Assembly: GCA_030647655.1 (NCBI GenBank) | Contig: JAUSJH010000003.1 | Coordinates: 11,013 to 75,012, forward strand | Length of the DNA: 64,000 nt | DNA from: a bacterium | Lineage (GTDB): Bacteria > Patescibacteriota > Minisyncoccia > Phycocordibacterales > UBA2100 | Reading direction: 5' to 3' | Shown here: positions 1 through 64,000 of the stretch, piece after piece | Layout of the letters: every line of letters begins with the position of its first letter | Position numbering within the stretch: the stretch's first letter is position 1 | Position numbers and translations under genes: made by a program | The notes under the pieces: generated by a model | What the model was told of the DNA's origin: nothing | The model's database searches: none | What the model saw: the letters and a program-made list of their open reading frames with translations, nothing else

Positions 1-2
1 TC

Positions 3-1307
3 TACACTGGTGTGTGCGTCAATCTTATGAATGACCTTTCGTGGGGCATGCGAGGTGCCGAAGTGCGTCAGCTCCAGACCTTCCTCGTCGGTCAGAATTA
101 TGCAGGCGGTGGAAATTGGATGATAACCGGCTATTTCGGTTCAGCGACGACGCAAGCGGTGCGTAATTTCCAGCAATCGCAAGGTCTCGCAACGACGGGA
201 GCAGTGGATTCAGCGACTCGTGCCGCTATCTCGCGCGTAAGCTGCGGCGGTGGATACAACAATATCTATCCATACAACTACACGACTCCGTATGTTAATC
301 CATTCACCACCCCCTACACTCCTCCGACGCCTACTACAAATGTGTGCACATACCCGTACAATCAAAGCTATGCTTACGGTTACAATTACTGCCCGCCTGC
401 GCCCGTCACTCCTTCGCTCACGTATCTAAACCCGAACTCTGGCGCAGTCGGCGCGACTGTCACGGTTTACGGAAGCGGATTTAGTACGACTGGCAACACC
501 GTGCGTTTCGGCAACGGCATAATCACCAATATCGGTTCTGGCGACGGTCACACGATGACGTTCACAGTTCCATCACAGCTTGTCGGATATGGAACGCAGG
601 TAATGACACTCGGAACCTACAATGTCTCGGTTTCCAACTCACAAGGCTACACGAGCAATTCTCTGCCGTTTACAGTAACCTCGCTCGGCTCGTACGGCGC
701 GCCCACAATCACGAGCTTGAACGGCCCGACGACGCTTGCGACCGGAGTACAGGGAACGTGGACCATTACGGTCAACAACCCGAGCAACCTCTACCTCACG
801 ACCTCTGTAAATTGGGGCGACGCAGGGCAGAATTACGCAAACTCCGCTCTGTCGCAGGTGACGTATGTGCAAGGAACGAACACGCTGACGTTTACTCACA
901 CGTACTACACGGTGGGGACATATACTGTCACCTTTACGGTCTCCAACGGCTCGGGCCAGCAAAACACCACTTCGGCAACTGTCGTCGTAACCGGTGGGAT
1001 AGTTGGAAGCATAACTCTCTCTTCGATCTCACCGACGTCGGGCCATGTGGGTACGCAAATCGTCTTACAGGGAAGTGGATTCTCGTCTTATGACAACGTG
1101 GTGCACTTCGGTATTGGAGGTATGCGCAATGTACAGTCGTATAGCGGGAACATAATCGTCTACACCATTCCGTACGCGGTCTCTCCATGCGACCTCGTCG
1201 GCCCCGGTTGTGCCGCACCCTCGATGCTCGTCACTCCCGGCTCGTATCCTATCTACGTGACCAACAGTCAAGGCACTACAAACACGCTCACATTCCAGGT
1301 TCTGTAA
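3..1307 (+). CDS. Cell-surface protein with N-terminal peptidoglycan-binding-like domain and two IPT/TIG-like Ig-fold repeats; reading frame is open to the window edge, so probably 5'-partial.
   Basis: Translation has a PG_binding_1-like segment (GAEVRQLQTFLV...GYFGSATTQAVRNFQ...GAVDSATRAAI). Two IPT/TIG-like segments (LNPNSGAVGATVTVYGSGFS...; ISPTSGHVGTQIVLQGSGFS...). No in-frame stop before position 12. Confidence 0.55.
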   Translation, partial: YTGVCVNLMNDLSWGMRGAEVRQLQTFLVGQNYAGGGNWMITGYFGSATTQAVRNFQQSQGLATTGAVDSATRAAISRVSCGGGYNNIYPYNYTTPYVNPFTTPYTPPTPTTNVCTYPYNQSYAYGYNYCPPAPVTPSLTYLNPNSGAVGATVTVYGSGFSTTGNTVRFGNGIITNIGSGDGHTMTFTVPSQLVGYGTQVMTLGTYNVSVSNSQGYTSNSLPFTVTSLGSYGAPTITSLNGPTTLATGVQGTWTITVNNPSNLYLTTSVNWGDAGQNYANSALSQVTYVQGTNTLTFTHTYYTVGTYTVTFTVSNGSGQQNTTSATVVVTGGIVGSITLSSISPTSGHVGTQIVLQGSGFSSYDNVVHFGIGGMRNVQSYSGNIIVYTIPYAVSPCDLVGPGCAAPSMLVTPGSYPIYVTNSQGTTNTLTFQVL

Positions 1308-1333
1308 GAGCACAGTGAAAAAGGGGCCTCCGT

Positions 1334-1957
1334 GTGGCACATAATGTCAGCTTTATGCATCATGTGCGAACACATCGGTACTTCCTTCTCATCTCCGGTC
1401 TCCTTATAGCAGCACTTCTTTTCTTAGTGCCTATCGCAATGAGGGCTGCCGTCTCGCATTACATCTATACTTCGGTAGATGATGTGCCCAGGAGTGACAT
1501 AGCGCTCGTTTTGGGCGCATCGGTCGTGCGAGGTGCGCCGTCGCCTATCCTTGCAGAGCGCGCCGACTCGGCAATCGCCCTCTACCGTGCTGGGAAGGTG
1601 CGGAAGATATTGGTCACGGGAGACAGTAGCGCCGCATCATATGATGAAGTGACGCCGGTCCGGAAGTATTTGCTCAATGCAGAAATACCGTCTTCGGATA
1701 TCTTGCTCGATCAAGCGGGCGTCGATACTTACAGCAGTCTCTATCGCGCGCGTGAGGTATTTCTCGCGCGTTCGCTTACTGTTGTAACGCAGGATTTCCA
1801 CCTGCCTCGCGCGCTATGGATAGCAAGACATCTGGGCCTTACGGCGTATGGACTCACCGCCGAAGGCGGGGAGAGTTCAGTGCACGACTCTCTTCGCGAG
1901 ATACCGGCCTCTCTAAAAGCTCTCTGGAACATCCTCACGTATCGAGAGCCACGATAG
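1334..1957 (+). CDS. DUF218 / SanA-YdcF-ElyC family envelope protein with N-terminal TM helix.
   Basis: N-terminal hydrophobic helix, then conserved DUF218-like core (DIALVLGASV...ILVTGDSSAASYDEV...LLDQAGVDTYSSLYRAREVF...VVTQDFHLPRA). GTG start in the track; an ATG start is possible slightly downstream. Confidence 0.55.
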   Translation: MAHNVSFMHHVRTHRYFLLISGLLIAALLFLVPIAMRAAVSHYIYTSVDDVPRSDIALVLGASVVRGAPSPILAERADSAIALYRAGKVRKILVTGDSSAASYDEVTPVRKYLLNAEIPSSDILLDQAGVDTYSSLYRAREVFLARSLTVVTQDFHLPRALWIARHLGLTAYGLTAEGGESSVHDSLREIPASLKALWNILTYREPR

Positions 1958-1999
1958 CTCGGCTCTGTCACCGCGCCCACAGTATTTGAGTGGTAAAAT

Positions 2000-2371
2000 G
2001 TGAGCATGCGGACCTCGCTTCTCTTGCTCGTGCCATGCGTTCTTCTAGGCGGGCTTATTGTTGGGGTGTACAAACTCGATAGATTCTCTCCGGTCGATCC
2101 GCCCTGTGCGATAGGCGGGTGCCCGCTCTCTTTGTATGGGGTTGATTCGGAGAAGACCTTTGTCTACCGCGTCGGGACGCGATTCGATGTTTCCCTCAAC
2201 GAAGCCAAAAGTCCCCGATCAAGTTTGCGGTGCATTCCCGACGGTGTAATCAGCAATGTTCAAAACACATCGAACGCGCAGCTCCTCTACACTTCCACAT
2301 TCGAGGCGCTCGCAGAGGGCACATGCACTCTCACCGCTGACAATTTTTCCTCCACGATAATAGTTCAGTAA
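2000..2371 (+). CDS. Hypothetical secreted or membrane-anchored small protein.
   Basis: ORF with N-terminal hydrophobic signal-like segment (LLLLVPCVLLGGLIVGV). No recognisable catalytic motif. Confidence 0.35.
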   Translation: MSMRTSLLLLVPCVLLGGLIVGVYKLDRFSPVDPPCAIGGCPLSLYGVDSEKTFVYRVGTRFDVSLNEAKSPRSSLRCIPDGVISNVQNTSNAQLLYTSTFEALAEGTCTLTADNFSSTIIVQ

Positions 2372-2407
2372 ATGTGCAAGAATTGCTATACTGTGACGTC
2401 TTAGTCT

Positions 2408-3601
2408 ATGATGAAATATATTTACGGCTTTTTGTGCGCGTTGCTTTTCGTACTACCGGTCCCTGCGTCTGCCGCGGCGACGAAATTCGAGGTGACCGGC
2501 TGGATTCCGTACTGGCGCGCGGCGACAGGCACTGCCGACACTATGCCCAACCTGAGCAAACTCACGGAAGTAAACCCATTCGTCTACACCATTAAATCCG
2601 ACGGCACGCTCCTCGATAATGGCAAGCTCGACGAGGAGCCATGGGTAAGTTTCATCGCCGAAGCCAAGCGGCAAAAAGTGCGCGTCATCCCTACCATTAT
2701 GACCGGCAACAGTGAACTCTTGCACAAACTCTTAAGCAAACAAAAATCGCGTATCGCGCTTGAGGATCGCATCACTGCACTGGTAAAAGAAAAGGGATTC
2801 GACGGCATCGATATAGATTTTGAAGGTAAGAAAGCCGAAGACCGTATCTTCTTCTCGACCTTTCTCAAAGGGCTCTATCAGCGTATGGGAAAGAAATGGG
2901 TCATGTGTACGATCGAGACGCGAATACCGAATGCCGACCGCTATTACGGGACAACCGTACCGCCGGATGCGGGTAAATTCGCCAATGACCTGAAGGAAAT
3001 CAACAAATACTGCGACCGTGTGCGAATCATGGCCTACGACCAGCAGAATATAGATCTCAAGCTTGCGTCCAAGTACGCCTCTTCCTCACAACTCTATGCA
3101 CCGGTGGGTGACCCTGCGTGGATAGAAAAGGTAGTGAATCTTATGGCGAAGGACATCAAAAAGAGCAAAATACTGATCGGCGTGCCGACCTACGGCTACG
3201 AACACGACGTTACTGCGTATGCCAATAATGAATACATATACGATATCCTCTGGACCTTCAATCCTGGTTACGCTATCCCGCTTGCAGCGCAGTACGGCGT
3301 TACACCGGAGCGCACGCCGTGGGGTGAGATGGCATTCACATACGTCCCAACCGCCGCTTCCACAACGCCGCCCATCTCGGTCACGACTCCCGCGCTTGCA
3401 GCCTCAGGAGCGGCGTCCTTGATAGCGACAGCTGTAAATACAAACCGGACGTTCCGTTACGTCGTGTGGCCGGACGCGCAATCTATCCAACAGAGAATAG
3501 AGCTCGCGAAGAAACTCGGCGTGCGGGGCATCTCCATATTCAAGCTCGATGGCGGCCAAGATCCGAACATATGGGCCGTGCTCCAAGGCGTGAAAAAGTA
3601 A
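2408..3601 (+). CDS. Glycoside hydrolase family 18 (chitinase-like / peptidoglycan hydrolase-like) secreted protein.
   Basis: Signal peptide (MMKYIYGFLCALLFVLPVPASA). GH18 catalytic signature DGIDIDFEG (DxxDxDxE). Confidence 0.7.
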   Translation: MMKYIYGFLCALLFVLPVPASAAATKFEVTGWIPYWRAATGTADTMPNLSKLTEVNPFVYTIKSDGTLLDNGKLDEEPWVSFIAEAKRQKVRVIPTIMTGNSELLHKLLSKQKSRIALEDRITALVKEKGFDGIDIDFEGKKAEDRIFFSTFLKGLYQRMGKKWVMCTIETRIPNADRYYGTTVPPDAGKFANDLKEINKYCDRVRIMAYDQQNIDLKLASKYASSSQLYAPVGDPAWIEKVVNLMAKDIKKSKILIGVPTYGYEHDVTAYANNEYIYDILWTFNPGYAIPLAAQYGVTPERTPWGEMAFTYVPTAASTTPPISVTTPALAASGAASLIATAVNTNRTFRYVVWPDAQSIQQRIELAKKLGVRGISIFKLDGGQDPNIWAVLQGVKK

Positions 3602-3632
3602 TGCACAGGAGACTTTTTGGAAGTCGTGTATA

Positions 3633-4370
3633 ATGGCCAGCGTTATGCCAGAACAATCTGCAACAAAAGATTACAGCGCTCTCTACACACCGCTCGCGAT
3701 ACTTCTCGCGGGCGCGCTTGTGGCAGGGGGGTTATATTTCGGTCTCGCAGGAAAAGCGGGAAATACGGGCACCGACCCTGCGCCAGTTGCGGTGGATATC
3801 AAAGACGTCCAACAGGATGGCGAGCCGTACATCGGTGATAAAAATGCGAAGGTCGTTTTGGCCTACTGGTTCGATTACCAGTGCCCGTTCTGCAAGGCTG
3901 TTGACGTGGGGGGTGTCGCAGGGATTCCGATTGAACCATCCATGCCAACTCTGATAAAGGATTATGTGAATACAGGCAAGTTGAAGATAGTATTCAAGGA
4001 CTACGCGTTTTTGAGCGACGACTCCTTTACAGCGGCGAACTACGAAAACGCGGTGTGGAAACTCTATCCGGACAAGTTCTATGAATGGCACGAGGCGATG
4101 TTTAAGGCGCAGGATGAAGAACACGCTGGTTTTGGCAACGAAGCCAGTATCGTTGCGCTCATGAAGAAAATTCCGGGCATCGATGCCGACAAAGTGAAGG
4201 CGGATGTTGCGGCGAACAGCGCGGCGTACCGCGAGGAAGCGGCTGCCGACCAACAGGAGGGCACATCTTTCGGCATCAGCGGAACGCCGGGCTTCATCAC
4301 CGGCAAGACTCTTATACCCGGGGCGGCCGAACTCGACAAATTCAAAGCGGCCATCGACCCGCAGCTGTAG
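3633..4370 (+). CDS. DsbA-like thiol:disulfide oxidoreductase, membrane anchored.
   Basis: N-terminal TM segment. Thioredoxin-fold CPFC active site ([12 protein letters not shown]) within a DsbA-like length. Confidence 0.7.
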
Positions 4371-4450
4371 GCATTTCTTGACTCAAGGGATGAAATAGGG
4401 CACAATTGAGCCACGGTGCCTCGGCAACGAGGCATTTTGCTTTCACAAGT

Positions 4451-6247
4451 ATGGAAATCCGCAATATAGCTATCATCGCCCACGTCGACCACGGCAAGAC
4501 GACCTTGACCGATGCACTCTTGCGACAGACCGGCGTCGGCGAAGAGGGCGTTTCGATGGATAGTAACGCACTCGAACTCGAGCGCGGCATCACCATCTAT
4601 TCCAAGAATGCGGCGGTTTTTTATAAGGACACAAAAATAAATATTGTTGATACCCCCGGCCACGCCGACTTCGGCAGCGAAGTGGAGCGCGTCTTACGCT
4701 CCATCGATTCGGTTTTGCTTGTGGTGGACGCGCAGGAAGGCCCGATGCCCCAGACGCGTTTCGTCCTCAAGAAATCTCTCGAGCTCGGTATCAAGCCGAT
4801 AGTCGTCATCAATAAGATCGACAAGCCGGCGGCCAATCCTGCACGCACCGAAGAGCAGGTACTCGAACTTTTTCTCGAACTCGGCGCGTCTGATGAGCAG
4901 GCCAATTTTCCGGTAGTCTATTCAATCGGCCGCCAGGGCATCGCCAAGCGGAAGCTCTCCGATGAGTCCACAGACCTCACGCCGCTTCTCGACACAATTC
5001 TCGCACATGTGCCTCCGGCTTCGAGCCCGGAATCTCTTGGAAAGTCCGCGCGCCTGCAGCCTTTCAATCTCGGCTATGACAATTTCTTGGGCCGTTTGGC
5101 GATCGTGCGTGCCTATGAGGGAGTGCTTAAAACGGGGGATGCGGTGTTCGTAAAAAAAATAGGCGGGGAAACGCACACAGGCAAAATAACCAAGATGTTC
5201 ACATTCCGCGGATTACACAAAGTGGAATCAAGCGAAGTCGTGGCCGGTGATATCGCCATGATCGCGGGAATTCCAGAAATCTACATCGGGGAAACAATTA
5301 CAGTTGATGCGAATGCGGAGCCACTTCCGGCTATCGCTATTGATGAGCCGACCATCACACTCAATTTCCTCGTCAACAACTCGCCCTTTGCCGGACGCGA
5401 AGGCAAATTCGTCACATCCCGACAGATCAAAGAAAGGTTGGAGCGCGAGCTCGAGGTCAACGTCGGTCTCAAGGTGGATTTTGATTCTGGCGATGTTTCC
5501 CACGTATCCGGCCGTGGCGAATTGCACATCGCGATTCTTCTGGAGAATATGCGCCGCGAAGGATACGAAATGCAGGTCTCCCAACCGCAGGTCATTTTCC
5601 GAAGGGAAAATGACGGCGAGGTAGTGACCGAGCCGTATGAGGAGGTAATAGTCGACACGCCGCAGGAATATCAGGGTTCGGTCATCGAGCGTTTGGGCAC
5701 CCGCAAATTCATCATGAAAGATCTCAAAGTGCACGAGAATCAAGTGCGCCTCACATTCGAAGGCCCGACACGCGGGCTTTTGGGATACCGCTCTCAATTC
5801 GTACTCGATACTAAGGGCGAGGGAATCCTGTCGTCGCGCGTGGTGGGATTCCGGCCGCACGCTGGCGAGATAAAAAAGAAGCAAGTCGGCTCCATGATTT
5901 CCATGGCGAGCGGAAAAGCGCTCGGATTTTCCCTGTGGAATCTTCAGGACCGCGGTGTCTTGTACATCAACCCAGCTACCGAAGTGTATGAAGGTCAGGT
6001 TATCGGCAATACGTCCAAAGGTGAAGAGATGGCGGTGAATCCGACCAAAGGGAAACAGCTCACCAACATGCGCTCAAAGGGAACCGATGAAGCGCTCAAT
6101 CTTATTCCGCCGTTTGAGCTCACGATAGAGCGCGGTCTTGAAGTGATGGCCGAAGACGAATATCTCGAGATTACGCCGAAGAACGTGCGCCTGCGCAAAC
6201 AGCAGCTCACCGAAATAGATCGTTCGCGCTCACGACGCCAAGGATAA
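4451..6247 (+). CDS. typA: Ribosome-associated translational GTPase TypA/BipA.
   Basis: [31 protein letters not shown] and NKIDK GTPase motifs. Overall EF-G-like architecture of about 600 aa. The track ORF starts at an upstream TTG (4406); the ATG at 4451 fits the conserved N-terminus. Confidence 0.9.
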
Positions 6248-6266
6248 TTTTGATATACTTCGGTCA

Positions 6267-6710
6267 ATGATAAAGCGCCCGATGCTCCCGAGCGATGAGC
6301 GAGGCAGTACTAAGGCCAGCAGGCCGCACGTGCCGGAGAGCGAAGAGGGGTACAAGGAGATGCTCACGCCGGAAGAGTATGCGGTCCTGCGCGAGAAGGG
6401 GACCGAAGCGCCTTTTACAGGTGAGTATGTGCATGAAAAAGCAGACGGCACGTACGAGTGCAAAGCCTGTGGCAATCCGCTTTTCTCATCGGACGTAAAA
6501 TTCGATTCAGGTACCGGCTGGCCTTCATTCGACATCGCCCTTCCGGGCGCCGTAGAGAGCCACCGCGATGGGAGTTTGGGTACAGAAAGAATAGAGATTA
6601 CGTGTGCACGCTGCGGCTCGCACCTAGGCCACGTCTTCGACGATGGACCCACATCGACAGGAAAAAGATATTGTGTAAACTCAGTATGTTTGGATTTAGA
6701 AGAGAGATAA
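6267..6710 (+). CDS. msrB: Peptide-methionine (R)-S-oxide reductase MsrB.
   Basis: Two CxxC zinc motifs (CKACGNPLF...CARCGSHLGHVFDDGP) and the GWPSF motif. The start could be an internal Met near 6360. Confidence 0.85.
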   Translation: MIKRPMLPSDERGSTKASRPHVPESEEGYKEMLTPEEYAVLREKGTEAPFTGEYVHEKADGTYECKACGNPLFSSDVKFDSGTGWPSFDIALPGAVESHRDGSLGTERIEITCARCGSHLGHVFDDGPTSTGKRYCVNSVCLDLEER

Positions 6711-6720
6711 TAAAAATTGT

Positions 6721-7200
6721 ATGAGTAACAAAGCGTTGATTGGTTTCATCGTTGTTCTCGTCGTTGCAGTCGGAGCGTACTATTTCGCTACGACGCGCCT
6801 TAAAATTGAAGCCCCCGTGAGTCAGGGCATGCCTGTGCTTGGTGGGGAGAACTCTGGTAACGAAATGGTAGTCGAGAATGATCCTCTCGTGAATGGCACG
6901 TGGAAGTCGACGGAGGACTCCAAGTTTACGCGGGAGTTCCGCGCAGACGGCACGGTCGTCGACACATACGAAGGCGATGCCTCGGCGACCTCGATGGGCA
7001 CATACATGGTCGTTGATCCTGCTAGAGAGACGGGTATTCCCGTTCCCGCGGCCAATCTCGCAGGAATGACCATCATCAAGACCACGTGGGCGAACGGTGA
7101 CGTCATGTACTTCGGGGTCAACAGTCTAACGGAGAGCGATCTCAAGCTCGTCAATCTCTCCGGTCGCGGCAATATCCTCATGTTTACGAAAGTCCAATAA
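6721..7200 (+). CDS. Hypothetical membrane-anchored protein.
   Basis: ATG start, N-terminal TM helix (LIGFIVVLVVAVGAYYF). A rho-independent terminator follows immediately. Confidence 0.4.
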   Translation: MSNKALIGFIVVLVVAVGAYYFATTRLKIEAPVSQGMPVLGGENSGNEMVVENDPLVNGTWKSTEDSKFTREFRADGTVVDTYEGDASATSMGTYMVVDPARETGIPVPAANLAGMTIIKTTWANGDVMYFGVNSLTESDLKLVNLSGRGNILMFTKVQ

Positions 7201-7225
7201 ATGGGGGCGAAAGACGAAAAGAAAG

Positions 7226-7252
7226 CGCGGGGCTTCGCCCCGCGCTTTTTAT
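7226..7252 (+). terminator. Rho-independent terminator (GCGCGGGGC-TTC-GCCCCGCGC followed by TTTTT).
   Basis: Perfect 9-bp GC stem with a 3-nt loop and a T-tract directly after the 6721-7200 gene. Confidence 0.65.
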
Positions 7253-7268
7253 GTCGTATACTCTCCAT

Positions 7269-7538
7269 ATGGACCTCACCAAAATACCGAAGCAATTCTG
7301 CGAGAACATCGCGTGCGCATTCTCGCAGGAGTTTTTCGTGATGAGTATGCTCACCGGCGAGCAGGGCATTACCTATGCGCTCACGCCCCAGCACATGAAG
7401 CGCCTCGCGCAGTACCTCGCGCACCAGATAGCGGATTATGAAAAGCAATTTGACGCAATCAATGCCGAGTGGGTGCCGGGCATCCAATCGCCAATACAGA
7501 CCAAAGACATAATCGAGGGTAAGGGTCCGAAGGCTTAG
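7269..7538 (+). CDS. Small hypothetical protein (DUF3467-like).
   Basis: About 90-aa ORF. The track start (7251) overlaps the terminator hairpin, so the downstream start MDLTKIP at 7269 is preferred. Family call from memory only. Confidence 0.35.
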   Translation: MDLTKIPKQFCENIACAFSQEFFVMSMLTGEQGITYALTPQHMKRLAQYLAHQIADYEKQFDAINAEWVPGIQSPIQTKDIIEGKGPKA

Positions 7539-7598
7539 ACTGTCCCCAACGGCGTGGATAGGCGAGAGATAGTTGGTTTGGTGTGGTAGGATTTTGGT

Positions 7599-8696
7599 AT
7601 GGACGAGTCGTCAACTCTACCGCGAGTCTCACACCCGCGCCGCATCTCGTGGCTCACGATAATTCTCGCGCTTCTTGCTGTCGGCACCTTCATTGCGATC
7701 TCCCGACCCGACGTGTCGTATTACGGATACCCCGGAATAGGCGGTCTCATGGAATCCACTTTCAAGTCTTCTTCAGTCGATCCGGTAATCCCCCAAGGCG
7801 TGATGATAAACGAAAGTAGTTCGTATGCTGTGCCCACGTCGGCACAAGGGGTGAGTGATGCGATAGGTATGAGTGTTGGCAGGGGCGGAGGCATGCCAGT
7901 CGATTACTATCCGTACCCGACTCCTAATGTACCTGCGAGCGACACGCGGGAATTGCTAAAAGTGAATTACAACGCGACGATGCAGACTCGAGATGCGCAG
8001 GGTCTCACACGCCGAGTGGAGACGACAGTGCGCGGACATGGCGGTCGCATCGACCAAGAGTCGAGTTCAGAGAAATACGGCTACGTGAGCTTCGTTGTGC
8101 CCATGAGCAAGTACGAGACGTTCCGCACTGAGCTCGAAAGCTTGGTCCCCAGCAGATTCCTATCGGTAGATATCCAATCCCAAAACATGTTGCCGCAAAA
8201 GCAGAGCATTGAAGAGCAACAGAAACAGGCCGATACCTCGCTCACGGACGCAAAAGCGGCTCGGCAAAGAATTGTGAACACCCACGCGAGTACCGTGAAA
8301 TCTATACAGACGCAGATAGACGCCAATGTACGAGAGCTCGCAAGCCTGCGAGCGCAGACCCTCACGTATGAAATACAGCTCCAAATACAAACAGTGTCGA
8401 ACGAGCTGCTATGGCAGAGGCAACAACTTGCCGATGAGAACGCGTCGTATTCAGGTGAGTTGAGCAATGCAGATGCCAATATCAAATACGCGCAAGACTG
8501 GCAGAAGGCAGTAAAAACCCAAGATCAGGCCCTCATGGACGATGTCGCGACCGTGAGCGGCACGGTGTCGCTTCAATGGATAAGTCTCTGGCAGATGGCA
8601 CAACTTTACCTCCCCGGCTACTGGATTCCAGCCATATTTGCGGCGCTCGCGCTCCTCTCGTACCTTTGGGATCGCCGCCGGTTTGGGACCGTATAA
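7599..8696 (+). CDS. Membrane protein with N- and C-terminal TM helices and a central coiled coil (DUF4349-like architecture).
   Basis: TM at ISWLTIILALLAVGTFIAI and at LPGYWIPAIFAALALLSYLW. Q/E-rich heptad-like central region. Confidence 0.4.
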   Translation: MDESSTLPRVSHPRRISWLTIILALLAVGTFIAISRPDVSYYGYPGIGGLMESTFKSSSVDPVIPQGVMINESSSYAVPTSAQGVSDAIGMSVGRGGGMPVDYYPYPTPNVPASDTRELLKVNYNATMQTRDAQGLTRRVETTVRGHGGRIDQESSSEKYGYVSFVVPMSKYETFRTELESLVPSRFLSVDIQSQNMLPQKQSIEEQQKQADTSLTDAKAARQRIVNTHASTVKSIQTQIDANVRELASLRAQTLTYEIQLQIQTVSNELLWQRQQLADENASYSGELSNADANIKYAQDWQKAVKTQDQALMDDVATVSGTVSLQWISLWQMAQLYLPGYWIPAIFAALALLSYLWDRRRFGTV

Positions 8697-8742
8697 AGGG
8701 TCCATTTCCCTCAAAACAGGATTTATGGCAAGATAGGCGTAT

Positions 8743-9372
8743 ATGCTGAAATATTTTGTTTGGGCGGGAGTAATAGTTCTTTTAGTAGTGGCAGGGGTAT
8801 TCGTGTGGAAAACGCTCCCGAATGCCTCGAAGCCGGCAGGGCAGCAGTCAGCTCCACAACAGGCGGCGACGAGCACCTACGCCACGACCACATTTTCACT
8901 CGTTTACCCGCGTGATCTCACGGCCGATGAATCTCATGTATACGATAAGGTCAATCCGAAGAAGCCCATCTATGGTGTGAAGTTCGCCGTCGCAACGGCG
9001 ATGGCGACGGGAACCAATCTCTCAAGTGATACATATCTCTCCGTCGAGCAGCTTCCGCGGGCAAAGAAATGTACTGGAGATATCTACCTTGCCGCCAATG
9101 TGAAGCCGAGTGCGCTGACTGAAAACGGTGTCGGGTATTCGGTGGCTACATCAAGCGGGGCGGCGGCGGGGAATCTCTACGAGGAAATGGTGTACGCGCT
9201 TTCGGGAAGCTCGCCATGCACCGCCGTGCGCTACTACATCCACTCAAGCAATATCGGCAACTATGCTACGAGCACGGTGCGCGAATTCGACCGCGTGGCC
9301 CTCCTCGCTGGCTTCGACAAAATCCGTCAATCGCTTGTATTAAACCCGACCGTCTCGACCACGACTCCATAG
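8743..9372 (+). CDS. Hypothetical membrane-anchored protein.
   Basis: ATG start, N-terminal TM (YFVWAGVIVLLVVAGVFVW), no recognisable motif. Confidence 0.4.
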   Translation: MLKYFVWAGVIVLLVVAGVFVWKTLPNASKPAGQQSAPQQAATSTYATTTFSLVYPRDLTADESHVYDKVNPKKPIYGVKFAVATAMATGTNLSSDTYLSVEQLPRAKKCTGDIYLAANVKPSALTENGVGYSVATSSGAAAGNLYEEMVYALSGSSPCTAVRYYIHSSNIGNYATSTVREFDRVALLAGFDKIRQSLVLNPTVSTTTP

Positions 9373-9414
9373 CTCCCGTTTTCTCAAAGGGGAAATGTGT
9401 GAGATGATTTTTGC

Positions 9415-9771
9415 ATGACCGAACGTCAAAATCCGTTTACCGTTGTCGGGGGGAGAGAGCACGTTCCTAATGCTGCGCAGACACGGCCCGAAGCGGCCGC
9501 CGTGCTCGCTGGCTTGTCACCGAAGGAGGCTGAGAGCAAACTCATCTGGCTCAATAAAGAGATCAGAGCCAACCTCCCCGCGGATTACAAATCAAAAATA
9601 CGAAATGATCTCGTAGAGCAAGCTGCAGGGGGGATGCTGGCGTGGACCGTAGCACAGTTGTATACAACACTTTCCCAACCTGATCTCTGGACCCGGTCGT
9701 CGCGCACGGTTGCGGCGCTGGAGGAGGTGCGGCTTAGGATGCTTGCGGGCTCCATGGCCCCTAGAAAGTAG
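9415..9771 (+). CDS. Hypothetical protein.
   Basis: ATG ORF of 118 aa preceded by a conserved upstream motif (see findings). Confidence 0.4.
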   Translation: MTERQNPFTVVGGREHVPNAAQTRPEAAAVLAGLSPKEAESKLIWLNKEIRANLPADYKSKIRNDLVEQAAGGMLAWTVAQLYTTLSQPDLWTRSSRTVAALEEVRLRMLAGSMAPRK

Positions 9772-9844
9772 AGGTACATAAGGAACGTTTCCCTAAACCG
9801 AAGATTTGTGAGATGATTTCGCGGGCCAATAGTGGGAGGAGAGA

Positions 9845-10516
9845 ATGCGAACAATTACGGTGCTCTTGTGTGTAGGCGCGTTTGCGTGCATGAGTGTCCC
9901 CGCCGTGGCGGTGGAGCGCCTCATCGCGCTTACATTTGACGACGGGCCGTCGCCCGAAACGACACTGAAGTTGCTCGATATCCTGAAGCGGTACGGCGTG
10001 TGCGCAACCTTCTTCGTCATTGGCAACAACGCGAAGGAGTATCCCGGCATCGTGGAACGCGAGAAAGCGGAGTGTCATGTGGTGGCGAATCACTCGATGA
10101 CTCATCCGCATCTTCGCATTCCGTTCATGTCGGAGGTGGCCGTCGCCAGCCAGTTTGGACGTGCCAGCAACGCCATTGCCGCCGCGCTCAAACTCAAAGA
10201 TGTGGTACCTGCGTACGCGCGGGTTCCGGGGTGTGCGAAAAGTCGTTCGATAACAGCCGCACTTTCATGGTTTACGGTCGTGAAGTGCGGCGTCGATCCA
10301 CGCGACTGGGTGCTCTCTAGGCGTTCGGCTCGCCTCGTCGCGAACTACGTGCTCGCGAACGCGACGGCGGGTGAGCCGGTGCTCTTGCACGACATCCGCC
10401 CGACGACCGTCGCCGCCGTACCCGCGATCATCGAAGGATTGTGGGCGCGCGGGTTCCGGCTCGTCACCGTCGCGGAGTTGTACGGCAGGCCAGCCTACAT
10501 GCCAAAGTCGGACTGA
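9845..10516 (+). CDS. Polysaccharide deacetylase (CE4 / NodB homology domain), secreted.
   Basis: Signal peptide. NodB motifs LTFDDGP, HSMTHPHL and Arg/His-containing downstream motifs. Confidence 0.8.
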   Translation: MRTITVLLCVGAFACMSVPAVAVERLIALTFDDGPSPETTLKLLDILKRYGVCATFFVIGNNAKEYPGIVEREKAECHVVANHSMTHPHLRIPFMSEVAVASQFGRASNAIAAALKLKDVVPAYARVPGCAKSRSITAALSWFTVVKCGVDPRDWVLSRRSARLVANYVLANATAGEPVLLHDIRPTTVAAVPAIIEGLWARGFRLVTVAELYGRPAYMPKSD

Positions 10517-10540
10517 ATGCGAACAGCACACAGAAAAAGG

Positions 10541-10575
10541 GGGGGCGCGCGGCACACGGTCGCGCGCCCTCAATG
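10541..10575 (+). terminator. GC-rich hairpin (GGGGCGCGCG...CGCGCGCCC) after the deacetylase gene; probable terminator.
   Basis: 9-bp GC stem with a 9-nt loop, followed by a T-containing tail (caatgatttcc). Confidence 0.4.
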
Positions 10576-10752
10576 ATTTCCGACCTTGACCCCAAACCAT
10601 CCGTTTCCCCAAACCGAAGATTCGTGTGAGGTTGCTATGCTAATGTTTTGCAAAAGACTGCAATAGAGAAATGGGGGTGGGGATAGATGGGAGAGCAGAG
10701 AGGCGGTAGGTGGGGCGGCGGAGGCGGTATACTAATCAACATAGAAATTAAC

Positions 10753-10992
10753 ATGAGACCGGACGACCACCAAGAGAAAATTATCGAGCATCTGGATTTG
10801 CTCAACCGACAGATGGCGTGGCAGAATTCGTTCTGGCGTATGTTGGCAATAGGCATCGTGTACGGCATCGGCTTTTTCGTAGGCTCCGCTATCATCGCGA
10901 CGATTGCGCTCGGTATACTCGGTCCGTGGTTTGCGCAGATTCCGTGGGTTCGCAGTGCCTTTGAGACGGGCATTTCGTTCTTGCCCAGGTAA
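10753..10992 (+). CDS. Small membrane protein, hypothetical.
   Basis: Two predicted TM helices (MLAIGIVYGIGFFVGSAIIATIALGILGPWF). Start taken at the internal ATG (MRPDD). Confidence 0.3.
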   Translation: MRPDDHQEKIIEHLDLLNRQMAWQNSFWRMLAIGIVYGIGFFVGSAIIATIALGILGPWFAQIPWVRSAFETGISFLPR

Positions 10993-10996
10993 CAAC

Positions 10997-11506
10997 ATGG
11001 ACATCCTCTCGCACGGTTTGTATGGCGGAGTGACGTTTGGCCGGAAAAGCCGATGGGATTATTGGACGGCATTCCTCTTTGGCATCGGCCCCGACCTTTT
11101 GGCATTCGGGCCGCTTTTTTTCGTGAGCTTTTTCATTTCCGGTTCCTGGCCGGGGCATGTGGAACCGCCAAGTGCCGGAATGATCCCCGCATACGTCTCC
11201 TCTGTCTACAGCGTCACCCACAGCCTCATCATCTACGCGGTGTTCTTCGCACTTCTCTGGTGGTTGGGGAAGAGGCATTTCGCGCATCTCACCTTGGCCT
11301 GGCCGCTCCATATTTTGGTAGACATACCCACGCACTCCAATGTCTTTTTCCCCACGCCCTTTTTGTGGCCGCTCTCACATTTTTCGGTCAATGGAATGCA
11401 ATGGGGTCAGCCGGTGATATTTATTCCCAACGTCATTCTTCTCCTCTGCCTCTACTTCTACTGGTTCATACATCGCAAGCGTCGCTCCTCTCATTCGCGC
11501 GAATAG
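10997..11506 (+). CDS. Membrane-bound metal-dependent hydrolase-like protein (YdjM/DUF457-like).
   Basis: Starts MDILSHGLYGG. His/Asp-containing polytopic membrane protein of about 170 aa. Family assignment from memory only. Confidence 0.4.
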   Translation: MDILSHGLYGGVTFGRKSRWDYWTAFLFGIGPDLLAFGPLFFVSFFISGSWPGHVEPPSAGMIPAYVSSVYSVTHSLIIYAVFFALLWWLGKRHFAHLTLAWPLHILVDIPTHSNVFFPTPFLWPLSHFSVNGMQWGQPVIFIPNVILLLCLYFYWFIHRKRRSSHSRE

Positions 11507-11698
11507 GCGAATGGTTGGATTCTAAGTAATGCATTCGGTGGAGGGGGTGTGGTAATATCAGTACATGACAGATAAAGTCAAAAAGGGCTCGATGCGATGG
11601 CAGGCGGCGCGGCTACAGCCTGTGCAGAAAAATCGTGGCATCAAGAACGTACGGAAACAGAGGAAGCCCACGCACTGAGGACACGGTAGAATTTTCAT

Positions 11699-11836
11699 AT
11701 GGATGTACTTTCAACGTTTCTGAATACGCTCCTTTCGTTTCTCCTGCAATTCGTCACCCTTATCATCGGCTTCTTCATCTCCATTCTCACGCTTTTCCTC
11801 GATTTCTTCCGTAGCCTCATTGGTCTCGCATCCTAA
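11699..11836 (+). CDS. Possible 45-aa hydrophobic micropeptide (not in the ORF track because it is under 60 aa).
   Basis: ATG...TAA frame encoding MDVLSTFLNTLLSFLLQFVTLIIGFFISILTLFLDFFRSLIGLAS, a single-TM-like peptide. Confidence 0.2.
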   Translation: MDVLSTFLNTLLSFLLQFVTLIIGFFISILTLFLDFFRSLIGLAS

Positions 11837-11844
11837 GGCTGGAT

Positions 11845-12183
11845 ATGTATACTAGTGCCATGAAAGGGGATGAGTTTAATGTGTCGGAGAGGATACTGAT
11901 GTACGCGTTTGTGCATGCCGCTGTGGCGGCGGCATATGTGGCTGGTGTGGCGTATTTTATGGCCAACGCAAAGGATATTGTCGGCCCACAGCCCGGTTAC
12001 ATCGGAATCACGGTCTTCCTGCTCGTTTTCTCGACCTCCGCGGCCATCATGGGCATGCTCGTATTCGGTCGCCCTGTGCTGTGGTTTATGGCGGGCGCAA
12101 AATTGGAAGCCGTTCAGCTCGCTGTCTCCACCGTCGCTTTCTTAGCACTCATCGCATTCGTCATCTTCCTCTTTTTGGTATAG
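11845..12183 (+). CDS. Small polytopic membrane protein, hypothetical.
   Basis: Three hydrophobic helices; ATG start. Confidence 0.4.
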   Translation: MYTSAMKGDEFNVSERILMYAFVHAAVAAAYVAGVAYFMANAKDIVGPQPGYIGITVFLLVFSTSAAIMGMLVFGRPVLWFMAGAKLEAVQLAVSTVAFLALIAFVIFLFLV

Positions 12184-12211
12184 CACGTCATCGGCTGTAG
12201 TACTTTCTTGT

Positions 12212-12757
12212 ATGGCGCTCTCGATTGCGATCGTTTTTCTCGCCCTGCAGGCCGCTGTGCTTTTTGCAATGGGTCAGCCGCCGATATCGACGAGCGGAGA
12301 GGTACACCTTTGGTGGGGGACTGTTTTAAGCTCCGGTAATTCACAACACCTCACCGATTGGTACACCTTTTCGCATATCATTCACGGTTTTCTTTTCTAT
12401 CTCGGGCTCTGGTATTTTTTCCCGCGAATGTCTGTATGGACACGATTCCTCATAGCCCTCGGCATCGAGATTGCGTGGGAACTCATCGAGAATACTCCTA
12501 TGGTAATACAGCACTACCGGGAGCAGGCGCTCGCACAGGGCTACACGGGCGACAGCATTATCAACTCGGTGAGTGACACGCTCGCAATGGTTATAGGTTT
12601 TGTAATGGCACGGCGCCTCCCCGTATGGACCATTGTCGTCATAGGGCTCGGGCTCGAGCTTTTCGTCGGCTTCATGATCCGTGACAATCTCACCCTCAAT
12701 ATCCTCAATCTTATCCACCAGTTCCCGGCTATCTCTGCGTGGCAGGCAGGTGGATAA
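12212..12757 (+). CDS. Polytopic membrane protein, hypothetical (DUF-type).
   Basis: Four to five TM helices, conserved-looking WELIEN motif. Confidence 0.4.
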   Translation: MALSIAIVFLALQAAVLFAMGQPPISTSGEVHLWWGTVLSSGNSQHLTDWYTFSHIIHGFLFYLGLWYFFPRMSVWTRFLIALGIEIAWELIENTPMVIQHYREQALAQGYTGDSIINSVSDTLAMVIGFVMARRLPVWTIVVIGLGLELFVGFMIRDNLTLNILNLIHQFPAISAWQAGG

Positions 12758-12796
12758 CTTTGTTGCGTCTGCAAAGCGGAAGTTCAGAATAGAGCT

Positions 12797-12967
12797 ATGG
12801 CAAAGAACGCGAAAAAGGGACACGGTCGCAAAGGGGAAGTGAGCAAGCGTTCGCAGGTCTTGAGCGGGCGCAACAAACGCTGGACCAAAGTTGATACCAA
12901 GACCGGCCGCTTCATGGACCAAATGGCGAAGAAGGGCCGCGCGTTTAAAAGTGTGCGGATGAAGTAA
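12797..12967 (+). CDS. Possible 56-aa highly basic small protein.
   Basis: ATG...TAA frame MAKNAKKGHGRKGEVSKRSQVLSGRNKRWTKVDTKTGRFMDQMAKKGRAFKSVRMK. Lys/Arg-rich, resembling nucleic-acid-binding or ribosomal-like small proteins. Not in the ORF track (under 60 aa). Confidence 0.3.
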   Translation: MAKNAKKGHGRKGEVSKRSQVLSGRNKRWTKVDTKTGRFMDQMAKKGRAFKSVRMK

Positions 12968-12997
12968 GTTATTAATTTTATTAGTTCATCATTTCGT

Positions 12998-13258
12998 ATG
13001 AAAGCGAATCCAAAGAAAGTGGGACTTGTCTTGGGAACGATGTTGGGCGGCGTCCATGTTCTGTGGTCTCTTTTGGTCTTTCTCGGCTGGGCGCAGCCAC
13101 TCGTCAATTTCTCGTTGTGGGCACACATGGTTCAGGCCGCTTCGGTCATCGGCCCGTTTGATATCACGGCCGCCGTGACAGTCGTTATCGTCGCGTGTCT
13201 CGTGGGTTATGCGATAGGGTATGCTGCAGGAACGGTGTGGAACAAAGTCCACGAGTAG
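12998..13258 (+). CDS. Small membrane protein, hypothetical.
   Basis: Two TM helices, ATG start. Confidence 0.35.
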   Translation: MKANPKKVGLVLGTMLGGVHVLWSLLVFLGWAQPLVNFSLWAHMVQAASVIGPFDITAAVTVVIVACLVGYAIGYAAGTVWNKVHE

Positions 13259-13299
13259 CGCGTCAGCCAAGAGAGGGGTACGTATGATATTGTGGAGGC

Positions 13300-14370
13300 A
13301 TGTTGCATCCGCCCTTCTACGATCCCGCCAAGACCTACTACGAAAATTGGGAGAAAGGGCCATTCAACGGTTTTGCGGACGGGGTGGTCCTGCCCGCGAG
13401 TAAGGCCCATTTTGATTTTCTAGGGGCAAAACTTTCATATCCGCTCGGCATCCCCGCAGGCCCGCTCTTGAACGCAAAATTCGTAAAAGCTTCGCTCGAC
13501 AAAGGCTTTGATGTGCCAGTGCAAAAAACAGTGCGTAGTCGTGTGCGCGAATCCAACCAATGGCCCAACGTGCTTGGGGCCGATATAGCAGGCGACTTGA
13601 CGCTCGAAATGGCGCAGAAGCCTATTGTGGTGCGCAATGAGTACAAAGAACCACTCTCTATCACAAATTCATTTGGCAATCCATCGTATGAACCTGCAGT
13701 TTGGCAGAAAGATCTGCGTGATTGCGTTTCTTATACGAAGTCGGGGCAGCTCGTCATTTGTAGTTTCGAGGGCACTAAGTGGGAAGGATTTTCAACCGAG
13801 GACTATGTCAATGACTGGGTGCAAGGCGCGCAAATGATCAAGGATGCAGGAGTGAAGGTGGTGGAGACAAATTTCTCGTGCCCCAACGAGGGCGCGGCAT
13901 CGCTCCTGTGTTTCGATGTGCCCAAAGTAAAGCTCATCACCTCGGCTATCAAAGAAAGAATTGGCGACACGAAACTCATTATTAAAATTGCGTACTTCGG
14001 AAAAGAGGAATTGCGTGAATTAGTGCAAGAAGTAGGGAATATAGTAGATGGCTTTGCCGCTATCAATACCATACCGGCGCCCGTCGTGAATCCTGACGGA
14101 ACGCAAGCGCTTCCGGGGGCTCACAGAGTGAGGAGCGGTATCTGCGGACATGCGGTCAAATGGGCAGGGCTTGATATGGTGCGCCGCCTCAAGGGTTTGC
14201 GACAAGAATTCGCTATGGAGTACGCGATTATCGGGAGCGGGGGCGTGACTGTGCCCAAGGATTTCAAAGAATATCGCGACGCGGGAGCTGATGTCGTCAT
14301 GACAGCGACCGGCGCCATGTGGAATCCGTACCTCGCCAAAGAAATTAAAGAGGCGTACCCAGATGCCTAA
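13300..14370 (+). CDS. Dihydroorotate dehydrogenase family (class-1 DHOD / dihydropyrimidine dehydrogenase-like FMN TIM-barrel) protein.
   Basis: Motifs GIPAGPLLNAKF...VPVQKTVRSRVRESNQWPNV, NFSCPNEG and IIGSGGV match the DHOD family. About 30-aa N-terminal extension. Confidence 0.65.
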   Translation: MLHPPFYDPAKTYYENWEKGPFNGFADGVVLPASKAHFDFLGAKLSYPLGIPAGPLLNAKFVKASLDKGFDVPVQKTVRSRVRESNQWPNVLGADIAGDLTLEMAQKPIVVRNEYKEPLSITNSFGNPSYEPAVWQKDLRDCVSYTKSGQLVICSFEGTKWEGFSTEDYVNDWVQGAQMIKDAGVKVVETNFSCPNEGAASLLCFDVPKVKLITSAIKERIGDTKLIIKIAYFGKEELRELVQEVGNIVDGFAAINTIPAPVVNPDGTQALPGAHRVRSGICGHAVKWAGLDMVRRLKGLRQEFAMEYAIIGSGGVTVPKDFKEYRDAGADVVMTATGAMWNPYLAKEIKEAYPDA

Positions 14371-15349
14371 TGATATCAAAGTTCGGGTAGAAAAAGCAAT
14401 CGCGGAGAAAGTGTTTCCGGGATGTGTCCTTGGGATTGTCAGAAAGAACGGTGAGCGAGAGATATTCCCATTCGGGCGCTTTACGTATGAACCAAATTCG
14501 CCAGCCGTGCGCGAGGATACGATATACGACATGGCATCGGTTACGAAATCAATTCCTGTCGCGTCGCTTGCGCTCACTTTGATTGGAGAAGGGAGGATGC
14601 GCGCTACGGACACGGTAGTGAAATATCTGCCGGAGTTGAAGAATGATTATGGGGCCACAGTTGAAGACTTGTTGACCTACCGTGTCAAAGGAACCCGACT
14701 CTCGACACTGCACGACAAAACTCCCGATGAGGTCCTGAACATTGTTTTCAAAAACGGATTCGATGGTCCGCCGGAGAAGCCCGAATATACAAATCTTCCG
14801 GCATTTTTACTCGGGCTTGTTGTCGAACGATGGTTCGACGATTCTCTCGTAAACATCGCCGAAGGTTATTTTTTTATGCCGTTGCGAATGATGGACACGA
14901 ATTTCTTCCCGCCGGACATTTCGCGGATTGTTCCCACAGAAGTTGTCGATGGTGTGGAAATTCGAGGTATTGTCCACGACGAAAGCGCGCGCGTCTTCGC
15001 GCGCGCACATCGAGCCGTCGGCCACGCGGGATTATTCTCGACCGCACCTGACATTCTTAATTTTCTAGAGAGCTTGTTGCAGGGGAAATATCAGAATATT
15101 GTCGAGGGGGCACGGCGGGGTTTGGGCTGGCAGTTAAACCAGCAATGGTTTATGGGAAAACACTCGGGAGAACATACATTCGGCAAAACAGGATTCACGG
15201 GCACGTCGGTTGTGTGTGATATCGAGCGTGGTATCGCGTTCGTCATCCTCTCGAATCGCACATACCCGAAGCGTCCGCCCGATGCTGCCTCGATACCTTC
15301 CGCCATCAATCCGTTTCGTGCGGATATTGCGGACATTCTCATGCATTAA
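14363..15349 (+). CDS. Serine hydrolase of the beta-lactamase / penicillin-binding fold.
   Basis: SxxK active-site motif (ASVTKS). Typical class C beta-lactamase-like length. Overlaps the upstream gene by 8 nt (operon). Confidence 0.65.
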   Translation: MPNDIKVRVEKAIAEKVFPGCVLGIVRKNGEREIFPFGRFTYEPNSPAVREDTIYDMASVTKSIPVASLALTLIGEGRMRATDTVVKYLPELKNDYGATVEDLLTYRVKGTRLSTLHDKTPDEVLNIVFKNGFDGPPEKPEYTNLPAFLLGLVVERWFDDSLVNIAEGYFFMPLRMMDTNFFPPDISRIVPTEVVDGVEIRGIVHDESARVFARAHRAVGHAGLFSTAPDILNFLESLLQGKYQNIVEGARRGLGWQLNQQWFMGKHSGEHTFGKTGFTGTSVVCDIERGIAFVILSNRTYPKRPPDAASIPSAINPFRADIADILMH

Positions 15350-15381
15350 TTCTTTTAAGCAAACGTGCTAGAGTGCAGTAT

Positions 15382-17208
15382 ATGTGCGGTATTTTTGCCT
15401 ATACGGGGAAGAAGGGAAAGGACGCAGGCGGGGTACTTTTGGACGGTTTATTGAGTCTTGAATATCGAGGCTACGACTCTGCCGGTATCTACACACCTGA
15501 AAGCGGGAGTGTACGGACGCCGGGGGCCGTGGCAGAACTTCGCAAGAAAATACCAAAGGGTTTTAAGGGAAAAAGCGGCATCGCACATTTACGCTGGGCG
15601 ACCCACGGCGAGCCGACGGAGAAAAATGCGCATCCACACTCGGATTGCGAAGGCGAGGTCTGGGTCGTGCACAACGGCATAATCGAGAATTTCAAGGAGT
15701 TGAAGGAAAAACTAATAAAAAAAGGACATACATTTACATCCGATTCCGACACTGAAGTTTTGGCGCACCTTGTCGAGGAACATCTAAAAAAGGAGAAGAG
15801 TTTCGAGAAAGCGGCACTCGCGGCTTTGAATGAAGTGAATGGCACGTATGGCATCGCGCTTCAATACAAGAAAGAACCAGACCGCATTATCGCGGCGCGC
15901 ATGGGCTCTCCCATAGTCTTGGGGCTTGGCGATGGTGAGCATTTCATCGCATCGGACCCGTCACCAATCCTTCCGCACACAAAAAAAGTCGTCTTTCTCG
16001 AAGACGGAGAAGTGGCCGTCATTTCACCTGATGGGCACAGGATATTCAAATTAGATTCGACAAAGGTGAAGCGTGATGCCACCAATATTGATTGGAGTGC
16101 GGAAGCGACCCAAAAGGGAGGGCATGAACATTTTATGCTCAAAGAAATTATGGAAGGGCCGGAGGTGATAGAAAATACGCTTCGCGGGAGGCTCATTATT
16201 GAAAAGGGACTTGCGAAGCTCGGCGGGCTCGAGAGCGTCGCAAAGCAGCTTGAAAAAATAGAGCGCGTCATCGTCGTCGCCTGCGGAACGGCTTACTATG
16301 CGGGCCTCGTAGGGGAGTACATGCTCGAGGAGTACGCGGGAATTCCCGTCGAAGTCGAACTGGGTTCGGAGTTCCGCTATCGCAAATCGGTCATTAATGA
16401 GAAGACGGTCGTCCTCGGTATTTCGCAATCAGGCGAGACGGCTGATACGCTTGAGGCCCTGCGCGAGGGGAAGCGACGCGGAGCACTCACCCTTGGCATC
16501 GTGAACACAGTAGGCTCCACGATTGCGCGCGAGACGGATGCGGGCGTCTACAATCACGCGGGGCCGGAAATAAGCGTGGCTTCTACCAAGGCATTCCTGT
16601 CGCAATTGACGGCGCTCGCGCTTTTCACGATGTTCTTCGGACGCCAGCGCGGAATGTCTGAGGCGACGGGACGGGAAATCGCGAAGGCGCTCAAAGAGCT
16701 TCCGGAGAAATTGCAGCAGATATTGGATACAAAGGAATCGATACAAAAACTTGCAAAGAAGTATTCAAAGGCACGCGATTTTCTCTACATCGGGCGTAAA
16801 TACAATTATCCAATCGCGTATGAGGGTGCCATCAAGCTCAAGGAAATTTCGTATGTACACGCCGAAGGCTGCGGAGCAGGCGAGATGAAGCACGGACCTA
16901 TTGCCATGATAGATGAGAATTTCCCGACGATGGCTATCGCGCCGAAAGACAGCATGTACGAGAAAATGGTGTCCAATATTCACGAGATAAAGGCGCGCAA
17001 AGGGCCCGTTATCGCTATTGCGACGAAGGGTGACAAGGAGATAGCGAAGCTCGCCGACGACGTACTCTATGTGCCGGAAACGCTTGAAATGCTCTCGCCG
17101 ATATTGAACGTCGTACCGCTACAACTTTTCGCCTACTATTTCGCAAAAGAAAAAGGTCTCAACGTCGACCGCCCGCGCAATTTGGCGAAGTCAGTTACTG
17201 TTGAATAA
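15382..17208 (+). CDS. glmS: Glutamine--fructose-6-phosphate aminotransferase (isomerising) GlmS.
   Basis: N-terminal MCGIFAY (Cys2 nucleophile) and two SIS domains (GISQSGETADT...). Length about 608 aa. ATG at 15382 preferred over the upstream GTG. Confidence 0.95.
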   Translation: MCGIFAYTGKKGKDAGGVLLDGLLSLEYRGYDSAGIYTPESGSVRTPGAVAELRKKIPKGFKGKSGIAHLRWATHGEPTEKNAHPHSDCEGEVWVVHNGIIENFKELKEKLIKKGHTFTSDSDTEVLAHLVEEHLKKEKSFEKAALAALNEVNGTYGIALQYKKEPDRIIAARMGSPIVLGLGDGEHFIASDPSPILPHTKKVVFLEDGEVAVISPDGHRIFKLDSTKVKRDATNIDWSAEATQKGGHEHFMLKEIMEGPEVIENTLRGRLIIEKGLAKLGGLESVAKQLEKIERVIVVACGTAYYAGLVGEYMLEEYAGIPVEVELGSEFRYRKSVINEKTVVLGISQSGETADTLEALREGKRRGALTLGIVNTVGSTIARETDAGVYNHAGPEISVASTKAFLSQLTALALFTMFFGRQRGMSEATGREIAKALKELPEKLQQILDTKESIQKLAKKYSKARDFLYIGRKYNYPIAYEGAIKLKEISYVHAEGCGAGEMKHGPIAMIDENFPTMAIAPKDSMYEKMVSNIHEIKARKGPVIAIATKGDKEIAKLADDVLYVPETLEMLSPILNVVPLQLFAYYFAKEKGLNVDRPRNLAKSVTVE

Positions 17209-17265
17209 AGCAAAACGAGCTCCTTGTTCGGGGTCCGTTTCTTTTGCTTTTGCTCGCGGCAAACA

Positions 17266-17745
17266 TCAGCATTCGCCGCGTATCCGTCCGGCCACGTGAC
17301 GGAGCCCTTCGAGATAGCTCTCGATGCCTCGCCCTGAGATTTGCCGGATGCATGCCGGAGCTATGACCGATTTCCTGCGCCACAGTTCGCGGTATCGAAT
17401 ATCAGAGAGATGGACTTCGACGACAGGCGGTCGTATCGACTTAACGGCGTCGTGGAGAGCGTAGCTGTAGTGCGTGAACGCTCCCGGGTTGAACACTACC
17501 CCGTCCTCCTCCTTGTGGGCTCGGTGAAGCCGGTCGATTAAGGCTCCTTCGTGGTTTGACTGAAAGTCGACAACGTCCACTCCGAGGTCGTTACCAAGCG
17601 AACGCAGGCGCCTGTTGATCTGGAAAAGCGTAATCTTCCCATAAACCCCGAGCTCGCGTATCCCGAGCATGTTCAGGTTTGCGCCGTGAAGCACAAGGAC
17701 TCGCACCAAACGGGATGCCGAGTCCGCAGCTGTTGCCAATGTCAT
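17266..17745 (-). CDS. aroQ: 3-dehydroquinate dehydratase, type II.
   Basis: VLVLHGANLNMLGIRE...YG, NPGAFTHYSYALHDA and EVHLSDI motifs. Confidence 0.85.
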   Translation of the reverse strand: MTLATAADSASRLVRVLVLHGANLNMLGIRELGVYGKITLFQINRRLRSLGNDLGVDVVDFQSNHEGALIDRLHRAHKEEDGVVFNPGAFTHYSYALHDAVKSIRPPVVEVHLSDIRYRELWRRKSVIAPACIRQISGRGIESYLEGLRHVAGRIRGEC

Positions 17746-17823
17746 GAACTATCTCCCGTTTGAACTCGTTCATCCCGCGTTTGCGGAAAGGAACGTTGCC
17801 GAAATGTATTCTTTAACGAGTAC

Positions 17824-18498
17824 TTAGTCAACAACTTCGGATTCACCCCTTACATCAAATTTTTCTACCAACCGACATACGTCATCCATCGTGTCAGCAT
17901 ACGCGTCCGCACCCGTTTGTTCATAACCGGGTAGAAGATTGCCGCGGAAGCCGATTACATATGTTTCGGCGGATTTGCCGGACATGATGCCGGGATTCGA
18001 ATCCTCGAGCACCACCGAGCGGCGTGGGTTTGCGCCTAATTGCTTAAACGCTGCAAGATACCCATCGGGAGCAGGTTTTGATTTTAGGTCTGGGTTGTCG
18101 TTGATGGAGACGATATGTTCAATCTGGTCGGCGAATGGAAGACGTGCCAAGACATAATTTATCCATGTACGCGGTGAGGATGAAACAAGTCCGAGCCGGA
18201 AATCTAGTGTGAGAACTTTCTCAACAAGACGATCAACACCAGGGGTAATCATCGCTCTTGCAAACACGGTCCGTGCTCCCTCGTCGTATCGCTGTCGGTA
18301 CTCATCGTAATCCGCATCAGCGCCGAGTGCCGTAGCTTTTTCGTATATAGCATTGATGCTTACACCGACGGTATCACCGATTTTCTCAGCCACATTTCTT
18401 CCGAATGAAGCGACGAGAATACCTTTTTCGTGCCCATCCCATGCGCGTTCGGTATCGATCAAGACACCGTCCATGTCGAAAATGAACGCTTTGTTCAT
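17824..18498 (-). CDS. HAD-superfamily hydrolase (beta-phosphoglucomutase-like subfamily IA).
   Basis: MNKAFIFDMDGVLIDTE (DxDG motif I) plus downstream HAD motifs. The long N-terminal extension of the track ORF is rejected because it would overlap the upstream small gene. Confidence 0.75.
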   Translation of the reverse strand: MNKAFIFDMDGVLIDTERAWDGHEKGILVASFGRNVAEKIGDTVGVSINAIYEKATALGADADYDEYRQRYDEGARTVFARAMITPGVDRLVEKVLTLDFRLGLVSSSPRTWINYVLARLPFADQIEHIVSINDNPDLKSKPAPDGYLAAFKQLGANPRRSVVLEDSNPGIMSGKSAETYVIGFRGNLLPGYEQTGADAYADTMDDVCRLVEKFDVRGESEVVD

Positions 18499-18752
18499 TT
18501 TCGAACTCGCCGCATCCACGCTTTTTTGAAATACGGCATTGTGAGTGTCGAGAGTGTGAAGGCGAGCGTGGGGACGACTGCCGCAAGCCATGGCCGCTCG
18601 ACCTTGATCACATAGAGGAATACCCCTATTGCACCATACGTGAACATAGCGATAAGAATTCTTCTCATCCAACTCATTTCCCACGATTTGTCCAACTCAA
18701 CGTTCGCATTTCGTTCTTCTATTCTTTGCACGCGCTGTTCCAAGGACTCCAT
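18495..18752 (-). CDS. Small two-TM membrane protein, hypothetical.
   Basis: ORF with two hydrophobic helices. Its stop overlaps the HAD start by 4 nt (ATGA-type coupling). Confidence 0.35.
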   Translation of the reverse strand: MESLEQRVQRIEERNANVELDKSWEMSWMRRILIAMFTYGAIGVFLYVIKVERPWLAAVVPTLAFTLSTLTMPYFKKAWMRRVRK

Positions 18753-18764
18753 ACACACATAGTA

Positions 18765-19817
18765 CTAGATCTTTACAATCTTCTCCCACGGGCGGCCAGC
18801 AACGCCGAAGTGGCCGTAGGTAGCCGTCTCGCGATAAATGGGACGGCGTAGGTCGAGGCGCTTAATAATCGCTTGCGGGCGGAAATCAAAGTTCTTGGTG
18901 ACGATATGCGTCAGGTTCTTTCCTTTGCCGTCGAACGCTTCAATCATAACGGGCTCGGCGCGGCCGATGGCGTATGCGACGGATACCAAGGCTTTTTTGG
19001 CGTAGCCATTGGCGACCAAGTTCTTGGCGACGAAACGACACATGTATGCAGCCGAGCGGTCCACCTTCATCGGCTCTTTTCCGGAGAAGCAACCGCCGCC
19101 ATGGGGCATGAGACCTCCATAGGTATCGACTTGGATTTTGCGCCCCGTGAGCCCCGCGTCGGCCTCAAAGCCGCCTTGTACAAATCGTCCTGTCGGGTTG
19201 ACGAGTATCTCAACATCTTTTACCGAGCCCAAGACCGGTGTGAATAAATGTTTTATGAGTTGCTTCCGTATTTCTTCCTGCGAAACTTTCTTGTCGTGTT
19301 GCGTGGAGCAGAGCGCCGTGATGACTTTTCCTTTCGCAATTGTTATCTGCGTCTTACCGTCGGGCTTGAGCCATTTAAGCGTCCCGTCGCGGCGCAGTTT
19401 TTCAAGCCGACGAGCGAGTGCGTGCGCCAAGACGACGCCGAGTGGAAGCATCTCTTTCGTCTCGTTCGTCGCATAGCCGTACATAATGCCCTGATCGCCC
19501 GCGCCGCCCGTATCCACTCCCATCGCGATATCGGGGGATTGCTGGGCGACACGAACGATGACCTCTAGATTGTCCTTGTAACCAATTTCTTTGTAAACCT
19601 TACGCGCGATTTTCTCAAAATTCACCTTGGCTTTCGTGCGCACCTCGCCACCTATCATGAGCGTGCCGTGACTGCCAAAAACCTCAACTCCGGCCCGACT
19701 AAAAGGGTCCTGCTCGAGCATTGCGTCGAGAATTGCGTCAGATATCTGGTCGCACGTTTTGTCTGGATGTCCGCACGTAACGCTCTCCACCGTGTATCTT
19801 TCTAAAAGATGAAACAT
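18765..19817 (-). CDS. metK: S-adenosylmethionine synthetase.
   Basis: GGGCFSGKEPMKVDRSAAY, GHPDK and DTYGG motifs; ATG start. Confidence 0.95.
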   Translation of the reverse strand: MFHLLERYTVESVTCGHPDKTCDQISDAILDAMLEQDPFSRAGVEVFGSHGTLMIGGEVRTKAKVNFEKIARKVYKEIGYKDNLEVIVRVAQQSPDIAMGVDTGGAGDQGIMYGYATNETKEMLPLGVVLAHALARRLEKLRRDGTLKWLKPDGKTQITIAKGKVITALCSTQHDKKVSQEEIRKQLIKHLFTPVLGSVKDVEILVNPTGRFVQGGFEADAGLTGRKIQVDTYGGLMPHGGGCFSGKEPMKVDRSAAYMCRFVAKNLVANGYAKKALVSVAYAIGRAEPVMIEAFDGKGKNLTHIVTKNFDFRPQAIIKRLDLRRPIYRETATYGHFGVAGRPWEKIVKI

Positions 19818-19840
19818 ATATTATTTCTATAAAACCAGTA

Positions 19841-19972
19841 ATCTCCCCGTATGGGGAGATATTCGTCAGAAGTATCATCCCTTTTGGGGCCGGATGGAGC
19901 ACCTTATCCTTCCGAACAGGTTGCTGGCGAGTCATAAAGCCGGAACTTTCGTCGCACTCTTGATACGTATGG
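19841..19972 (-). promoter_or_regulatory. Probable SAM-I (S-box) riboswitch aptamer plus intrinsic terminator in the metK leader.
   Basis: Minus-strand leader contains UAUCAAGAG, AUGA, CAGCAACC and AAGGUGCU..AUCC blocks in S-box order. The P1 halves (ACGUAUC...GAUAC) are separated by about 100 nt. A hairpin AUCUCCCCAUACGGGGAGAU plus U-tract ends 20 nt before the AUG. Confidence 0.55.
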
Positions 19973-20069
19973 GGGATGTGCGCGCATTCTAGCAGGGTCA
20001 TTTCCTTCGTGCAATACTGTGTCGCCGCGCTACAATTGACGATTGCGCGGCATGATTTCGCAAAATCAC

Positions 20070-20642
20070 ATGCAAAAAATTATCCTTGCCTCTGTATCGC
20101 CGTGGCGCAAGAAGATATTGTCGACCACCGGCATACCATTCAGCGTGGAGGAAAGCGGGTACAGGGAAAACATGAAACTGAAACTCGCGCCGCGCGTACT
20201 CGCGGGCAGGCTCGCGCTCGGGAAAGCTCAAATGGCTGCAGCACGGTACAAGGATGCGCTTGTTATCGGAGCGGATACATTCGCGGTATTTCGCGGCAAA
20301 CTTTTGGGCAAGCCGAATACTCCGAAGCGTTCCACAGAGATGCTTACGATGTTGAGCGGCAAGACACACACGCTCCTCACCGGATTTGCCATCGTAGATT
20401 CAAAGACTGGCAGACATGTCTCGAAAGCGATCGGGACGCGCGTAACCCTCAGGAGATTATCTGTGCGCGAAATTTCTGAATACGTGGCAACGGGAGAGCC
20501 GCTTAAGGCGGCTGGCGCCTATGCCATTCAAGGGCACGGACGGAAGTTGATACAGAAGCTCGTGGGGGACCCGAACAATGTCGCGGGATTCCCACTTACG
20601 GCAGTTCTGCAAGAGCTAGCAAAATTCGGCGTGGGGGTATAA
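20070..20642 (+). CDS. maf: Maf-like nucleoside triphosphate pyrophosphatase.
   Basis: IILASVSPWRKKIL N-terminus, conserved Maf core. Start at internal ATG (MQKII). Confidence 0.8.
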   Translation: MQKIILASVSPWRKKILSTTGIPFSVEESGYRENMKLKLAPRVLAGRLALGKAQMAAARYKDALVIGADTFAVFRGKLLGKPNTPKRSTEMLTMLSGKTHTLLTGFAIVDSKTGRHVSKAIGTRVTLRRLSVREISEYVATGEPLKAAGAYAIQGHGRKLIQKLVGDPNNVAGFPLTAVLQELAKFGVGV

Positions 20643-20654
20643 AGTTTCCCAATC

Positions 20655-21614
20655 ATGGCTCACAAGCTTAAGAAGGTCGTACGCATTGGAGGGGGCAGTG
20701 GCGGTTATACGCTTTTGCGCGGGCTCAAGGCATTTCCACTCGATATCACCGCGGTCTTTACCTCATTCGATTCGGGGGGTTCCGCCGGCGTTTTGCGCGA
20801 TGAATTCGGTATTCTTCCACCTGGCGACGTTCGCCGCGGCCTCTTGGCACTTGCCGATGAGGGACAAGCGGGAATATTACGTGAACTTTTTAATTATCGC
20901 TTTCAGAATGGCAGCAGTTCTCTACACGGACATAGTTTTGGCAATCTATTTCTCGCCGCGCTCGCGAACATCTACGGCGGTGAAATCGAAGGAATCCGTA
21001 AAGCATCCGAACTTCTCAATATAAAAGGTACGGTCTTGCCGGTCTCACTCGACAAATCGCACGTCCACGCGATACTCGAAGATGGCACCGAGATCGTTGG
21101 GGAGACGAATATCGACATCCCGAAACACAATGGCAGCCTTCGCATTAAAAAGATATTTCTCGATCCGCCGGCGCATATCTACAATGAGACCGACAAGGCC
21201 ATTCGCGAGGCGGACACAATCGTGATCGGCCCAGGGGATCTCTACTCATCGCTCGTCCCGACTCTTTGTGTCGATGGCATGAAAGAGGCATTTCGAAAGA
21301 GCAAGGGAAAAAAGATCGCTATTTGCAATTTGATGACCAAATGGGGAGAGACGCATGATTTTGCATGTTCAGACATGATAAAAGAGCTTTTGGAGTATAG
21401 TGGCCTAAAAAAGTTCGATTACGTTATCTGCAATACGCAGACCATGAGCCCAAAACTCGCTGCCGCATACGAACAGGAAAAGAAATTCCCTATGAAATGT
21501 GACGAGTCGCTCGACCAATTCGCAAAGCACGTGATTACGGGGGATTTCTTCTCCGAGGCTGATATTGCGCGCCACGATTCCGAGAAAATCGCTCGAATTA
21601 TCTCGGACCTTTAG
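20655..21614 (+). CDS. YvcK / CofD-like (UPF0052) gluconeogenesis-factor family protein.
   Basis: RIGGGSGGYTLLRGLK, FDSGGSAGVLRDEFGILPPGDVR and LADEGQ motifs. Confidence 0.85.
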   Translation: MAHKLKKVVRIGGGSGGYTLLRGLKAFPLDITAVFTSFDSGGSAGVLRDEFGILPPGDVRRGLLALADEGQAGILRELFNYRFQNGSSSLHGHSFGNLFLAALANIYGGEIEGIRKASELLNIKGTVLPVSLDKSHVHAILEDGTEIVGETNIDIPKHNGSLRIKKIFLDPPAHIYNETDKAIREADTIVIGPGDLYSSLVPTLCVDGMKEAFRKSKGKKIAICNLMTKWGETHDFACSDMIKELLEYSGLKKFDYVICNTQTMSPKLAAAYEQEKKFPMKCDESLDQFAKHVITGDFFSEADIARHDSEKIARIISDL

Positions 21615-21654
21615 TCCCATTGTTTGATGTGCGGAAACGCCCTATACTAGCGGC

Positions 21655-22119
21655 ATGAACACGCGCGCATGGTGGGGAATTATCAGCATTCTTTTCATTA
21701 TCATCGTTGTTTTGACGTGGGTTCTTTTCGGAACGCCCGCACCGGTCGAGGCACCAACGGTTTCGACAAGTTCACCGCAAGCTACCTCGGACCCGCTCTC
21801 GAAGAGCGTGACCGTCACGTCGCCGAAAGCAAATGCGGCAGTAGAAAAGAAGTTCATCGTCGCTGGTTCTGCGCCGGGGACTTGGTTCTTTGAAGCATCA
21901 TTCCCCGTACAAGTGCGCGACAAGGACAACAATAAGATTGGGCAGGGAGTGGCGCAGGCGCAAGGGGATTGGATGACAACCGACCTTGTCACATTCACGA
22001 CAACCATCACACTTTCCGGAAATTACACCGGACCCGCAACTCTGGTCTTACTTCGCGACAATCCATCAGGACTTCCGGAAAATGATGACTCTGTCTCTAT
22101 TCCGATAACGATACAGTAG
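21655..22119 (+). CDS. Secreted protein with Ig-like (Gmad2-like) domain.
   Basis: Signal/TM at N-terminus. C-terminal 100 aa with Gmad2-like pattern (FIVAGSAPGTWFFEASFPVQVRD...LVLLRDNPSG). Confidence 0.4.
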   Translation: MNTRAWWGIISILFIIIVVLTWVLFGTPAPVEAPTVSTSSPQATSDPLSKSVTVTSPKANAAVEKKFIVAGSAPGTWFFEASFPVQVRDKDNNKIGQGVAQAQGDWMTTDLVTFTTTITLSGNYTGPATLVLLRDNPSGLPENDDSVSIPITIQ

Positions 22120-22143
22120 TGGGTCGCTCGACGGACATTGTCT

Positions 22144-22218
22144 TTTTCCGTCGCTATCTGCGCGTGCTCGCACAGCGCTCGGTCTCGGCCCCGACGGACC
22201 TGCGAAGCCGGAAAAAGA
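22144..22218 (+). repeat. Copy 1 of a 75-nt structured intergenic repeat (second copy at 51172-51246).
   Basis: Shared core CCGTCGCTATCTGCG...CAGCGCTCGGTCTCGGCCCCGNCGGNCCTGCGAAGCCGG, flanked by an 8-bp outer stem that differs between copies with compensatory changes. Confidence 0.5.
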
Positions 22219-22252
22219 CAATACCCGCACTCGCTGTGATAGCATAGGCCCA

Positions 22253-22915
22253 ATGCAAAAATTCGGAGAAAGACAGAAACGAGCGCGTAGGCTTGTCGCG
22301 TACCTCAAAAAAGCGTATCCCAACCCTAAAACAGAACTCCACTATAAAACACCATTTCAGCTTGTCGTTGCGGTCGTGATGTCGGCGCAATGTACGGACA
22401 AGATTGTGAATCGTGTTACGGAAAAGCTTTTTAGAAAATACAAAAAACCCTCCTGTTTTGCAAATGCAAAGCCGCAGGTATTTGAACGCGAAATATCTTC
22501 AATCCCGTTCTTTAGGAACAAAGCGAAGCACATTATAGCGGCCGCGAAAATCATCTCCGGTGACTTTCGCGGCCGCGTGCCGCACACGGCGAAAGAACTC
22601 CAAACACTTCCCGGCGTCGGATACAAGACCGCGCACGTGATTTTGGGTGAACTATATGACACGTGGGAAGGTATACCGACCGACACGCATGTGAAGCGAT
22701 TTGCTAAGCGTTTTGATCTGACGGACGAGAATGACCTCACCAAAATATCAAAGGATTTGGAGGCGCTAATTCCGAAAAAAGATTGGAAATACGTCAACAA
22801 CGGCCTCGTTCTCCACGGCCGCTATGTCTGCCCCGCCCACCCGCATGATTGCCTCGCGCATCCGCTCACCAAACTCTGGCCCCTGGCCGCAAAGCGCTGG
22901 CCCAAAACCCGCTAG
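22253..22915 (+). CDS. nth: Endonuclease III family HhH-GPD DNA glycosylase.
   Basis: HhH-GPD motif LPGVGYKTAHVILGE...D. The C-terminus has only two Cys (CPAHPHDC), not the four-Cys Fe-S loop. Confidence 0.8.
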   Translation: MQKFGERQKRARRLVAYLKKAYPNPKTELHYKTPFQLVVAVVMSAQCTDKIVNRVTEKLFRKYKKPSCFANAKPQVFEREISSIPFFRNKAKHIIAAAKIISGDFRGRVPHTAKELQTLPGVGYKTAHVILGELYDTWEGIPTDTHVKRFAKRFDLTDENDLTKISKDLEALIPKKDWKYVNNGLVLHGRYVCPAHPHDCLAHPLTKLWPLAAKRWPKTR

Positions 22916-25113
22916 AGTCCGCGGCGAATCCTACGTGTCGTTTCGACAATGTAATTGAGTTGGTATTTTGCGGTCAGCGGTTTGTCTTGTGCATGCAGGT
23001 ATTCTTCCGCGAAACCGCCAAAACCTTTCTTGAAAAGCGAAAGGCCAGCCCACGGATGCCGAGGTCGGTCATCGGGTGAGATACCCCAGAAATTATAGAG
23101 CGTGCAACCGCGACGTTTCGCTTCCTGTATCACGCGCCACTGTAGAAGATACGAGGCGTTGATGTCCGCAAATTTCTGGAGCGAGCCGCTGTGGTGATAG
23201 AAGGCCTGCCCGTTGTAAAAAATCATGATGGCCGACGTGATGAGCTCGCCCTTGTATGAGCCGAAGAAAAATGTTGCCTCGTTGTTCGCGGCGAACAACT
23301 CGAATTCTTTTCGGAGGTCTTTTTTGCCGAATGCCGTGAAGTGCTGACGCTTGACGGTCTCCTGATAGATGGGCCAGAATTTCTCGATATCCTCCGGATT
23401 GGTGCTTTGTGTGATCTCCACCCCCTCCTTCTCCATCTTTTTGATAAGGTATCGCGTCGTCTTGCGCATCTCTTTGAGGAGAGTTTCTTCGGGCTTCGTG
23501 ATATCGAGCATCCACGATAGTTCCGGATGCATGTGAATGGGCGCGTTGCGGAATCCGAGTTCGTGGTACAGCAGCTTGTTTTCAGGCGAGGGTTTTGCGA
23601 GCGGACAGAAACGGATGAAATCGCATTCTTCGACACGCGCAATACGTGTGGCCTCCCGCGCGATGTGCCGGAGAAGACTCTCCTCGTTTTCGGTTGTACT
23701 TATTGCGGGGCCATGCGGACACAAAAGAAATGAACCGCGGCGGGCATCTATTTTTATGAAAAGCGCCACGGCAACAACATCCTCACCTTTACGCATCGCG
23801 ATGCGGAATATCTTTGACCCCCCTTGCTCATACTGTTCTCCCCAGACCCACGATTGCAAAAAACTGTGCGGCTTTTGTTTTACGAGGAATTTCTCCCATG
23901 CATCTTTATCGGCCGACGTTATCGTGTACGGCGCATCCACATCGGCTTTCAGCCATTCGTTAAGGCTTTGCGCAATAATACGTGCCTGTCCGGCGGACAC
24001 ATTGATATGTGTCGAAAGATTCACGATGCGATTCGAAATATCTTCCGCATGCGGACACTCATTTTTGTAATTCGTATGGTGCAGATATTTCTTGGGCGCC
24101 ACTGGCGCGTCGTACCAAGTGTCCGAGACATACACATATGCTTCTCTGAAATGCTCAATAAGGCGGTCTCTGCCTTGCACGAGAATAGGGAACCGGAGGT
24201 TGGCGGCGTTTTTTAAATCGTAGGTCAGCCGGATGTCTTTATTGAGTTCTCGCGCGTATACCTCGGCGATTTCGCGCCTGTGTGCGGCGGTTTTTTCCAA
24301 TGCCCCATACTGTCGTAGGATATTCGCGCAATACCATCCGGGTAGCACATGGGCTCCACTGCCATTGTTGCTGAATGGTGTCGAAAGAATCCCTAGCGTG
24401 CGCCACATTTGATGGAGAAATTTTCCGATACCCAAGGGATAAAAAGCCCTGATTTTCCAAGTAAGTCTCGGATAGAAGCGATCTTTTAATTGTTTCCCGA
24501 AGGGGATTTTCTTCGTTGGTGGAGAAATTGTCTTGTATTTCTCATTGCGGACGATGAGCGCGCCACCGGAGACTGCATCTACGACTTTGTCTTGGCTGAA
24601 TGAAAGGACCACAAAATCTCCGACAGTCCCAGCTTCACGTCCGTCCGCATAACGCGCGCCGATTGAGTGCGCCAAGTCTTCAATCAGGATAATTCCATGT
24701 TCTTTACAGAAAGCGGCGATAGGTTCGATATCACATGGAATACCAAGCGTATTTTGCACAACGACGGCTTTGATAGAGGAGTTTGAGTCGACTGCAGTAC
24801 GGAACGTTTCGTACGAAAAATCGAGAGAGTTTTCTGCGATGTCGAGATAGTGGACCGAGTGACCGCTTTCTGCTATCGCCTCATAGACAGCAAGACACGT
24901 GAATCCATTCATTGCGACCGCACCTTCGGGGAGCGCCTTAACGGCGAGCGATAGCGCTTCGCGGCCTTTGTAGGTGAGGATTGCGCGCCCTCCGTAGCGC
25001 GTCTCAAGGTATTCTGTCAATTTTCTCTGCGTCTCTTTTCCACCATATGAAAACAATATCTGCCACCCAGAGAGAAACGTGTAGTTCGAACCAAGAGAAT
25101 TGAAGACGTTCAT
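22912..25113 (-). CDS. Bifunctional fusion: N-terminal DegT/DnrJ/EryC1/StrS-type PLP-dependent aminotransferase, C-terminal FemAB-family aminoacyl-tRNA-dependent transferase.
   Basis: N-half has the DegT-like lysine motif SFSQDKVVDAVSGGAL and the ...IEDLAHSIGA region. C-half has the FemAB-like FLQSWVWGEQY start and the characteristic central helical segment (LLKEMRKTTRYLIKKMEKEGVEI). Single 733-aa ORF with ATG. Confidence 0.6.
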   Translation of the reverse strand: MNVFNSLGSNYTFLSGWQILFSYGGKETQRKLTEYLETRYGGRAILTYKGREALSLAVKALPEGAVAMNGFTCLAVYEAIAESGHSVHYLDIAENSLDFSYETFRTAVDSNSSIKAVVVQNTLGIPCDIEPIAAFCKEHGIILIEDLAHSIGARYADGREAGTVGDFVVLSFSQDKVVDAVSGGALIVRNEKYKTISPPTKKIPFGKQLKDRFYPRLTWKIRAFYPLGIGKFLHQMWRTLGILSTPFSNNGSGAHVLPGWYCANILRQYGALEKTAAHRREIAEVYARELNKDIRLTYDLKNAANLRFPILVQGRDRLIEHFREAYVYVSDTWYDAPVAPKKYLHHTNYKNECPHAEDISNRIVNLSTHINVSAGQARIIAQSLNEWLKADVDAPYTITSADKDAWEKFLVKQKPHSFLQSWVWGEQYEQGGSKIFRIAMRKGEDVVAVALFIKIDARRGSFLLCPHGPAISTTENEESLLRHIAREATRIARVEECDFIRFCPLAKPSPENKLLYHELGFRNAPIHMHPELSWMLDITKPEETLLKEMRKTTRYLIKKMEKEGVEITQSTNPEDIEKFWPIYQETVKRQHFTAFGKKDLRKEFELFAANNEATFFFGSYKGELITSAIMIFYNGQAFYHHSGSLQKFADINASYLLQWRVIQEAKRRGCTLYNFWGISPDDRPRHPWAGLSLFKKGFGGFAEEYLHAQDKPLTAKYQLNYIVETTRRIRRGL

Positions 25114-25838
25114 GCTTGTTTTCTGCCGGAGGCGGATACTCCACCGTAGGACAGTTCCTCCATAATGAGATCAGCAAGTTCGCGCGTATGGGTAATATGC
25201 GGCGAGTGGCGAGCCCCTTGTATAACGACCATGCGTGAGCCGCGTATCCCTTTGTGTATCAATTCTCCGTCCGCAAGTGGTGTCGTCGCATCGTTTTCAC
25301 CCCAGATGATGAGGGTGGGACAGTGTATGTTATCCAATACGAGCGAAAGGTCGACGGAAAGAAGATTTGACATCGTTTTTCGCATTTCAGGCGTCGCGCT
25401 CCCATAATCGCTTGCGCGGATCGCTTTGCGGAAAATACTGCGTAAACGTTCGAAACGAATAAGGCGTCCAAGCAGCTCCGCGGATTTCCTGAACGCGTCA
25501 CGTTTCAATTTGCGCAAGCCGCGCGGAGGAATACCGGCACTGTCTTCGAGAATAAGCCGCACGACTTTTTCCGGGTGTTTCGCGGCAAAGGCGAGCGAAA
25601 CGCGGCCACCGTGGGAGTGTCCATAGAGAATGATTTTTTCGTAAGCGGCAGTTTTTTCTTCCAGCCAGTTCACATAGTCATTCAGCGTCCACACCGGATT
25701 CGTGCCGTCCGTGAGGCCGGGAATGAGAAGAAATTCGAAATCAACTCCACGTTCTGTGAGCAAATCAAGAAGTGGCTGCCACGTCTCAGTCTGATATGTC
25801 CAGCCATGAAGGATAAAAATCTTAGTCATAGTCCCCAT
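25110..25838 (-). CDS. Alpha/beta-hydrolase fold protein.
   Basis: GHSHGG nucleophile elbow, His near C-terminus. 4-nt overlap with the downstream fusion gene and overlap with the upstream Mur ligase (operon). Confidence 0.65.
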   Translation of the reverse strand: MGTMTKIFILHGWTYQTETWQPLLDLLTERGVDFEFLLIPGLTDGTNPVWTLNDYVNWLEEKTAAYEKIILYGHSHGGRVSLAFAAKHPEKVVRLILEDSAGIPPRGLRKLKRDAFRKSAELLGRLIRFERLRSIFRKAIRASDYGSATPEMRKTMSNLLSVDLSLVLDNIHCPTLIIWGENDATTPLADGELIHKGIRGSRMVVIQGARHSPHITHTRELADLIMEELSYGGVSASGRKQA

Positions 25839-27085
25839 TGTGCTCGGCGCTTCTGCCACACCGCTTCGCGGCGGCACAATTTTGCGACATCTCTTTTGTC
25901 CAAGAGTAGATGTTCAATAATACCTTCCAAAAAGCGTGCGCCCTTGAATACAAGCGTTTCTCGGCCGTTAAGAGATGACTGCAAATACTGGAGTGCATCC
26001 TTCGGGTTGATGAACGAAATGACGTCCTTCGATTGTTTGAGAAGCGGGAGCGTGTGTGCAGCGAGTCGCGGCCCGACGAGTATGAGCTTTTGAAAGCCGC
26101 TACCCTGCAGAAGTCGCGCAAGCTTTTCATGCTCTTCTTTTTCGAGACCACCTTGCTCGGTAAGATCGCCGAGGATGAGCCATTTGGAAGTGCCGGGCAA
26201 CCCTTCTGACATACCGATAATGACTCTCACTGAATCGGCATTCGTGTTGTAGCTTCCGTCGATGATGGTTGTGTCGCGTATGCCTCTGAATATCGAGCTT
26301 CTACCGGGGGGCAAAGTGAACGCCGAAAAATCAATCGTTGGCCGTATGCCTAAGTACTCGGCGATTTTGACCGAAGCCGCAATTGCGTAAAATGTTTCTT
26401 TTGGGAGCAAAAAGGGAATTCGGTATGTTGCTCCGCGTATTTTGAAAACAGTCCCATCGTTGCGGACTTCGTAGCCCTCGAGCTCCGTCTCTTTGACCTC
26501 GTGCACTTTAGCCTTCGTGCGGCGCATCTGTTTCATTATGAGCGGATTATCGGCGTTCATGATAACGAGCGAAGACGCACACCCCGTGAAATATCCGAAC
26601 TCATGTGAGATGGCTTCGTCCACGCTCGCAAACTTTCCGGCTCGTACGGATTTTTCGAAATTCTGGCTGTGCGTTCTCGCGGAGCTTAACCACACAACCA
26701 CTTCTGGGCGCAAGAGCGAGCTAAGAAATTGCCCCTCTCTCGGCCGGTCGCAATCCGCTTCCACGATGTATATTTTCTCTGCATATGGTTTTCTCCATGC
26801 AGAGATCGGCGCGAGGAGAAAAAGCCGTGTCCATTCGAGAGGCGAATAGGTGAGGCGTTTGAGGCCCAAGATATCGAACGGGATGCCGAATGAGCTATTG
26901 GCGCCGTGCGAGTATTTAGCGGTTTTGCCAAGCTGTGCTTCGACGAGGTGCAGGGCCGTGGTTTTACCGTTGGACCCAGTGATAACGACGATGCGCGGTT
27001 TCCAGCGTGCAAGGCGGATTGCCGCGAAGAGCCTGAAGTACCAGGCAACGAGGAAATACAGTCTATTTTTTATGCTACGCACCAT
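25826..27085 (-). CDS. Mur ligase family protein (MurF-like).
   Basis: P-loop VITGSNGKTT. C-terminal IIDGSYNTNADS matches the Mur-ligase DxSYNxN motif. 419 aa. Confidence 0.7.
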   Translation of the reverse strand: MVRSIKNRLYFLVAWYFRLFAAIRLARWKPRIVVITGSNGKTTALHLVEAQLGKTAKYSHGANSSFGIPFDILGLKRLTYSPLEWTRLFLLAPISAWRKPYAEKIYIVEADCDRPREGQFLSSLLRPEVVVWLSSARTHSQNFEKSVRAGKFASVDEAISHEFGYFTGCASSLVIMNADNPLIMKQMRRTKAKVHEVKETELEGYEVRNDGTVFKIRGATYRIPFLLPKETFYAIAASVKIAEYLGIRPTIDFSAFTLPPGRSSIFRGIRDTTIIDGSYNTNADSVRVIIGMSEGLPGTSKWLILGDLTEQGGLEKEEHEKLARLLQGSGFQKLILVGPRLAAHTLPLLKQSKDVISFINPKDALQYLQSSLNGRETLVFKGARFLEGIIEHLLLDKRDVAKLCRREAVWQKRRAQWGL

Positions 27086-27176
27086 TAGGCCAAGAATACT
27101 AGATTCGGCGGCATTTGGATACTCGATTCAACAGAATCGCCTACTGGGTTGCTGCCTTTCTGCGTGGCGGTAGTAT

Positions 27177-27875
27177 GTGCGAATGAGTGAAAAGCGCAAG
27201 GTGGCGATATTCGATGTAGACGGAACCATTTTCCGCTCCAGCCTCCTCATACAAGTCGTGAATCGGCTTATTGAGAAAGATGTGTTCCCGGCCTCGACGC
27301 GACGGGTATACGAGCGCGAGTATGAACGCTGGCTTAATCGCGAGGGGGATTATGAGGAATACATCGGCGCGGTGGTGAAAGCGTTCGTCAGGCACCTCAA
27401 AGGTGTACATTACAGCGCCCTGGCGGATGCGGCCGAGGAGATCGTCGCCGAACAGCGGAAGCGCGTGTATCGCTATACGCGTGATCTTCTGAAGGACCTC
27501 AAGAAACGCGGATATTTCTTGCTCGCGGTGTCGCACTCGCCGAAGACCGTTCTCGACAAATTCTGCCCGAGGCTGGGATTCGATAAGACCTACGGCATGA
27601 TATACGAGATCGGCCCGACGGAATGTTTTACGGGGAATGTAATAGAAGAACATCTTATTCTCAACAAATCTGCCATAGTGCGCCGCGCAATGGAAAAAGA
27701 GAATCTCACACTCACACACTCAATTGGCGTGGGGGACACAGAGACGGACATTCCATTTCTCGAGATGGTCGCTAAACCTATCTGCTTCAATCCAAATGCG
27801 AAATTGTATCGATACGCGAAGCGGATGAAGTGGGACGTTGTTGTAGAGCGAAAAGACGTCGTCTATGAACTCTAG
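27177..27875 (+). CDS. HAD-superfamily subfamily IB hydrolase (phosphoserine-phosphatase-like).
   Basis: VAIFDVDGTIF motif I, GVGDTETDIPFL motif III. Confidence 0.65.
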   Translation: MRMSEKRKVAIFDVDGTIFRSSLLIQVVNRLIEKDVFPASTRRVYEREYERWLNREGDYEEYIGAVVKAFVRHLKGVHYSALADAAEEIVAEQRKRVYRYTRDLLKDLKKRGYFLLAVSHSPKTVLDKFCPRLGFDKTYGMIYEIGPTECFTGNVIEEHLILNKSAIVRRAMEKENLTLTHSIGVGDTETDIPFLEMVAKPICFNPNAKLYRYAKRMKWDVVVERKDVVYEL

Positions 27876-27994
27876 TCAACTCTGTCAAAGAACTATGTTC
27901 TAATTCGCGCGAATAAGCATATAGTTGGAAAAGCGCTCGCAAGGCTCGCGCGCGATAGACTTATCGTGAAAGAAAAAGGAAAGTGGCGGATTGC

Positions 27995-28255
27995 TTAACG
28001 AGCCCAAGCCAAAGCGTATGCAATGAAGATAATTCCCGCTAGAGTGATAAAGAGAATGTTGAATTTTATGTCTGTCTCTTCTTTCCAAACAGACATTTTT
28101 AACATCGTCTTACTAATCAAATCATCATGTCCTCCAAACAACTGTTGATTTATCTTATTAACGGATCGACTGTAGTATCTATTCATTTTTTTCGCGAGTT
28201 CTCGACGCCATAAAATTAAGCCTATTCCCAACATCAAGAATACAAATGAGAGCAT
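27995..28255 (-). CDS. Small two-TM membrane protein, hypothetical.
   Basis: 86-aa ORF with two hydrophobic helices. Confidence 0.3.
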   Translation of the reverse strand: MLSFVFLMLGIGLILWRRELAKKMNRYYSRSVNKINQQLFGGHDDLISKTMLKMSVWKEETDIKFNILFITLAGIIFIAYALAWAR

Positions 28256-28267
28256 AACAGCAGAAAT

Positions 28268-30199
28268 TTATACGCTGACGATAACTGGAATCACAATCGG
28301 CCTCTTCATTGTCCTCTGGAGCAAGAAACGGGCGACGGAATCGGCGAGGTCTTCACGTGCGGCGTCGAGGTCAGCCGCGCGCGGGTTACGGAGCGAGGTT
28401 TCAACTGATTTGCGGATGATGAGGCGCGTCTGGTCCATCAATTCTTTGTTGTCGCGCAGGTAGACGAATCCGCGCGAAATGATGTCGGGGGATTTGTGAA
28501 GTTTACCAGTGCGGCGGTCTATCGTCGCGACGACGACGCAGAATCCCTCCTGCCCGAGTGCCTTGCGGTCGCGCATCAACACATCAGAAAGCTCCGACAC
28601 GGTCTGGCCTTCGACGACACGCAACTCTGCCGGCGCTTTCATAACATGCTTCGAGATCTTTTCGCCGTTCTTGATATCGATGATAGAGCTGTTGTCGGGG
28701 ATGATGACGTTGTCCGGCTTGACCCCCATTTCAACGGCGAGGTCGGCATGTACGCGGAGCATGTAGTGATAGCCGTGTACGGGGACGAAAAATTTCGGCT
28801 TGATCTGCTTGTGTATCCATGCGGCTTCTTCGCGGTTGCCATGGCCCGAAGCGTGCACGTCAGAAGCGTGGTAGGTGATGATGTGGGCGCCTTGACGCGA
28901 GAGGTTGTCTTTGAGCTTTTGCACAGCACGCTCGTTACCCGGAATTACGGACGAAGAAAGCACGATGGTATCGGTCGGCTGGAGGCGGATGTATTTATGC
29001 GATTTATTGCCGATGCGCGCGAGCGAGGCGAATTCATCGCCCTGTGCGCCGGTTGCTAGGATTATCATTCTCTCCGGCGGATATTGTCCCATATTCTCGA
29101 CGGCGATGACGGTGTCGTCTTTGTATTTGATGAGGCCGAGCTCGCGCGCAATCTCAATGTTGGTACGCATACTTCTCCCGTCGATAACGATTTTTTTGCC
29201 GTATTGCTCGGCGAAATGAACGACGCGGATGAGACGCTCCAAGTGGGACGCGAACATCGCGATAACGAGCCTGCCCTTCGAATCTTTGATGATGGCATCG
29301 AGCGTGCGATACACAGTGGATTCCGGAATGGAGAAACCCGGTTGCCAGACGTTCGTGCTGTCCATGAGGAGTGCCAAGACTTTGCGGTCTTTAAAGACAC
29401 CGAACTCCCGCTTCTCCTCGTCCGATGGCTCACCGTCAAGATGATTTAACTTGATATCGCCCGTGAAAACTACATCGCCCCACGGCGTCTCAATAATGAT
29501 GCCCATCGAATCCGGTACGGTGTGCGTAACGCCGAAAAAGCGAATGGTTGCATTTCCAAGCTTTATCACCTCATCTTTCTCGACCTCGCGGATTACGACC
29601 GGCTGGGCCGAAGCGAATTCCTCCTGCCGTTTCTGAATCATTTTGCCAGTGAGTTTGCGCGTATAGATAGTGGGGTTCCCGATGCGATCGATGATGTAGG
29701 GAATACCGCCGATGTGATCGAGGTGGCCGTGCGAGATGATGATTCCACGGATCTTATCGCGGCGCTCTTCGAGGTAGCCGGTGTTGGGCAGAATATAATC
29801 GATGCCCGGCGTGTCTTCCTCGGAGAATGCGAAACCGCAATCGAGGATAAAAATGTCGCCGCGGAATTCGACGGCGGTCATGTTGCGTCCTATCTCTTCG
29901 ACACCGCCAAGGGGAATGATGCGGACCGTATCGTCGGCTGGCGGCGGGATCGTCGCGACGCTTTGTTTGCGGGCTGAAGGCGCTTGATGCTCGACGCGGG
30001 ATTTTCCGCGGCGCGGTGGATGATTCGGACGGCCGCCGCGGCTCGAAAAGTGCCGTACCCTGCCGGAGCCTCCGCGACCCTGCCCGGGCCTTGAGGCTGG
30101 GCGAGGAGATCGGGAAGGACGACCTCCCGAGCGCGCTGAATGATGAGATCCTGACGAGGAGCCGGAACCTCCGGCCTGATGAGATGGTTGTGGTTCCAT
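28268..30199 (-). CDS. rnj: Ribonuclease J (metallo-beta-lactamase / beta-CASP) with about 95-aa Arg/Gly/Ser-rich N-terminal extension.
   Basis: HGHLDHIGG zinc motif, beta-CASP region and RNase J C-terminal domain. ATG start verified. N-terminal low-complexity SGSSSGSHHSARSGGRPSRSPRPASRPGQGRGGSGR... Confidence 0.85.
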   Translation of the reverse strand: MEPQPSHQAGGSGSSSGSHHSARSGGRPSRSPRPASRPGQGRGGSGRVRHFSSRGGRPNHPPRRGKSRVEHQAPSARKQSVATIPPPADDTVRIIPLGGVEEIGRNMTAVEFRGDIFILDCGFAFSEEDTPGIDYILPNTGYLEERRDKIRGIIISHGHLDHIGGIPYIIDRIGNPTIYTRKLTGKMIQKRQEEFASAQPVVIREVEKDEVIKLGNATIRFFGVTHTVPDSMGIIIETPWGDVVFTGDIKLNHLDGEPSDEEKREFGVFKDRKVLALLMDSTNVWQPGFSIPESTVYRTLDAIIKDSKGRLVIAMFASHLERLIRVVHFAEQYGKKIVIDGRSMRTNIEIARELGLIKYKDDTVIAVENMGQYPPERMIILATGAQGDEFASLARIGNKSHKYIRLQPTDTIVLSSSVIPGNERAVQKLKDNLSRQGAHIITYHASDVHASGHGNREEAAWIHKQIKPKFFVPVHGYHYMLRVHADLAVEMGVKPDNVIIPDNSSIIDIKNGEKISKHVMKAPAELRVVEGQTVSELSDVLMRDRKALGQEGFCVVVATIDRRTGKLHKSPDIISRGFVYLRDNKELMDQTRLIIRKSVETSLRNPRAADLDAAREDLADSVARFLLQRTMKRPIVIPVIVSV

Positions 30200-30228
30200 G
30201 GTTAGTATAGTGAGTGCGGCAAAAGCTA

Positions 30229-32013
30229 TTAATTAATTTTGTCTGTAAATATGCTCCACACACTATCAGTGTCCGTATACCAATCGTATACATTTAGGTA
30301 GCGTTCCGAAGGTGTTGCGAGCGCACCGAGCTTCACTCCTGCAAGCTTTGTAGGGACAACATAAATGAGTTCCGGTGAATAGAGGAAGACGGCGGGATCG
30401 TCTTTTGCGATCGCGGAAACGAATTGCGCATAAAGCTTCTCACGCGCTTGCTTGTCTGTGGTCGCACGCGCCTGCGACAAGAGCGTGTCGACTTTTGAGT
30501 TGGCGTAGAGGGCTAGATTGAGGCCGGGGTCGTTGCGTTGGCTTGAGTGCCAGAAGGCAAAAAGGTCGGCAGTACGACCCACAACTTCGCCGAAGAGGAC
30601 GGCATCGTAGGCGCGCGGCCTGATGACGGTATTGTTCAGTTCGGAAAGCGCGTATACCTGTACGTTCACACGTATGCCGGCCGCGCGCCAATATTCCGCG
30701 ACCGAATTTGCGGTTAGGACGAGTTCCGGCTCGTCCGCGGTTGCGAGAGAAATAGAAAATTCTAGTTTATTTTTCTTCCAAGCACCGGTTTTTTCATCGA
30801 ACTTCCAACCGCCGCGTGAGAGGATTGCTCGGGCGGCGTCGGCATAGGTGCTTGTTGACGCATTTTGCATTGAAGTGGTATGAATGAAAGGTGTTGGCTC
30901 CGCAGGCAAATTTTCGCCCAATACTCCAGAGGGAATCGGTCCCTCGAGTAGCTCTCCGTATCCCTGCAAGACCGTCCTGACGATCGTCCGTTTGTCTACG
31001 GCAGCGTCAAGTGCGGCACGCGCGGAAGCGTCTGCCAAAACCGGCGCATGGCTCTGGTTGAAAAAGACACCAAAAACTCGCGGCAAGCCAACGCGAACAA
31101 TGTTGAAATCTTTACGATTCAGAGCTTCGAGATCTCCGGCGGTCACCCCTGATACTGTGTCAATCTTGCGTGCGTCGAAGGCTTTGAGCATTTCTTCCTG
31201 ATTGGGATAAAAAATGAATGTAATGTTCTGGAGGTATGGTTTACCGAGCGCATATTTCACAAAGGGCACCAGTTCATAGCGCGTCGCAGAGCCCGTGTTG
31301 TCAGTATCAACAGAGGAAACTCGATAGGGGCCACTCCCGATCGGGTGTGTGTTTGCAGGGCTAAATGGGAACTCTTTAGAGGAGACGTTTCCCCAGACGT
31401 GCTTCGGTAATATGCCGAGCGTTGTATTCTCGATAAAAGGTGCGTAGGAATGAGGGAGTTTGAACACAATGGTGTGTGCATCCGGTGCCGATGCTTGCAC
31501 TCCTTCCCAGTCAGAGCGACGCACGCTTTTTATGTCGGGATTTTGTGCCGCATGCACGGTGAAGAGAATGTCGTCCGCGGTGACCGGCTTTCCATCGTGG
31601 AACGTTGCGTCGGAACGCAGTGCGAACGTATACGTCGTACCGTCTTCTGAAATATCAAAGTGGCTCGCGAGGTCGGGGATTATTGTACCGTCGGGCAAGA
31701 CGCGCATCAAACCCGAATACACAAGCGCCGCGATGTCCTCATCCGGTTGAGAGAGTGTGAGTATGGGATTGATGAACCGCGCCGACCCTATCTCGCCCTC
31801 CGTCAAACTACCGCCTGCAGCAGGAATAGTCACTGAGACCGCGGAATTTACTCCCGCAAGAAGTGCCAAGACGGAAGCCCCGAGGAGTATGGTAAGTGCG
31901 TAGAGCACAAGCCGCTCGCCCGGAGTGAGTGCGCGAAGCACGTCGTCTAGGAACGAGAGGCGTGAGACTACGCGAAGCTTTGTCAGTTTTTCTGAATAAG
32001 AATTGAAGTCCAT
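30229..32013 (-). CDS. ABC transporter substrate-binding protein, family 5 (oligopeptide/nickel-type).
   Basis: N-terminal TM/signal. Overall SBP_bac_5-like length and conserved blocks (e.g. DATFHDGKPVTADD). Start placed at internal ATG (MDFNSYS). Confidence 0.65.
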   Translation of the reverse strand: MDFNSYSEKLTKLRVVSRLSFLDDVLRALTPGERLVLYALTILLGASVLALLAGVNSAVSVTIPAAGGSLTEGEIGSARFINPILTLSQPDEDIAALVYSGLMRVLPDGTIIPDLASHFDISEDGTTYTFALRSDATFHDGKPVTADDILFTVHAAQNPDIKSVRRSDWEGVQASAPDAHTIVFKLPHSYAPFIENTTLGILPKHVWGNVSSKEFPFSPANTHPIGSGPYRVSSVDTDNTGSATRYELVPFVKYALGKPYLQNITFIFYPNQEEMLKAFDARKIDTVSGVTAGDLEALNRKDFNIVRVGLPRVFGVFFNQSHAPVLADASARAALDAAVDKRTIVRTVLQGYGELLEGPIPSGVLGENLPAEPTPFIHTTSMQNASTSTYADAARAILSRGGWKFDEKTGAWKKNKLEFSISLATADEPELVLTANSVAEYWRAAGIRVNVQVYALSELNNTVIRPRAYDAVLFGEVVGRTADLFAFWHSSQRNDPGLNLALYANSKVDTLLSQARATTDKQAREKLYAQFVSAIAKDDPAVFLYSPELIYVVPTKLAGVKLGALATPSERYLNVYDWYTDTDSVWSIFTDKIN

Positions 32014-32063
32014 AGCGCGTGTTACGCGCCCTGTCAGCCCGCGGAAGCGAACTGGCAATGCGT

Positions 32064-32297
32064 TTAACTAATAAGAAGATTAACCAATGCCGACAGTGCA
32101 AACAGTATACCAAGTGCGATGGTCGCGTGGAAGAGGGTCTTCTCCAGCCCGCGACGAGTGTGAAAACCAGAGCTAAAGTTGTCTGCCCCGAATGCGCCAC
32201 CCAAGCTAGCTCCCGTGCGCTGCAAAAGGATGCACACTATCAAAAGGGCCGAAAGGCCTATCTGGACGAAGGGCAGCATTTGCTGCAAGAGAACCAT
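32064..32297 (-). CDS. secG: Preprotein translocase subunit SecG.
   Basis: 78-aa two-TM protein with the SecG-like LLQ..GASLGGAFGADNFS..F..RG.EK.L motif. Confidence 0.65.
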   Translation of the reverse strand: MVLLQQMLPFVQIGLSALLIVCILLQRTGASLGGAFGADNFSSGFHTRRGLEKTLFHATIALGILFALSALVNLLIS

Positions 32298-32456
32298 TCG
32301 CACAAGCCTAACACAGGGGGAAAATCTTGCAATGGAGAATACTATACGAGCAAAATATTGTCAAGCCCAGAACATAATCCCGACCCATAGATAAAAACTT
32401 GTATTAACCGCCTCTCTGCGCTATAGTTGCGAACCAAAATTACTTGTATTATAAAA

Positions 32457-32780
32457 ATGAATATGAAAAAAGAATCGAAAGAGTCCAAGGTAAAGATACA
32501 ACTTCTCGGGGACAGGGTTCTTGTGAGACCGGAGGAGCAAATGAAGAAAACTGCGTCCGGTATTTTAATCCCCGATACTGCAAAACAGGAAAAGGCGACA
32601 CGCGGCACGGTACTTTCTGTGGGTCCCGGACGTATGAATGATGATGGGAAAGTCCTGCCGATGTCGCTTAAAGTCGGACAAAAAGTGTACTTCAATCCCG
32701 GATGGGAGAGCGAGATAGAGGTAGACAACGAGAAGCTCCACCTTATCCACGAGAGCGATGTAAAAGCTATCATCAAGTAA
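32457..32780 (+). CDS. groES: Co-chaperonin GroES.
   Basis: IQLLGDRVLVRP...GILIPDTAKEK...GTVLSVGPG motifs. Confidence 0.9.
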   Translation: MNMKKESKESKVKIQLLGDRVLVRPEEQMKKTASGILIPDTAKQEKATRGTVLSVGPGRMNDDGKVLPMSLKVGQKVYFNPGWESEIEVDNEKLHLIHESDVKAIIK

Positions 32781-32787
32781 TATTTAT

Positions 32788-34446
32788 ATGGCAAAACAAG
32801 TAATTTTTGATGAACAGGTGCGCTCCGCACTCAAGCGCGGTGTTGATATCGTGGCGAGTGCGGTCAAAGTGACACTCGGCCCCAAGGGTCGCAACGTTGC
32901 ACTCTCCAAATCGTGGGGAGGACCGACCATCACCAACGACGGCGTCTCGATAGCAAAAGAGATAACACTCGCCGATAAGTTCGAGGATATGGGCGCGTCC
33001 ATCGTGAAAGAGGTAGCGACAAAGACTGAAGATAAGGCGGGTGACGGCACCACAACCGCGGTAGTACTCACACAAGCCATCGTACACGAGGGCCTGAAGC
33101 GTACGGCGCTTGGGGCTAACGCCATGATGGTACGACGCGGCATAGAAGCCGCTGTGAAAGATGCCGTTGCGGCGTTGAAGAGTGAGGCACAGGAAGTAAA
33201 AACTAAAGCCGAGAAACGACAAGTGGCGACCATTGCCGCAGAGTCGAAAGAGATCGGCGAGAAAATCGCGGAGGTCGTCGAAAAGGTGGGAAAGGACGGT
33301 GTCGTGACCGTTGAGGAGTCGCAGACTACCGAAATCGAATCGGAGTACGTCGAGGGAATGGAGTTCGACAAAGGCTATGTCTCTGCCTATATGATAACGA
33401 ACGCGGAACGCATGGAAGCTGTGGCAAAAGATGTTCTCGTGCTTATCACTGATCAAAAGATCTCGGTCATTAAAGATATTCTGCCGCTCTTGGAGAAGGT
33501 GGCGCAATCCGGCAAGAAAGAGCTTGTCATAATTGCAGAGGACGTGGATGGAGAGGCGCTCGCGACATTCGTCGTTAATAAATTGCGCGGTGCATTTAAT
33601 GTGCTTGCAGTGAAAGCGCCGGGCTACGGTGATCGCAAGAAGGAAATGCTCGCAGATATCGCCATCACGGTCGGCGGTCAGGTCATCTCGGAAGACCTCG
33701 GCATCAAATTGGAAAATGCAGAATTAAATATGCTTGGGAAAGCGAATCGTATCGTTGCTACAAAAGACTCGACCACCATCGTCGGGGGTAAGGGAAAGAA
33801 AAGTGATATTGAGGAGAGGGTCGCTGAGCTTAGAGAGCAAGTACAAAAGAGCGATTCGAAATTCGACAAAGAAAAACTGGAAGAACGCATCGCGAAACTT
33901 TCCGGCGGGGTGGCAGTCATCCGTGTAGGCGCTGCGACCGAAACCGAAATGAAATATCTCAAAGATAAAATTGAAGATGCGGTCAAGGCGACCAAGGCGG
34001 CGATTGCGGAGGGTATCGTCCCCGGCGGGGGCGCCGCGCTCGCAAAAGTTGCCGCGAAACTCGCGAAAAAGATCGACCCGAAAGCGCACGATGAGCACAC
34101 GATTGGATACCGTATTCTTCTCAGTGCGCTTTCTGCGCCTCTCCTGCAGATCGTTAAGAATGCGGGGCGTGAAGATGGTGCTGTCATCCTTCAGGCGGTG
34201 ATAAAAAAAGGCGGGAGTTTTGGGTTCGACGCGTCGGCAGAATCAGAGGAGACCGCAATCGTCGATATGTATGAAGCGGGCATCATCGACCCGGTCAAGG
34301 TGACGCGTCTGTGCGTTGAAAATGCAGCCTCCGCTGCGGCGGTTCTCCTCACGACGGAAGCGGCCGTGGCCGATATTCCGGAAGACAAGAAGGCAGCGCC
34401 CTCGGGCGCCGGAGGCATGGGAGGGGGAATGGGTGAAGACTACTAA
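32788..34446 (+). CDS. groEL: Chaperonin GroEL.
   Basis: Full-length Cpn60 with GDGTTTA, ITKDGVS-type blocks and a C-terminal GGMGGGM repeat tail. Confidence 0.97.
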   Translation: MAKQVIFDEQVRSALKRGVDIVASAVKVTLGPKGRNVALSKSWGGPTITNDGVSIAKEITLADKFEDMGASIVKEVATKTEDKAGDGTTTAVVLTQAIVHEGLKRTALGANAMMVRRGIEAAVKDAVAALKSEAQEVKTKAEKRQVATIAAESKEIGEKIAEVVEKVGKDGVVTVEESQTTEIESEYVEGMEFDKGYVSAYMITNAERMEAVAKDVLVLITDQKISVIKDILPLLEKVAQSGKKELVIIAEDVDGEALATFVVNKLRGAFNVLAVKAPGYGDRKKEMLADIAITVGGQVISEDLGIKLENAELNMLGKANRIVATKDSTTIVGGKGKKSDIEERVAELREQVQKSDSKFDKEKLEERIAKLSGGVAVIRVGAATETEMKYLKDKIEDAVKATKAAIAEGIVPGGGAALAKVAAKLAKKIDPKAHDEHTIGYRILLSALSAPLLQIVKNAGREDGAVILQAVIKKGGSFGFDASAESEETAIVDMYEAGIIDPVKVTRLCVENAASAAAVLLTTEAAVADIPEDKKAAPSGAGGMGGGMGEDY

Positions 34447-34467
34447 GACACAAAAGATATTCCACAA

Positions 34468-34500
34468 GCGCGGCACCAATATTGGCGCCGCGCTGGTATT
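34468..34500 (+). terminator. Near-perfect 26-nt palindrome (GCGCGGCACCAATATTGGCGCCGCGC) after groEL; probable terminator.
   Basis: Long GC-rich hairpin followed by a T-rich tail. Lies between the groEL stop and the ATG of the giant gene. Confidence 0.45.
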
Positions 34501-34508
34501 ATAGAAGC

Positions 34509-37500
34509 ATGTACTGGCCTCGCGTTGCGGGAGTTTTCGGGGCATCCCTGTTATTTTTTATGTTGGCGAGTGCACCATTTGTGTATGCGAAGGATAGAGC
34601 CGCTGATGCGATGTGCCTTCCTCCCGACGACACTCACGGATACAAAAAGGGTTTGGAATATGATGCTCTGTACAAAGACGGTGATAAGGAAAAGCGGAAT
34701 TTATACAACAAGAAATGCTTCGATGATTTCGTAACAGGAATATGTGACCGTGAGGATTATTGCGAGGGAAAGCAATGTTTCAGTGATGGAAAGTGGGGTA
34801 ATTGTGAGCTCTATCACCAGAAGACCACGAACGGCCAGATTCAGAACTGCTACGTCGGAGTTCTTGACTGCTCAAAACCATATACTCCCGGACAGGGCAC
34901 GGGGGTTGCACCTCCGCCATCGGAAAATCCTTCGCTTCCGCCACTCACACACGACGGTAAATCCATTCTGCAGACACTGCAAGATAATGAGCAACCGTCG
35001 GGTCCACTGCCCCAATCTGCGAACAACGTGCAGCAATTAATCGAGCAGGCTGCGCAAAATCCGGACACGCCATGGTCGCTTGAAGGTATTAAGAACGTAC
35101 TAAACGATGTACGAAGTTTCCTTTCTCCGGAATCAGCCACTTTTCTCACGCCGACACCACAAGAATCGGGAGCGGTAAATGAACAGTCTCAACGGACGGA
35201 TGAAATTACAGGATTGCCTGTCACTGATACATTCGGACAACCGCAAACGCAAACAGAGCAAAAGACCTCTTTTTTGGATACGTTGGGTGAAGCATGGAAA
35301 GAGGTGAAAAGTGCCGTGAGTGACGCTGGTACGTGGATTGCCGATCTCGTCACTCCAAATCCGGAAGAGACACCAACCAATCCAGCTAATGGTTTTGCCG
35401 AGAATAATGCAGCATTGACCGACCCTGATGTTAAGTCAGATGTTCCTCCCACCATTCCGCCGGACCAAATAGCTTCTCGAGAACCCAGTGTCTCTGAAAC
35501 TCCAAAAGAATCAGTAGATAGAGCTCAAGGAATAGCGAGCGTTCAGCCTACTGCGAAAGAATCATCGCCGACGTCACCGAACGTAGGGCCCACAGCAAGT
35601 CCGGACATAGTCAAAAAAGCCGCACAAGCACTCTCTGATGCAACAGAAGCGTTCGGTGCCGCCCGCGGCTATTCGAAGGAAGGAATGGAGAATGTAAAGG
35701 GCGGTCTCGGCGCGCTCGCCCAGATGGAATCGAGGTTCGATCCAAGTATCGGTTGTAACGAACCCGGCTACTGCGGCTTCGGACAGCTCTCTGAAGGGAA
35801 GAGCAGTTCGCACGAAAATGAAACTGCGCTTGCACGTAACACACTTGGCGCTCTTTCCCAATCGCCAAACTTGAGCCCCGAGCAACAAGCACAGGTGTCA
35901 CAAATAGTCGACCGAATAGACTCGATGCAAGCACAGGGAAAAAGTCCGAATGCAGATCCGGAAACAGGCGCATGGCTCCTTGCGGCTCGGCAGGCGCAAA
36001 TGACGGATATCGGTAAGAATGTCTCGCCGATGGATGCGGCGGCAAAATACGCGCAAACACCCACGGACGCTGCTGGGATTATGTTCGGCGCGCAGCTCGC
36101 CCCGTCGATGTATGGAAAAGGATTCAACCCGGACGCACCGCTTTCTTCGGGTGCTATCAATGCGTTCAACAGCAATAAGGTCTCTGTCCAGTCGGGAAGC
36201 ACGATGTCAGATGCAATAGCGGCCATGCAGGAGCAGCCGATATACAGGCAACGCTTCGCGGAGGGCATCGGTATTATAGGCGGGGGAACATATAGCAGTC
36301 CAGACCCATTAATCTCAGCAAAGCCACCTGGGTCATACTTTGATACAGCACTTCAGAACGGCGGTCTTTATCAGGAGCCGACTTTCCAGCAATCCGTGTA
36401 CGACATGTATGGCGAGAGTACCGACAATCAAAATGTTGCCGAGGCAGGTTTCCAGAACTACAACACCGAGCAAGCCGACACCGTTCTCAAGTTTGCCGCA
36501 GGATGGGAAGGCACGTTCGCAGGTAGTGCGCAAGAAAATGCAAACATAGCCGCTCAACAAGCCTTCAACACCATCGCCCACCCAGAAGACTGGCCGCAAC
36601 TTCCCGCGCCAACCTACGATCTCGACGCCGCCAACGCCGCAGAAGCTGTGCGTCTCGCAGAAAGTGGAGCTTTCGATTCCGGAGTCTCTCTCACGCAAGA
36701 GCAGGTCCAAGCCGCATACGATGCCGCCAACAACGAAGCTAACAAACCCGAGAGTTGGTTTAAGTCAAAAGTCGTCAATCCGCTTTACGACAATGTCATT
36801 GATCCACTTAGAAATTCTCTCGGCCTGAATTCGCCGCAACCGAATCCAGTCGTGCTTCCAGATTCGCGCTCGTTGTCAGACCGAGTAATCGAAAGCATTC
36901 CTTCGCCGCTTAAACCGAGCCCGACCATTGCAGTGCAAACGGAAAGCCTACCTCCGCCTATGGATTATCCAGCTTCGCAATTAACAGGCACATACTACGG
37001 ACCTAACGGTGAGATTATCAAAGCGGATGTAGCGGGAGTTGAAATTACGCAACCAAGGGGTGAGATAAGCGCGTTCATTCCATCGGACAAGCTTGGGAAC
37101 ATGACTGTTGGCGACGTGATAGCGCAAGCCAAGGAACGCCCGCGCACAGAAACAGCCCAGGAAATGGAGCCGTATGGCCCACCGGTTCCGAACCGTACTA
37201 CCCCGACGCCGGTGGAACTCGAAGCGGCAACCAAGATTTTAGACGACAAACTTTCGAGCGCCCGCACCGCTGTCGAGGTGGCGAAAGCTGTAGCCGAAGC
37301 CGCACCAACAGATTTCACCAAAGATTCAGTACGATTATTAGAACAGCGACTTGCGCAAATAGAGGAATACGGTCGACAATACCGGGAGTATATGGTTGCA
37401 GGTGGCCTACCGCCGGAATGGCTCTCGAATGCCGTTGATACGGCAAGAAAGGGTGAGGGATACATATCGCAGGGCTTATCGGCATTTTCGGACGCGGCAC

Positions 37501-40475
37501 ACGGCAACGCAGCGATGGCTGAAGCAAATCTTCGTACTGTCTGGGACGAGACGAAAAATGAAAGTAATCTATCGCTCTCGCAGATGGCGCGACTTACCGG
37601 GAACAGCCTATGGTGGGCTGCGGAATCCGCAGCCGGTCTCGTCGGCGGTGGGCTGAAGACAGGTAGCGAACTTGCGGGGCTGAGTAATCCGAATCTCGAC
37701 AACGCGCTCAAACAACAGCTCGACCCGGAAGGGGAAGGTATAAAAGCTGCGGCTATCATTGCGCCGTTTGCCTACAGCGGATTACGTCACGGAGGCGAAG
37801 CCGTGCTCGATCGGGTTTTTGGGGAGGTAGTTACCTCGGAAGTAAGCGCAGGTGCGCGGACAAGTGCCGTCGAGGCCGTTGGCGTCCGCGATAGTGCTGG
37901 ATTCGTCCAACGCACAGCTCCTGTCGAGGATCTCAGTATCGCACGGGCGACTCCCGAAGTGCCGCGTGTTGCGGAAACACCCCCACCACTTTCTCTGGCG
38001 GATTCTGCGGGGTCTTCCTTACCAAAGGCGGCGAATGTTGACCCTGTGGGAGATGTATTTGCACCGCCGACCAAAAATCTCGACGATGCATTCGCAAAGG
38101 TTGAGAGAGCAGCCGATGAGTTTAAATCTCCTGGGAGCGCAGAACCTTCCGCGCCGCCCGCGTCGGACAATCCTTTCTTGAAGGGCACGGATAATATTAC
38201 TCGTCGTGCGGCAGGAGAGGCGGAGGTGTCCAGTCCGGCGGCTAGTGGTATTAAAGATGCTGCTGCGGAGATTGACAGGATAGCGGCAGAAGCTCGCGCG
38301 GCGGCTAAAGCGCCAATTCCTGAGGTCAAACCTGCGGCGGAGGTGCCCGCTCCATCCGGCCCACCGAATCCGGGAGAGTACGTGCCTACTATTAAGGACA
38401 AATTTGCAAGTATGTGGGATGGTCTCAAGACAACGGCCACCGATTGGAGAGACAGGTTATTCGGCAGAGAAATCACCGAACCGGTAAAGGCTCCGGCCTT
38501 GTCTCAAGATGAACTTGCATTGCAGCGCATGACAAATGAAGGGGGCCCTGTGCCGCCGGAGCGCACCCCGTCCACCCCTGCTCCGGGGCTTGGGTCGCAG
38601 GGGGAGGCATCTTGGGAAGGCGGATTCGCGCAACGGCCCGGAGCACCCACTGTCGATTCCGCCAACTGGACTGGCGGCAAGGACTTCAAGGGATTTGATC
38701 TGACCACACCCGACTCCAACGCACCACTTCTTAAACAATCTCTTGAGGGTGACTTCATGTATCCACAGGCACCCAAACCACTTGCAGAAACAACCATTGC
38801 GCCCGCACCGCCTGTAGAGACAAAGACATTGTGGCAGAGCACAAAGGAACTCTTCGGACTTGGTGAAAAACCGTCGACACCAGCACCTTTGGCTCAAGCA
38901 GAACGTGATGCGTTGGCGGCGGGAGACCAAGCTCGTGTGGTGGAACGGACTCCGAGGCCCGAGGCGAGCGCAAAGCCATTGACCGACGATGAACTTGCGC
39001 TTATCAGGCAGGTAGAAGTGGGCACCGTGCCAAACCCGCGTACCGCCGCGCTGACACCAGATGCGGCGAACGTACCAGTCGTTGCGGACAGACCAGTTCC
39101 TGTATCTGAACCGTCTCTCTGGGAACGGTGGTTTGGAAAGAGCGAGCCGGCGGCAATTGAGACGCCAAAGGTAGCGGTTGTGCCTGAGACTACGCCAACG
39201 CCAAAGGCTCTAGATGCTACTGCGCCCAGAGCCGAACCGTCGCCAGCAGAAGCAACCCCTCCCGCACGGCCGGCTGCGGAGCCTGCGCCAATTGAGCCCG
39301 TGAAGAGAGGTAGCGGCGATGTTTCGAAACCGAACGCCGAGATAGCGATGGGGGATGAAGGCGCTGTACCGCTCAAGCCGGGCGCGGAGAATCCGTCCGG
39401 AAAAGTATGGAACGACAAATCGCTGACTCGTGATGAGTTTATTGCTGACTACAAAGCTGTCTATCCTAAAACCAGTCTCACCGATGCGCAGCTGGCCGAA
39501 CGATATGCCGTTGGACAACGGCTCAACCCAGAGACTGGCAGGCTGAAGGTTCCGGAGACTCAAGTAGCTCCCGGTATTGCTCCAGCAGCGCCGACGCCGG
39601 GCGGAGCAAAGACAGGCGGAGGTTCGTCAGCAGGATTGGACGCTTTGAAATCCACAGCAAGCTTTTGCACAGGCGGACTATTCAGATTCGGAGTTTGTGT
39701 CGGCGTTGGCGGCGGCATTTATTACGGAGTATCGAACCTATGGAATGGTCTCTGGCCGAGCAGCCAAACTCCACCGCCGAATGTGGAAACACCGCCAAAG
39801 GATGACCAAAGCACGGCCGTGCCGGATAAAGACAAGGATGCGCCGCCCCCAAGGAGAGAGGTCTCACCACCCTATCAGCCGCCAGTCGTTAGGCGCGATG
39901 TCGTGCCTATCGGTAGTGTGTATGCGCCACCAATCTGGAATCCAAATGGTGGTCCCATTCTCTCTCAAGACTATTACTGCATTACGAGCATTCAGCCCGT
40001 TATCGTTATTCCGCTCTCAGCCGGTTCGCAATTCCCGTCGAATTGCTACAACAGCTACTCGGGCGGACAAGGTGGTTCTGGGAACCCTTTCAGCATGCTC
40101 GGACAAATGCTCGCCAGAGCCTTAGGCATTCAGCCGACACCGCTACAGCCACCTATGCCGCAAACTCCGCCACCTACGAACCCCCCACCTATTATTATTC
40201 CGCCGCGGGCCACGTCGACTCCGCAAAAGCCCATCGTCACGCTCATTGCGAATCCGGCAACCGTCGCGCCTCAAGGCAAAGCGCGTCTCTCGTGGTCTAG
40301 CACGGGGGCATCAGTTTGCGGCGTCTTTATGCCGGACGGCGCGAAAATTGGAGAGGGAAATCCGGACGGTTCGACTTCTACGCCCCCACTTGCCGCCACG
40401 ACCGTATTTACCGCCAAATGTTCTGCGACGTCGGGCGCGACAAGCTCTGCGCAAACGACTGTAACTGTTCGCTAA
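34509..40475 (+). CDS. Giant (1989 aa) secreted low-complexity protein with Cys-rich N-domain, lytic-transglycosylase (SLT/lysozyme)-like motif and Ig-like C-terminus.
   Basis: Signal peptide MYWPRVAGVFGASLLFFMLASAPFVYA and 10-Cys N-domain. MESRFDPSIGCNEPGYCGFGQL resembles the family-1 LT ES-x-F-x-P...G-x-G-Q motif. Over 1200 aa of A/P/E/T/Q-rich linker with internal DELAL-R repeats. Gly-rich hydrophobic segment and Pro-rich plus Ig-like C-terminus. Confidence 0.6.
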   Translation: MYWPRVAGVFGASLLFFMLASAPFVYAKDRAADAMCLPPDDTHGYKKGLEYDALYKDGDKEKRNLYNKKCFDDFVTGICDREDYCEGKQCFSDGKWGNCELYHQKTTNGQIQNCYVGVLDCSKPYTPGQGTGVAPPPSENPSLPPLTHDGKSILQTLQDNEQPSGPLPQSANNVQQLIEQAAQNPDTPWSLEGIKNVLNDVRSFLSPESATFLTPTPQESGAVNEQSQRTDEITGLPVTDTFGQPQTQTEQKTSFLDTLGEAWKEVKSAVSDAGTWIADLVTPNPEETPTNPANGFAENNAALTDPDVKSDVPPTIPPDQIASREPSVSETPKESVDRAQGIASVQPTAKESSPTSPNVGPTASPDIVKKAAQALSDATEAFGAARGYSKEGMENVKGGLGALAQMESRFDPSIGCNEPGYCGFGQLSEGKSSSHENETALARNTLGALSQSPNLSPEQQAQVSQIVDRIDSMQAQGKSPNADPETGAWLLAARQAQMTDIGKNVSPMDAAAKYAQTPTDAAGIMFGAQLAPSMYGKGFNPDAPLSSGAINAFNSNKVSVQSGSTMSDAIAAMQEQPIYRQRFAEGIGIIGGGTYSSPDPLISAKPPGSYFDTALQNGGLYQEPTFQQSVYDMYGESTDNQNVAEAGFQNYNTEQADTVLKFAAGWEGTFAGSAQENANIAAQQAFNTIAHPEDWPQLPAPTYDLDAANAAEAVRLAESGAFDSGVSLTQEQVQAAYDAANNEANKPESWFKSKVVNPLYDNVIDPLRNSLGLNSPQPNPVVLPDSRSLSDRVIESIPSPLKPSPTIAVQTESLPPPMDYPASQLTGTYYGPNGEIIKADVAGVEITQPRGEISAFIPSDKLGNMTVGDVIAQAKERPRTETAQEMEPYGPPVPNRTTPTPVELEAATKILDDKLSSARTAVEVAKAVAEAAPTDFTKDSVRLLEQRLAQIEEYGRQYREYMVAGGLPPEWLSNAVDTARKGEGYISQGLSAFSDAAHGNAAMAEANLRTVWDETKNESNLSLSQMARLTGNSLWWAAESAAGLVGGGLKTGSELAGLSNPNLDNALKQQLDPEGEGIKAAAIIAPFAYSGLRHGGEAVLDRVFGEVVTSEVSAGARTSAVEAVGVRDSAGFVQRTAPVEDLSIARATPEVPRVAETPPPLSLADSAGSSLPKAANVDPVGDVFAPPTKNLDDAFAKVERAADEFKSPGSAEPSAPPASDNPFLKGTDNITRRAAGEAEVSSPAASGIKDAAAEIDRIAAEARAAAKAPIPEVKPAAEVPAPSGPPNPGEYVPTIKDKFASMWDGLKTTATDWRDRLFGREITEPVKAPALSQDELALQRMTNEGGPVPPERTPSTPAPGLGSQGEASWEGGFAQRPGAPTVDSANWTGGKDFKGFDLTTPDSNAPLLKQSLEGDFMYPQAPKPLAETTIAPAPPVETKTLWQSTKELFGLGEKPSTPAPLAQAERDALAAGDQARVVERTPRPEASAKPLTDDELALIRQVEVGTVPNPRTAALTPDAANVPVVADRPVPVSEPSLWERWFGKSEPAAIETPKVAVVPETTPTPKALDATAPRAEPSPAEATPPARPAAEPAPIEPVKRGSGDVSKPNAEIAMGDEGAVPLKPGAENPSGKVWNDKSLTRDEFIADYKAVYPKTSLTDAQLAERYAVGQRLNPETGRLKVPETQVAPGIAPAAPTPGGAKTGGGSSAGLDALKSTASFCTGGLFRFGVCVGVGGGIYYGVSNLWNGLWPSSQTPPPNVETPPKDDQSTAVPDKDKDAPPPRREVSPPYQPPVVRRDVVPIGSVYAPPIWNPNGGPILSQDYYCITSIQPVIVIPLSAGSQFPSNCYNSYSGGQGGSGNPFSMLGQMLARALGIQPTPLQPPMPQTPPPTNPPPIIIPPRATSTPQKPIVTLIANPATVAPQGKARLSWSSTGASVCGVFMPDGAKIGEGNPDGSTSTPPLAATTVFTAKCSATSGATSSAQTTVTVR

Positions 40476-40502
40476 TAGTTGAGATATGTTATACTTGCAC
40501 TT

Positions 40503-41063
40503 ATGAACATCACCTATATTTTATTGGTCGTTGTCGCAGTAATCGCTCTGTGGGCGGTTTGGGCGTACAACCGTTTCGTCACGCTTACCAATCGTGTAAA
40601 AGAAGGGTGGTCTGATATAGAGGTGCAAATGAAGCGTCGCTACGACCTCATTCCGAATCTCGTCGAGACGGTCAAGGGATACGCCGCGCATGAAGCGGGA
40701 ACTTTGCAGAAGGTGACAGAGATGCGTACGCGCGCAATGAACGCAACCTCACCGAAAGATAAGGCCGATGCGGAGAACATGCTCACGGGAGCACTAAAGA
40801 CCTTATTCGCTGTTGCCGAGAATTACCCCAATCTGAAAGCGAACGAGAATTTCGTAGAACTCCAGCGCGAGCTTTCTGATACAGAGAACAAAATCCAGGC
40901 CGCACGCCGCTTCTACAACGGCGTGGTTATGGAACTCAACACAAAGCTACAGTCGTTTCCGTCCAACCTCATCGGCAACATGTTTGGCTTCAAACAGAGC
41001 GACTTCTTCCAGCTCGGCGCCGACGAGCAGGCCGCAAAAGAGCCGGTGAAAGTAAAATTCTAG
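40503..41063 (+). CDS. lemA: LemA family membrane protein.
   Basis: N-terminal TM then the conserved LemA core (WAYNRFVTLTNRVKEGWSDIEVQMKRRYDLIPNLVE...). Confidence 0.85.
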   Translation: MNITYILLVVVAVIALWAVWAYNRFVTLTNRVKEGWSDIEVQMKRRYDLIPNLVETVKGYAAHEAGTLQKVTEMRTRAMNATSPKDKADAENMLTGALKTLFAVAENYPNLKANENFVELQRELSDTENKIQAARRFYNGVVMELNTKLQSFPSNLIGNMFGFKQSDFFQLGADEQAAKEPVKVKF

Positions 41064-41090
41064 AAAAGGCGCGCTGTGCGCTTAAATCGT

Positions 41091-41981
41091 ATGGCATCAC
41101 TCTACACACAGCAGGGTAAAAATATACGGAAGACATGGTTCCTAATGACCGGATTTCTGGTCATTGTCATCGGACTCGGGTGGATTGTATCGCAGGTGTA
41201 CGGAAACGCGGCTATTCTCTACGCGGCAGTCGTGTTCTCGCTTTTTATGAACGTGACTGCCTATTGGTTTTCCGACAAGGTAGCGCTTGCCGCAACAGGT
41301 GCCAAAGAAGCAGATTCGGTGAAATATCTAGAATTGCATCGCATCCTTGAGAATCTTGCCATCACTGCCGGGCTTCCGAAGCCGCGACTCTACGTGATAG
41401 ACGATCCCGCGCCTAATGCATTCGCTGCCGGGCGCAATACAAAACACGCAGTCGTCGCCGTGACGACAGGACTGCTTGAACGATTGGACAGGACCGAATT
41501 GGAAGGCGTACTTGCGCACGAGCTTTCGCACATCGGCAATCGCGATATTCTCGTCATGACGGTCGCCGTGGTCTTGGCGGGATTCATCGCGATTGTAGCC
41601 GACATATTTTTGCGCATGAGTTTTTTCGGCGGGGGAAACAGGGACAACAAAAACCCGTTGCTACTTATTGCCGCAGTGGCCGCGATTATCTTGGCACCCA
41701 TCGCTGCCCAACTCATACAGATGGCTGTCTCGCGCAAACGGGAATTTCTTGCCGACGCCTCCGGCGCGCTTCTCACGCGGTATCCCGACGGTCTCGCATC
41801 AGCGCTTACCAAGATCGCTTCATACGGCGCGCCGATGCGAAAGGCAAATCACGCGACCGCGCACCTATTTATCTCCAATCCATTCGGAGCTCACGAGGCG
41901 GGAAAATTTGTCGCCAAAATATTTTCTACTCATCCTCCAGTTGAAGAGAGGGTTGCGGCCCTAAAGGGCATGGAAGTGTGA
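41091..41981 (+). CDS. htpX: HtpX-like M48 zinc metalloprotease.
   Basis: HELSHIGNRD (HExxH), four TM helices and a downstream Glu ligand region. The ATG start is 27 nt after the lemA stop. Confidence 0.85.
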   Translation: MASLYTQQGKNIRKTWFLMTGFLVIVIGLGWIVSQVYGNAAILYAAVVFSLFMNVTAYWFSDKVALAATGAKEADSVKYLELHRILENLAITAGLPKPRLYVIDDPAPNAFAAGRNTKHAVVAVTTGLLERLDRTELEGVLAHELSHIGNRDILVMTVAVVLAGFIAIVADIFLRMSFFGGGNRDNKNPLLLIAAVAAIILAPIAAQLIQMAVSRKREFLADASGALLTRYPDGLASALTKIASYGAPMRKANHATAHLFISNPFGAHEAGKFVAKIFSTHPPVEERVAALKGMEV

Positions 41982-42018
41982 GTTGTGTTATTCTGAATTG
42001 AGAACAAAGGAGGCCACC

Positions 42019-42240
42019 ATGGGCAAAGTAGTCGCGAGACCAGCCGCGAGTCCCGACGGAGATGAGGTCGGCAAATTTGTCGGCATTGCAATGAACGGAA
42101 GTGACGAGGAAGAGTTTGCCGCTTCTATTGAGCGAAATAAACGCGAACGCGGGAAAATCAGCGTAGCGGCGCAGAAGTCTATCCGCCTGATCGACCGGAG
42201 TGTCAAAGACATCAACGTGGTGTTGGGAACGCAAAAGTGA
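42019..42240 (+). CDS. Small hypothetical protein (73 aa).
   Basis: Strong Shine-Dalgarno site AAAGGAGG 6 nt before ATG; no known motif. Confidence 0.4.
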   Translation: MGKVVARPAASPDGDEVGKFVGIAMNGSDEEEFAASIERNKRERGKISVAAQKSIRLIDRSVKDINVVLGTQK

Positions 42241-42243
42241 AAT

Positions 42244-42275
42244 AGGCGGCCGCGTACGCGCGGCCGCCAACCATT
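42244..42275 (+). terminator. GC-only palindromic hairpin GGCGGCCGCG-TA-CGCGGCCGCC followed by a T-rich tail.
   Basis: 10-bp perfect inverted repeat right after the 42019-42240 gene. Confidence 0.5.
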
Positions 42276-42353
42276 TATCTCAAATCCGCTCGCTGCTTCG
42301 CGTGGAATGGATGTATAGTGCGGTATGCCCCGCAGTAGAATTTCGGCTTGATT

Positions 42354-42623
42354 ATGTTTTACACCTATCTGCTTGAGAACGAAAACGGAGAATCATATAC
42401 CGGGTTTACGTCTGACCTCCGCAAACGTGTTGTAAAACATAATCAGGGAAGCACTTTTTCAACAAAACATCACTCTTGGCGATGTATTTATTACGAAGCC
42501 TGTGTGGACGAAGAAGACGCGCGCCGCCGAGAGAGATATTTTAAGACGACAGACGGCAGACGAACTTTGAGAACTCGACTCAAGGTCTATTTTTATCAGC
42601 GGCGCCAGCCGAAATCACACTGA
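42354..42623 (+). CDS. Small GIY-YIG nuclease-domain protein (UPF0213-like).
   Basis: YTYLLENENGESYTGFTSDLRKRVVKHNQG matches the GIY-(x10)-YIG...R...H/N core. About 89 aa. Confidence 0.6.
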   Translation: MFYTYLLENENGESYTGFTSDLRKRVVKHNQGSTFSTKHHSWRCIYYEACVDEEDARRRERYFKTTDGRRTLRTRLKVYFYQRRQPKSH

Positions 42624-42629
42624 CGGGGT

Positions 42630-43139
42630 ATGCGTCTAACACGCGACGGACGATTTGAACGTAGCGACATCTGGCGCGAGGGGAAGTGGCTCGATCTCTG
42701 GAGCGTCGTACACCTCCTATCCGGCACGTCTGTGGGCTTCTCGTTGATATTCATCAAGTTTGGCACGATAGCGTCTATCGTTATCGGGCTTCTCTTACTT
42801 GTCGTATACGAGATGTGGGAAGCCATCGTTAAAATCGAGGAGACACCGCAAAACCGATTCATGGATGTCGTGGTCGGCATGGTAAGTTTTCTCCCGACCT
42901 TTTTCTTTTTTCAAGGATTACCGACATCGCTATTCATACTTGTATTCGGATTCATATTAACGGTGAATATCACGATGGCGACCTTCGGCTGGCTCGCCTC
43001 GCGCAAAGCCGAAGAGTTCGAGCAAAAGTTGCGCAGCGAATTTATCGAACAGCGCCGCCGCCTATCGGAGCGCAAAGCGCGATTTCGCGATACCATGAAG
43101 CGCCGCCGTCTGCGCCGGACGCAAGGACGACCGCAGTAA
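42630..43139 (+). CDS. Polytopic membrane protein with basic C-terminal tail, hypothetical.
   Basis: Four TM helices. C-terminal charged helix (EEFEQKLRSEFIEQRRRLSERKARFRDTMKRRRLRR). Confidence 0.4.
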   Translation: MRLTRDGRFERSDIWREGKWLDLWSVVHLLSGTSVGFSLIFIKFGTIASIVIGLLLLVVYEMWEAIVKIEETPQNRFMDVVVGMVSFLPTFFFFQGLPTSLFILVFGFILTVNITMATFGWLASRKAEEFEQKLRSEFIEQRRRLSERKARFRDTMKRRRLRRTQGRPQ

Positions 43140-43244
43140 CCTCTGTGCGCAAGGGTTTGTTTCTGGAATATAGACCGAGGGTTGAGCATTGTATAGAGTG
43201 GATATATAGTGAAAAAAGCGAGATCAGCAAGGAGGGAGCATATC

Positions 43245-43523
43245 ATGGGTGACCTCGTCAGCGTTGTCCCAAGAATCGAGAAAAGAGCGAAGTGGCGAAG
43301 ACGTCACCCCGTGATTGTCCCTGAATTTGGGGCCCATATCATGCATGGGTTCCAACAGTGCTGGATCAATGCGTCGAATGCTCGGGCGCGTAAGCGCAGA
43401 ACATTTGAGGCACAGATAAAGCGCGGGGCGAAATCCGGGCGAACAGCTTTCCAGAAAAACGTGGCGGCTCCTCGATCGACTGCTCTTACCGTCCTCGACC
43501 AGCTTGATCCTTGGCGCTCATGA
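43245..43523 (+). CDS. Small basic hypothetical protein (92 aa).
   Basis: RBS AAGGAGGG 8 nt upstream of ATG; Arg/Lys-rich. Confidence 0.35.
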   Translation: MGDLVSVVPRIEKRAKWRRRHPVIVPEFGAHIMHGFQQCWINASNARARKRRTFEAQIKRGAKSGRTAFQKNVAAPRSTALTVLDQLDPWRS

Positions 43524-43526
43524 ATT

Positions 43527-43560
43527 GTACGGCGGCCGCGCATACGCGGCCGTCTCTATT
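43527..43560 (+). terminator. GC-rich hairpin CGGCCGCG-CATA-CGCGGCCG plus T-tract (TCTCTATTTTCTC).
   Basis: Shares the CGGCCGCG...CGCGGCCG core with the terminator at 42244. Confidence 0.5.
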
Positions 43561-43650
43561 TTCTCGATTCTCTCTCCTGCCGTATACTACCTTCCACGGA
43601 GGCGTCGTACCCAAAGGGCACCTTCGGCATTCTGGTCTAGTTATACCGAT

Positions 43651-43735
43651 GGAGGCGTCGGATAGTGGTTTATTCCACCGCCTTGGAAAGGCGGCATGCC
43701 GCAAGGCATCGTGAGTTCAAATCTCACCGCCTCCG
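43651..43735 (+). tRNA. tRNA-Ser (anticodon GGA), type II with long variable arm; CCA not encoded.
   Basis: Acceptor GGAGGCG/CGCCTCC. Anticodon stem-loop CCGCC-TTGGAAA-GGCGG. 15-nt variable arm. T-arm GAGTTCAAATCTC. Confidence 0.85.
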
Positions 43736-43794
43736 CATCTATACACACCAGTAACTCGACACGCGGCCTGCGCGGGCTATCATTACACGTACGT

Positions 43795-44271
43795 ATGATT
43801 ACTGTGACCTTCTGGCCGATACTTGCCGCTGGCGTCGCCTCTGTCCTCATCGGATGGGTGTGGTACCACCCGCGCGTGTTTGGTAGAGCGTGGATGCGGG
43901 CAGCAAATCTCTCGCCAGAAGTTGTGGAGAGTGGCAAGAAAAAGATGCCTCTTTTAGCGTTTGTGGGGCTCCTTGCGAGCATGCTTGTTGCGTGGATTAT
44001 GAATTCCCTTGGGCAGAAAATCGGCATTTTCGACTGGGTCGGGGCAGTCTTTGACCTTGCGCTCTGGCTGTGGCTCGGATTCGTCGCGCCGGTTCTTTTG
44101 GGCTCGGTTCTGTGGGAGCGCAAGCCTCTCAAGTATTATGGGATAAACGCAGGGTACTGGCTCGTATCATTTATTGTGATGGCAGTTATCTTGGTGATTG
44201 GGGCACAAACGATTGGAGGGGCTATGTATGATACGGGAGGAAATCACAACGTATATATAGGAGGAGAGTGA
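43795..44271 (+). CDS. DUF1761-like polytopic membrane protein.
   Basis: Start MITVTFWPILAAG. Four TM helices. The track ORF start (43696) would overlap tRNA-Ser, so the internal ATG is preferred. Confidence 0.45.
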   Translation: MITVTFWPILAAGVASVLIGWVWYHPRVFGRAWMRAANLSPEVVESGKKKMPLLAFVGLLASMLVAWIMNSLGQKIGIFDWVGAVFDLALWLWLGFVAPVLLGSVLWERKPLKYYGINAGYWLVSFIVMAVILVIGAQTIGGAMYDTGGNHNVYIGGE

Positions 44272-44283
44272 TACAGGGGGCTT

Positions 44284-44727
44284 ATGAAAGGCGCTCTTGT
44301 TTATATTGCCGCGGCAATCGCGGCCGTTTCTTTTTTGTATCTCTACAGCGCTTTCACACCGAAGGCCGTTGTCCCGCTGCGAACGGTGCACATCGGCAGC
44401 CAAACAATAAAAGTTACTGTTGCTCAAACACCAGAAGAGAGACAAAAAGGTTTAAGTGGTCGGGAAGGACTTGCTACCGATGAGGGAATGCTTTTCGTTT
44501 TCCCGACGGATGGGAAGTATGCATTTTGGATGAAGGACATGCGCTTCTCGATAGACATTCTCTGGCTTTCTTCTGATGGCACAATTGTCCACCTTGCTCA
44601 GAACGTCTCGCCAGATACCTATCCTAAGAATTTCACCTCCGAAAGCGCGGCGCGCTACGTCCTTGAGCTCCCGGCTGGATATGCCGCGTCTAATTTGGTC
44701 AGAGTAGGCGATATTGTTCAACTATAA
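44284..44727 (+). CDS. DUF192 (COG1430) domain protein with N-terminal TM anchor.
   Basis: Conserved DUF192 blocks (VAQTPEERQKGLSGREGLATDEGMLFVFP...FWMKDMRFSIDILWL...). Family from memory. Confidence 0.6.
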   Translation: MKGALVYIAAAIAAVSFLYLYSAFTPKAVVPLRTVHIGSQTIKVTVAQTPEERQKGLSGREGLATDEGMLFVFPTDGKYAFWMKDMRFSIDILWLSSDGTIVHLAQNVSPDTYPKNFTSESAARYVLELPAGYAASNLVRVGDIVQL

Positions 44728-44737
44728 TTCCGCGACA

Positions 44738-44771
44738 AGTAAAACAAAACAGCGAACCGAAGTTCGCTGTT
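44738..44771 (-). terminator. Rho-independent terminator of rnpB (ACAGCGAAC-UUCG-GUUCGCUGU followed by UUUUGUUUU on the minus strand).
   Basis: 9-bp stem with UUCG tetraloop and U-tract immediately 3' of the P1 closing strand. Confidence 0.6.
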
Positions 44772-45130
44772 TCGCTGCATCTGTAAGCCGGATTCTGTCG
44801 AGGGCAACCATGTATCTGGGATGATTGTCGCCAATCACCTCAAGCGACTCTCTCAGTCACGCCGCACTGAGCCCTTCGAACTCAATGCGGCGCGACCAAG
44901 CACGGTCTTGCACGCAGGTAGGATTTTTGCCGTTGCACCCAGTATGTTTCCACACCGGCTCACCCTTGCGGGTGTCTTCGCCTCTCGGCTAAGACGTCTC
45001 TGTTCGCATCCCTTAGATTACCTAGGTGGGCGTTACCCACTACCGTCCTGCTCCTTGCGGAGCGCGTGTCCGGACTTTCCTCTCAACGCTTGCGCGCGAG
45101 CGGCTGCCTAATGCAGAGATGCATTATTTC
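44772..45130 (-). ncRNA. rnpB: RNase P RNA (bacterial type A).
   Basis: Minus-strand sequence contains GAGGAAAGUCCGGAC (P4 5' strand / CR-I), GGGUAACGCCC (P8-P9 region) and ACAGAAUCCGGCUUA (CR-V / P4 3' strand). P1 pairs CUGCAU with AUGCAG. About 360 nt. Overlapping track ORFs 44821-45111(+) and 45124-45534(-) are considered spurious. Confidence 0.8.
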
Positions 45131-45205
45131 ATATTGTATGACAAAAAACAACATCCACATTCCCGTCCTACGGCGGGCTTTTGCAATATGTGATACCATC
45201 GCACC

Positions 45206-47506
45206 ATGATAAGTGGAGTATTATTCGACAGGATTTCACAGTGGAGCATGATACTTCTTATCGGGCTCTTGCCGATTTTCTTTGTGCCAGTGCTCTGGGT
45301 GACGGTCGTGCAGGCCAAATCCGCGCTCGTCGCCGTGCTTCTTGCCATTGCCGCGCTCTCTTGGCTCGTCGCACGGCTCATTGAGGGAAACGTGCGTATT
45401 CCCGCGAGCCTCGTCCTTCTCGCGGGTCTCCTTGTTCCTGTTGCGTACGCTCTCTCGGTCGCGGTTTCGGGGTTGGCGCAGATATCTATCGTTGGCACAG
45501 GTGTCGAGCAAGACACACTTGCGTTTGCCTGCATGTTGTATGCGGCACTCGCACTTTCCGCTCTAATATTCTCGAGCGCTCCGCGGGCAGGTATCTTCGC
45601 AGTGCGCGGGCTCTATATCGGAGCATTTCTGCTCCTCTGTATCAAGGTTGTTTATTTAATAGTCCCGAGCATTAGTTTGGGCAGTATCATTATCCCGCAA
45701 ACTGGGAATATATTTGGTAATTGGCATGAATTTGCGATCGTGCTAGGTTTTTTCATTGTGCTTGGGCTCGGACTTCGACAAAGCGAGCACACCCTCGGAG
45801 TATGGAAATATCTGTTCTATGCGGTGTCTCTCGTATCCGCATCTCTTCTATTCATTGCCAATTTCTCCGACGTGTGGATAGCGGTTGGGCTCGCGTCCCT
45901 CGCAGCGCTCACTTTCGAATTGCTCGAATCGCGTGCTTGGGAAGGACACCTGACTTTCCCGTGGCGCACGCGCGGGCTTTGGATAGCTTTAATCGCGCTC
46001 GCTCTCTTCTCAATTGTCTTCGGCACATTCGTCAACAATGTCCTTCCTGCGCGCATTCGTATCGCCAATTACGAAGTACGTCCATCGTGGCAAGGAACCA
46101 TCGCGATAAGTGAGCTCGCGCTTACGCGTCCGGCTACGCTCTTTTTCGGTGTGGGTCCCAATACCTTTGGACGCGAATGGGGGCTATATAAACCGGCTAG
46201 TGTGAATCAAACTGACTTTTGGGATACAAATTTTAATACAGGCGTCGGAGCTGTCCCCACCTCGTTCGTGACGACTGGTATTATCGGCATTCTTGCATGG
46301 CTCTTCTTTGCCGGAGTACTTATCTATCTCGCCGTTCGTGTACTCATACGACAGGCCAAAGGAGTACCACGTGTATCCGCCGTGTCCGCGTTCGCTATCG
46401 CTTCGGGGTATCTTCTCGCATTCCACGTACTTTATGTGCCGGGGCCGGCGCTCAGCACTCTGCTATTCGTTTGTGCGGGAACTCTCGTCGCCTATACGAC
46501 GCACATCGGACTCACGCACATACGCAATCTTAATATTCGCGGGGAAGGATGGATGAGTGCTTGGCAGACGGCAGGAGTCGTCGTTTTCGGCCTTGCGGTA
46601 CTTGTCGCTGGGTTCGGGATATCACGCGCGATTCTCGCCGAAGTGTTGCTCAATCGAAGCGTCGTTGTCTACAATCAGTCGAAGGATGTGCAGGCCGCTT
46701 CGCGGCTTATTGCACAAGCGCTCTTTATCAACTCGTCGAGCGCGCGCGCAAACCGTACTGGTGTCGAGCTTGGACTTCTCGAACTGCGGGAGCTTAGTGC
46801 AAAAAGTGACCCGAAGGACGAAGCCGCGCGCGCGCAACTGCAAGTAACACTTGAGAAAACCATACAGCACGGATTGAACGCGGTTGCTATCAACGGGGAT
46901 GACTATCAGAATTGGCTCGAACTCGCGGGGCTTTATCAGGAACTTGCAGGTGCGAAGGTCGCTGGGGCGTATGAAAATGCGCGCGCAGCTTATGAGCGCG
47001 CGCGCGCCGAGAATCCATCAAGTCCCATACCGCTCTTTCGGCTGGCGCAACTCGAATTACTTGAAGGTCATACTGATCTCGCGCTCCAAGACCTCGCTCT
47101 TGCGGTGGAATTAAAAACCGATTTTGCGGCCGCTTATTACGCTGCCTCCCAGATTTATGCATCACAGAACAATTTGAAAGACGCGCTCTCTGCCGCGGCA
47201 CGTGCGGCGCAATATGCATCGAATGACACTTTGGCATGGTACAACGCCGGCTCGATTGCCTACGCGGCAAAGGATTATACGAACGCGGTAGTGGCGCTTG
47301 AAAAAGCTCTTGCGCTCGAGCCGAATTATGCGAATGCTTCCTACGTGCTTGGTCTTTCCTATGCACAGCTTGGCCGCACCGCGGACGCTCTCAAGATATT
47401 TGAGGCGCTCAATACATTGAATCCTAATCAACAAGTGGTGCAGCAGGCAATCGCGGATCTGCGCACTGGTAAAAAACCTCCACCAGCTCCCGCAAAGAAG
47501 AATTAG
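45206..47506 (+). CDS. O-antigen ligase (Wzy_C)-like polytopic membrane protein with C-terminal TPR-repeat domain.
   Basis: At least 10 TM helices in the N-terminal 500 aa. C-terminal TPR repeats (AWYNAGSIAYAAKDYTNAVVALEKALALEPNYANASYVLGLSYAQLGRTADALKIFE). Confidence 0.65.
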   Translation: MISGVLFDRISQWSMILLIGLLPIFFVPVLWVTVVQAKSALVAVLLAIAALSWLVARLIEGNVRIPASLVLLAGLLVPVAYALSVAVSGLAQISIVGTGVEQDTLAFACMLYAALALSALIFSSAPRAGIFAVRGLYIGAFLLLCIKVVYLIVPSISLGSIIIPQTGNIFGNWHEFAIVLGFFIVLGLGLRQSEHTLGVWKYLFYAVSLVSASLLFIANFSDVWIAVGLASLAALTFELLESRAWEGHLTFPWRTRGLWIALIALALFSIVFGTFVNNVLPARIRIANYEVRPSWQGTIAISELALTRPATLFFGVGPNTFGREWGLYKPASVNQTDFWDTNFNTGVGAVPTSFVTTGIIGILAWLFFAGVLIYLAVRVLIRQAKGVPRVSAVSAFAIASGYLLAFHVLYVPGPALSTLLFVCAGTLVAYTTHIGLTHIRNLNIRGEGWMSAWQTAGVVVFGLAVLVAGFGISRAILAEVLLNRSVVVYNQSKDVQAASRLIAQALFINSSSARANRTGVELGLLELRELSAKSDPKDEAARAQLQVTLEKTIQHGLNAVAINGDDYQNWLELAGLYQELAGAKVAGAYENARAAYERARAENPSSPIPLFRLAQLELLEGHTDLALQDLALAVELKTDFAAAYYAASQIYASQNNLKDALSAAARAAQYASNDTLAWYNAGSIAYAAKDYTNAVVALEKALALEPNYANASYVLGLSYAQLGRTADALKIFEALNTLNPNQQVVQQAIADLRTGKKPPPAPAKKN

Positions 47507-47511
47507 CTCGT

Positions 47512-49212
47512 ATGATGAATCGGGCTCTACAGCTTCTCTCATACGAAGTTCGCGGTCTTCATGCCGCCGTGTATATGATAGCGTTCTCGGCACTTCTCTC
47601 ATCCGTCTTGGCATTACTGCGGGATAGGATGTTGGCACATACATTCGGTGCCTCGGCTACTCTCGATGTCTACTATGCCGCGTTCCGCATTCCCGATCTC
47701 ATTTTCGTTGGCACCGCTGCCTTGGTATCTGTGTATGTGCTCATTCCCGCACTCGCACGCCGTAGCACGGAAGAACAGAGTGAATACATCGACACTATAC
47801 TCATCGGGTTTTCTTTTCTCGCAGTACTTCTATCCGGTATCGCGGCCCTGCTCGCTCCTTTCGTTCTTGCACACCTATTTCCGCAACTTAGCGCAGGCGG
47901 ATACCTAGACACCTTGGTCTCTTTGACTCGTATCATGCTCCTCCAACCGATTCTCTTGGGTCTTTCCAACATTCTTGCGGCAATAACACAGACGCGCGGA
48001 CGCTATGCGCTCTATTCGATATCACCGCTCCTCTATAATATCGGGATTATCTGCGGGATCGTTTTCTTCTATCCGCTCTGGGGGCTTCCGGGGCTTGCGC
48101 TGGGGGTTGTTTTGGGAGCTTTCATGCATTTTGGAATACAGGTGCCCTCGGTATTTGCGGACGGATTTTTCCACCGGATACCGCGCATGTGGAATCCGCG
48201 CATGCTCTACGAGACTGCTGCGGTCTCGGTTCCGCGTTCTCTGACACTTTCTATGAATCAGCTCGCTTTCATCGGATTGACCGCGCTTGCCGCGGCGCTC
48301 GCCTCCGGCTCGATTGCAGTCTTTATGTTTGCCTATAATCTGCAGGCTGTCCCTCTTGCGATTATCGGCGCGTCGTACTCTGTCGCGGCGTTCCCGACCT
48401 TGGCCGCGGCACTAGCTCGCGGCGAGCGCAATCTTTTCATCGAACACATCGCGGCTGCGGCCCGATACGTCGTCTTCTGGGCACTTCCGGTAACTGCGCT
48501 CATCATTGTGTTGCGTGCCTACATGGTGCGCGTCGTACTTGGCTCGGGGGCCTTCGATTGGACAGACACGCGACTCACGGCCGCCGCGCTTGCGCTTTTC
48601 GCGCTCTCGCTCACGACACAGGCCATAACGCTTCTCCTTGTCCGTGGCTACTATGCCGCCGGCCGTACATTTGTCCCGTTTCTCGTATCAACTGGTACCG
48701 CAGTTTCAACTGTGGGATTGGGAGCGCTCTTTATCGGGGTATTCCAAAATGAGCTGGTATCGGAGAGTGTTCAGGCACTTTTACGTGTCGTTAATGTGCC
48801 GGGGAGTTCGGTTCTTGCACTAGCATTTGCATACGCAAGCGTTTCAATAATTGGGACTCTCGTTCTAATATTCCATTTTGAACGTCGTTTCGGCGGGTTT
48901 CTCGCATCCGTATGGCGTGCATGGACACATAGCGCTCTTGCCGCATTCGCCGCGGGATGTGGCACGTATATCTTTCTTGTCGTAGTCGGCCCCATCACAT
49001 TCGCCTCCACGACGCTATCGGTCTTTACTCGCGGCTTTGCTGCAGGAGTGTTTGGGATTATAGTCGCAGGACTTGTGTACGCTGCACTCGGCAGTCGTGA
49101 GTACGCGGAGATTGTGGAGTCGATACGCAATCGTTGGGAAGGCGCGCGACCTCCCATACCGCAAAACGCGGTGGTCTCGTCTGAAGAGGCGGGTCCCGCA
49201 AGTCCCCAGTAA
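47512..49212 (+). CDS. murJ: Lipid II flippase MurJ (MviN family).
   Basis: 14-TM MOP-superfamily protein with the typical N-terminus (ASATLDVYYAAFRIPDLIF). Confidence 0.85.
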   Translation: MMNRALQLLSYEVRGLHAAVYMIAFSALLSSVLALLRDRMLAHTFGASATLDVYYAAFRIPDLIFVGTAALVSVYVLIPALARRSTEEQSEYIDTILIGFSFLAVLLSGIAALLAPFVLAHLFPQLSAGGYLDTLVSLTRIMLLQPILLGLSNILAAITQTRGRYALYSISPLLYNIGIICGIVFFYPLWGLPGLALGVVLGAFMHFGIQVPSVFADGFFHRIPRMWNPRMLYETAAVSVPRSLTLSMNQLAFIGLTALAAALASGSIAVFMFAYNLQAVPLAIIGASYSVAAFPTLAAALARGERNLFIEHIAAAARYVVFWALPVTALIIVLRAYMVRVVLGSGAFDWTDTRLTAAALALFALSLTTQAITLLLVRGYYAAGRTFVPFLVSTGTAVSTVGLGALFIGVFQNELVSESVQALLRVVNVPGSSVLALAFAYASVSIIGTLVLIFHFERRFGGFLASVWRAWTHSALAAFAAGCGTYIFLVVVGPITFASTTLSVFTRGFAAGVFGIIVAGLVYAALGSREYAEIVESIRNRWEGARPPIPQNAVVSSEEAGPASPQ

Positions 49213-49218
49213 TAATTC

Positions 49219-51003
49219 ATGGCCCATCACATCAGGAATTTTTCCATAATCGCGCATATAGATCACGGCAAGTCAACGCTCGCGGATCGCATGCTTGAGC
49301 TGACCGGCACCATAGAGCCGAGGCGCATGCAAGAGCAGGTCCTCGATCGTATGGAATTGGAGCGCGAACGGGGAATAACAATAAAAATGCAACCGGTCCG
49401 CATGCGCTGGATGTGTGCTGGAGAGGAATACATTCTCAATCTTATCGACACACCAGGGCACGTCGATTTTTCATATGAAGTCTCGCGCGCATTGAGCGCC
49501 GTGGAGGGCGTCCTGCTTCTAGTTGATGCTACACAGGGGGTTGAAGCGCAGACGCTCTCCGTTCTTTCGGTGGCGCGAGAACTTAATCTCACTATCTTAC
49601 CGGTCGTATCAAAGATAGATGCGCCAAATGCGCGGGTTCCAGACATAACGACCGAGCTCGCGCGGCTTATCAATTGTCCTGAGTCGAGTGTCTTACATGC
49701 CTCGGGTAAAACCGGGGAAGGGGTCGCCGATATACTGGACGCTATCGTCGAAAGGGTGCCTGCTCCGCAACCGAAAGCCGCGGGCGTTCAGTGCCTCGTT
49801 TTTGATTTCGGCTACTCGGATCATCGAGGTGTCATCATTTTCATGCGCGTCTTTAGCGGGCGCATCGCCAAAGGAGATGGTCTGCGGCTTGTTGCAACGG
49901 GCGCTGACTTTGTCGTTCTTGAAGTTGGCACGCTCGCGCCCGAAGAAAGGCCTTGTCCCGAGCTTGTCGAGGGAGAGATCGGCTACATCGTCACCGGTAT
50001 CAAAAAGCCTGGGGTCGCTCGCGTGGGTGACACGGTGACCACGTCGCGTAATCCAGCCGCAGCTCTCGGCGGGTATCAGAGCCCGACACCGGTCATCTGG
50101 GCAAGTGTGTACCCAGAAAGCCAAGACGACCTGCCGCTCTTGCGGCAATCTCTGGAGCGATTACGGCTTTCCGACTCATCACTTTCGTACGAAGAGGAAT
50201 CTTCCGGTGTTATGGGTAAAGGGTTCCGCTGCGGATTCCTAGGCATGCTCCATTTGGAGATTGTGGTCGAACGCTTGCGGCGTGAGTTCAACCTCGCGCT
50301 TGTCGTTACGATGCCGACTACGGTATATGAAGTGACGCGGACGGACAAACGAGTGGAAAACGTATACTCCCCCGCACGATTTCCAGATGACGGTACGACA
50401 ACGTCGGTCCGCGAGCTCTGGGTAGATATATTTGTCATGACGCCGCCCGAATATCTCGGCGCGGTGAGTCAACTTCTCTATGAACACGAGGGAGTGGTGG
50501 GTGATACCGAGACACTGCTTGATGGCAAAGCAAGGGTCGGGGCAAAAATGCCACTACGTGAACTAATGCGAGGATTTTTCGACCGCTTGAAGAGTGTTTC
50601 GAGCGGCTACGCGTCGCTCTCCTATGAGCTTATAGGATTGCGGCCGGCGGATGTTGTGCGGCTCGACGTTCTAGTGGCCGAAGAGCTCGTTCCCGCGTTC
50701 GCCCGCATCGTGTCGCGCAGGCGAGTCCAGCATGAGGCTGAGGCAATGGTGGAGCGGCTCGAGAAATTGTTGCCGAGACAGATGTTCGAATTGAAAATAC
50801 AGGCCAAAGTTGGCAGTCGCATTCTGGCCTCACGTCGCAAATCGGCGATGAAGAAGGACGTCACACAGCATATGTATGGCGGCGACATCACCCGCAAGAT
50901 GAAGCTCCGTGAGAAACAAAAGAAGGGCAAGAAAAAAATGCTTGCGCGCGGCAAAGTAGACATCCCGCACGACGTTTTCCTGAAGGTTGTGAAAGAAAGC
51001 TAG
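49219..51003 (+). CDS. lepA: Elongation factor 4 (LepA).
   Basis: IRNFSIIAHIDHGKSTLADR, DTPGHVDF and the LepA-specific C-terminal domain. 594 aa. Confidence 0.95.
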   Translation: MAHHIRNFSIIAHIDHGKSTLADRMLELTGTIEPRRMQEQVLDRMELERERGITIKMQPVRMRWMCAGEEYILNLIDTPGHVDFSYEVSRALSAVEGVLLLVDATQGVEAQTLSVLSVARELNLTILPVVSKIDAPNARVPDITTELARLINCPESSVLHASGKTGEGVADILDAIVERVPAPQPKAAGVQCLVFDFGYSDHRGVIIFMRVFSGRIAKGDGLRLVATGADFVVLEVGTLAPEERPCPELVEGEIGYIVTGIKKPGVARVGDTVTTSRNPAAALGGYQSPTPVIWASVYPESQDDLPLLRQSLERLRLSDSSLSYEEESSGVMGKGFRCGFLGMLHLEIVVERLRREFNLALVVTMPTTVYEVTRTDKRVENVYSPARFPDDGTTTSVRELWVDIFVMTPPEYLGAVSQLLYEHEGVVGDTETLLDGKARVGAKMPLRELMRGFFDRLKSVSSGYASLSYELIGLRPADVVRLDVLVAEELVPAFARIVSRRRVQHEAEAMVERLEKLLPRQMFELKIQAKVGSRILASRRKSAMKKDVTQHMYGGDITRKMKLREKQKKGKKKMLARGKVDIPHDVFLKVVKES

Positions 51004-51171
51004 CCCCGCCTAGGAAGTGAGCAAACTCGCAAGCCACTCGGGGAGTCCTGGTGCGAAGAAAACAACCATGCCGAACGATATGAGGATAGCAACCACACTC
51101 CAGACCCATTGGAGTACCTTTCTGGTGCGCTTGTGAAAAAGAAAACTCATAGACTTCGTTCGGGAAATACT

Positions 51172-51246
51172 TCTTGCCGTCGCTATCTGCGGCTACTGCC
51201 GCAGCGCTCGGTCTCGGCCCCGTCGGGCCTGCGAAGCCGGCAAGAA
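51172..51246 (+). repeat. Copy 2 of the 75-nt structured intergenic repeat (first copy at 22144-22218).
   Basis: Same core sequence. Outer stem TCTTGCCG/CGGCAAGA versus TTTTTCCG/CGGAAAAA in copy 1. Confidence 0.5.
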
Positions 51247-51288
51247 ACATTTCCACTCACTTCGTTAGTGTAATGCTAAGATTACCCG

Positions 51289-51660
51289 ATGGCAATACGC
51301 CAACGCAATGACCCTGTTCGTCTTTTCGGTAAGCGCCTGCTTCTCGTGGCGCTCTTCGTGGGCGTCATTGTCGCCATCGGAGGTGCGTGGAGTGCATACA
51401 AGAAGGAACGGGAATCCCGCGCGTTGCGCGTGGAAGCAGAGGCACAGCTTCGTGACTTTTCCGAGCGGCAAGCGCAGTTGGATTCAGATATAGCGAATTT
51501 GCAAACCGATCGCGGCATGGAGGGTGTGTTGCGCGAACAGTACGCGCTTGCCGCTCGCGGTGAGAAGCTCATCGTCATCGTCGAGCCCCAGAAGCCGGAG
51601 CCTATCGAAGCCCCTCCCTCGGTCCTGCAGTGGCTTCACAGGGTTTTTCCTTGGTGGTAG
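51289..51660 (+). CDS. Septum-formation initiator family protein (FtsB/DivIC-like).
   Basis: Short N-terminal cytoplasmic tail, one TM helix (LLLVALFVGVIVAIGGAW), then a coiled coil (RALRVEAEAQLRDFSERQAQLDSDIANLQTD). About 120 aa. Confidence 0.5.
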   Translation: MAIRQRNDPVRLFGKRLLLVALFVGVIVAIGGAWSAYKKERESRALRVEAEAQLRDFSERQAQLDSDIANLQTDRGMEGVLREQYALAARGEKLIVIVEPQKPEPIEAPPSVLQWLHRVFPWW

Positions 51661-51802
51661 GTGACCCCGCCCGAAGAGGGTGCCCGAAGGGGCCGAATGT
51701 CGGCCACCGCCGATATGAGGCGGGTCAGGCACGCACAAGCATGTGCGGGCCGCCTCGCTTGGGTGCTGGAATTCTGATAAATTTCATGTACACGGAGCGA
51801 AT

Positions 51803-51873
51803 GCGGGATTAGTTTAGTGGCAGAACGACTGCTTCCCAAGCAGTAAATACGAGTTCGATTCTCGTATCCCGCA
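51803..51873 (+). tRNA. tRNA-Gly (anticodon CCC); CCA not encoded.
   Basis: Acceptor GCGGGAT/ATCCCGC. Anticodon stem-loop ACTGC-TTCCCAA-GCAGT. T-arm ACGAG-TTCGATT-CTCGT. Confidence 0.8.
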
Positions 51874-52179
51874 CTAGAGATATTTCTTTCCGTACGCGCG
51901 CATTGCATCAACAACTTTTTGGAAAGCGACGCCTTTTTGAGTGGGCCGGTAATCAACGCGATTACCGAGCCTACGGGACTGGTGTCGGGAGACAAGCCCA
52001 GCCTCCTCGAGCTTTTTGAGCTTAAGTGTGAGAGTCCGGGAGCTAACGCCTGCGAGCGCAAGCTCGAGGTCGGTGAATCGTCGGGGTTTTTCGAGAAGAT
52101 CCCTCAAGATGATGATACTGACCGAATCGCCTACGAGATCGGCGACCTTGGCGATAGGGCAGGACCGGCACAGCACCAT
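51874..52179 (-). CDS. HxlR-family (DUF24) winged-helix transcriptional regulator.
   Basis: CPIAKVADLVGDSVSIIILRDLL...RFTDLE...GVSSRTLTLKLKKLEEAGLV matches the HxlR fold. Confidence 0.75.
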   Translation of the reverse strand: MVLCRSCPIAKVADLVGDSVSIIILRDLLEKPRRFTDLELALAGVSSRTLTLKLKKLEEAGLVSRHQSRRLGNRVDYRPTQKGVAFQKVVDAMRAYGKKYL

Positions 52180-52295
52180 TCGTTGACGTGAAGTTCTGAG
52201 CATTATGCATAGGCTACCACGCCCACGTCAACTTTACAAAGTAAAGTGTTGGGTCCATACTGTACGTCCTATAGAATAATTATTTCCAGATTTTT

Positions 52296-52889
52296 ATGGC
52301 AGACGCACTCAAATTGAAAGTCATTCTTGGAAGTACCCGTCCGGGTCGTTTTAGTGAGAAAGCGTCGGCGTGGATAATGGAACTCCTCAAGAATCATACT
52401 GAATTCGATACCGAAGTCCTCGACCTTCGTGATTATCCGATGCCGTATTACGAGGAGGCCGGATCACCATCGCAGATCAAACTCGGTGCTGACCACGGAA
52501 AAGATGTCGTGAACGCGTGGGCACGAAAAATCGAGGAAGCCGATGTATACCTAATCATCACGCCTGAGTACAACCACGGCTATTCGGCCGTTCTCAAGAA
52601 TGCGATGGATTACATATATGCCCCGTGGAACAACAAGGCAGTCGCATTCCTAAGTTATGGAAGTGTAGGCGGCGGGCGCTCTGTCGAGCAACTTCGTGAA
52701 GTCGCGGTGGAACTCCAAATGGCGCCCATCCGGCAGGCTGTGCACATCCAAGCTCCATGGATGCTCCGAGACGAAAAGGGGGAACTGAAAGCTGGAGTTC
52801 TGGACTCTTACAAAGACAGCGCTGAGGGGATGCTCAAGCAGCTTGCATGGTGGGCGCAGATTCTCAAAGTGGGGAGAGCAACGGTTTAG
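52296..52889 (+). CDS. NAD(P)H-dependent FMN reductase (flavodoxin-like fold, SsuE/chromate-reductase type).
   Basis: KVILGSTRPGRFSEK...IITPEYNHGYSAVLKNAMDY motif set. Divergently placed from the HxlR regulator. Confidence 0.8.
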   Translation: MADALKLKVILGSTRPGRFSEKASAWIMELLKNHTEFDTEVLDLRDYPMPYYEEAGSPSQIKLGADHGKDVVNAWARKIEEADVYLIITPEYNHGYSAVLKNAMDYIYAPWNNKAVAFLSYGSVGGGRSVEQLREVAVELQMAPIRQAVHIQAPWMLRDEKGELKAGVLDSYKDSAEGMLKQLAWWAQILKVGRATV

Positions 52890-52926
52890 CATCGTGATAT
52901 ACTAATCGTCCTTAATAAATAAGAGC

Positions 52927-53178
52927 ATGACGAGTATGGCCACCGCACAACAAGTTTCAATTTATACGACGCCCACGTGCCACTTTTGTCATGCGGCAAA
53001 GGAATTTTTCACCGCCAACAAGGTGAATTATGCAGAATACAACGTTGCCTCGGACCTCGAGAAGCGCAAAGAGATGATAGAGAAGAGCGGCCAGATGGGA
53101 GTTCCCGTCATCACGGTAGGGAGCGATCTCGTTGTCGGTTTCGACGAAAAGCGTTTGCGCGAACTTCTCGCGGTCTAA
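52927..53178 (+). CDS. Glutaredoxin-like protein (NrdH/Grx family).
   Basis: VSIYTTPTCHFCHAAKEFF CxxC motif, followed by GVPVITVG (conserved pattern). Confidence 0.75.
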   Translation: MTSMATAQQVSIYTTPTCHFCHAAKEFFTANKVNYAEYNVASDLEKRKEMIEKSGQMGVPVITVGSDLVVGFDEKRLRELLAV

Positions 53179-53209
53179 CTATTCCCTCTGTGTGATAAAG
53201 TGCCGTTGA

Positions 53210-53282
53210 GCCCTCGTAGTTCAATGGATTAGAACAGTCCCGTCCTAAGGGATCGATAGAGGTCCGATTCCTCTCGAGGGCA
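53210..53282 (+). tRNA. tRNA-Arg (anticodon CCU, tentative); CCA not encoded.
   Basis: Acceptor GCCCTCG/CGAGGGC. D-arm GTTC-AATGGATTA-GAAC. Anticodon loop GTCCTAA. T-arm AGAGG-TCCGATT-CCTCT. Anticodon assignment is less certain than the fold. Confidence 0.7.
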
Positions 53283-53350
53283 ACGGGTTCCTGCTTGCCC
53301 GTCTGAAGCTTTAGCGGAGTAGGGGCGAGGGCGTAAGTTATACTTGTCGG

Positions 53351-53863
53351 ATGAGTAAAGGTAGCCGCGTGGGACTTGCTGTTGCGGTCGGACTTTTCGT
53401 ATTGCTTGAAATCGTCCTGTATAAAATGCAGGGGATATCATTCACCACCACGCTCCTCCATGGTAGCTCGATGCCGGTCGTCGTGTTTGTTTGCGGATGC
53501 ATCATCGGTATGGCTTGGGACTATCTCGGACTCTTGGCGCTCCGTTGGTGGCGCTATCCGCCCGCGGAGAGGCATCCGTGGCTCCTTATCGTTCTCCCGC
53601 TTTTTTGGGGTATTTTTATGTTGGTCATGCAAGATGCCTACGCCATCGCACGTGTGATGGGGCTTGGGGAAATTTCAGCGTTGCTCGTCTCCACGATAAT
53701 TCTTGGGATCATCATGGAAGGCGCGAACCTTTATACTCGCTCGTGGATATACCTTGGGTCCGCAACATCGATCCCATTCCTTATCTTCGGTTGGATCGTC
53801 GGACTCGGATTCGCATACGTAATTGGTTTCAACGCCTTTATCCTAAACCCATTCGGGTTTTGA
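53351..53863 (+). CDS. Polytopic membrane protein, hypothetical.
   Basis: Five predicted TM helices; ATG start. Confidence 0.4.
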   Translation: MSKGSRVGLAVAVGLFVLLEIVLYKMQGISFTTTLLHGSSMPVVVFVCGCIIGMAWDYLGLLALRWWRYPPAERHPWLLIVLPLFWGIFMLVMQDAYAIARVMGLGEISALLVSTIILGIIMEGANLYTRSWIYLGSATSIPFLIFGWIVGLGFAYVIGFNAFILNPFGF

Positions 53864-53884
53864 GGAGAATGGTACAATAGCGCC

Positions 53885-54202
53885 ATGGATACGAATCCCA
53901 TTCAAGGGCAACAGCAGGAGATATACAAGCTCGTGCGGGAGAACAACAAAATGCTCCATGCAATGCGCCGCAACGCTTTTTGGGGCGGAATCATCAAATT
54001 CTTACTCTATACGGGGCTTTTTATCGTTTTGCCGTTCTGGCTGTACATGACCTACCTTGCTCCGATGCTTCAAAGCACGATGCAGGCCGTGAATCAGATA
54101 CAGGGAACCGGCGCCAAAGCGCAAGCGCAGTTCGGAAGTTTTCAGGAAATGCTGAAGCAGTTCGAAACAATGTTCCCAAAAATCGGCAAAACGAATCAGT
54201 AG
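53885..54202 (+). CDS. Small membrane protein, hypothetical.
   Basis: One or two TM helices (FWGGIIKFLLYTGLFIVLPFWLYMTYLAP). Confidence 0.35.
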   Translation: MDTNPIQGQQQEIYKLVRENNKMLHAMRRNAFWGGIIKFLLYTGLFIVLPFWLYMTYLAPMLQSTMQAVNQIQGTGAKAQAQFGSFQEMLKQFETMFPKIGKTNQ

Positions 54203-54216
54203 CAATAGGAGTATCT

Positions 54217-54292
54217 TGGTGCTTGGGCCCGGGATCGAACCGGGGACCTCATCCTCTTCAGGGACGCGCTCTACCAACTGAGCTACCCAAGC
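54217..54292 (-). tRNA. tRNA-Phe (anticodon GAA); 3' CCA encoded.
   Basis: Minus-strand acceptor GCTTGGG/CCCAAGC. D-arm GCTCAGTTGGTAGAGC. Anticodon loop CTGAAGA. T-arm CCCGG-TTCGATC-CCGGG. Ends ...ACCA. Confidence 0.85.
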
Positions 54293-54323
54293 TTCGTGAA
54301 CACTTTATCATGCCCGACTTTCT

Positions 54324-54899
54324 TTAGAAACCGAGTGTGTAGGTCATCGCATTTCTGCTCTCGGCGAGCCACTTTGAAGTGTCGAGCCTCACTTCGTGCG
54401 TCTTGCCAAGCTCTTTGTATTTGACCGAGCTATTGGCGAGCGCATAGTCGAATATTTTTTTCGTTATCTCGACGTCTTTGAGGCAGTACTCGCGCACCTT
54501 CTCTATCTCACCCGCGCGCCACCACTGAAGCGACTGCGCGCCGCTTGCACTTTTCTTCTCACCCAGCGTCCCCTCGGCGATGGCGTCTAGCTTGAGTCGG
54601 CGCCCGAGGATTGCGTGGACTTCGTGCATGATATCGAGGCTTTTTATCCGAGTAAGGTCTCCGGGGTAGTATTTATTGAGAAGCGGGACATCGAAGTGAT
54701 TTGAGTTGTAGCCTACAAGAAGATCGGTGCGCTCAAGGACATTCCATAAGCTGTGCAGTTCGTTTTCGAGATAGCTCGAATATGTGTCCGTCTCCGAATC
54801 GTGAATGCAGACTAGCGCTATGGTGAGGTCGGCCGGATCGCCGGAGCCGGTATCCGACATCCAATTTGCCGTCTCGATATCAAATACGACCGTGCGCAT
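54324..54899 (-). CDS. DEDD-family 3'-5' exonuclease (DnaQ/RNase T-like).
   Basis: Exo I motif VVFDIETAN, Exo II-like HNSNHFDVPLL, Exo III-like YCLKDVEIT. Confidence 0.6.
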   Translation of the reverse strand: MRTVVFDIETANWMSDTGSGDPADLTIALVCIHDSETDTYSSYLENELHSLWNVLERTDLLVGYNSNHFDVPLLNKYYPGDLTRIKSLDIMHEVHAILGRRLKLDAIAEGTLGEKKSASGAQSLQWWRAGEIEKVREYCLKDVEITKKIFDYALANSSVKYKELGKTHEVRLDTSKWLAESRNAMTYTLGF

Positions 54900-54902
54900 A
54901 TA

Positions 54903-56105
54903 TCATTCTTCGGCAAACAATTTCTTCAGCGACGGGACTTCAATATGGGGAGGTTCAAATTTTCTGGTGATGTTGTTATGGGAGTCTATATCGTGAACAA
55001 CTCGCGGGCATGTCCACAGAAGGGAGGGTTCGTTCGGATCGACGCATGCTAGAAGTATCAATTTTTTCCACCTATTGAGTGTGGCGACCCTTTCCGCAGA
55101 AGAACGCAAAGTCTCTGTCTCGAGGCCGACGTGCATTACTCCCCACTCGGTAGTGAGATGCACGGGTCTCCCCAGTTGTTCGCCATACAAGGAGGCAATG
55201 TAATCGTTTTTCTCGGCTGCCAATACATTTCGTAATCGTTGCAACACTAGCATGCCCAAGTGTGGCATATCGTCTATCGTTTTGACCAAAGCCCCGGTTG
55301 CTCGGAGCGCCTTTCGGGAATTGAATAATCCCCAGCGCCCAGCTCCTGTGATTGTTTCGGACATCAAATATGCGCTTATTGCAGAATGTCGCGGCGAAAG
55401 CAGTGACGCAGGATCGTTCAAAATCTTTGAAAGTCCTGCCATGGCCATTGTTCCCGTTACTACGCTACTGCCAAAGATTAGGAATAGCAATTGCTTTCCT
55501 GATGGGCCGATATCGACGATGTACGTTGGACGGTCTAAGTTCTCCCGGAGAAGCATATCTTCGTGCCTCCCGGCTTTACGAGCAGGGAGATCTTCAATCT
55601 TGTTTTCCGAAGGAGCCACGATGAGTCCTTCAAGCGTTATGACGTCTGCTTTCAGGCCGCCTGTCTCACGCGGATAATTGTGCACATTATAAATAATCGT
55701 GCATCTACCTCCCCACGGTGCCCTCTCGATATACGCGTTGCCGTGTTTGTCATATTTCCATCCATCCGTCGAGTGCGCGATAAGCGCACCTGCGTTGTGT
55801 CCGTGATAGAGCATTCCCAAAAGGTCTTCAATGTGTTCTTGAGTCATCCAAGAAAGGTCGATTTTCTCGGAATTCGTTTCTTCTAGAGGGGTTTTGCTAA
55901 CATCTTGGTCTTTCTCGGCTTTCTTTAGTGCATCTTCGACAGATATACGCGGGATATTCTGGAGTTTTTGCGGGGCTGCCCTTCCCGCAAATACTTCATA
56001 CGCAGCAACACCTGCGAGGGCACCGAGCCCTTTGAGAGCTCGACGCCGAGTTGCCTCTGTGTTGCTTTTTCTTGCATCCTCAGGACTCGGCGTTTTTTCG
56101 ACCAT
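54903..56105 (-). CDS. Exported hypothetical protein with Tat-like signal peptide.
   Basis: N-terminus TRRRALKGLGALAGVAAYEVFAGRAAP resembles a twin-arginine signal. Some His/Glu blocks (GHNAGALIAHSTDGW, EWGVMH) are faintly peptidase-like but unassigned. Confidence 0.4.
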   Translation of the reverse strand: MVEKTPSPEDARKSNTEATRRRALKGLGALAGVAAYEVFAGRAAPQKLQNIPRISVEDALKKAEKDQDVSKTPLEETNSEKIDLSWMTQEHIEDLLGMLYHGHNAGALIAHSTDGWKYDKHGNAYIERAPWGGRCTIIYNVHNYPRETGGLKADVITLEGLIVAPSENKIEDLPARKAGRHEDMLLRENLDRPTYIVDIGPSGKQLLFLIFGSSVVTGTMAMAGLSKILNDPASLLSPRHSAISAYLMSETITGAGRWGLFNSRKALRATGALVKTIDDMPHLGMLVLQRLRNVLAAEKNDYIASLYGEQLGRPVHLTTEWGVMHVGLETETLRSSAERVATLNRWKKLILLACVDPNEPSLLWTCPRVVHDIDSHNNITRKFEPPHIEVPSLKKLFAEE

Positions 56106-56109
56106 AGAA

Positions 56110-57393
56110 TTACCCGAGCGAGCTGAAAAGATGCTCTGCTATGCCATCGGCAGGTAGTGTTATCTCTGCTCCACTCGAGAGATTCTTTATCGTGTAGCGC
56201 CCGCTCTCGCGCTCTTTTGCTCCGACCGCGATGACGAAAGGTATCTTCATTTTGTCCGCGTTGCGGATCTGGTCGCCGATGCGCTTTCCTGAAGAATTCA
56301 CCGCCACCGTCACATCCTCGCGCCGCAAACCTTGCGCGAGCTGTACCGCGTGCGACATCGCTTCTGGCTCGACAACGCAGAGCATGAGCTCCGTTGAGGG
56401 CGCGTATGCCGGCATGAGGTTGTGCGTCTCGAGAAAGTCGCGCGCTGTTACGTCTCCCATCGCGAAGCCGACCGCGGGAATCGACTCACCTCCGCCTGCC
56501 TGACCGGTAGGCAGGAAAAGCGAGAGTAAATTGTCGTATCTGCCGCCGCCAAACATGGAGCGGCGGTTGCTCTCATCTGTGTCGTATACCTCGAATACCA
56601 TGCCTGTGTAATAATCAAAACCACGCGTCACCTTCGTATCAACGACCATATTGCGTACGCCCATGTTTTCGAGGACCGTCCGAAGCTCTTCGAGGAAGCG
56701 GCTCGAGGTCGTGAGCTCGAGTTGCTCGAGCACCGAGGCGGCTTTTGCTCCGTTGCCTAAGGCGGTGGCGAGTTGTTTCTCGAAATCTTTAAGCTTTGCA
56801 CGTTTGTCCAAAAGCCGCGTGACCTCGGCGCGTAACTCCTCGGATACGCCGACGTTGTCGTAGATAGCGTTTAGTATCCTTCTATCGGAAACCCGTATCT
56901 CAAAATTGCGCTCGTCCGATCCGAGGGAGCGCATGATCCCGTGTGCGATTGCGATTATCTCCGCATCAGCCTCGACGCCAGAAGCTCCCACGATGTCAGC
57001 ATTCAATTGCCAGTGTTCGCGAAGCCGTCCGTGTTGCGGCCTCTCATAGCGGAACACATTTGGGATTGAGTACCAGCGGGCGGGAAGCGGGATTTCCCTC
57101 TGCCGTGCCGCAATCATGCGCGCGAATGTGGGTGTCATCTCGGGGCGCAGAGTCACCTCGCGCTCCCCGCGGTCGGTAAAGGTATAGGTCTGTTCGTTCA
57201 CTATCTCTTCTGATGTCTTTGAGCGATAGAGCTCGGACGGCTCAAGGATAGAGGCGTTGTATTCCTCGTAGCCGAAAAGCTCGCACACACGTTCCATGTG
57301 CTCGAAGAGGTATCGCTGGACGAACTGGTCTTCGGGATAGAAATCACGAACACCTTTGTAACTTTCGGTAGAGAGCTTTTCGCGCTTTGTCAT
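56110..57393 (-). CDS. hisS: Histidine--tRNA ligase.
   Basis: Class II motifs (GVRDFYPED; motif 2 region; GGGRYDNL) and C-terminal anticodon-binding domain. ATG start. Confidence 0.9.
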   Translation of the reverse strand: MTKREKLSTESYKGVRDFYPEDQFVQRYLFEHMERVCELFGYEEYNASILEPSELYRSKTSEEIVNEQTYTFTDRGEREVTLRPEMTPTFARMIAARQREIPLPARWYSIPNVFRYERPQHGRLREHWQLNADIVGASGVEADAEIIAIAHGIMRSLGSDERNFEIRVSDRRILNAIYDNVGVSEELRAEVTRLLDKRAKLKDFEKQLATALGNGAKAASVLEQLELTTSSRFLEELRTVLENMGVRNMVVDTKVTRGFDYYTGMVFEVYDTDESNRRSMFGGGRYDNLLSLFLPTGQAGGGESIPAVGFAMGDVTARDFLETHNLMPAYAPSTELMLCVVEPEAMSHAVQLAQGLRREDVTVAVNSSGKRIGDQIRNADKMKIPFVIAVGAKERESGRYTIKNLSSGAEITLPADGIAEHLFSSLG

Positions 57394-57416
57394 TCAAGCT
57401 ATTATACCGAAGTCAT

Positions 57417-57842
57417 ATGAAAACGATAGAGAAGCAGCTGATAGTGAAAAAATCGCGCCCCGGCTTGGGGCAAGGGCTCTTTGCCGCTGTGCCGATGGTC
57501 GCGGGCGACTTTGTTGCCGAGTATGCGGGCCCGCGCATACCCACATCACTCGCTGACACGCTAAAGAATCGATATCTGTTTGAGGTAGACGATACGTGGA
57601 CGATCGATGGCTCATCTCCGAACAATGTCGCTCGTCACATCAATCACTCCTGTGTGCCAAACTGTGAAGCCAAGCTTCAGAATGGTAGCGTGTTCGTGTA
57701 CGCAGCACGGGATATTGAGCGGGGAGAAGAGCTTACGATGGATTACGGCTCCGAGTATTTCGACGAATTCATCCGGCCGCAGGGCTGTAAGTGTTCGCGA
57801 TGCGGACGACCCACTACCCGCGCGCAGCGCGTAGTGAATTGA
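57417..57842 (+). CDS. SET-domain protein-lysine methyltransferase-like protein.
   Basis: NHSCVPNC (NHSC motif), ELTMDYG (post-SET ELxxDY) and C-terminal Cys cluster CKCSRCG. Start moved to internal ATG to avoid overlapping the hisS start. Confidence 0.7.
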   Translation: MKTIEKQLIVKKSRPGLGQGLFAAVPMVAGDFVAEYAGPRIPTSLADTLKNRYLFEVDDTWTIDGSSPNNVARHINHSCVPNCEAKLQNGSVFVYAARDIERGEELTMDYGSEYFDEFIRPQGCKCSRCGRPTTRAQRVVN

Positions 57843-59586
57843 GGATGACCACTACGTCGATGACCTCTTGAGTAAGGGCGCCCCATACGGGGGGGATAAA
57901 GCCGAGCGCCGCGATCGCCATGCCGATGACAGAGAACGCAACGCCGCCCCAAATACTTTGCGCGGCAACCCGCATCGCGCGCCGCGCGGTATCGAAAAGT
58001 TCGACGATGAGCATCACATCACGCCCGAGAATGACCGCGTCGGCAGCCTCTATGGCGGCGCTGTTTTCAGTACCGGAAAAGACGATGCCCACCTGTGCCT
58101 CGGCGAGCGCTGGAGCATCGTTCAATCCGTCGCCGACCATGGCGACCACAATATTGCGCTTTTTCATTTCATCGATCGCGGCAAATTTTGTCTCTGGCGT
58201 TTGATCGGCGCGGATGGGGATGCCAAAATGCCCGAACAGGCGTTCCGCATTCTCTGACTTATCACCCGTCAATATTTCCATTTTGACACCCTCCTTATGC
58301 AGTGATCGGAAAAGCGCAGAAACATTGTTTTTTATTTCATCTTCGAACCGCAGGCTGGCAATCTCGCGATCGTTCTCGAGCAGTGAGAGTATAATGCCGC
58401 CCGTAGCATGCACCGGGCTCTTTGTAATTGTGAAACGACTACCTGACACATCGCCCGCGATGCCTCTCCCGATGGTTTCGACGACATTCTTAGCTTCGAG
58501 GAGGGGCGCATTCCGTGCCGTGCGGGCGGTCAAGGTGGCTCGCGCGAGCGGATGGATAGAATGGAATTCTATGGCAGCGGCGATAGAAAGAATTTCAGTT
58601 TCAGAGCGGCGGGTATCGTGTGCCTCGATTGCGGAGAGCCGCGGTTCTCCAAGCGTCAGTGTCCCGGTCTTGTCGAAGAATACAACGCCGACGTGGGAGA
58701 GTTCTTCGAGGGTCGCGGGGCGCTTTACGATGATGTTCTTTCGCGCGGCCCGTGAGAGTCCGCCGATGAAAGCGACCGGCGCGGCGATAATCAATGGGCA
58801 CGGTGTTGCGATGACCAAGACGGCAAGTGCGCGGGAAATTTCGCCTGTGAGGGCGTACGCTCCACCAGCGAGAAGAAGTGTGATTGCGGTAAAGGGGAAG
58901 TTGACACGCTCGGCAAGCCGGACGACCGGAGCCTGATGTTTTTTCGCTTCGTCCACGAGGTGGACAATACGCATATATGTTGACGTCTCGAATCCTCCCT
59001 CGACGGATACTTCGATAGTCTCACCGACGTTTACGTTCCCGCTCTTTATGAACGTGCCGCGGGAGAACGTTATGGGGAGCGGCTCACCGGTTAGATTGGC
59101 TTCGTTCAAAAGAGCCTCCGAAGACCGTAGCGTGCCGTCAAGTGGGACGAGCTCATTCGGCCGAATAATTATTACCTCACCCTCTCGCACATCCTGTATT
59201 GGCTTCTGAATCGTTGAACCGTCCGACATTCGCACGAGACAAGATTTTGGGATCCGCTCGGCAAGTCCGCGTAGTGCGCTCTCGGCGCGCGCCGAGGCGT
59301 ATTCGTCTAGGCTTTCGCCACCCGTTATCATGAGCGCAACGACGGCACCGGCAAGATATTGGTCGGCGAAGAGAGAGACGACCATCGCGAGGAACGCTAT
59401 GTAATCAAGCGAGTACGCACCTCGGCGTATCTTTCCAAACGAGTCCCATACGATCTTCCCAAGACCAATGAAGATGCCCACTGCCCAGAGATATCCGCTG
59501 AAGGGGGAAGTCGATAGAGCCCCAAGCACGAGACATAGAAACACGACTATTGGCATACGGAACTCAGGGCGAAACATTCTTCGCAT
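57814..59586 (-). CDS. P1B-type heavy-metal-translocating P-type ATPase, without N-terminal metal-binding domain.
   Basis: DKTGTLT phosphorylation motif, MVGDGLNDAPALA hinge, TGES-like actuator region. 590 aa. Confidence 0.85.
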   Translation of the reverse strand: MRRMFRPEFRMPIVVFLCLVLGALSTSPFSGYLWAVGIFIGLGKIVWDSFGKIRRGAYSLDYIAFLAMVVSLFADQYLAGAVVALMITGGESLDEYASARAESALRGLAERIPKSCLVRMSDGSTIQKPIQDVREGEVIIIRPNELVPLDGTLRSSEALLNEANLTGEPLPITFSRGTFIKSGNVNVGETIEVSVEGGFETSTYMRIVHLVDEAKKHQAPVVRLAERVNFPFTAITLLLAGGAYALTGEISRALAVLVIATPCPLIIAAPVAFIGGLSRAARKNIIVKRPATLEELSHVGVVFFDKTGTLTLGEPRLSAIEAHDTRRSETEILSIAAAIEFHSIHPLARATLTARTARNAPLLEAKNVVETIGRGIAGDVSGSRFTITKSPVHATGGIILSLLENDREIASLRFEDEIKNNVSALFRSLHKEGVKMEILTGDKSENAERLFGHFGIPIRADQTPETKFAAIDEMKKRNIVVAMVGDGLNDAPALAEAQVGIVFSGTENSAAIEAADAVILGRDVMLIVELFDTARRAMRVAAQSIWGGVAFSVIGMAIAALGFIPPVWGALTQEVIDVVVILNSLRAARG

Positions 59587-59687
59587 TCCGGCATTGTATC
59601 AGTTCTTACTTCATCACGGACCGTTTATGATATACTGCAAGGCCGCGTTTTAATGGACGATTACACGGCATAATTTCGCAAAATCAC

Positions 59688-60065
59688 ATGAAAAAGGGAG
59701 TGCTTATTTTCTGGCTAATCATCGTAGTGCTTATCGTCGTTGGCGTCGGGGCATCGGTCTTTGTGAAAGAGAAGCCGGGGCAACTCGACACCTTCGCGCA
59801 ATGCCTCAAAGACAAAGGCGCCATATTTTATGGCGCGTTCTGGTGTCCGCATTGCCAAGCAACCAAGGCGATGTTCGGTGGCTCAGCGCGGCTACTGCCG
59901 TATGTCGAATGTTCGACTCCAAACGGGCAGGGTCAGTTGCAGATATGTAAAGACAAAAGCGTACAACAGTATCCGACGTGGACATTCGCGAACTCGACGA
60001 CGACATTGACGGGCGAGCGTACGTTGCAGGAATTGTCGCAGGCAAGCGGGTGTCCATTGCCGTAG
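59688..60065 (+). CDS. Membrane-anchored thioredoxin-like protein (BdbA-like).
   Basis: N-terminal TM. WCPHC CxxC motif. Small (125 aa). Confidence 0.6.
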   Translation: MKKGVLIFWLIIVVLIVVGVGASVFVKEKPGQLDTFAQCLKDKGAIFYGAFWCPHCQATKAMFGGSARLLPYVECSTPNGQGQLQICKDKSVQQYPTWTFANSTTTLTGERTLQELSQASGCPLP

Positions 60066-60070
60066 TCAAC

Positions 60071-60601
60071 ATGTCGCTTGAAACGCTAAATTACGTACTT
60101 GCGCTCGGCATACTCGCGATGCAGATAGCTGGCGCTGGATTCCTCGCGCTTTTCTTTCTGCGTGGGAAATTCCCTGATCTTGAAGATGCCGGCCGATTTT
60201 TGGCAGATTGGGGACTTTGGATAGGATTTCTTCTTACGCTCGCGGGCGCGGGGCTCACATTGTATTATTCGGAGGTTTTAGGTTTTGTCCCCTGCGGATG
60301 GTGTTGGGTGCAACGGGTATTCCTCTGGCCGCAGGTAGTCCTCTTCGCTCTCGCTTTGTATAAGCGTGACCGTGCCGTCGCTGATTATTCAATCGCGTTT
60401 TCTATCTTCGGAGGTGCGGCTGCACTATACCAACACTATCTACAAATGGGAGGACACTCTGTCATACCATGCCCCGCCTCGGGCGCAGGCGATTGTGCCC
60501 AACGTTTCCTCTTCGAATTCGGCTACATCACATTTCCCCTCATGGCCGCGACAATCTTCGGATTCTTGATCGTGCTTATGCTTTTCGTCCGTCGGCGTTA
60601 G
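60071..60601 (+). CDS. Disulfide bond formation protein, DsbB family (BdbB/BdbC type).
   Basis: LYYSEVLGFVPCGWCWVQRVFLWP and a second Cys pair CPASGAGDC within a 4-TM protein; a BdbC-like pattern from memory. Confidence 0.7.
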   Translation: MSLETLNYVLALGILAMQIAGAGFLALFFLRGKFPDLEDAGRFLADWGLWIGFLLTLAGAGLTLYYSEVLGFVPCGWCWVQRVFLWPQVVLFALALYKRDRAVADYSIAFSIFGGAAALYQHYLQMGGHSVIPCPASGAGDCAQRFLFEFGYITFPLMAATIFGFLIVLMLFVRRR

Positions 60602-61156
60602 TCCAACTTACAGTACAGACTCGACCCAGTGCCGTTTAAAGTCAGTTATCCACAGCTTTATCCCCTCGGTTATCCACCCCATTTTACGGTCTTTTTGGGG
60701 CAAAATGTCAAATCTTTTGAGGCAAACTTTGATCTTAGGGCGGTACTGTTTTCAGAAGAAAAGATAGATACAGTAACGAAGTGTCGTCGTCTGGCGCGAT
60801 GTCATTTTGGTTCTAAAGGACAAGGCAGGAATTGAGACTGTCCGATAGGAATGCTTTTTGCTAAAGAACATATTGGAGTACCGAATTGTCCATTACGAAT
60901 GTCCTATAAGACATCAGGTAAGAGACATGAGATTTTTTCTGTAAATACTGGAAAGGGGAGCGTGCGGGATGTCAATGCGGACGTTTTATCATAATCGAAA
61001 ATGTTCTCGAGTAATTTCAAGAATGGACGAGAGTGAAGGTGTTATCCGTTGTCCACGGAACTTCATGTTGACCGCATGTGGAGCGTGATACCGTAGAAGC
61101 AGAAAAAGCTCTCTCATAACTTACCCATTTACTAGGATTCACAAATTTTAGAGCTT

Positions 61157-63673
61157 ATGACGTTGACATTAAAGAAAATGTCGGCTGTAGCGGCGATAAT
61201 CGCAGTTTCGCTTCTCGCGGCCAGCATTGTTTTCTTGGGAAACCAGCGTCTTGCTCAAGCCTTAGGTCCAATTAGCCCAATAGGTTCGATAAGTCCGGTA
61301 GGCCTGCCGTTCTCGGATCCGCCGACCGGTAGCCAAATTCTTTGTTATCTTAACCAGCTTGAAGAAGTGAACGGTTTTCCGGTATTACACCCACCACTTC
61401 CCATGTTCGACGTGGGTGAGTGCGCAGGGCCTGCCGTGACAGAATGCTCGAACGGAGATGATGACGATGATGATGGTCTTACCGATGCAGAAGATCCAGC
61501 GTGTCACACGGATGGCAACGCGGGCAATTCGAGCACGTACGACGGTTCTCTCGACGATGAATCTTTGTTCGTCGCGGAGTGCAGGGACGGGCTCGACAAC
61601 GATGATGACGGACATATCGACTTCCCCGATGATCCCGGATGCACGAATGCGAACGATAACTCCGAATCACCGGATCCTTCTCCCGCTCCTGAAAACACAC
61701 TCGCGCTGTGTTCTGATGGAATTGATAATGACGGAGATGGGCTAATCGATCTCGCCGATCCGGATTGTACAGCTTTTAAGCCAAAACTGGTTGTCGTGAA
61801 GACGGTGATCAACGATAACAGTGGCACGAGCACGGTCTCTGATTTCTCTCTCTACATCGGAACAACGACGTCCGCGACAACGTCGGTCATTTCTGGCGCA
61901 ACAACAACTGTCGCGGTGGACTCATGGAAAGTAGGGGAAATTCAAAGATCTGGCTACACAGCGACTTTCGGCGGTGACTGTAATTCGGTCGGAGAGGTAT
62001 CGCTCTCAGTAGGGCAAACTAAGACATGCAGAATCACGAACAATGATGTGGCGCCGGGGGCGCTCGCGTGTGCCGATGGCATAGATAACGACGGCGACGG
62101 ACTCATAGACATGATTGATCCGGGCTGCACATCTGCGCTCGATAATGATGAAACAAACACGTCGGGTGGCGGAGGTGGCGGAGGTGGTGGCGGAGGGACG
62201 ACCGGCACGTTGGTCGTCAAAAAAGTGTTCAGTAGCGGGACCACGACCCCGAGCGAGTTTGCGTTTACGCTAAATGGCGCCGCAACCACGACGTTTGAGG
62301 GCGACGGACAAAATGACCTTACCGTCGCGGCAGGTACATACACCGTTCTTGAAATAGCTACGAGCACCTACACGGCGAGCTATCAAAATTGCGGAGCCGT
62401 CGCGGTAAGTGTTGGGTCTACGACGACATGCACCATCACGAATACCCTAGTCGCCACTTCGTCCACGATGGGCACACTTGTCGTGAAAAAAGTCTTTGGG
62501 AACGGAACGACAACCCCGACGCTCTTCTCATTCTCTCTGAACGGCACTGCGACAACGACGTTTGACGCCGACGGACAGAATGATCTTCTCGTCGCGACCG
62601 GCACGTACTCGGTGCTTGAGGTCGCGAGCTCGACATACAATGCAAGTCACAATAATTGCTCCGGTGTGTTGGTAGCTGCAGGAACGACAACCACCTGCGT
62701 CATCACCAACACGCTTGCAACGAGTACGGCCGCGTGCGCCGACGGGGTGGACAATGATGGCGACGGCAAAATTGATTCGGCGGATGACGGATGTCACATC
62801 GGAAACAATCCGAACATGCCATATGATCCCAGCGATAACAATGAATCCAATCCGGTCTACTCCGACGCGCCTGGAGGCGGCGGCGGAGGGGGTGGCGGCG
62901 GAGGAGGCGGCCCGCCCGTCGGCTACATCGGCACAAGTGGTATCCCTTCGGGCTCGAGCGGTGTCGGAGGTGGAGGGGGAAGCCCGAGTACAGGCAGCGG
63001 TGGCCAGGTCTTAGGAACTTCAACGTCAGCGCCCGCGTCGTGCGATGCCTATCTGACAGCATTCATTAAATCGGGCCAGAACAACAATCCAGAGCAGGTG
63101 CGGCGGCTCCAGACTGTGTTGCGTGATTTTGAAGGCGCCAAGGTCGTTGTAAACGGCGTATACGACGGTGCCACATTGGCGGCCGTGCACGCATTCCAGA
63201 AAAAATACGCACCAGTGATTCTCGCACCATGGGGCATCACAGAATCCACGGGATACGTGTATCTCACCACGCGCAAGAAAGTGAACGAGATATATTGCCG
63301 CGGTACCAAGCAGTTCCCGCTCACTACGGGGGAATTGCAAATCATAAAAAGCTCGCTCAACTCACAAATGAGAGCTTCGAGTCCCGCGTATCTCACACCA
63401 AGTTCAAGTTCCGCGTATCTCACACCAAAACCGACTACCATTACGAGTCAGGCATCGTCTTCATTTTCGTCGTCAAGCATCGTCTCGCAAGTGGGAGGAG
63501 GTGTCTCCACGTCAAGCACATGGAACACATCACAGGGCTCGAGTCTCACTGCCAGCACCTCGGACCGAGCGGGGCCTGACAACAGGACGTGGCTATTGCT
63601 TGCCTTGCTGGTACTTGCCGCGGCTGGCGCGGGATGGTACTTCTGGTCTCGTCCTCCTGTGCCTTTAGGCTGA
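61157..63673 (+). CDS. Large (838 aa) cell-surface protein with signal peptide, five Cys/Asp-rich thrombospondin-type-3-like (putative Ca/metal-binding) motifs, poly-Gly tracts, three beta-sandwich repeats, a peptidoglycan-binding domain and a C-terminal TM anchor.
   Basis: Repeated C-x-DG-x-DNDGDG-x-ID-x-x-DP-x-C motifs (e.g. CADGIDNDGDGLIDMIDPGC). G11 and G13 runs. Two near-identical 80-aa repeats (GTLVVKKVF...TTTCxITNTL). PG_binding_1-like block (GVYDGATLAAVHAFQKKY). Terminal hydrophobic helix. Confidence 0.6.
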   Translation: MTLTLKKMSAVAAIIAVSLLAASIVFLGNQRLAQALGPISPIGSISPVGLPFSDPPTGSQILCYLNQLEEVNGFPVLHPPLPMFDVGECAGPAVTECSNGDDDDDDGLTDAEDPACHTDGNAGNSSTYDGSLDDESLFVAECRDGLDNDDDGHIDFPDDPGCTNANDNSESPDPSPAPENTLALCSDGIDNDGDGLIDLADPDCTAFKPKLVVVKTVINDNSGTSTVSDFSLYIGTTTSATTSVISGATTTVAVDSWKVGEIQRSGYTATFGGDCNSVGEVSLSVGQTKTCRITNNDVAPGALACADGIDNDGDGLIDMIDPGCTSALDNDETNTSGGGGGGGGGGGTTGTLVVKKVFSSGTTTPSEFAFTLNGAATTTFEGDGQNDLTVAAGTYTVLEIATSTYTASYQNCGAVAVSVGSTTTCTITNTLVATSSTMGTLVVKKVFGNGTTTPTLFSFSLNGTATTTFDADGQNDLLVATGTYSVLEVASSTYNASHNNCSGVLVAAGTTTTCVITNTLATSTAACADGVDNDGDGKIDSADDGCHIGNNPNMPYDPSDNNESNPVYSDAPGGGGGGGGGGGGGPPVGYIGTSGIPSGSSGVGGGGGSPSTGSGGQVLGTSTSAPASCDAYLTAFIKSGQNNNPEQVRRLQTVLRDFEGAKVVVNGVYDGATLAAVHAFQKKYAPVILAPWGITESTGYVYLTTRKKVNEIYCRGTKQFPLTTGELQIIKSSLNSQMRASSPAYLTPSSSSAYLTPKPTTITSQASSSFSSSSIVSQVGGGVSTSSTWNTSQGSSLTASTSDRAGPDNRTWLLLALLVLAAAGAGWYFWSRPPVPLG

Positions 63674-63884
63674 TATTTCCTGACTTGTTTAGCTATTCTT
63701 GTACGATACCGGCAGGTAGTTGACGTTTGCTCACTATATCCTTCATATATGAAGGAGCGTTGACCCCGTGAGATAGGCGTAGCGCCGCCATCTCATGGGG
63801 TTGACAGTGGGGGGCGCAGGTATATCTTGTGTGGCGGTCTGCTCTCTCCCATATTTTATTGTTTCTAGTAATTCTCCAAAAACC

Positions 63885-64000
63885 TATGACGTTGACACAT
63901 CAAAAGGTGTCGGCGGCAAGAGCGATGCTCATTCTTTCGTTTCTTGCGGCCAGCATCCTTTTCTTTGGAAACCAGCGTCTAGCTCATGCAGATGTACCAC
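63885..64000 (+). CDS. 5' end of a tandem paralogue of the 61157 surface protein (3'-partial at window edge).
   Basis: Start region ATGACGTTGACA... encodes MTLTHQKVSAARAMLILSFLAASILFFGNQRLAHA. This parallels MTLTLKKMSAVAAIIAVSLLAASIVFLGNQRLAQA of the upstream gene. Confidence 0.5.

Follow-up and report, generated by a model that had tools for sequence, protein, structure and literature searches.

A dispersed family of palindromic repeats with a conserved three-way-junction core in Candidatus Kaiserbacteria and other Parcubacteria

The two related intergenic elements in the window, by which we mean the whole stretch of 64,000 nucleotides analyzed here, are members of a multi-copy, dispersed repeat family that comprises about 180 copies in genomes and metagenomes among the matches listed and ranges over a class-level clade. 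Comparison of these sequences, each element being about 100-130 nt long, establishes the family as such, its fold and the strand on which this fold is kept, and likewise the in-frame insertion of copies into coding sequences of relatives and the conservation of the core at the nucleotide level. As far as can be read from its distribution, the family behaves like selfish DNA: its members are dispersed, have been gained or lost at orthologous sites, occur in either orientation and reside in frame in housekeeping genes of related bacteria. Our preferred reading, in which we place middling confidence, is that the copies in the window are intergenic members of a large, non-autonomous selfish palindromic repeat family resembling the RPEs of Rickettsia and the REPINs.

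Bacteria of the candidate phyla radiation (CPR) make up a large part of bacterial diversity, have genomes of about 1 Mb and have seen almost no experimental study. The evolutionary parallel to the RPEs suggests that reduction of the genome has led to a common result in bacteria that depend on a host. For annotation, the element matters because it creates spurious open reading frames, as in the window, and accounts for odd insertions in CPR proteins. Its conserved three-way-junction core implies a structure-specific protein to search for, and finding this protein could expose a new mechanism of mobilization or DNA handling.

The two copies in the window and the extent of the family

An earlier note on this DNA had described two near-identical 60-nt cores, and these are indeed located at 22144-22218 and 51172-51246. 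The 21-mer CAGCGCTCGGTCTCGGCCCCG, common to both copies, occurs exactly twice in the window while none is expected (100 shuffles), and a full-sensitivity covariance-model scan did not find a third copy there. The 8-bp closing stems, TTTTTCCG/CGGAAAAA in copy 1 and TCTTGCCG/CGGCAAGA in copy 2, pair as described and differ between the copies at two positions on both arms with complementarity kept; the internal hairpin CTGCGGC-TACT-GCCGCAG of copy 2 is present as well. The pairing had been underestimated in its extent, however. The closing stem really measures 20 bp in copy 1, where 22131-22150 pairs with 22209-22228, and 17 bp in copy 2, where 51163-51179 pairs with 51238-51254.

The whole of copy 1 covers positions 22125-22235 on the minus strand (111 nt) and consists of the motif AGCGAG (22230-22235), a 1-nt bulge, the P1 5' arm GCGGGUAUUGUCUUUUUCCG (22209-22228), the conserved core (22151-22208), the P1 3' arm CGGAAAAAGACAAUGUCCGU (22131-22150) and the motif CGAGCG (22125-22130). 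Three of the 20 pairs in P1 are G.U on the minus strand. The core is made up of the bulge GCU (22206-22208), helix P2 formed by UCGC (22202-22205) and GCGA (22151-22154), hairpins P3 (22187-22200) and P4 (22158-22175) and the joining segments J3/4 (GAGACCGAGCG, 22176-22186) and AUA (22155-22157). The covariance model matches 22137-22222 on the minus strand with 99.4 bits. Judging from their letters, the flank motifs AGCGAG and CGAGCG can form the series G-C, C-G, G.A, A.G and G-C. Copy 1 occupies the gap between a gene for a Gmad2-domain protein (21655-22119, plus strand), from whose stop codon CGAGCG is only 5 nt away, and nth; an orthologue resides upstream of nth in locus L007 from Kaiserbacteria.

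Copy 2 covers 51161-51259 on the minus strand (99 nt); direct repeats of 7 nt with the sequence AACGAAG adjoin it on both sides, at 51260-51266 and 51154-51160. Its P1 arms, GGAAAUGUUUCUUGCCG (51238-51254) and CGGCAAGAAGUAUUUCC (51163-51179), form 17 pairs, among them a G.U and a U.G on the minus strand that correspond to A.C and C.A on the plus strand. The core (51180-51237) comprises the bulge GCU (51235-51237), P2 (51231-51234 with 51180-51183), P3 (51216-51229), J3/4 (51205-51215) and P4 (51187-51204), and the covariance model matches 51166-51251 on the minus strand with 102.9 bits. A sigma-70-like promoter, TTGCCA-17-TACACT (51267-51295, minus strand), is situated upstream of copy 2, and a 46-codon membrane-type ORF (51010-51150, minus strand), the start of which is conserved in loci L041 and L151, follows downstream. 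Copy 2 sits in the leader of the presumed mRNA of this small ORF. Locus L041, again from Kaiserbacteria, has an orthologous copy upstream of the same ORF. In view of the orthologues in L007 and L041, the window very probably comes from Kaiserbacteria as well. L151 lacks the element and has the same -10 box 10 nt from the ATG of the small ORF, which means that the promoter belongs to the small ORF and not to the element. From this comparison of sequences, copy 2 is an insertion that separates the small ORF from its promoter. The gene labels of the earlier note can be retained: nth corresponds to HhH-GPD, while for the ftsB-like gene the sole match is a weak one to DivIC that stays under the Pfam cut-off. 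An exact look-up of the two proteins, Nth and the ftsB-like one, did not find either of them among recorded sequences.

An exact-pattern scan covering one genome per species returned 45 matches in 44 loci, almost all of them in metagenome-assembled genomes of Candidatus Kaiserbacteria and other Parcubacteria/Patescibacteria. Assembly JACRFI01 has 15 exact-pattern matches and at least 17 copies overall. With a looser pattern, at least 120 loci were found in metagenomes. A covariance model built from 47 copies detected 53 copies in the genome loci and at least 129 (107 + 22) in the metagenome loci. Eight matches to an 18-mer on viral contigs are due to chance, and there is no element at these places. 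We give practically no credence to the view that the copies in the window are alike by chance or were duplicated locally in recent times, without wider meaning. It is true that there are just two of them in the window, but the outcome that the earlier note had named as refuting its proposal, only two near-identical copies or no further covariation, is not what we found: the family is present in about 180 copies across many genomes and metagenomes with abundant covariation, the two copies in the window have unrelated flanks, and the shared 21-mer is unexpected by chance.

No known family is assigned to the element by Rfam. When the whole window was scanned with Rfam 15 at the gathering threshold, RNase P RNA and four tRNAs were the only matches, and at E<=10 the two loci yielded chance-level scores of 14.7 and 10.4 bits where cut-offs of 45 and 40 apply. 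Known ribozyme and riboswitch motifs (hammerhead, twister, pistol, hatchet, HDV and guanidine-II) were rejected on the grounds that there is no Rfam match, that the loops differ and that sense copies within essential mRNAs would be destroyed. A full-text search of the literature, incomplete in its coverage, did not find a prior description, and an earlier account is possible.

Fold, covariation and strand

Read along the minus strand of the window, the element starts with AGCGAG, a 1-nt bulge and the 5' arm of P1, followed by a bulge of 3-4 nt (KCU in type A, which includes the copies in the window, and UXUC in type B), P2 (UCGC), an A, the P3 hairpin (4-5 bp, loop GNCG), the purine-rich J3/4 (GAGACCGAGCG, with type B having GAGAG-N-X'-AGCG), the P4 hairpin (7 bp, loop AGCA), AUA or ACA, P2' (GCGA), the 3' arm of P1 and CGAGCG. 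P2, P3, P4, J3/4 and the 3-4-nt bulge together form a conserved three-way junction of 57 nt at the tip of the element. P1, with 17-31 bp, is almost wholly different in sequence between copies, while its pairing is kept; the arms share only a T-rich/A-rich inner part.

The covariation claimed from the two copies in the window is genuine and persists over 47 and 100 distinct further copies. In alignment A4 (47 distinct copies), 96.3% of the cells are paired, compared to 73.4% with shuffled and 36-50% with slid partners, and 21 of 30 pairs change on both sides. The corresponding values for alignment A5 (100 distinct copies) are 95.7%, 70.1% and 35-45%, with 22 of 30 pairs changing on both sides. 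Broken down by helix in alignment A4, changes on both sides affect 13 of the 14 modeled pairs of P1, 4 of 5 in P3 and 4 of 7 in P4; P1, P3 and P4 are predicted helices supported by covariation. P2 is invariant and is thus neither supported nor refuted by it. The junction bases do not vary in either type or in any of the lineages sampled. Even within one genome, P3 and P4 vary from copy to copy through compensated changes around invariant junction bases, which argues against simple homogenization among copies.

Base X of the bulge and base X' of J3/4 covary strongly (G-C in 49 and C-G in 43 cases, 95% paired) and are flanked by U-A in 90 of 99 and C-G in 69 of 69 cases, suggestive of a short pseudoknot between bulge and J3/4. 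On the basis of this one strongly covarying pair, we regard the pseudoknot as a candidate that probably forms. The context CGAG/CGAG, which provides for tandem G.A, recurs at varying heights of P1 and at its base, and the G.A partners may well actually pair. The motif AGCGAG flanks 53 non-redundant copies. Some variants carry an additional perfect hairpin within the bulge.

The earlier note had placed the element on the plus strand. On that strand, however, the internal hairpin of copy 1 and the second hairpin contain apparent C.A and A.C mismatches that are G.U on the minus strand, and the two mismatches in the outer stem of copy 2 likewise turn into G.U wobbles. Folding energies of copies 1 and 2 are -42.6 and -52.0 kcal/mol for the minus strand versus -38.4 and -48.6 kcal/mol for the plus strand; with flanks included, the values are -54.6 and -55.3 versus -51.8 and -48.8 kcal/mol. 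The minus strand thus has an advantage of about 3-7 kcal/mol in both copies. Placement on the plus strand is contradicted by the family: among the modeled pairs, 142 G.U stand against 33 A.C (37:11 and 105:22 in two alignments), and 94 G.A/A.G against 15 U.C/C.U. The asymmetry amounts to 29:8 for copies antisense to both neighboring genes and 10:3 for those sense to both, and within coding sequences to 18:2 for antisense and 19:10 for sense copies. As it points in the same direction in every gene context, it is the fold of one strand that is conserved, independently of host transcription, and by these counts this strand is the minus strand of the window. It follows that the element is not a plus-strand leader of nth or of the ftsB-like gene. 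Mutational bias was considered as a source of the G.U excess and rejected by reasoning, because the bias expected from transcription or replication has the opposite direction. Strong covariation need not signal an RNA gene, as is illustrated here by a fold that is kept on one strand whatever the transcription of the host.

The element lacks a promoter or terminator of its own, and its conserved strand is indifferent to host transcription; together, this points at a single-stranded form, more likely of DNA. The fold would accordingly be active in a single-stranded copy of the element, with single-stranded DNA being likelier than a dedicated transcript. Presumably, the core is recognized in trans by a structure-specific protein whose gene is located at another place in the genome, and P1 would only present the core and join the ends. 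A further ground for this reading is that single-stranded DNA accepts G.T and G.A as RNA does. Against it, G.U, tandem G.A and the pseudoknot are no less suited to RNA than to single-stranded DNA.

Genomic context, copies within genes and selection

Of 177 copies, 99 have a convergent gene and 48 a co-directional gene on the 3' side of their conserved strand. The orientation relative to neighboring genes is mixed, with a 2:1 excess of antisense: 53 copies are antisense to both neighbors and 25 are sense to both. Convergent gaps harbor 35 copies and divergent gaps 15, and the base of the hairpin is frequently just 0-15 nt from a stop codon. The antisense excess may reflect tolerance by the host, since the mRNA then bears the weaker, mismatched complement. 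GC skew, examined as a test of orientation against the direction of replication, tracks the coding strand. Intrinsic terminators are absent from both window loci on both strands (0 sites, no U-tract after the stems), and a family-wide search within 30 nt on either side did not reveal a conserved -35/-10 motif (information <=0.33 bit per position). The flanks show weak CCAAC (upstream) and CCCTAC (downstream) signals, which in part represent orthologous loci, ribosome-binding sites and stop codons.

The earlier note had favored a small RNA gene or a cis-regulatory RNA, and this proposal is not supported: neither promoter nor terminator accompanies the element, its orientation is mixed and copies in coding sequences occur in both orientations. 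We consider it unlikely that the family consists of small structured RNA genes or cis-regulatory leaders transcribed from the minus strand, although three covarying helices, strand-specific G.U and G.A and a candidate pseudoknot speak for it, as does the position of copy 2, which follows a sigma-70-like promoter and is part of the leader of the small ORF. This promoter is that of the small ORF, however, and L151 has it with no element present. Moreover, conserved promoters or terminators do not flank the members of the family, 99 of 147 copies have a convergent gene downstream of the conserved strand, 15 copies that are antisense within coding sequences still keep the fold, and Rfam remains without a match even at E<=10. 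A family of RNA genes is less likely than a single-stranded element. A primary role as an mRNA hairpin, be it a terminator or a stabilizer or RNase III site of the REP, Correia or ERIC kind, appears improbable. The frequent location 0-15 nt from a stop codon and the preference for convergent (35) over divergent (15) gaps would agree with it, and stems of 17-31 bp would probably suit RNase III in either orientation, for which Correia elements provide a precedent (PMC10969869). On the other hand, the stems lack a U-tract and terminator-like sites number zero, a hairpin of this kind would be harmful within coding sequences, and it leaves unexplained both the conserved core and the fact that the conserved strand is mostly not the mRNA strand.

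About one fifth of the copies (37, mostly of type B) reside within long ORFs without introducing a stop codon or a frameshift. Although most copies have five open frames out of six, 34 of the 37 use the same two, namely sense frame 1 (..GVSQADGPRGSAPRARGDSDP..) in 19 cases and antisense frame 2 (..GSLSP...GALPLGPSACETP..) in 15. The peptides that would thereby be added to TsaD, Tgt or UvrD, e.g. GVSQADGPRGSAPR and GSLSP...GALPLGPSACETP, are hydrophilic and rich in Gly, Pro and Ser in both frames. This bias toward two frames amounts to selection on the peptide and implies that the inserts are translated and not spliced out; copies within genes are probably read by the ribosome. A PcrA/UvrD helicase with two copies can be aligned to a PcrA structure (E=5e-147), and its inserts separate the blocks that align. 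A tRNA-guanine transglycosylase also contains two copies and aligns to the structure of Z. mobilis Tgt (E=2e-87), one insert being a clean 36-residue addition past the CxCxxC zinc motif. Further host proteins are TsaD, RecG, a class I aminoacyl-tRNA synthetase, UvrB, a formyltransferase, a pseudouridine synthase and peptide deformylase (def). At the tsaD and tgt sites, the core is sense in some genomes and antisense in others between the same arms, indicating either that the core flips between the arms or that these sites were hit repeatedly. The two frames used are exact inversion partners, which follows arithmetically from the 5-nt asymmetry of the bulge. The ideas that the element enters hairpins already in place or takes its arms from the target were rejected, because the clean coding insertions are palindromic from end to end.

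The statement that the nucleotide element and not a protein is conserved holds in the window. The remark on its spurious translation is likewise correct for the window but not for relatives, where the same frame is part of real proteins. A profile of the peptide encoded by the element, run against 5.8 billion proteins, matched 13 tiny ORFs only. The element might also be imagined as an intervening sequence that is removed from RNA in an intron-like manner or from protein. Its long stem draws the flanks together, conservation of its core is not codon-like, and CPR bacteria are noted for insertions in their rRNA genes. We nevertheless find this very improbable, since copies within genes are always open, in frame and limited to two frames, a strand-specific RNA fold could not remove the antisense copies, most copies are intergenic and intein motifs are absent.

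Selection on resident copies is best seen in seven tsaD orthologues. Identity at codon positions 1, 2 and 3 is 86%, 95% and 51% in the flanking coding sequence and 88%, 88% and 97% in the element core. By this measure, the core in tsaD is conserved as a nucleotide sequence, with the synonymous sites around it being saturated. Taken together with the invariant junction, identity of 97% at third positions in the core as opposed to 51% in the flanks is indicative of purifying selection on resident copies. This is unlike decaying selfish DNA and fits a function at the level of the host better. It is the strongest objection to the selfish reading, and each copy may have a function for the host.

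Sites that are filled in some genomes and empty in others document gain and loss. L003 differs from the empty locus L009 by an insertion of 140 nt with a 4-nt overlap (TATG), copy 2 of the window differs from L151 by 113 extra nt including one AACGAAG of the 7-nt direct repeat, and a second site in tgt is filled in L106 and L123 and empty in four relatives. In JACRFI01, nine copies at different loci have near-identical inner stems, pointing at recent spread. A consistent target-site duplication was not found: the two clean filled/empty pairs give 4 and 7 nt, a family-wide comparison of flanks is not significant (4.64 vs 4.44 +/- 0.13, z about 1.6), and inspection by eye of the nine young copies in JACRFI01 did not reveal any duplication. 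Neither a transposase nor RAYT nor another candidate enzyme was found next to any copy or between inverted pairs. A composite transposon or RAYT arrangement did not find support, as the inverted pairs enclose an FAD oxidase, a flavodoxin-like protein and a methyltransferase-like ORF, i.e. housekeeping functions. Searches by tblastn for IS608 TnpA and RAYT-like proteins, a weak test, were without a match, and a parent insertion sequence was not seen in about 1.2 Mb of flanking DNA.

The reading that competes most directly with a selfish family holds that the element is maintained by the host, each copy being a functional site and transposition being ancient or incidental. Such a site could, for example, be bound by a protein of replication, repair, recombination or chromosome organization whose substrate is a folded single strand of DNA or RNA. 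Purifying selection on the core at orthologous sites with saturated synonymous positions around it, a junction that stays invariant across types and lineages while stems vary within one genome, orthologous copies that last across species with compensated changes in their stems, and distribution over a class-level clade all speak in its favor. We still regard it as rather doubtful, because a function is hard to picture for the same element in intergenic gaps and, in either orientation, inside tsaD, tgt, uvrD, recG, uvrB and def, because sites filled in some relatives are empty in others, and because a candidate binding protein did not emerge. Tentatively, it is possible that the element is more than tolerated selfish DNA, namely a novel type of strand-specific, pseudoknotted nucleic-acid module that is kept by selection at each site, even within essential genes and in either orientation. 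If true, this could be, for instance, a partnership between replicator and host with a structure-specific enzyme yet to be found or, alternatively, a genome-wide single-stranded DNA signal peculiar to candidate-phyla bacteria.

Comparison with known repeat systems

Small, dispersed, non-coding MITEs such as Correia, ERIC, RUP and the Coxiella QMITE resemble the element in their stable stem-loop transcripts, in occasional in-frame fusions with genes and in their ability to part promoters from genes, as copy 2 does (PMC10969869, PMC5896051). Their terminal inverted repeats are conserved in sequence and correspond to a parent IS, and their target duplications are of fixed length (PMC10969869, PMC5896051). 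In the element, by contrast, the arms are not conserved, a parent IS was not seen in the flanking DNA and flanking repeats are inconsistent. A MITE-like element with inverted-repeat ends is therefore the nearest of the options offered by the earlier note, without being fully appropriate, since the arms are not conserved in sequence and target duplication is not consistent.

Members of the IS200/IS605 group recognize folded hairpins of single-stranded DNA in a strand-specific manner and do not duplicate their target; they carry a pair of unlike subterminal hairpins and are cleaved at specific tetranucleotides, whereas the element consists of one long hairpin with a junction core. A tblastn search for Y1 transposase, again a weak test, did not yield a match. 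Genes are mostly co-oriented with replication, and if this applies here, the orientation bias of the element is opposite to that predicted by a lagging-strand-template mechanism of the IS608 type. Intragenic invertible segments can read through in both orientations; the element differs by the lack of an evident invertase site, which would be a consequence of its variable arms. Long inverted repeats are also tolerated in protein-coding genes of Nematomorpha mitochondria, where both arms of coding palindromes encode protein (PMC6649704); these are not known to form a dispersed family with a shared conserved core.

REPINs share more with the element. They are non-autonomous hairpin repeats with frequent compensatory changes and long persistence in a lineage (PMC3116915, PMC3337134), and a single-stranded intermediate has been proposed for them with reference to a mechanism of the IS200/IS605 type (PMC3116915). 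The hairpins in single-stranded DNA are proposed to be read in trans by a single-copy enzyme without target duplication (PMC3116915, PMC3337134). REPINs have conserved ends, consisting of two inverted REP 16-mers, and a variable center, while the reverse is true for the element. Furthermore, they are exclusively extragenic, as opposed to about one fifth of element copies in coding sequences, and their hallmark, a RAYT gene flanked by REPs, was not found near any copy of the element.

The RPEs come closest with regard to coding sequences. According to PMC10969869, which cites Ogata 2000 and 2002, they insert in frame in Rickettsia genes, and the same paper describes palindromes of about 100-150 bp in the reduced genome of a host-dependent bacterium that are found between genes and in frame in unrelated housekeeping genes, where they are translated as an extra peptide, and that lack a linked transposase, the mobilizing mechanism not being established. 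It is through its 34 in-frame copies, and not through those in the window, that the family qualifies as an RPE-like coding palindrome. Rickettsia belongs to a different phylum, which makes homology to its RPE families unlikely; the likeness is one of functional class, and a relationship in sequence is not claimed. The element is a member of neither RPEs nor REPINs. It is set apart from RPEs by a highly conserved three-way-junction center between hypervariable arms, by a fold kept on one strand, by nucleotide-level purifying selection on the core and by the occurrence of both orientations at the same gene site.

Element inserts in protein-coding genes

In the tRNA-guanine transglycosylase gene tgt, relatives carry in-frame element inserts at two sites. 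At site 2, an insert of 36 residues is present in the relative's locus L106 and absent from four relatives. The locus L053 features a short additional SRHGEAS at this position (protein ..CYSCSSRHGEASYTRAY..), possibly a remnant or footprint. Locus L106 is near-identical to the loci L116 and L123. Site 2 is the same in L106 and L123, a comparison that excludes L116 because this locus stops short of it. Site 1 is occupied by an antisense copy in L106, but in L116 and L123 the copy there is in sense orientation, longer and richer in AT (GC 0.48, 51.5 bits). These differing copies in near-identical loci mean that site 1 has a quick turnover. A further element insert resides in the class I aminoacyl-tRNA synthetase encoded in locus L080, in addition to a complete histidine-phosphatase (His_Phos_1) domain that is situated within the catalytic domain of the same enzyme.

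Surroundings of the second window copy and RNA genes

Downstream of the second window copy (51161-51259), a 46-codon ORF (MSFLFHKRTRKVLQWVWSVVAILISFGMVVFFAPGLPEWLASLLTS) is located on the minus strand at 51010-51150 and probably encodes a small membrane protein. The start of this ORF is kept in L041, a relative with an orthologous element copy, and in L151, a relative lacking the element at this site. In L151, 10 nt separate the -10 box from the ATG, and the ORF looks leaderless. In the window, promoter and ORF are set apart by the element.

An intergenic stretch on the minus strand at 51655-51765, with the ftsB-like gene on one side and tRNA-Gly on the other, is GC-rich and folds well. It starts with CCAAGCGAG, a flank motif identical to that of the element, and ends with ..ACCTACCACC; neither an Rfam match nor a further copy among the loci examined was found. 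RNA genes of the window comprise a class A RNase P RNA (44768-45119, minus strand, 122.9 bits) and tRNAs Ser-GGA (43651-43736), Gly-CCC (51803-51874), Arg-CCU (53210-53282) and Phe-GAA (54217-54292). Cumulative GC skew rises steadily over positions 1-64000 (plus-strand mean about +0.03), and the conserved strand of the element is minus in both window copies.

A hairpin-bearing variant and a second repeat family

An element variant with an additional perfect 10-bp hairpin (CCTGCCTGCC/GGCAGGCAGG) between bulge and P2 is present in the relatives' loci L156 (10560-10670) and L157 (8330-8450). Immediately upstream of it, L156 also carries an isolated 5' end of the element. Two further loci contain a second family of palindromic repeats, with two copies in L071 (about 640-760 and about 3180-3300) and one in L082 (about 3685-3810), the latter residing at the very site that is occupied by the studied element in L126. 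Both families share the flanks AGCGAG...CGAGCG, and the stem is long and variable in each, but the second one differs in its core of about 75 nt (..ATCGCGCAGCA..CATACAGYAGTGGTGATA..).

Follow-up and report, generated by a model that had tools for sequence, protein, structure and literature searches.

The window analyzed here, a 64-kb stretch of one genome, contains three minus-strand genes (hereafter the cassette) that encode a MurF-type Mur ligase (25826-27085; 419 aa), an alpha/beta hydrolase, and a 733-aa fusion of a DegT-type PLP enzyme with a FemAB-type transferase (22912-25113). Based on ORF calls and motif checks, the three genes are real and translationally coupled. The start of the fusion and the stop of the hydrolase share an ATGA (4-nt overlap), and the hydrolase start overlaps the ligase stop by either 4 nt (ATGA; start at 25829, giving 239 aa at 25110-25829) or 13 nt (ATG at 25838). 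A longer GTG-start reading of the hydrolase (25110-25877; 255 aa) involves a 52-nt overlap that is probably not real, because the orthologous hydrolases begin at the MTKI/MKKI position. The tight minus-strand operon described in an earlier note on this DNA is borne out, and the motifs named there (GSNGKTT, DGSYNTN, GHSHG, SFSQDK, and FLQSWVWGEQ) are all present. When each gene or gene half was searched with HMMs, all Pfam matches exceeded the curated cut-offs. A convergent endonuclease III gene (22253-22915) overlaps the stop of the fusion by 4 nt.

The ligase has the central and C-terminal domains of MurF but no N-terminal UDP-binding domain, and its match to Escherichia coli MurF (1gg4) starts only at MurF residue ~97. 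It was recognized by the Pfam models Mur_ligase_C (E = 2.7e-9) and Mur_ligase_M (E = 4e-6) and scored 112 bits on TIGR01143 (murF) against a cut-off of 288.6. The label MurF-like holds at the fold level, as the top 10 PDB matches found by Foldseek for the AF2 model (pLDDT 91.7) are all MurF. Within the ATP-binding P-loop GSNGKTT (residues 37-43; 26957-26977), all 33 orthologues share G37, S38, K41, and T42 without exception; DGSYNTN corresponds to residues 276-282. In alignments, GDLTEQG (26150-26170) is the diverged counterpart of the GDMxELG motif of the MurF C-terminal domain. Canonical and Ddl-linked Patescibacterial MurF keep GDM(N/x)ELG, whereas the cassette-type ligases have GD(L/M)xEQG, together with KGAR-FLEG and a three-residue deletion. 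The partner hydrolase matches Abhydrolase_1 (E = 1.3e-17), as well as Abhydrolase_6 and Hydrolase_4. Its Ser-Asp-His triad is intact, with the nucleophile elbow GHSHG at 25608-25622 (residues 86-90 in the 255-aa reading). Across 11 orthologues, three of which are ligase::hydrolase fusions, the Ser (GHSxGG), Asp (WGxxDxxTP), and His (H[SAT]P) show no variation.

The N-terminal part of the fusion (residues 1-392; 23938-25113) is a DegT/DnrJ/EryC1-type PLP domain (DegT_DnrJ_EryC1, residues 29-383; E = 5.6e-39). Its PDB sequence and fold matches are sugar aminotransferases, yet it falls far below all NCBIfam equivalog cut-offs (e.g., 82 bits vs. 420). The Schiff-base lysine K176 (codon 24586-24588) in SFSQDK (residues 171-176; 24586-24603) corresponds in alignment to the lysine of the SF(x)xxK motif in solved DegT enzymes and is present in every full-length fused homologue except P0057, which is gapped there; the PLP-lysine context proposed earlier is therefore sound. 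Asp146, which would pair with the PLP pyridine nitrogen, lies in EDLAHS (24664-24681), a match to the EDxAxA of solved DegT structures, and is conserved in all aligned fused homologues. The C-terminal part (residues 397-733 and the stop codon; 22912-23925) is a FemX-like double-GNAT domain without a coiled-coil insert. The assignment of this half to FemAB/GNAT is upheld by Pfam (FemAB, E = 1.1e-34, and Acetyltransf_6), by sequence matches to FemX and FemA, by the best PDB fold match (Weissella FemX, TM 0.82 on the target), and by a conserved Phe-Lys pair. The domain carries FLQSWVWGEQ at residues 418-427. Alignment with FemX(Wv) places F694-K695 of LFKKGFGG (23014-23037) at Phe304-Lys305, with Lys305 being catalytic, and all 31 fused homologues compared have F694, K695, G697, F698, G699, and G700. 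A catalytic role of Lys305/Lys329 in Fem-type enzymes has been described (PMC12945691).

The AF2 model of the whole fusion has a pLDDT of 88.5 and a pTM of 0.69. Where the two genes are unfused, the overlap between DegT and FemAB is 13-26 nt, such that one indel could join them and the 733-aa ORF could be an assembly or frameshift artefact. However, full-length fused homologues of 722-765 aa, with 55-72% identity and a conserved short linker in common, form ~57 clusters from independent assemblies and sources (NCBI, JGI, ENA, and Logan). On these comparisons, the artefact explanation is effectively refuted, and the single ORF is genuine.

Judging from gene content and order, the fusion in the window represents the Kaiserbacteria-type form of a cassette of four genes (ligase, hydrolase, DegT, and FemAB) that recurs across Patescibacteria. 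The order ligase-hydrolase-DegT-FemAB is kept in loci L001, L002, L003/L167-169, L085, L086, and L171, and is rearranged in L004, which has an inserted alanine racemase gene. Across the phylum, DegT and FemAB are usually encoded by two genes that overlap. The fusion emphasized in the earlier note is thus real, but as a lineage-specific variant rather than the general form of the cassette. A tree of DegT domains contains three separate fused clades with differing junctions, and DegT::FemAB has been fused independently at least three times. Ligase::hydrolase fusions were also found (P0434, P0437, and P0452), including one directly upstream of DegT-FemAB (P0434). These two kinds of fusion suggest that the cassette is composed of two two-enzyme modules. 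We found no paper describing this cassette, which is uncharacterized and widely conserved in ultra-small Patescibacteria/CPR bacteria.

Alignment and tree divided the Patescibacterial MurF-like enzymes into two clades, both of which occur within Saccharibacteria. Clade A, which scores 224 bits on TIGR01143, retains APEHMEFF, DDTYNASP, and GDMNELG and is found next to Ddl in at least 10 loci. The clade A counterpart in Southlakia epibionticum (SEML1_0599, annotated as MurF) is essential. Clade B, to which the cassette ligase and its relatives belong, has diverged motifs and linkage to DegT-FemAB, and comprises 166 clusters at 50% identity (E <= 1e-30). With locus context defined as +/-10 kb flanks, Ddl was found in none of the 12 cassette locus records, and some clade B ligases (L170, L173, and L176) have no DegT-FemAB within these flanks.

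Related Saccharibacteria share the flanks LigA-orf70-[X]-LeuRS-NusB-NUDIX-RNaseIII-S16-KhpA-TrmD at 57-91% protein identity, where X is murF-ddl in L152, L154, and L144 and the cassette in L169. The cassette therefore replaces murF-ddl in situ in these genomes. Similarly, the ligase that follows LepA belongs to clade A in L124 and to clade B in L170 and L173. Other neighbors are consistent with this context, as the related locus L083 includes MurE, LysA, and extra FemAB genes. Together with the alanine racemase in L004 and the murF-ddl slot, they support the link to peptidoglycan precursors that had been suggested. The associated idea that a Mur ligase supplies a FemX substrate was correct about the MurF-like fold; a simple MurF role is disfavored by the diverged clade, the tie to a hydrolase, and the replacement in situ.

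We propose that the cassette is an alternative module by which the peptidoglycan stem peptide is completed or rerouted (probability about 0.45); given its murF-ddl position, it may represent a different way of finishing this peptide. In the first module, an ATP-dependent MurF-type amide ligase, with a remodeled C-terminal (incoming-substrate) site and no UDP-binding N-domain, would act together with the Ser-Asp-His hydrolase. In the second, the DegT-type PLP enzyme would use transamination or alpha-carbon chemistry to make or reshape a building block that carries an amine, and the FemX-type transferase would form a peptide bond to this product using an amino acid from aminoacyl-tRNA. Because the cassette occupies the exact murF-ddl slot, the ligase may be the MurF equivalent, while the hydrolase, DegT, and FemAB would supply or edit the unit that it adds, in place of the ATP-grasp ligase Ddl. 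Aminoacyl-tRNA provides L-amino acids or glycine, and DD-transpeptidases require a D-D terminus. The proposed route would therefore need an epimerizing or stereo-inverting PLP step, and we know of no DegT-family enzyme that performs one. Other observations also weigh against this reading: the racemase in L004 fits an ordinary D-Ala-using MurF equally well, a FemX-type enzyme beside a MurF-type ligase would likewise be expected in an ordinary branch-adding pathway, and the clade B ligases of L170, L173, and L176 lack DegT-FemAB in the flanks covered.

The cassette could instead be an accessory module for tailoring or alternative precursors that coexists with housekeeping MurF and Ddl. The Fem enzyme would then add the first bridge residue onto the Lys side chain as FemX does, the ligase would be a MurF paralogue that adds a non-standard unit or accepts a modified stem, and the PLP enzyme and hydrolase would serve to supply or trim an unusual residue. 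Analogues are MurF2/VanK of glycopeptide-resistance clusters and Lif-type self-immunity. The FemX-like fold and catalytic residues agree with this alternative, as do the distinct clades of cassette ligase and Ddl-linked MurF within Saccharibacteria. Moreover, Saccharibacteria have several Fem paralogues, those of S. epibionticum being essential, and this species lives without the cassette, which is thus not universally required. However, at the same locus the cassette substitutes for murF-ddl instead of adding to it, and the sole apparent co-occurrence (OGL37933 and OGL37951-54 in one MAG) comes from a mixed bin, in which the entire LeuRS-NusB-S16-TrmD block is present twice. A plain bridge-forming FemX also leaves the repeated DegT::FemAB fusion unexplained. 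We consider the accessory role possible but rather unlikely.

An amino-sugar or surface-glycan pathway, in which DegT aminates a nucleotide-keto-sugar, Fem N-aminoacylates the resulting amino sugar, and the peptide is lengthened or trimmed by the ligase and hydrolase, seems improbable. The relatives of known function of the DegT half, by sequence and fold, all act on keto-sugars or cyclitols, and in our reading of the alignment, the UDP-MurNAc-pentapeptide-binding residues of FemX are not clearly retained (Arg211 aligns with Phe). However, no sugar 4,6-dehydratase, oxidoreductase, or glycosyltransferase was found in or beside the cassette loci (no sugar dehydratase or oxidoreductase in about a dozen distinct loci examined), the neighbors are peptide-stem genes (MurE, LysA, and Alr), and the slot is that of murF-ddl. 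In S. epibionticum, an ordinary sugar-type DegT adjoins an oxidoreductase and matches PF01041 with E = 3e-131, compared with 6e-39 for the cassette type, in which alignment to solved enzymes is limited to the N-terminal half. Given these loci and scores far below the sugar-aminotransferase equivalog cut-offs, the keto-sugar nucleotide substrate suggested earlier is unsupported.

A pathway of the DhpH/PacB kind, making a small-peptide secondary metabolite or antimetabolite with no connection to the wall of the producer itself, appears highly improbable. Fem-like enzymes serve several natural-product routes (PMC12945691), and DhpH, the closest characterized fused architecture, comes from an antibiotic pathway. 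However, a minimal-genome phylum has kept the cassette across classes (the 166 clade B clusters), and it lies among housekeeping genes, in the murF-ddl slot, with no export, resistance, or phosphonate genes seen nearby.

Among known systems, MurF resembles the cassette ligase in its central ATPase and C-terminal domains, P-loop, Glu/His motifs, DxxYNA motif, best sequence and fold matches, and genomic position. The cassette ligase differs in the missing UDP-binding domain, 21-28% identity to canonical and Ddl-linked MurF, the sub-threshold TIGR01143 score, GDLxEQG for GDMxELG, KGAR and a deletion for KGS(R/Q), an extra insert after the His motif, and pairing or fusion with a hydrolase instead of adjoining Ddl. 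MurT/GatD is likewise an obligate pair of an N-domain-less Mur-ligase homologue and an adjacently encoded small hydrolytic enzyme. However, the cassette ligase matches MurT folds far more weakly (TM 0.40-0.56) than MurF (0.7), it is paired with a Ser-Asp-His alpha/beta hydrolase rather than a glutaminase, and Saccharibacteria have a separate MurT/GatD pair (SEML1_0702/0703). In glycopeptide-resistance/producer clusters, MurF2 and VanK are an additional MurF-type ligase and an additional Fem-type transferase, encoded together, that build an alternative stem peptide. The cassette also co-encodes these two enzyme types, but with a PLP enzyme and a hydrolase as partners and no VanH/VanA/VanX homologues, and it replaces murF-ddl rather than supplementing it.

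The sugar aminotransferases PseC, ArnB, WbpE, WecE, and perosamine synthase share the fold-type I PLP fold, the SFxxxK lysine, and the EDxAH Asp motif with the cassette DegT, of which just the N-terminal ~190 residues align to solved enzymes. In our reading of the alignment, their SGT and VH(L/Y)(Y/F)G are replaced by KGR and VQNTLG, and sugar-activating genes are absent near the cassette. FemX of Weissella viridescens (and FemXAB) shares the double-GNAT fold without a coiled coil, and FemX the Phe-Lys pair. The cassette Fem differs in its covalent or translational coupling to a PLP enzyme, in the apparent loss of the UDP-contacting Arg211, and in scoring 49 bits on the FemX equivalog model (cut-off 500). 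DhpH of dehydrophos biosynthesis has an N-terminal PLP domain fused to a C-terminal FemX-like, Leu-tRNA-dependent peptidyltransferase (DhpH-C), which makes Leu-Ala(P) from Leu-tRNA (PMC12945691). The earlier statement that the fused architecture is unlike characterized systems is thus not borne out. In DhpH, the PLP step reportedly makes the amine that the aminoacyl-tRNA step acylates. The general logic of amine formation followed by aminoacylation, as suggested earlier, accordingly has a characterized precedent, and the second module of the cassette may work in the same way. DhpH belongs to a Streptomyces phosphonate antibiotic cluster and has no Mur ligase or hydrolase partner, whereas the cassette is a core-genome feature of Patescibacteria with a cell-wall context.

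In the window, we found a compact operon of three minus-strand genes that encode a Mur ligase (25826-27085), an alpha/beta hydrolase (25110-25877), and a 733-aa DegT::FemAB protein (22912-25113). These positions agree with those of the earlier note, and all of the motifs that it quoted were found in the three proteins. The profile searches that it suggested placed each domain above its curated Pfam cut-off, namely Mur_ligase_M and Mur_ligase_C in the ligase, Abhydrolase_1 and Abhydrolase_6 in the hydrolase, and DegT_DnrJ_EryC1 followed by FemAB in the third protein. The fusion start overlaps the hydrolase stop in the tetranucleotide ATGA, and the ligase stop overlaps the most likely hydrolase start (25829) in the same manner. 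The cassette is flanked by an HAD-family gene in divergent orientation (27177-27875) and an endonuclease III gene in convergent orientation (22253-22915), and is therefore a three-gene operon in the window. Going by the names of homologues, the source bacterium is a Patescibacterium near 'Kaiserbacteria'. A promoter and terminator scan yielded nothing above shuffled expectation.

Several other features were observed in the window. Wall-related genes, which encode a PG_binding_1 protein, a GH18 hydrolase, a polysaccharide deacetylase, a beta-lactamase-family (PBP-like) protein, and GlmS, lie at 12-1307, 2408-3601, 9845-10516, and 14363-17208. A bacterial type A RNase P RNA (122.9 bits) is located at 44768-45119, and tRNA genes were found for Ser-GGA (43651-43736), Gly-CCC (51803-51874), Arg-CCT (53210-53282), and Phe-GAA (54217-54292). 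A 1997-aa ORF with a TTG start (34482-40475) occupies the most G+C-rich and A-skewed part. On the minus strand, a 400-aa ORF (54903-56105) with no Pfam match at E<=1e-4 lies between HisRS and a 191-aa ORF (54324-54899) that adjoins tRNA-Phe.

The DegT::FemAB protein is a genuine fusion, as the earlier note proposed. Its DegT_DnrJ_EryC1 match (E 5.6e-39) covers residues 29-383, and its FemAB match has an E of 1.1e-34. Fused full-length homologues (722-765 aa, 55-72% identity) form ~57 clusters; because these derive from several assembly sources (NCBI, JGI, ENA, and Logan assemblies), two genes split by a frameshift, or any other assembly artefact, are excluded as an explanation of the single ORF. 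In a neighbour-joining tree of the DegT domain, the fused proteins fall into three separate clades: a Kaiserbacteria type, clusters P0058/59, which branch among Levybacteria-like sequences that are unfused, and a group from Saccharibacteria (clusters P0061/63/71). Since the DegT::FemAB junctions also differ between these clades, the two domains were fused at least three times. In most other Patescibacteria, DegT (~405 aa) and FemAB (~345 aa) are encoded by separate genes that overlap by 13-26 nt and follow the same ligase and hydrolase, and the window fusion is a variant of a larger four-gene cassette. The predicted structure of the fusion has a pTM of 0.69. The Saccharibacteria locus L083 (1623-2543, 8001-11191, and 14003-15157) holds three Fem domains, one upstream, one fused to DegT, and one directly downstream, together with a gene for LysA (diaminopimelate decarboxylase); the downstream Fem shares 44-46% identity with the unfused FemAB of cassettes in other genomes.

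Judged from sequence, the catalytic centres of all four enzymes look intact. The DegT half scores 134.8 bits against PF01041 (gathering score 19.8) and belongs to fold-type I PLP enzymes, and its Foldseek matches (E 1e-16 to 1e-20) include ArnB, WbpE, and PseC; its sequence alignment to solved enzymes is limited to the N-terminal ~190 residues. The Schiff-base lysine K176 (SFSQDK) corresponds by alignment to that of solved DegT enzymes, and both K176 and the pyridine-nitrogen aspartate Asp146 (EDLAHS) are kept in all full-length homologues. The earlier note had pointed to the transamination of keto-sugar nucleotides by DegT-type enzymes, with the amino group on a sugar or peptide stem. We consider the keto-sugar route quite improbable: it is favoured by the family name only, the scores against named sugar-aminotransferase equivalogs such as PseC, WecE, and ArnB are far below the cut-offs (best 82, 82, and 75 bits vs 420, 423, and 375), and sugar-activating genes accompany none of the cassettes examined.

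The Fem half scores 120.4 bits against PF02388 (gathering score 24) and superposes on Weissella FemX, a double-GNAT fold, with a TM of 0.82 on the target and an rmsd of ~3 A. Its F694-K695 align to Phe304-Lys305 of FemX ('FK') and are invariant among the fused homologues; in FemX, this residue pair is required for aminoacyl transfer, with Lys305 being catalytic (PMC12945691). Of the residues with which FemX(Wv) binds UDP-MurNAc-pentapeptide, Arg211 aligns with a Phe (phmmer) and Lys36 lies beyond the aligned stretch; the Fem enzymes that use lipid II also differ at these positions. Genes for an AlaX-like editing protein, CysRS, ValRS, or LeuRS adjoin the cassette or neighbouring Fem genes, varying by locus (e.g., L171 7178-7855, L086 12226-13596, and L087 5046-7601). 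No synthetase is consistent across loci, so the donor amino acid is not readable from the neighbourhood. The identification of a LeuRS beside the Fem genes of L083 and L087 was rejected, as this 851-aa synthetase is only ~22% identical to LeuRS; its counterpart in S. epibionticum carries a ValRS annotation. For the hydrolase, the triad motifs GHSxGG, WGxxDxxTP, and H[SAT]P are invariant and in canonical order in 11/11 sequences, including the fused forms. The protein matches no specific subfamily (BioH: 72 bits vs a cut-off of 207), and a valacyclovir-hydrolase-like amino-acid esterase was discarded as its identity because that match spans only the last ~55 residues.

The ligase belongs to the Mur ligase superfamily (PF08245 and PF02875 above cut-offs) and is MurF-like by sequence and fold. 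Its P-loop residues are invariant, and the P-loop and Glu/His motifs are conserved. The AF2 model (pLDDT 91.7) superposes on Mur ligases, the best ten Foldseek matches are all MurF, and MurT, MurC, and pseudomurein ligases rank below these. The best profile is TIGR01143, with a score of 112 bits, which is below its trusted cut-off of 288.6, and the best PDB sequence matches are the MurF of E. coli and Thermotoga. The canonical motifs DDxYNANP, GDMxELG, and KGS(R/Q) are replaced in the window ligase by DGSYNTN, GDLTEQG, and KGAR-FLEG. The N-terminal UDP-MurNAc domain is missing: the P-loop starts from residue 37, and the alignment begins at residue ~97 of E. coli MurF. This domain is also absent from Patescibacterial MurE (428-455 aa; 428-432 aa for the Saccharibacterial protein) and Ddl-linked MurF (~400-430 aa), as observed in L087 (10001-11299 and 19047-20333), L083 (2920-4287), and loci L088-L166. 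Its absence is a trait of the phylum and therefore does not exclude a MurF function there, and we rejected it as proof of a non-MurF substrate, given that the essential Ddl-linked MurF lacks it too. The hydrophobic helix at the N-terminus was likewise rejected as a membrane anchor because it aligns with the helix that precedes the P-loop in all MurF.

Patescibacterial MurF-like ligases form two sister clades. Clade A, first seen in the complete genome CP039997.1, scores 224 bits against TIGR01143 and retains APEHMEFF, DDTYNASP, GDMNELG, and KGSQ. In at least 10 metagenome loci, its members lie beside a D-Ala-D-Ala ligase (Ddl called at E 6e-41 vs solved Ddl structures), and in L159 beside FtsI. 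In Southlakia epibionticum, a cultured Saccharibacterium, Tn-seq shows the clade A counterpart, annotated as MurF (SEML1_0599), to be essential (PMC10633639 supplement). Clade B contains the window ligase. Common to both clades, and not seen in the canonical MurF compared, are the loss of the N-domain, an insert of ~25 residues after NxxxGxP, and a C-terminal tail with the pattern KL(V/C)R(Q/R)..W..(K/R)(K/R). Clade B is further distinguished by DSSYN and by another insert, which follows the His motif. The hydrolase-linked subclade of clade B, which includes the window ligase, is marked by GDLxEQG and KGAR-FLEG; the domain that holds these motifs binds the incoming amino acid in Mur ligases. 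Less derived clade B ligases retain GDMRELG, and one of them (in L174) adjoins DegT-FemAB without a hydrolase. A few genes upstream of that ligase and DegT-FemAB, L174 also carries YcaO and nitroreductase-family proteins, a RiPP-like pair (1389-3514).

The cassette recurs across related Patescibacterial genomes, which answers the question of recurrence raised by the earlier note. The order ligase-hydrolase-DegT-FemAB was found in L001 (an 894-kb contig), L002 (a 1.14-Mb contig), L003 (Saccharibacteria), L085, and L086, and the Paceibacteria locus L004 has the order DegT-FemAB-alanine racemase-ligase-hydrolase. An exhaustive ligase search over 1.84 billion representatives returned 166 clusters at E<=1e-30. 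Three of these (P0434, P0437, and P0452) are ligase::alpha/beta-hydrolase fusions, one of which is encoded directly upstream of DegT and FemAB (L171). Together, the two kinds of fusion indicate that the cassette consists of two two-enzyme modules, the ligase with the hydrolase and the PLP enzyme with the Fem transferase. A scan of genome contigs with the ligase alignment, for which the pattern is a generic P-loop, gave mostly canonical MurF loci among the matches listed and at least two cassette loci (L003 and L004); the phylum-wide distribution is based on protein searches and about a dozen distinct loci. Other peptidoglycan genes are found nearby: L083 carries MurE, LysA, and extra Fem genes, and L004 carries Alr. 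In L085, a RimK-family ATP-grasp ligase (8643-9539; TIGR00768, 207 bits) is located two genes upstream of the cassette. The source annotations of the cassette proteins are 'Mur ligase family protein', 'FemA/FemB family protein', or 'hypothetical'. A secondary-metabolite pathway is a very improbable explanation for a core-genome cassette in minimal genomes.

In many Patescibacterial lineages, a different enzyme set appears to occupy the murF-ddl position. Several related environmental Saccharibacteria share the gene order M48 peptidase-LigA-orf70-[X]-LeuRS-NusB-NUDIX-RNase III-S16-KhpA-TrmD, with flank proteins that are 57-91% identical. The slot X holds a clade A murF followed immediately by ddl in L152, L154, and L144, and ligase-hydrolase-DegT-FemAB in L169 (also recorded as L003 and L167). 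With either content, orf70 is directly followed by the ligase gene. A second slot, after LepA, holds a clade A ligase in L124 and clade B ligases in L170 and L173. In the window, MurJ and LepA (47512-51003) are adjacent as in L124 and are followed by tRNA-Gly and small ORFs without a ligase. No ddl was found in the flanks of the 12 cassette locus records, and tblastn of 79 murF loci detected no cassette at a distance of up to 10 kb. The LeuRS downstream of the cassette (10001-12922 in L167, L168, and L169; 14285-17206 in L003) has 973 aa with a NUDIX domain inserted after the editing domain, and the LeuRS of related murF-ddl genomes has 815-962 aa.

One Rifle MAG appeared to contain both ligases (consecutive accessions OGL37933 vs OGL37951-54), but this was rejected as a binning artefact. 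Each contig has its own LeuRS-NusB-NUDIX-RNaseIII-S16-KhpA-TrmD block, so the MAG is a mixed bin of two related organisms. This Saccharibacteria bin corresponds to L144 and L169 (OGL37933-OGL37958, locus tag A3J32), and its two LeuRS are 53-56% identical. The cassette is absent in S. epibionticum, and the sole DegT of this species is an ordinary sugar-type protein that adjoins an oxidoreductase and is non-essential. The Tn-seq table of strain ML1 includes MurE, MurF, two FemAB, and a MurT/GatD-like pair, SEML1_0702/0703 (PMC10633639 supplementary tables). Neither a D-alanine--D-alanine ligase nor an alanine racemase is named in the same gene table (PMC10633639), which puts the source of D-Ala-D-Ala in S. 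epibionticum in question.

The four intact enzymes, the two obligate pairs, the peptidoglycan context, and the murF-ddl substitution at one locus lead us to infer that the ligase takes the role of MurF in organisms that carry the cassette. The whole cassette may substitute for both MurF and Ddl through a DhpH-like PLP/tRNA chemistry on substrates deduced from context, a reading to which we assign a probability of roughly 0.45. The other three enzymes would replace Ddl by supplying or editing the unit that the ligase adds. By analogy with DhpH, the DegT domain would generate an amine or alter its stereochemistry; this may be the free alpha-amine of a residue just added, or an amino acid obtained from a keto acid. 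The Fem domain would then form a peptide bond from an aa-tRNA. The repeated fusion of DegT and FemAB argues for channelling between the PLP and Fem steps. One weak point of this model is that it requires a D-configured terminus for DD-transpeptidation. A somewhat unlikely alternative is that the cassette is an accessory branch or alternative-precursor module that works alongside MurF and Ddl. Such a role agrees with the presence of several Fem paralogues and of a FemX-like domain, but leaves the in-situ replacement and the PLP fusion unexplained. The broader form of the substitution reading, in which many Patescibacteria finish the stem peptide without Ddl by a tRNA-dependent replacement of the D-Ala-D-Ala branch, is unlikely. 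There, a keto or amino acid and an aminoacyl-tRNA would be the starting materials from which DegT and FemX-type enzymes make the terminal unit, alpha-carbon chemistry would set the stereocentre, and the remodelled MurF and the hydrolase would attach the unit.

Each of these enzymes is from a known family, and the combination is new; no published description of the cassette was found in the literature searched. The cytoplasmic peptidoglycan steps carried out by MurA-F, Ddl, and Alr are treated as near-universal. D-cycloserine targets these steps, and glycopeptides act via the D-Ala-D-Ala terminus. Patescibacteria may form a large share of bacterial diversity, and the textbook end of the Mur pathway would be changed for a large part of that diversity if the replacement reading holds. 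A true substitute for MurF and Ddl would represent a new chemical route to the stem-peptide terminus and may account for the wall chemistry of these epibionts. It would also add new enzyme activities: amino acids or peptides would be substrates of a DegT-fold enzyme, and a Fem enzyme would operate before MurF. Even as an accessory branch pathway, the cassette would be a conserved and uncharacterised wall module. It is directly testable in cultivable Saccharibacteria and by in vitro assays.

Two known systems can be compared with the cassette. The MurT/GatD system differs in both partners, as the window ligase has Mur_ligase_C rather than the DUF1727 (Pfam) of MurT and is paired with an alpha/beta hydrolase instead of the GatD glutaminase. 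The closer likeness, by architecture, is to DhpH of dehydrophos biosynthesis, the one characterised enzyme with the same order of an N-terminal PLP domain and then a FemX-like domain; the fused architecture, which the earlier note did not recognise from characterised systems, thus has a precedent. No phosphonate genes were seen near any cassette. In DhpH, the PLP N-domain produces L-Ala(P), the amino acid analogue. The FemX-like C-domain transfers Leu from Leu-tRNA to L-Ala(P) (PMC12945691).

What the first reader, a model, noticed from the sequence alone, without database searches (positions are those of the whole stretch)
34509..41981. Two-kilodalton-scale secreted giant protein with lysozyme/SLT-like motif, placed between groEL and lemA-htpX
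The 1989-aa ORF (giving the start at ATG 34509) has five parts. (1) A signal peptide. (2) An approximately 100-aa domain with 10 Cys. (3) A segment MESRFDPSIGCNEPGYCGFGQL...AAAKYAQ resembling the catalytic ES-x-F-x-P / G-x-G-x-Q core of family-1 lytic transglycosylases, as found in VirB1-like and secretion-system or phage tape-measure-associated muramidases. (4) More than 1200 aa of A/P/E/T/Q-rich low-complexity sequence with internal repeats (two DELAL-R blocks). (5) A Gly-rich hydrophobic stretch (FCTGGLFRFGVCVGVGGGIYYGV), Pro-rich segments and an Ig-like C-terminus.

It is immediately followed by a LemA plus HtpX-like M48 protease pair. It could be an envelope-spanning or host/partner-contact protein with wall-cutting activity. 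Such giant proteins are hallmark lineage-specific innovations in small-genome and epibiotic bacteria.
Basis: partly seen in the sequence, partly recalled or inferred. Interest (0 to 1): 0.7.

Follow-up and report, generated by a model that had tools for sequence, protein, structure and literature searches.

The report
Giant secreted wall-cutting protein, Kaiserbacteria-type
This is a real 1988-residue (about 206 kDa) secreted protein of a Kaiserbacteria-like ultra-small bacterium that carries a very divergent, so far unannotated lysozyme-type domain, so it most likely cuts bacterial cell wall; relatives sit at the same place next to the chaperonin genes in related genomes.

Summary
The ORF is real: 34509-40475 (+), 1988 aa, mature protein about 206 kDa. 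An identical ORF occurs in an independent assembly, it has no DNA repeats, and its module order matches that of its homologs.

No Pfam, NCBIfam, PHROGs or PDB sequence search hits any part of it. An exhaustive HMMER scan of 1.84 billion proteins found only 15 relatives, none with a functional name.

Relatives add PG_binding_1, Amidase_2 or a weak CHAP match. The C-terminus is a confident Ig-like sandwich. In seven genomes or contigs the gene lies just downstream of groES-groEL, and lemA and an M48 protease follow it wherever the contig extends that far. GroEL is 72-80% identical, while the giant aligns only in islands at 35-49%.

Several details do not: there are 8 Cys rather than 10, no internal repeats, and no phage or secretion-system context. 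Whether it cuts its own wall or a partner's is open.

The parts
34509..40475 (+). Giant ORF, 1988 aa plus stop. NCBI names it 'MAG: hypothetical protein Q7S50_01430 [bacterium]'.
   Evidence: An identical ORF occurs in the independent Logan contig L001.
34509..34592 (+). Sec-type signal peptide, residues 1-28, with a predicted cut after VYA.
   Evidence: Only strongly hydrophobic stretch. Homologs have equivalent small-x-small sites (e.g. AHA|Q, VQA|A, AYA|S). No dedicated signal-peptide predictor was available.
34593..34883 (+). N-terminal Cys-rich module, residues 29-125. It has 8 Cys, of which C36, C70, C79 and C85 are invariant in the family. Fold unknown.
   Evidence: It was aligned here in 13 of the 15 relatives and in a second, 4566-aa giant in L012. 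No Pfam or PDB match.
34884..35618 (+). Variable linker 1, residues 126-370, rich in P/T/Q/S/E. Little alignable outside the closest relatives.
35619..36287 (+). Divergent lysozyme-like (GH23/SLT-like) domain, residues 371-593.
35727..35729 (+). Codon of Glu407, the candidate catalytic acid. It is invariant and sits at the C-terminal end of helix 390-408, before a short beta hairpin.
   Evidence: hhalign places it on the E-S glutamate of Slt70 and of an Slt70/MltE/MltC/MltD alignment.
36366..36743 (+). Short conserved motifs after the domain, residues ~620-745. One is of the YD(M/L)YGES...AEAGFQNYN type; another is LTQEQVQAAYD.
   Evidence: phmmer matches to P0010, P0012 and P0006. Sequences.
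37197..38198 (+). Module M, residues ~897-1230. A conserved module whose core signature is W..(11 residues)..G...G.E..G..NP....A..Q..DP.G. Function unknown.
   Evidence: Shared with P0007, P0009 and P0010. No Pfam, PHROG or PDB match.
38214..38489 (+). Conserved island, residues ~1236-1327, with an (A/S)-(M/W)-W-(D/N)-(D/G)-L-K...FG type motif (seen by eye also in P0002, P0007, P0009).
   Evidence: phmmer match to P0010 residues 1742-1830. Sequences.
38490..39659 (+). Variable Ala/Pro/Glu/Thr-rich region, residues ~1328-1717. It contains the two DELAL blocks (1334 and 1494).
   Evidence: No relative aligns here.
39660..39743 (+). Gly-rich weakly hydrophobic stretch, residues 1718-1745. Its role (anchor or not) is unresolved.
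   Evidence: Kyte-Doolittle below 1.4. AF2 pLDDT below 40 with no helix. Similar stretches occur in P0002 and P0010.
39936..40058 (+). Small conserved beta unit with a Cys pair, residues ~1810-1850 (GP(I/V)L..DYYC...P.(I/V)V.(P/T)(L/V)SAG..FP...CYN).
   Evidence: Conserved in P0002 and P0010. AF2 strands at pLDDT about 77.
40233..40472 (+). C-terminal Ig-like beta-sandwich, residues 1909-1988, with invariant W, C, G, C.
32427..34446 (+). groES (ORF 32427-32780) and groEL (32788-34446). Conserved upstream neighbours of the giant gene.
   Evidence: Pfam Cpn10 and Cpn60. Same order in L002, L004, L005, L007/L008 and L012/L013.
40503..41063 (+). lemA. The probable start is ATG 40503, 27 nt after the giant's stop. 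The mechanical ORF starts at TTG 40479.
   Evidence: Pfam LemA 2.8e-62. Sequence. 186-aa LemA in the other loci.
41076..41981 (+). M48 (HtpX-like) peptidase gene.
   Evidence: Pfam Peptidase_M48 7.4e-37. Conserved downstream in L002, L004, L005 and L007.

Best explanation
The gene encodes a Sec-exported, acidic protein of about 206 kDa, built as a string of small folded modules joined by long variable linkers. Its one recognisable enzymatic module (residues ~371-593) is a highly divergent member of the lysozyme-like superfamily, closest in shape to GH23 family-1 lytic transglycosylases.

The proposed mechanism is as follows. The domain binds a peptidoglycan glycan strand in the cleft between its helical lobe and the small beta hairpin. 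Glu407, at the end of the 'E-S' helix, acts as the general acid that breaks the MurNAc-GlcNAc bond. This happens either by intramolecular attack (lytic transglycosylase) or by hydrolysis (muramidase). The Cys-rich N-module, module M and the C-terminal Ig-like domain would then serve for binding or anchoring, and the linkers would give reach.

Shown:
- the ORF, its export signal and the conserved modules;
- the fold and the invariant Glu;
- the wall-related partner domains in relatives;
- the conserved position downstream of groES-groEL, with lemA and an M48 gene following where the contig reaches, and the fast divergence.

Inferred:
- catalytic activity and peptidoglycan as substrate (about 0.7);
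- co-transcription with lemA and the M48 gene.

Open: whose wall is cut. I lean slightly (about 55:45) to the wall of an attached partner or host cell rather than the producer's own wall. The reasons are the extreme divergence, the module swapping and the very long tether. The confidence of 0.5 given here is for the whole statement; the enzymatic part alone is about 0.7.
For: - Family: an exhaustive phmmer search of residues 1-1200 found 15 relatives. Ten share residues ~371-600, with E-values down to 1e-61.
- Alignment A1 shows invariant E407, G423 and Q426, plus a G-x-x-P-x-x-D-x-x-x-G-x-W block.
- The AF2 model has pLDDT 92.6 and pTM 0.90. E407 lies at the end of a helix and is followed by a beta hairpin.
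- hhalign aligns ALAQMESRFDPS..GFGQL with Slt70 AIARQESAWNPK..GLMQI, and with an alignment of four E. coli transglycosylases (pairwise E 0.0076 and 0.0017).
- Relatives with this domain also carry PG_binding_1 (P0006, P0008), Amidase_2 (P0013/P0023) and a sub-threshold CHAP match.
- Export: the signal peptide. A DsbB-like gene lies in the same window, consistent with disulfide-rich exported modules.
- Position: the order groES-groEL-giant-lemA-(0-2 ORFs)-M48 is seen in L002, L004, L005 and L007. L006 shows giant-lemA, and L008, L012 and L013 show groES-groEL-giant up to the end of the stretch held.
- Divergence: GroEL is 72-80%, LemA 71-76% and M48 67-70% identical. The giant aligns only in islands at 35-49% identity.
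Against: - No sequence model recognises the domain: Pfam, NCBIfam, PHROGs, and PDB by phmmer or hmmsearch.
- Foldseek against the PDB gave no hit better than E 0.76.
- hhalign covers only 25-29 columns, at probabilities of 5-15%.
- The third SLT motif (AYNxG) is absent from the consensus.
- No activity, localisation or expression data exist.
- Nothing in the data tells own wall from partner wall.
- Two scaffold relatives (P0007, P0010) lack this domain altogether.
Confidence: 0.5

Rival explanations
1. Same enzyme, but housekeeping. It is an autolysin or 'space-maker' that remodels the producer's own wall, for growth, division or the insertion of pili and other envelope machines.
For: - It holds a strictly conserved chromosomal position among housekeeping and proteostasis genes. 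There is no immunity-like gene and no mobile-element signature.
- Wall-synthesis genes (MurJ, Mur ligase, FemAB, GlmS) lie in the same window.
- PG_binding_1, Amidase_2 and CHAP partners are typical of the modular autolysins of monoderm bacteria (own knowledge).
Against: - A core housekeeping enzyme would not be expected to diverge so much faster than its neighbours. It would also not be expected to vary from 682 to 2315 aa or to lose the domain in some genomes.
- A tether of more than 1000 residues is not needed to reach one's own wall.
Confidence: 0.3
2. A non-catalytic surface scaffold or adhesin. The lysozyme-like module only binds glycan, or acts on a polysaccharide other than peptidoglycan, and the protein is mainly structural.
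For: - Most of the length is linker plus modules of unknown function.
- The C-terminal Ig-like domain and the Cys-rich N-domain are typical of adhesins.
- GH19 chitinase and GH46 chitosanase folds also appear among the structural matches.
Against: - The Glu of the E-S motif, and the G and Q of the second motif, are invariant across proteins that are only 29-52% identical.
- The best structural matches are peptidoglycan enzymes.
- The partner domains in relatives are peptidoglycan-specific.
Confidence: 0.12
3. A phage- or secretion-system-derived muramidase: a tape-measure or virion-associated lysin of a prophage, or a VirB1-like helper of a type IV system.
For: - Tape-measure proteins are long and can carry transglycosylase domains (own knowledge).
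Against: - No PHROG match for any segment.
- No tblastn match in 50,697 phage records.
- No relative in the IMG/VR contigs.
- All neighbours tested on both sides are housekeeping genes with conserved order.
- A Sec signal peptide is present.
- No virB4 or other type IV secretion domain appeared among the 32 window ORFs scanned against Pfam.
Confidence: 0.03
4. An assembly artefact: a chimera, or collapsed repeats creating a false long ORF.
For: It is a metagenome-assembled genome, and the sequence is long and compositionally biased.
Against: - An identical 1988-aa ORF occurs in an independent Logan assembly of run SRR13727527.
- There are no tandem or long direct DNA repeats in the ORF.
- The module order N - lysozyme-like - M - C is collinear with P0002 and P0010 from other samples.
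Confidence: 0.02

Closest known systems
Family-1 lytic transglycosylases of GH23 (E. coli Slt70, MltC, MltD, MltE/EmtA; Pfam SLT, PF01464)
   Same: - E-S motif with the Glu at the end of a helix, followed by G-x-x-Q-(L/I).
- Exported.
   Different: - Not detected by the Pfam SLT model, even at E<=10.
- Similarity is limited to about 29 columns.
- No AYNxG motif.
- The domain is about 220 aa, with extra helices and its own invariant block (G..P..D...G.W, AQLAP).
- It is embedded in a 1988-aa protein.
Phage phiKZ gp144 lytic transglycosylase (PDB 3bkh)
   Different: There is no sequence-level similarity to any phage record and no phage context. gp144 is a protein of about 260 aa.
Multidomain VirB1-like wall hydrolases of monoderm type IV systems (PrgK, TraG of pIP501) and their Patescibacteria counterparts
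   Same: A transglycosylase-type domain combined with CHAP, peptidase or LysM modules. This combination has been reported in Patescibacteria (PMC12102498, read).
   Different: - No type IV secretion genes were seen nearby.
- This family is not retrieved by standard profiles.
- It is far larger and has its own N-terminal, middle and C-terminal modules.
Giant 'Archaeovorin' proteins of Omnitrophota (bioRxiv 10.1101/2023.11.21.568195)
   Same: Very large proteins of putatively predatory or symbiotic small bacteria. Some carry an SLT-type domain and are proposed to attack a partner's wall.
   Different: A different phylum, and sizes an order of magnitude larger. No homology was found here.
Modular autolysins of monoderm bacteria (amidase / glucosaminidase / CHAP enzymes with wall-binding repeats; own knowledge)
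   Same: Secreted, modular, with wall-binding plus wall-cutting domains. Fast-evolving.
   Different: - Those use recognisable Pfam domains and repeat-type anchors.
- Here most modules are unannotated.
- The gene holds a fixed position just downstream of groES-groEL.

Membership tests
SLT / GH23 family-1 lytic transglycosylase | Lysozyme-like, mainly helical fold with a small beta hairpin after the catalytic helix | tested here: met
   [not shown]
SLT / GH23 family-1 lytic transglycosylase | Motif I: catalytic Glu in an E-S pair at the C-terminal end of a helix | tested here: met
   E407 is invariant and S408 is present in 9 of 10 sequences. The helix ends at residue 408. It aligns with the E-S of Slt70, MltE, MltC and MltD.
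SLT / GH23 family-1 lytic transglycosylase | Motif II: G-L-M-Q | tested here: met
   G-F-G-Q-L is aligned to G-L-M-Q-I. G423 and Q426 are invariant in the family.
SLT / GH23 family-1 lytic transglycosylase | Motif III: A-Y-N-x-G | tested here: not met
   There is no such motif in the A1 consensus, and the hhalign alignment stops after motif II.
SLT / GH23 family-1 lytic transglycosylase | Score above the Pfam PF01464 gathering threshold | tested here: not met
   No SLT hit appeared for the whole protein or for the excised domain at E<=10. None appeared at E<=0.01 for any of the 15 relatives.
SLT / GH23 family-1 lytic transglycosylase | Product is 1,6-anhydro-MurNAc (a non-hydrolytic cut) | not testable with these tools
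   This needs enzyme assays with muropeptide mass spectrometry.
Phage tape-measure or virion-associated lysin | Lies in a phage or prophage gene set, and is similar to phage protein families | tested here: not met
   No PHROG, phage-genome or IMG/VR match. The neighbours are housekeeping genes.
VirB1-like secretion-system muramidase | Encoded next to virB4 and other type IV (or type III) secretion genes | tested here: not met
   The neighbours are SecG, GroES/EL, LemA, M48, tRNA-Ser, DUF1761 and DUF192. The order is conserved in the related loci.
Polymorphic toxin / effector-immunity pair | Variable C-terminal toxin domain followed by a cognate immunity gene | tested here: not met
   The C-terminus is a conserved Ig-like domain. 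Where the contig reaches, lemA follows directly or after one unannotated ORF.
Ig-like beta-sandwich domains | Seven-stranded two-sheet sandwich | tested here: met
   [not shown]
Sec-dependent secreted protein | N-terminal positive residue, hydrophobic core, small-x-small cleavage site; no lipobox | tested here: met
   Read directly from the sequence and from 12 aligned homologs. The residues before the first Cys (D-A-M) do not fit a lipobox. No dedicated predictor was run.

The most novel reading that the evidence does not exclude
The slot just downstream of groES-groEL in Kaiserbacteria-like Patescibacteria holds a lineage-specific, rapidly diversifying 'reach-out' device. It would be a giant tethered muramidase whose head opens the wall of the partner cell at the contact site. 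One genome carries two in tandem, of 2247 and 4566 aa. Its N-terminal Cys-rich module, module M and the C-terminal unit would be new binding or anchoring folds. Its production would be coupled to the heat-shock and envelope quality-control genes (GroESL, LemA, HtpX-like), because exporting a 200-kDa mostly unfolded chain stresses the Sec pathway.
Probability: 0.2. Interest if true: 0.7.

Novelty: new variant of a known kind. Interest (0 to 1): 0.45.

Why it matters
How ultra-small Patescibacteria attach to and feed on other cells is largely unknown, and most of their large surface proteins have no annotation. This work gives one such protein family a testable function: cell-wall cleavage by a lysozyme-type domain with a named catalytic residue.

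It also shows that current profile libraries miss this domain completely, and it gives a simple genomic landmark for finding more members (the gene after groEL, followed by lemA where seen). If the target is the partner's wall, the family is a candidate key factor of episymbiosis. If it is the producer's own wall, it is an unusual autolysin. Either way, the enzymology itself is of a known kind.

Tried and rejected
- The word-indexed homolog search (search for homologous proteins) was used three times: with the whole protein, with residues 371-700, and with alignment A1. It returned only the protein itself or nothing. Only the exhaustive HMMER scan found relatives.
- Pfam, NCBIfam and PHROGs on the whole protein and on every segment gave no meaningful hit.
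- PDB sequence searches with the domain, with profile A1, with module M (A4) and with the Cys-rich module (A6) gave nothing.
- The afdb50 fold library was not available.
- Scans of IMG/VR and of the JGI metagenome contigs with A2 patterns found no relatives. The ten-sequence alignment was too divergent for pattern scanning.
- I guessed that P0007 and P0010 carry an RlpA/DPBB-like domain where the lysozyme-like domain sits in the others. Pfam and PDB sequence searches do not support this, so it is left as an untested lead.
- A diversity-generating retroelement as the cause of the variability: no template/variable repeat pair touches the ORF.
- The promoter/terminator scan around the gene matched the shuffled expectation and was not informative.
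- The literature searches found no paper on this family.
Full report
**The observation**

The window holds one uninterrupted ORF on the + strand, from ATG 34509 to the stop at 40473-40475. It is 1988 aa; a TTG at 34482 is the furthest upstream in-frame start. The ATG start gives MYWPR, a 22-residue hydrophobic core, and VYA|KD. Twelve homologs line up with this N-terminus, so the ATG and a Sec-type signal peptide are well supported.

Some details need correcting:
- The stated range 34509-41981 also includes lemA and the M48 gene.
- The N-terminal domain has 8 Cys, not 10.
- The mature protein is about 206 kDa with pI 4.6, not 'two kilodalton'.
- SEG masks only short patches.
- Neither self-BLASTP nor DNA repeat finders see internal repeats.

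**Is the ORF an artefact?**

- NCBI annotates the same protein as 'MAG: hypothetical protein Q7S50_01430 [bacterium]'.
- An independent Logan assembly of run SRR13727527 carries an identical 1988-aa ORF, preceded by SecG, GroES and GroEL.
- There are no repeats that could collapse.
- The order of conserved modules is collinear with relatives from other samples.

Read mapping could not be done.

**Standard annotation fails**

Pfam and NCBIfam give no hit for the whole protein at E<=1. Pfam gives no meaningful hit for any excised segment at E<=10, including tight cuts around the ES motif. PHROGs gives nothing either. PDB sequence searches, phage genomes and viral contigs are all negative.

**Relatives**

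The exhaustive phmmer scan of residues 1-1200 against 1.84 billion representative proteins found only 15 other proteins at E<=0.001. Of the 10 whose clusters were looked up, none carries any name other than 'hypothetical protein'. They define four conserved pieces:
- A Cys-rich module directly after the signal peptide (residues 29-125), with four invariant Cys.
- A ~220-aa domain (371-593), shared with ten proteins.
- Module M (~897-1230), shared with P0007, P0009 and P0010.
- A C-terminal block (~1720-1988) made of a Gly-rich stretch, a small Cys-pair unit, a short helix and a terminal domain.

Between these lie linkers that do not align, and lengths vary from 682 to 2315 aa. One relative maps to a GTDB genome named Candidatus Kaiserbacteria bacterium GFS_4339.

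**The lysozyme question**

- In alignment A1, the Glu of the E-S motif (E407) is invariant. So are G423 and Q426 of G-x-G-Q, and a further block G..P..D...G.W.
- With this alignment AlphaFold2 gives a confident model (pLDDT 92.6, pTM 0.90). E407 sits at the end of a long helix and is followed by a beta hairpin.
- Foldseek against the PDB is not significant. Its best E-value is 0.76, though its weak hits are chitosanase, GH19 and GH23 chitinases, phi29 gp13 and T4 lysozyme.
- I took the real E. coli K-12 slt, emtA, mltC and mltD genes from the RefSeq record. Profile-profile alignment then places ALAQMESRFDPS..GFGQL on AIARQESAWNPK..GLMQI. E407 therefore falls on the E-S glutamate, which I know from the literature to be the catalytic residue of these enzymes.
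- That alignment is short (25-29 columns, probability 5-15%) and the AYNxG motif is missing.

My conclusion is that this is a new, very divergent branch of the lysozyme-like superfamily, nearest to GH23. It is not a member of the Pfam SLT family as currently defined.

**Supporting context for wall cleavage**

- Relatives with the same domain add PG_binding_1 (P0006, P0008), Amidase_2 (P0013 and its full-length form P0023) and a sub-threshold CHAP match.
- The window encodes wall-synthesis genes (Mur ligase, FemAB, MurJ, GlmS) and a DsbB-like protein that could oxidise the exported Cys-rich modules.

**The C-terminus**

**Genomic position**

The order SBP_bac_5 - SecG - GroES - GroEL - giant - LemA - (0-2 small ORFs) - M48 recurs in several loci: the Kaiserbacteria genome (L002), the contigs of P0002 (L004) and P0010 (L005), and in part those of P0006 (L006: giant-LemA) and P0004 (L007; there a 380-aa unannotated ORF lies between the giant and lemA).

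In genome GCA_964512835.1 the gene after groEL is the 2247-aa P0023. It is followed by a second giant of 4566 aa that starts with the same Cys-rich module.

| Protein | Identity to the window's copy |
|---|---|
| GroEL | 72-80% |
| LemA | 71-76% |
| M48 peptidase | 67-70% |
| Giant | 35-49%, in islands only |

In the window, 62 nt separate groEL from the giant. The likely lemA start (ATG 40503) lies 27 nt after the giant's stop. No convincing terminator lies between them, so co-transcription is plausible but not shown.

**Interpretation**

The best-supported reading is an exported, modular wall-cleaving enzyme whose catalytic acid is Glu407. The other modules would serve for binding or anchoring, and the linkers would give reach. 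I put about 0.7 on catalytic cleavage of peptidoglycan.

Whose wall is cut cannot be decided here:
- The fixed housekeeping position and the absence of an immunity gene fit an autolysin.
- The extreme divergence, the module gain and loss, the tandem duplication and the very long tether fit a partner-directed tool. So does the episymbiotic lifestyle reported for all cultivated Patescibacteria (PMC12206443, abstract).

I lean slightly to the partner-directed reading. A phage or type IV secretion origin and an assembly artefact are both disfavoured by direct tests.

**Novelty**

The fold and the general idea of a modular secreted wall hydrolase are known. New here:
- the domain family itself, which is invisible to every profile library tried;
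- the three other unannotated modules;
- the giant, fast-evolving architecture;
- the fixed slot next to the chaperonin genes.

I rate it a new variant of a known kind, of moderate interest.

Noticed in passing
window 22145-22225 and 51174-51254: An 81-nt intergenic element occurs twice (83% identical). Each copy lies about 30 nt upstream of a + strand gene: an HhH-GPD glycosylase (22253-22915) and a DivIC-like gene (51289-51660). On the + strand both copies fold into a closing stem with two hairpins (z -2.7 and -4.6), with apparently compensatory differences between the copies. No Rfam family matches. It could be an undescribed structured leader or small RNA.
   Followed up: partly
window 20014-20077 and 59632-59695: A 64-nt repeat (81% identical). 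One copy overlaps the start of a Maf-like gene (20043). The other lies about 280 nt upstream of a DsbB-like gene (59978). It may be a shared regulatory element.
   Followed up: no
window 61157-63673 and 63885-63989: An 838-aa protein with a SpaA_2 prealbumin-like domain, probably another surface protein. Its first 105 nt recur at 76% identity 2.7 kb downstream, which suggests a paralogous N-terminus in the next gene.
   Followed up: no
window 22912-25113 (-): A 733-aa fusion of a DegT/DnrJ-type aminotransferase with a FemAB-family domain, next to an alpha/beta hydrolase and a Mur-ligase-like gene. This is an unusual wall-precursor modification cluster.
   Followed up: no
window 59978-60601: A DsbB-like gene, implying extracytoplasmic disulfide formation in this small-genome organism. 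That fits the Cys-rich exported modules of the giant protein.
   Followed up: no
window 44768-45119 (-); tRNAs at 43651, 51803, 53210, 54217: A bacterial type A RNase P RNA (122.9 bits) and four tRNA genes. The mechanical ORF at 44821-45111 overlaps the RNase P RNA and is probably not a gene.
   Followed up: no
L012 14809-22744 (GCA_964512835.1, CAZELA010000002.1): Directly after the 2247-aa relative P0023 lies a second giant gene of 4566 aa. It has the same Cys-rich N-module and an Amidase_2 domain. The slot after groEL can therefore hold tandem giants.
   Followed up: partly
L005 4825-5814 and 13526-14236; L004 15770-16129: The scaffold relative P0010 lacks the lysozyme-like domain. At its locus a 329-aa Cys-rich secreted ORF precedes the giant, and a Hydrolase_2 (SleB-like wall hydrolase) gene sits between lemA and the M48 gene. 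In L004 a 23S_rRNA_IVP/bAvd-like ORF occupies that position.
   Followed up: no
P0007 residues ~270-430 and P0010 residues ~280-440: These two scaffold relatives carry a different conserved ~150-aa domain (KAT(F/Y)Y(T/S)AQGTGSGEKFN...YVNDWGNLGPG). It sits at roughly the position where the others have the lysozyme-like domain. It reminded me of RlpA/DPBB-type domains, but Pfam and PDB sequence searches gave no support.
   Followed up: partly
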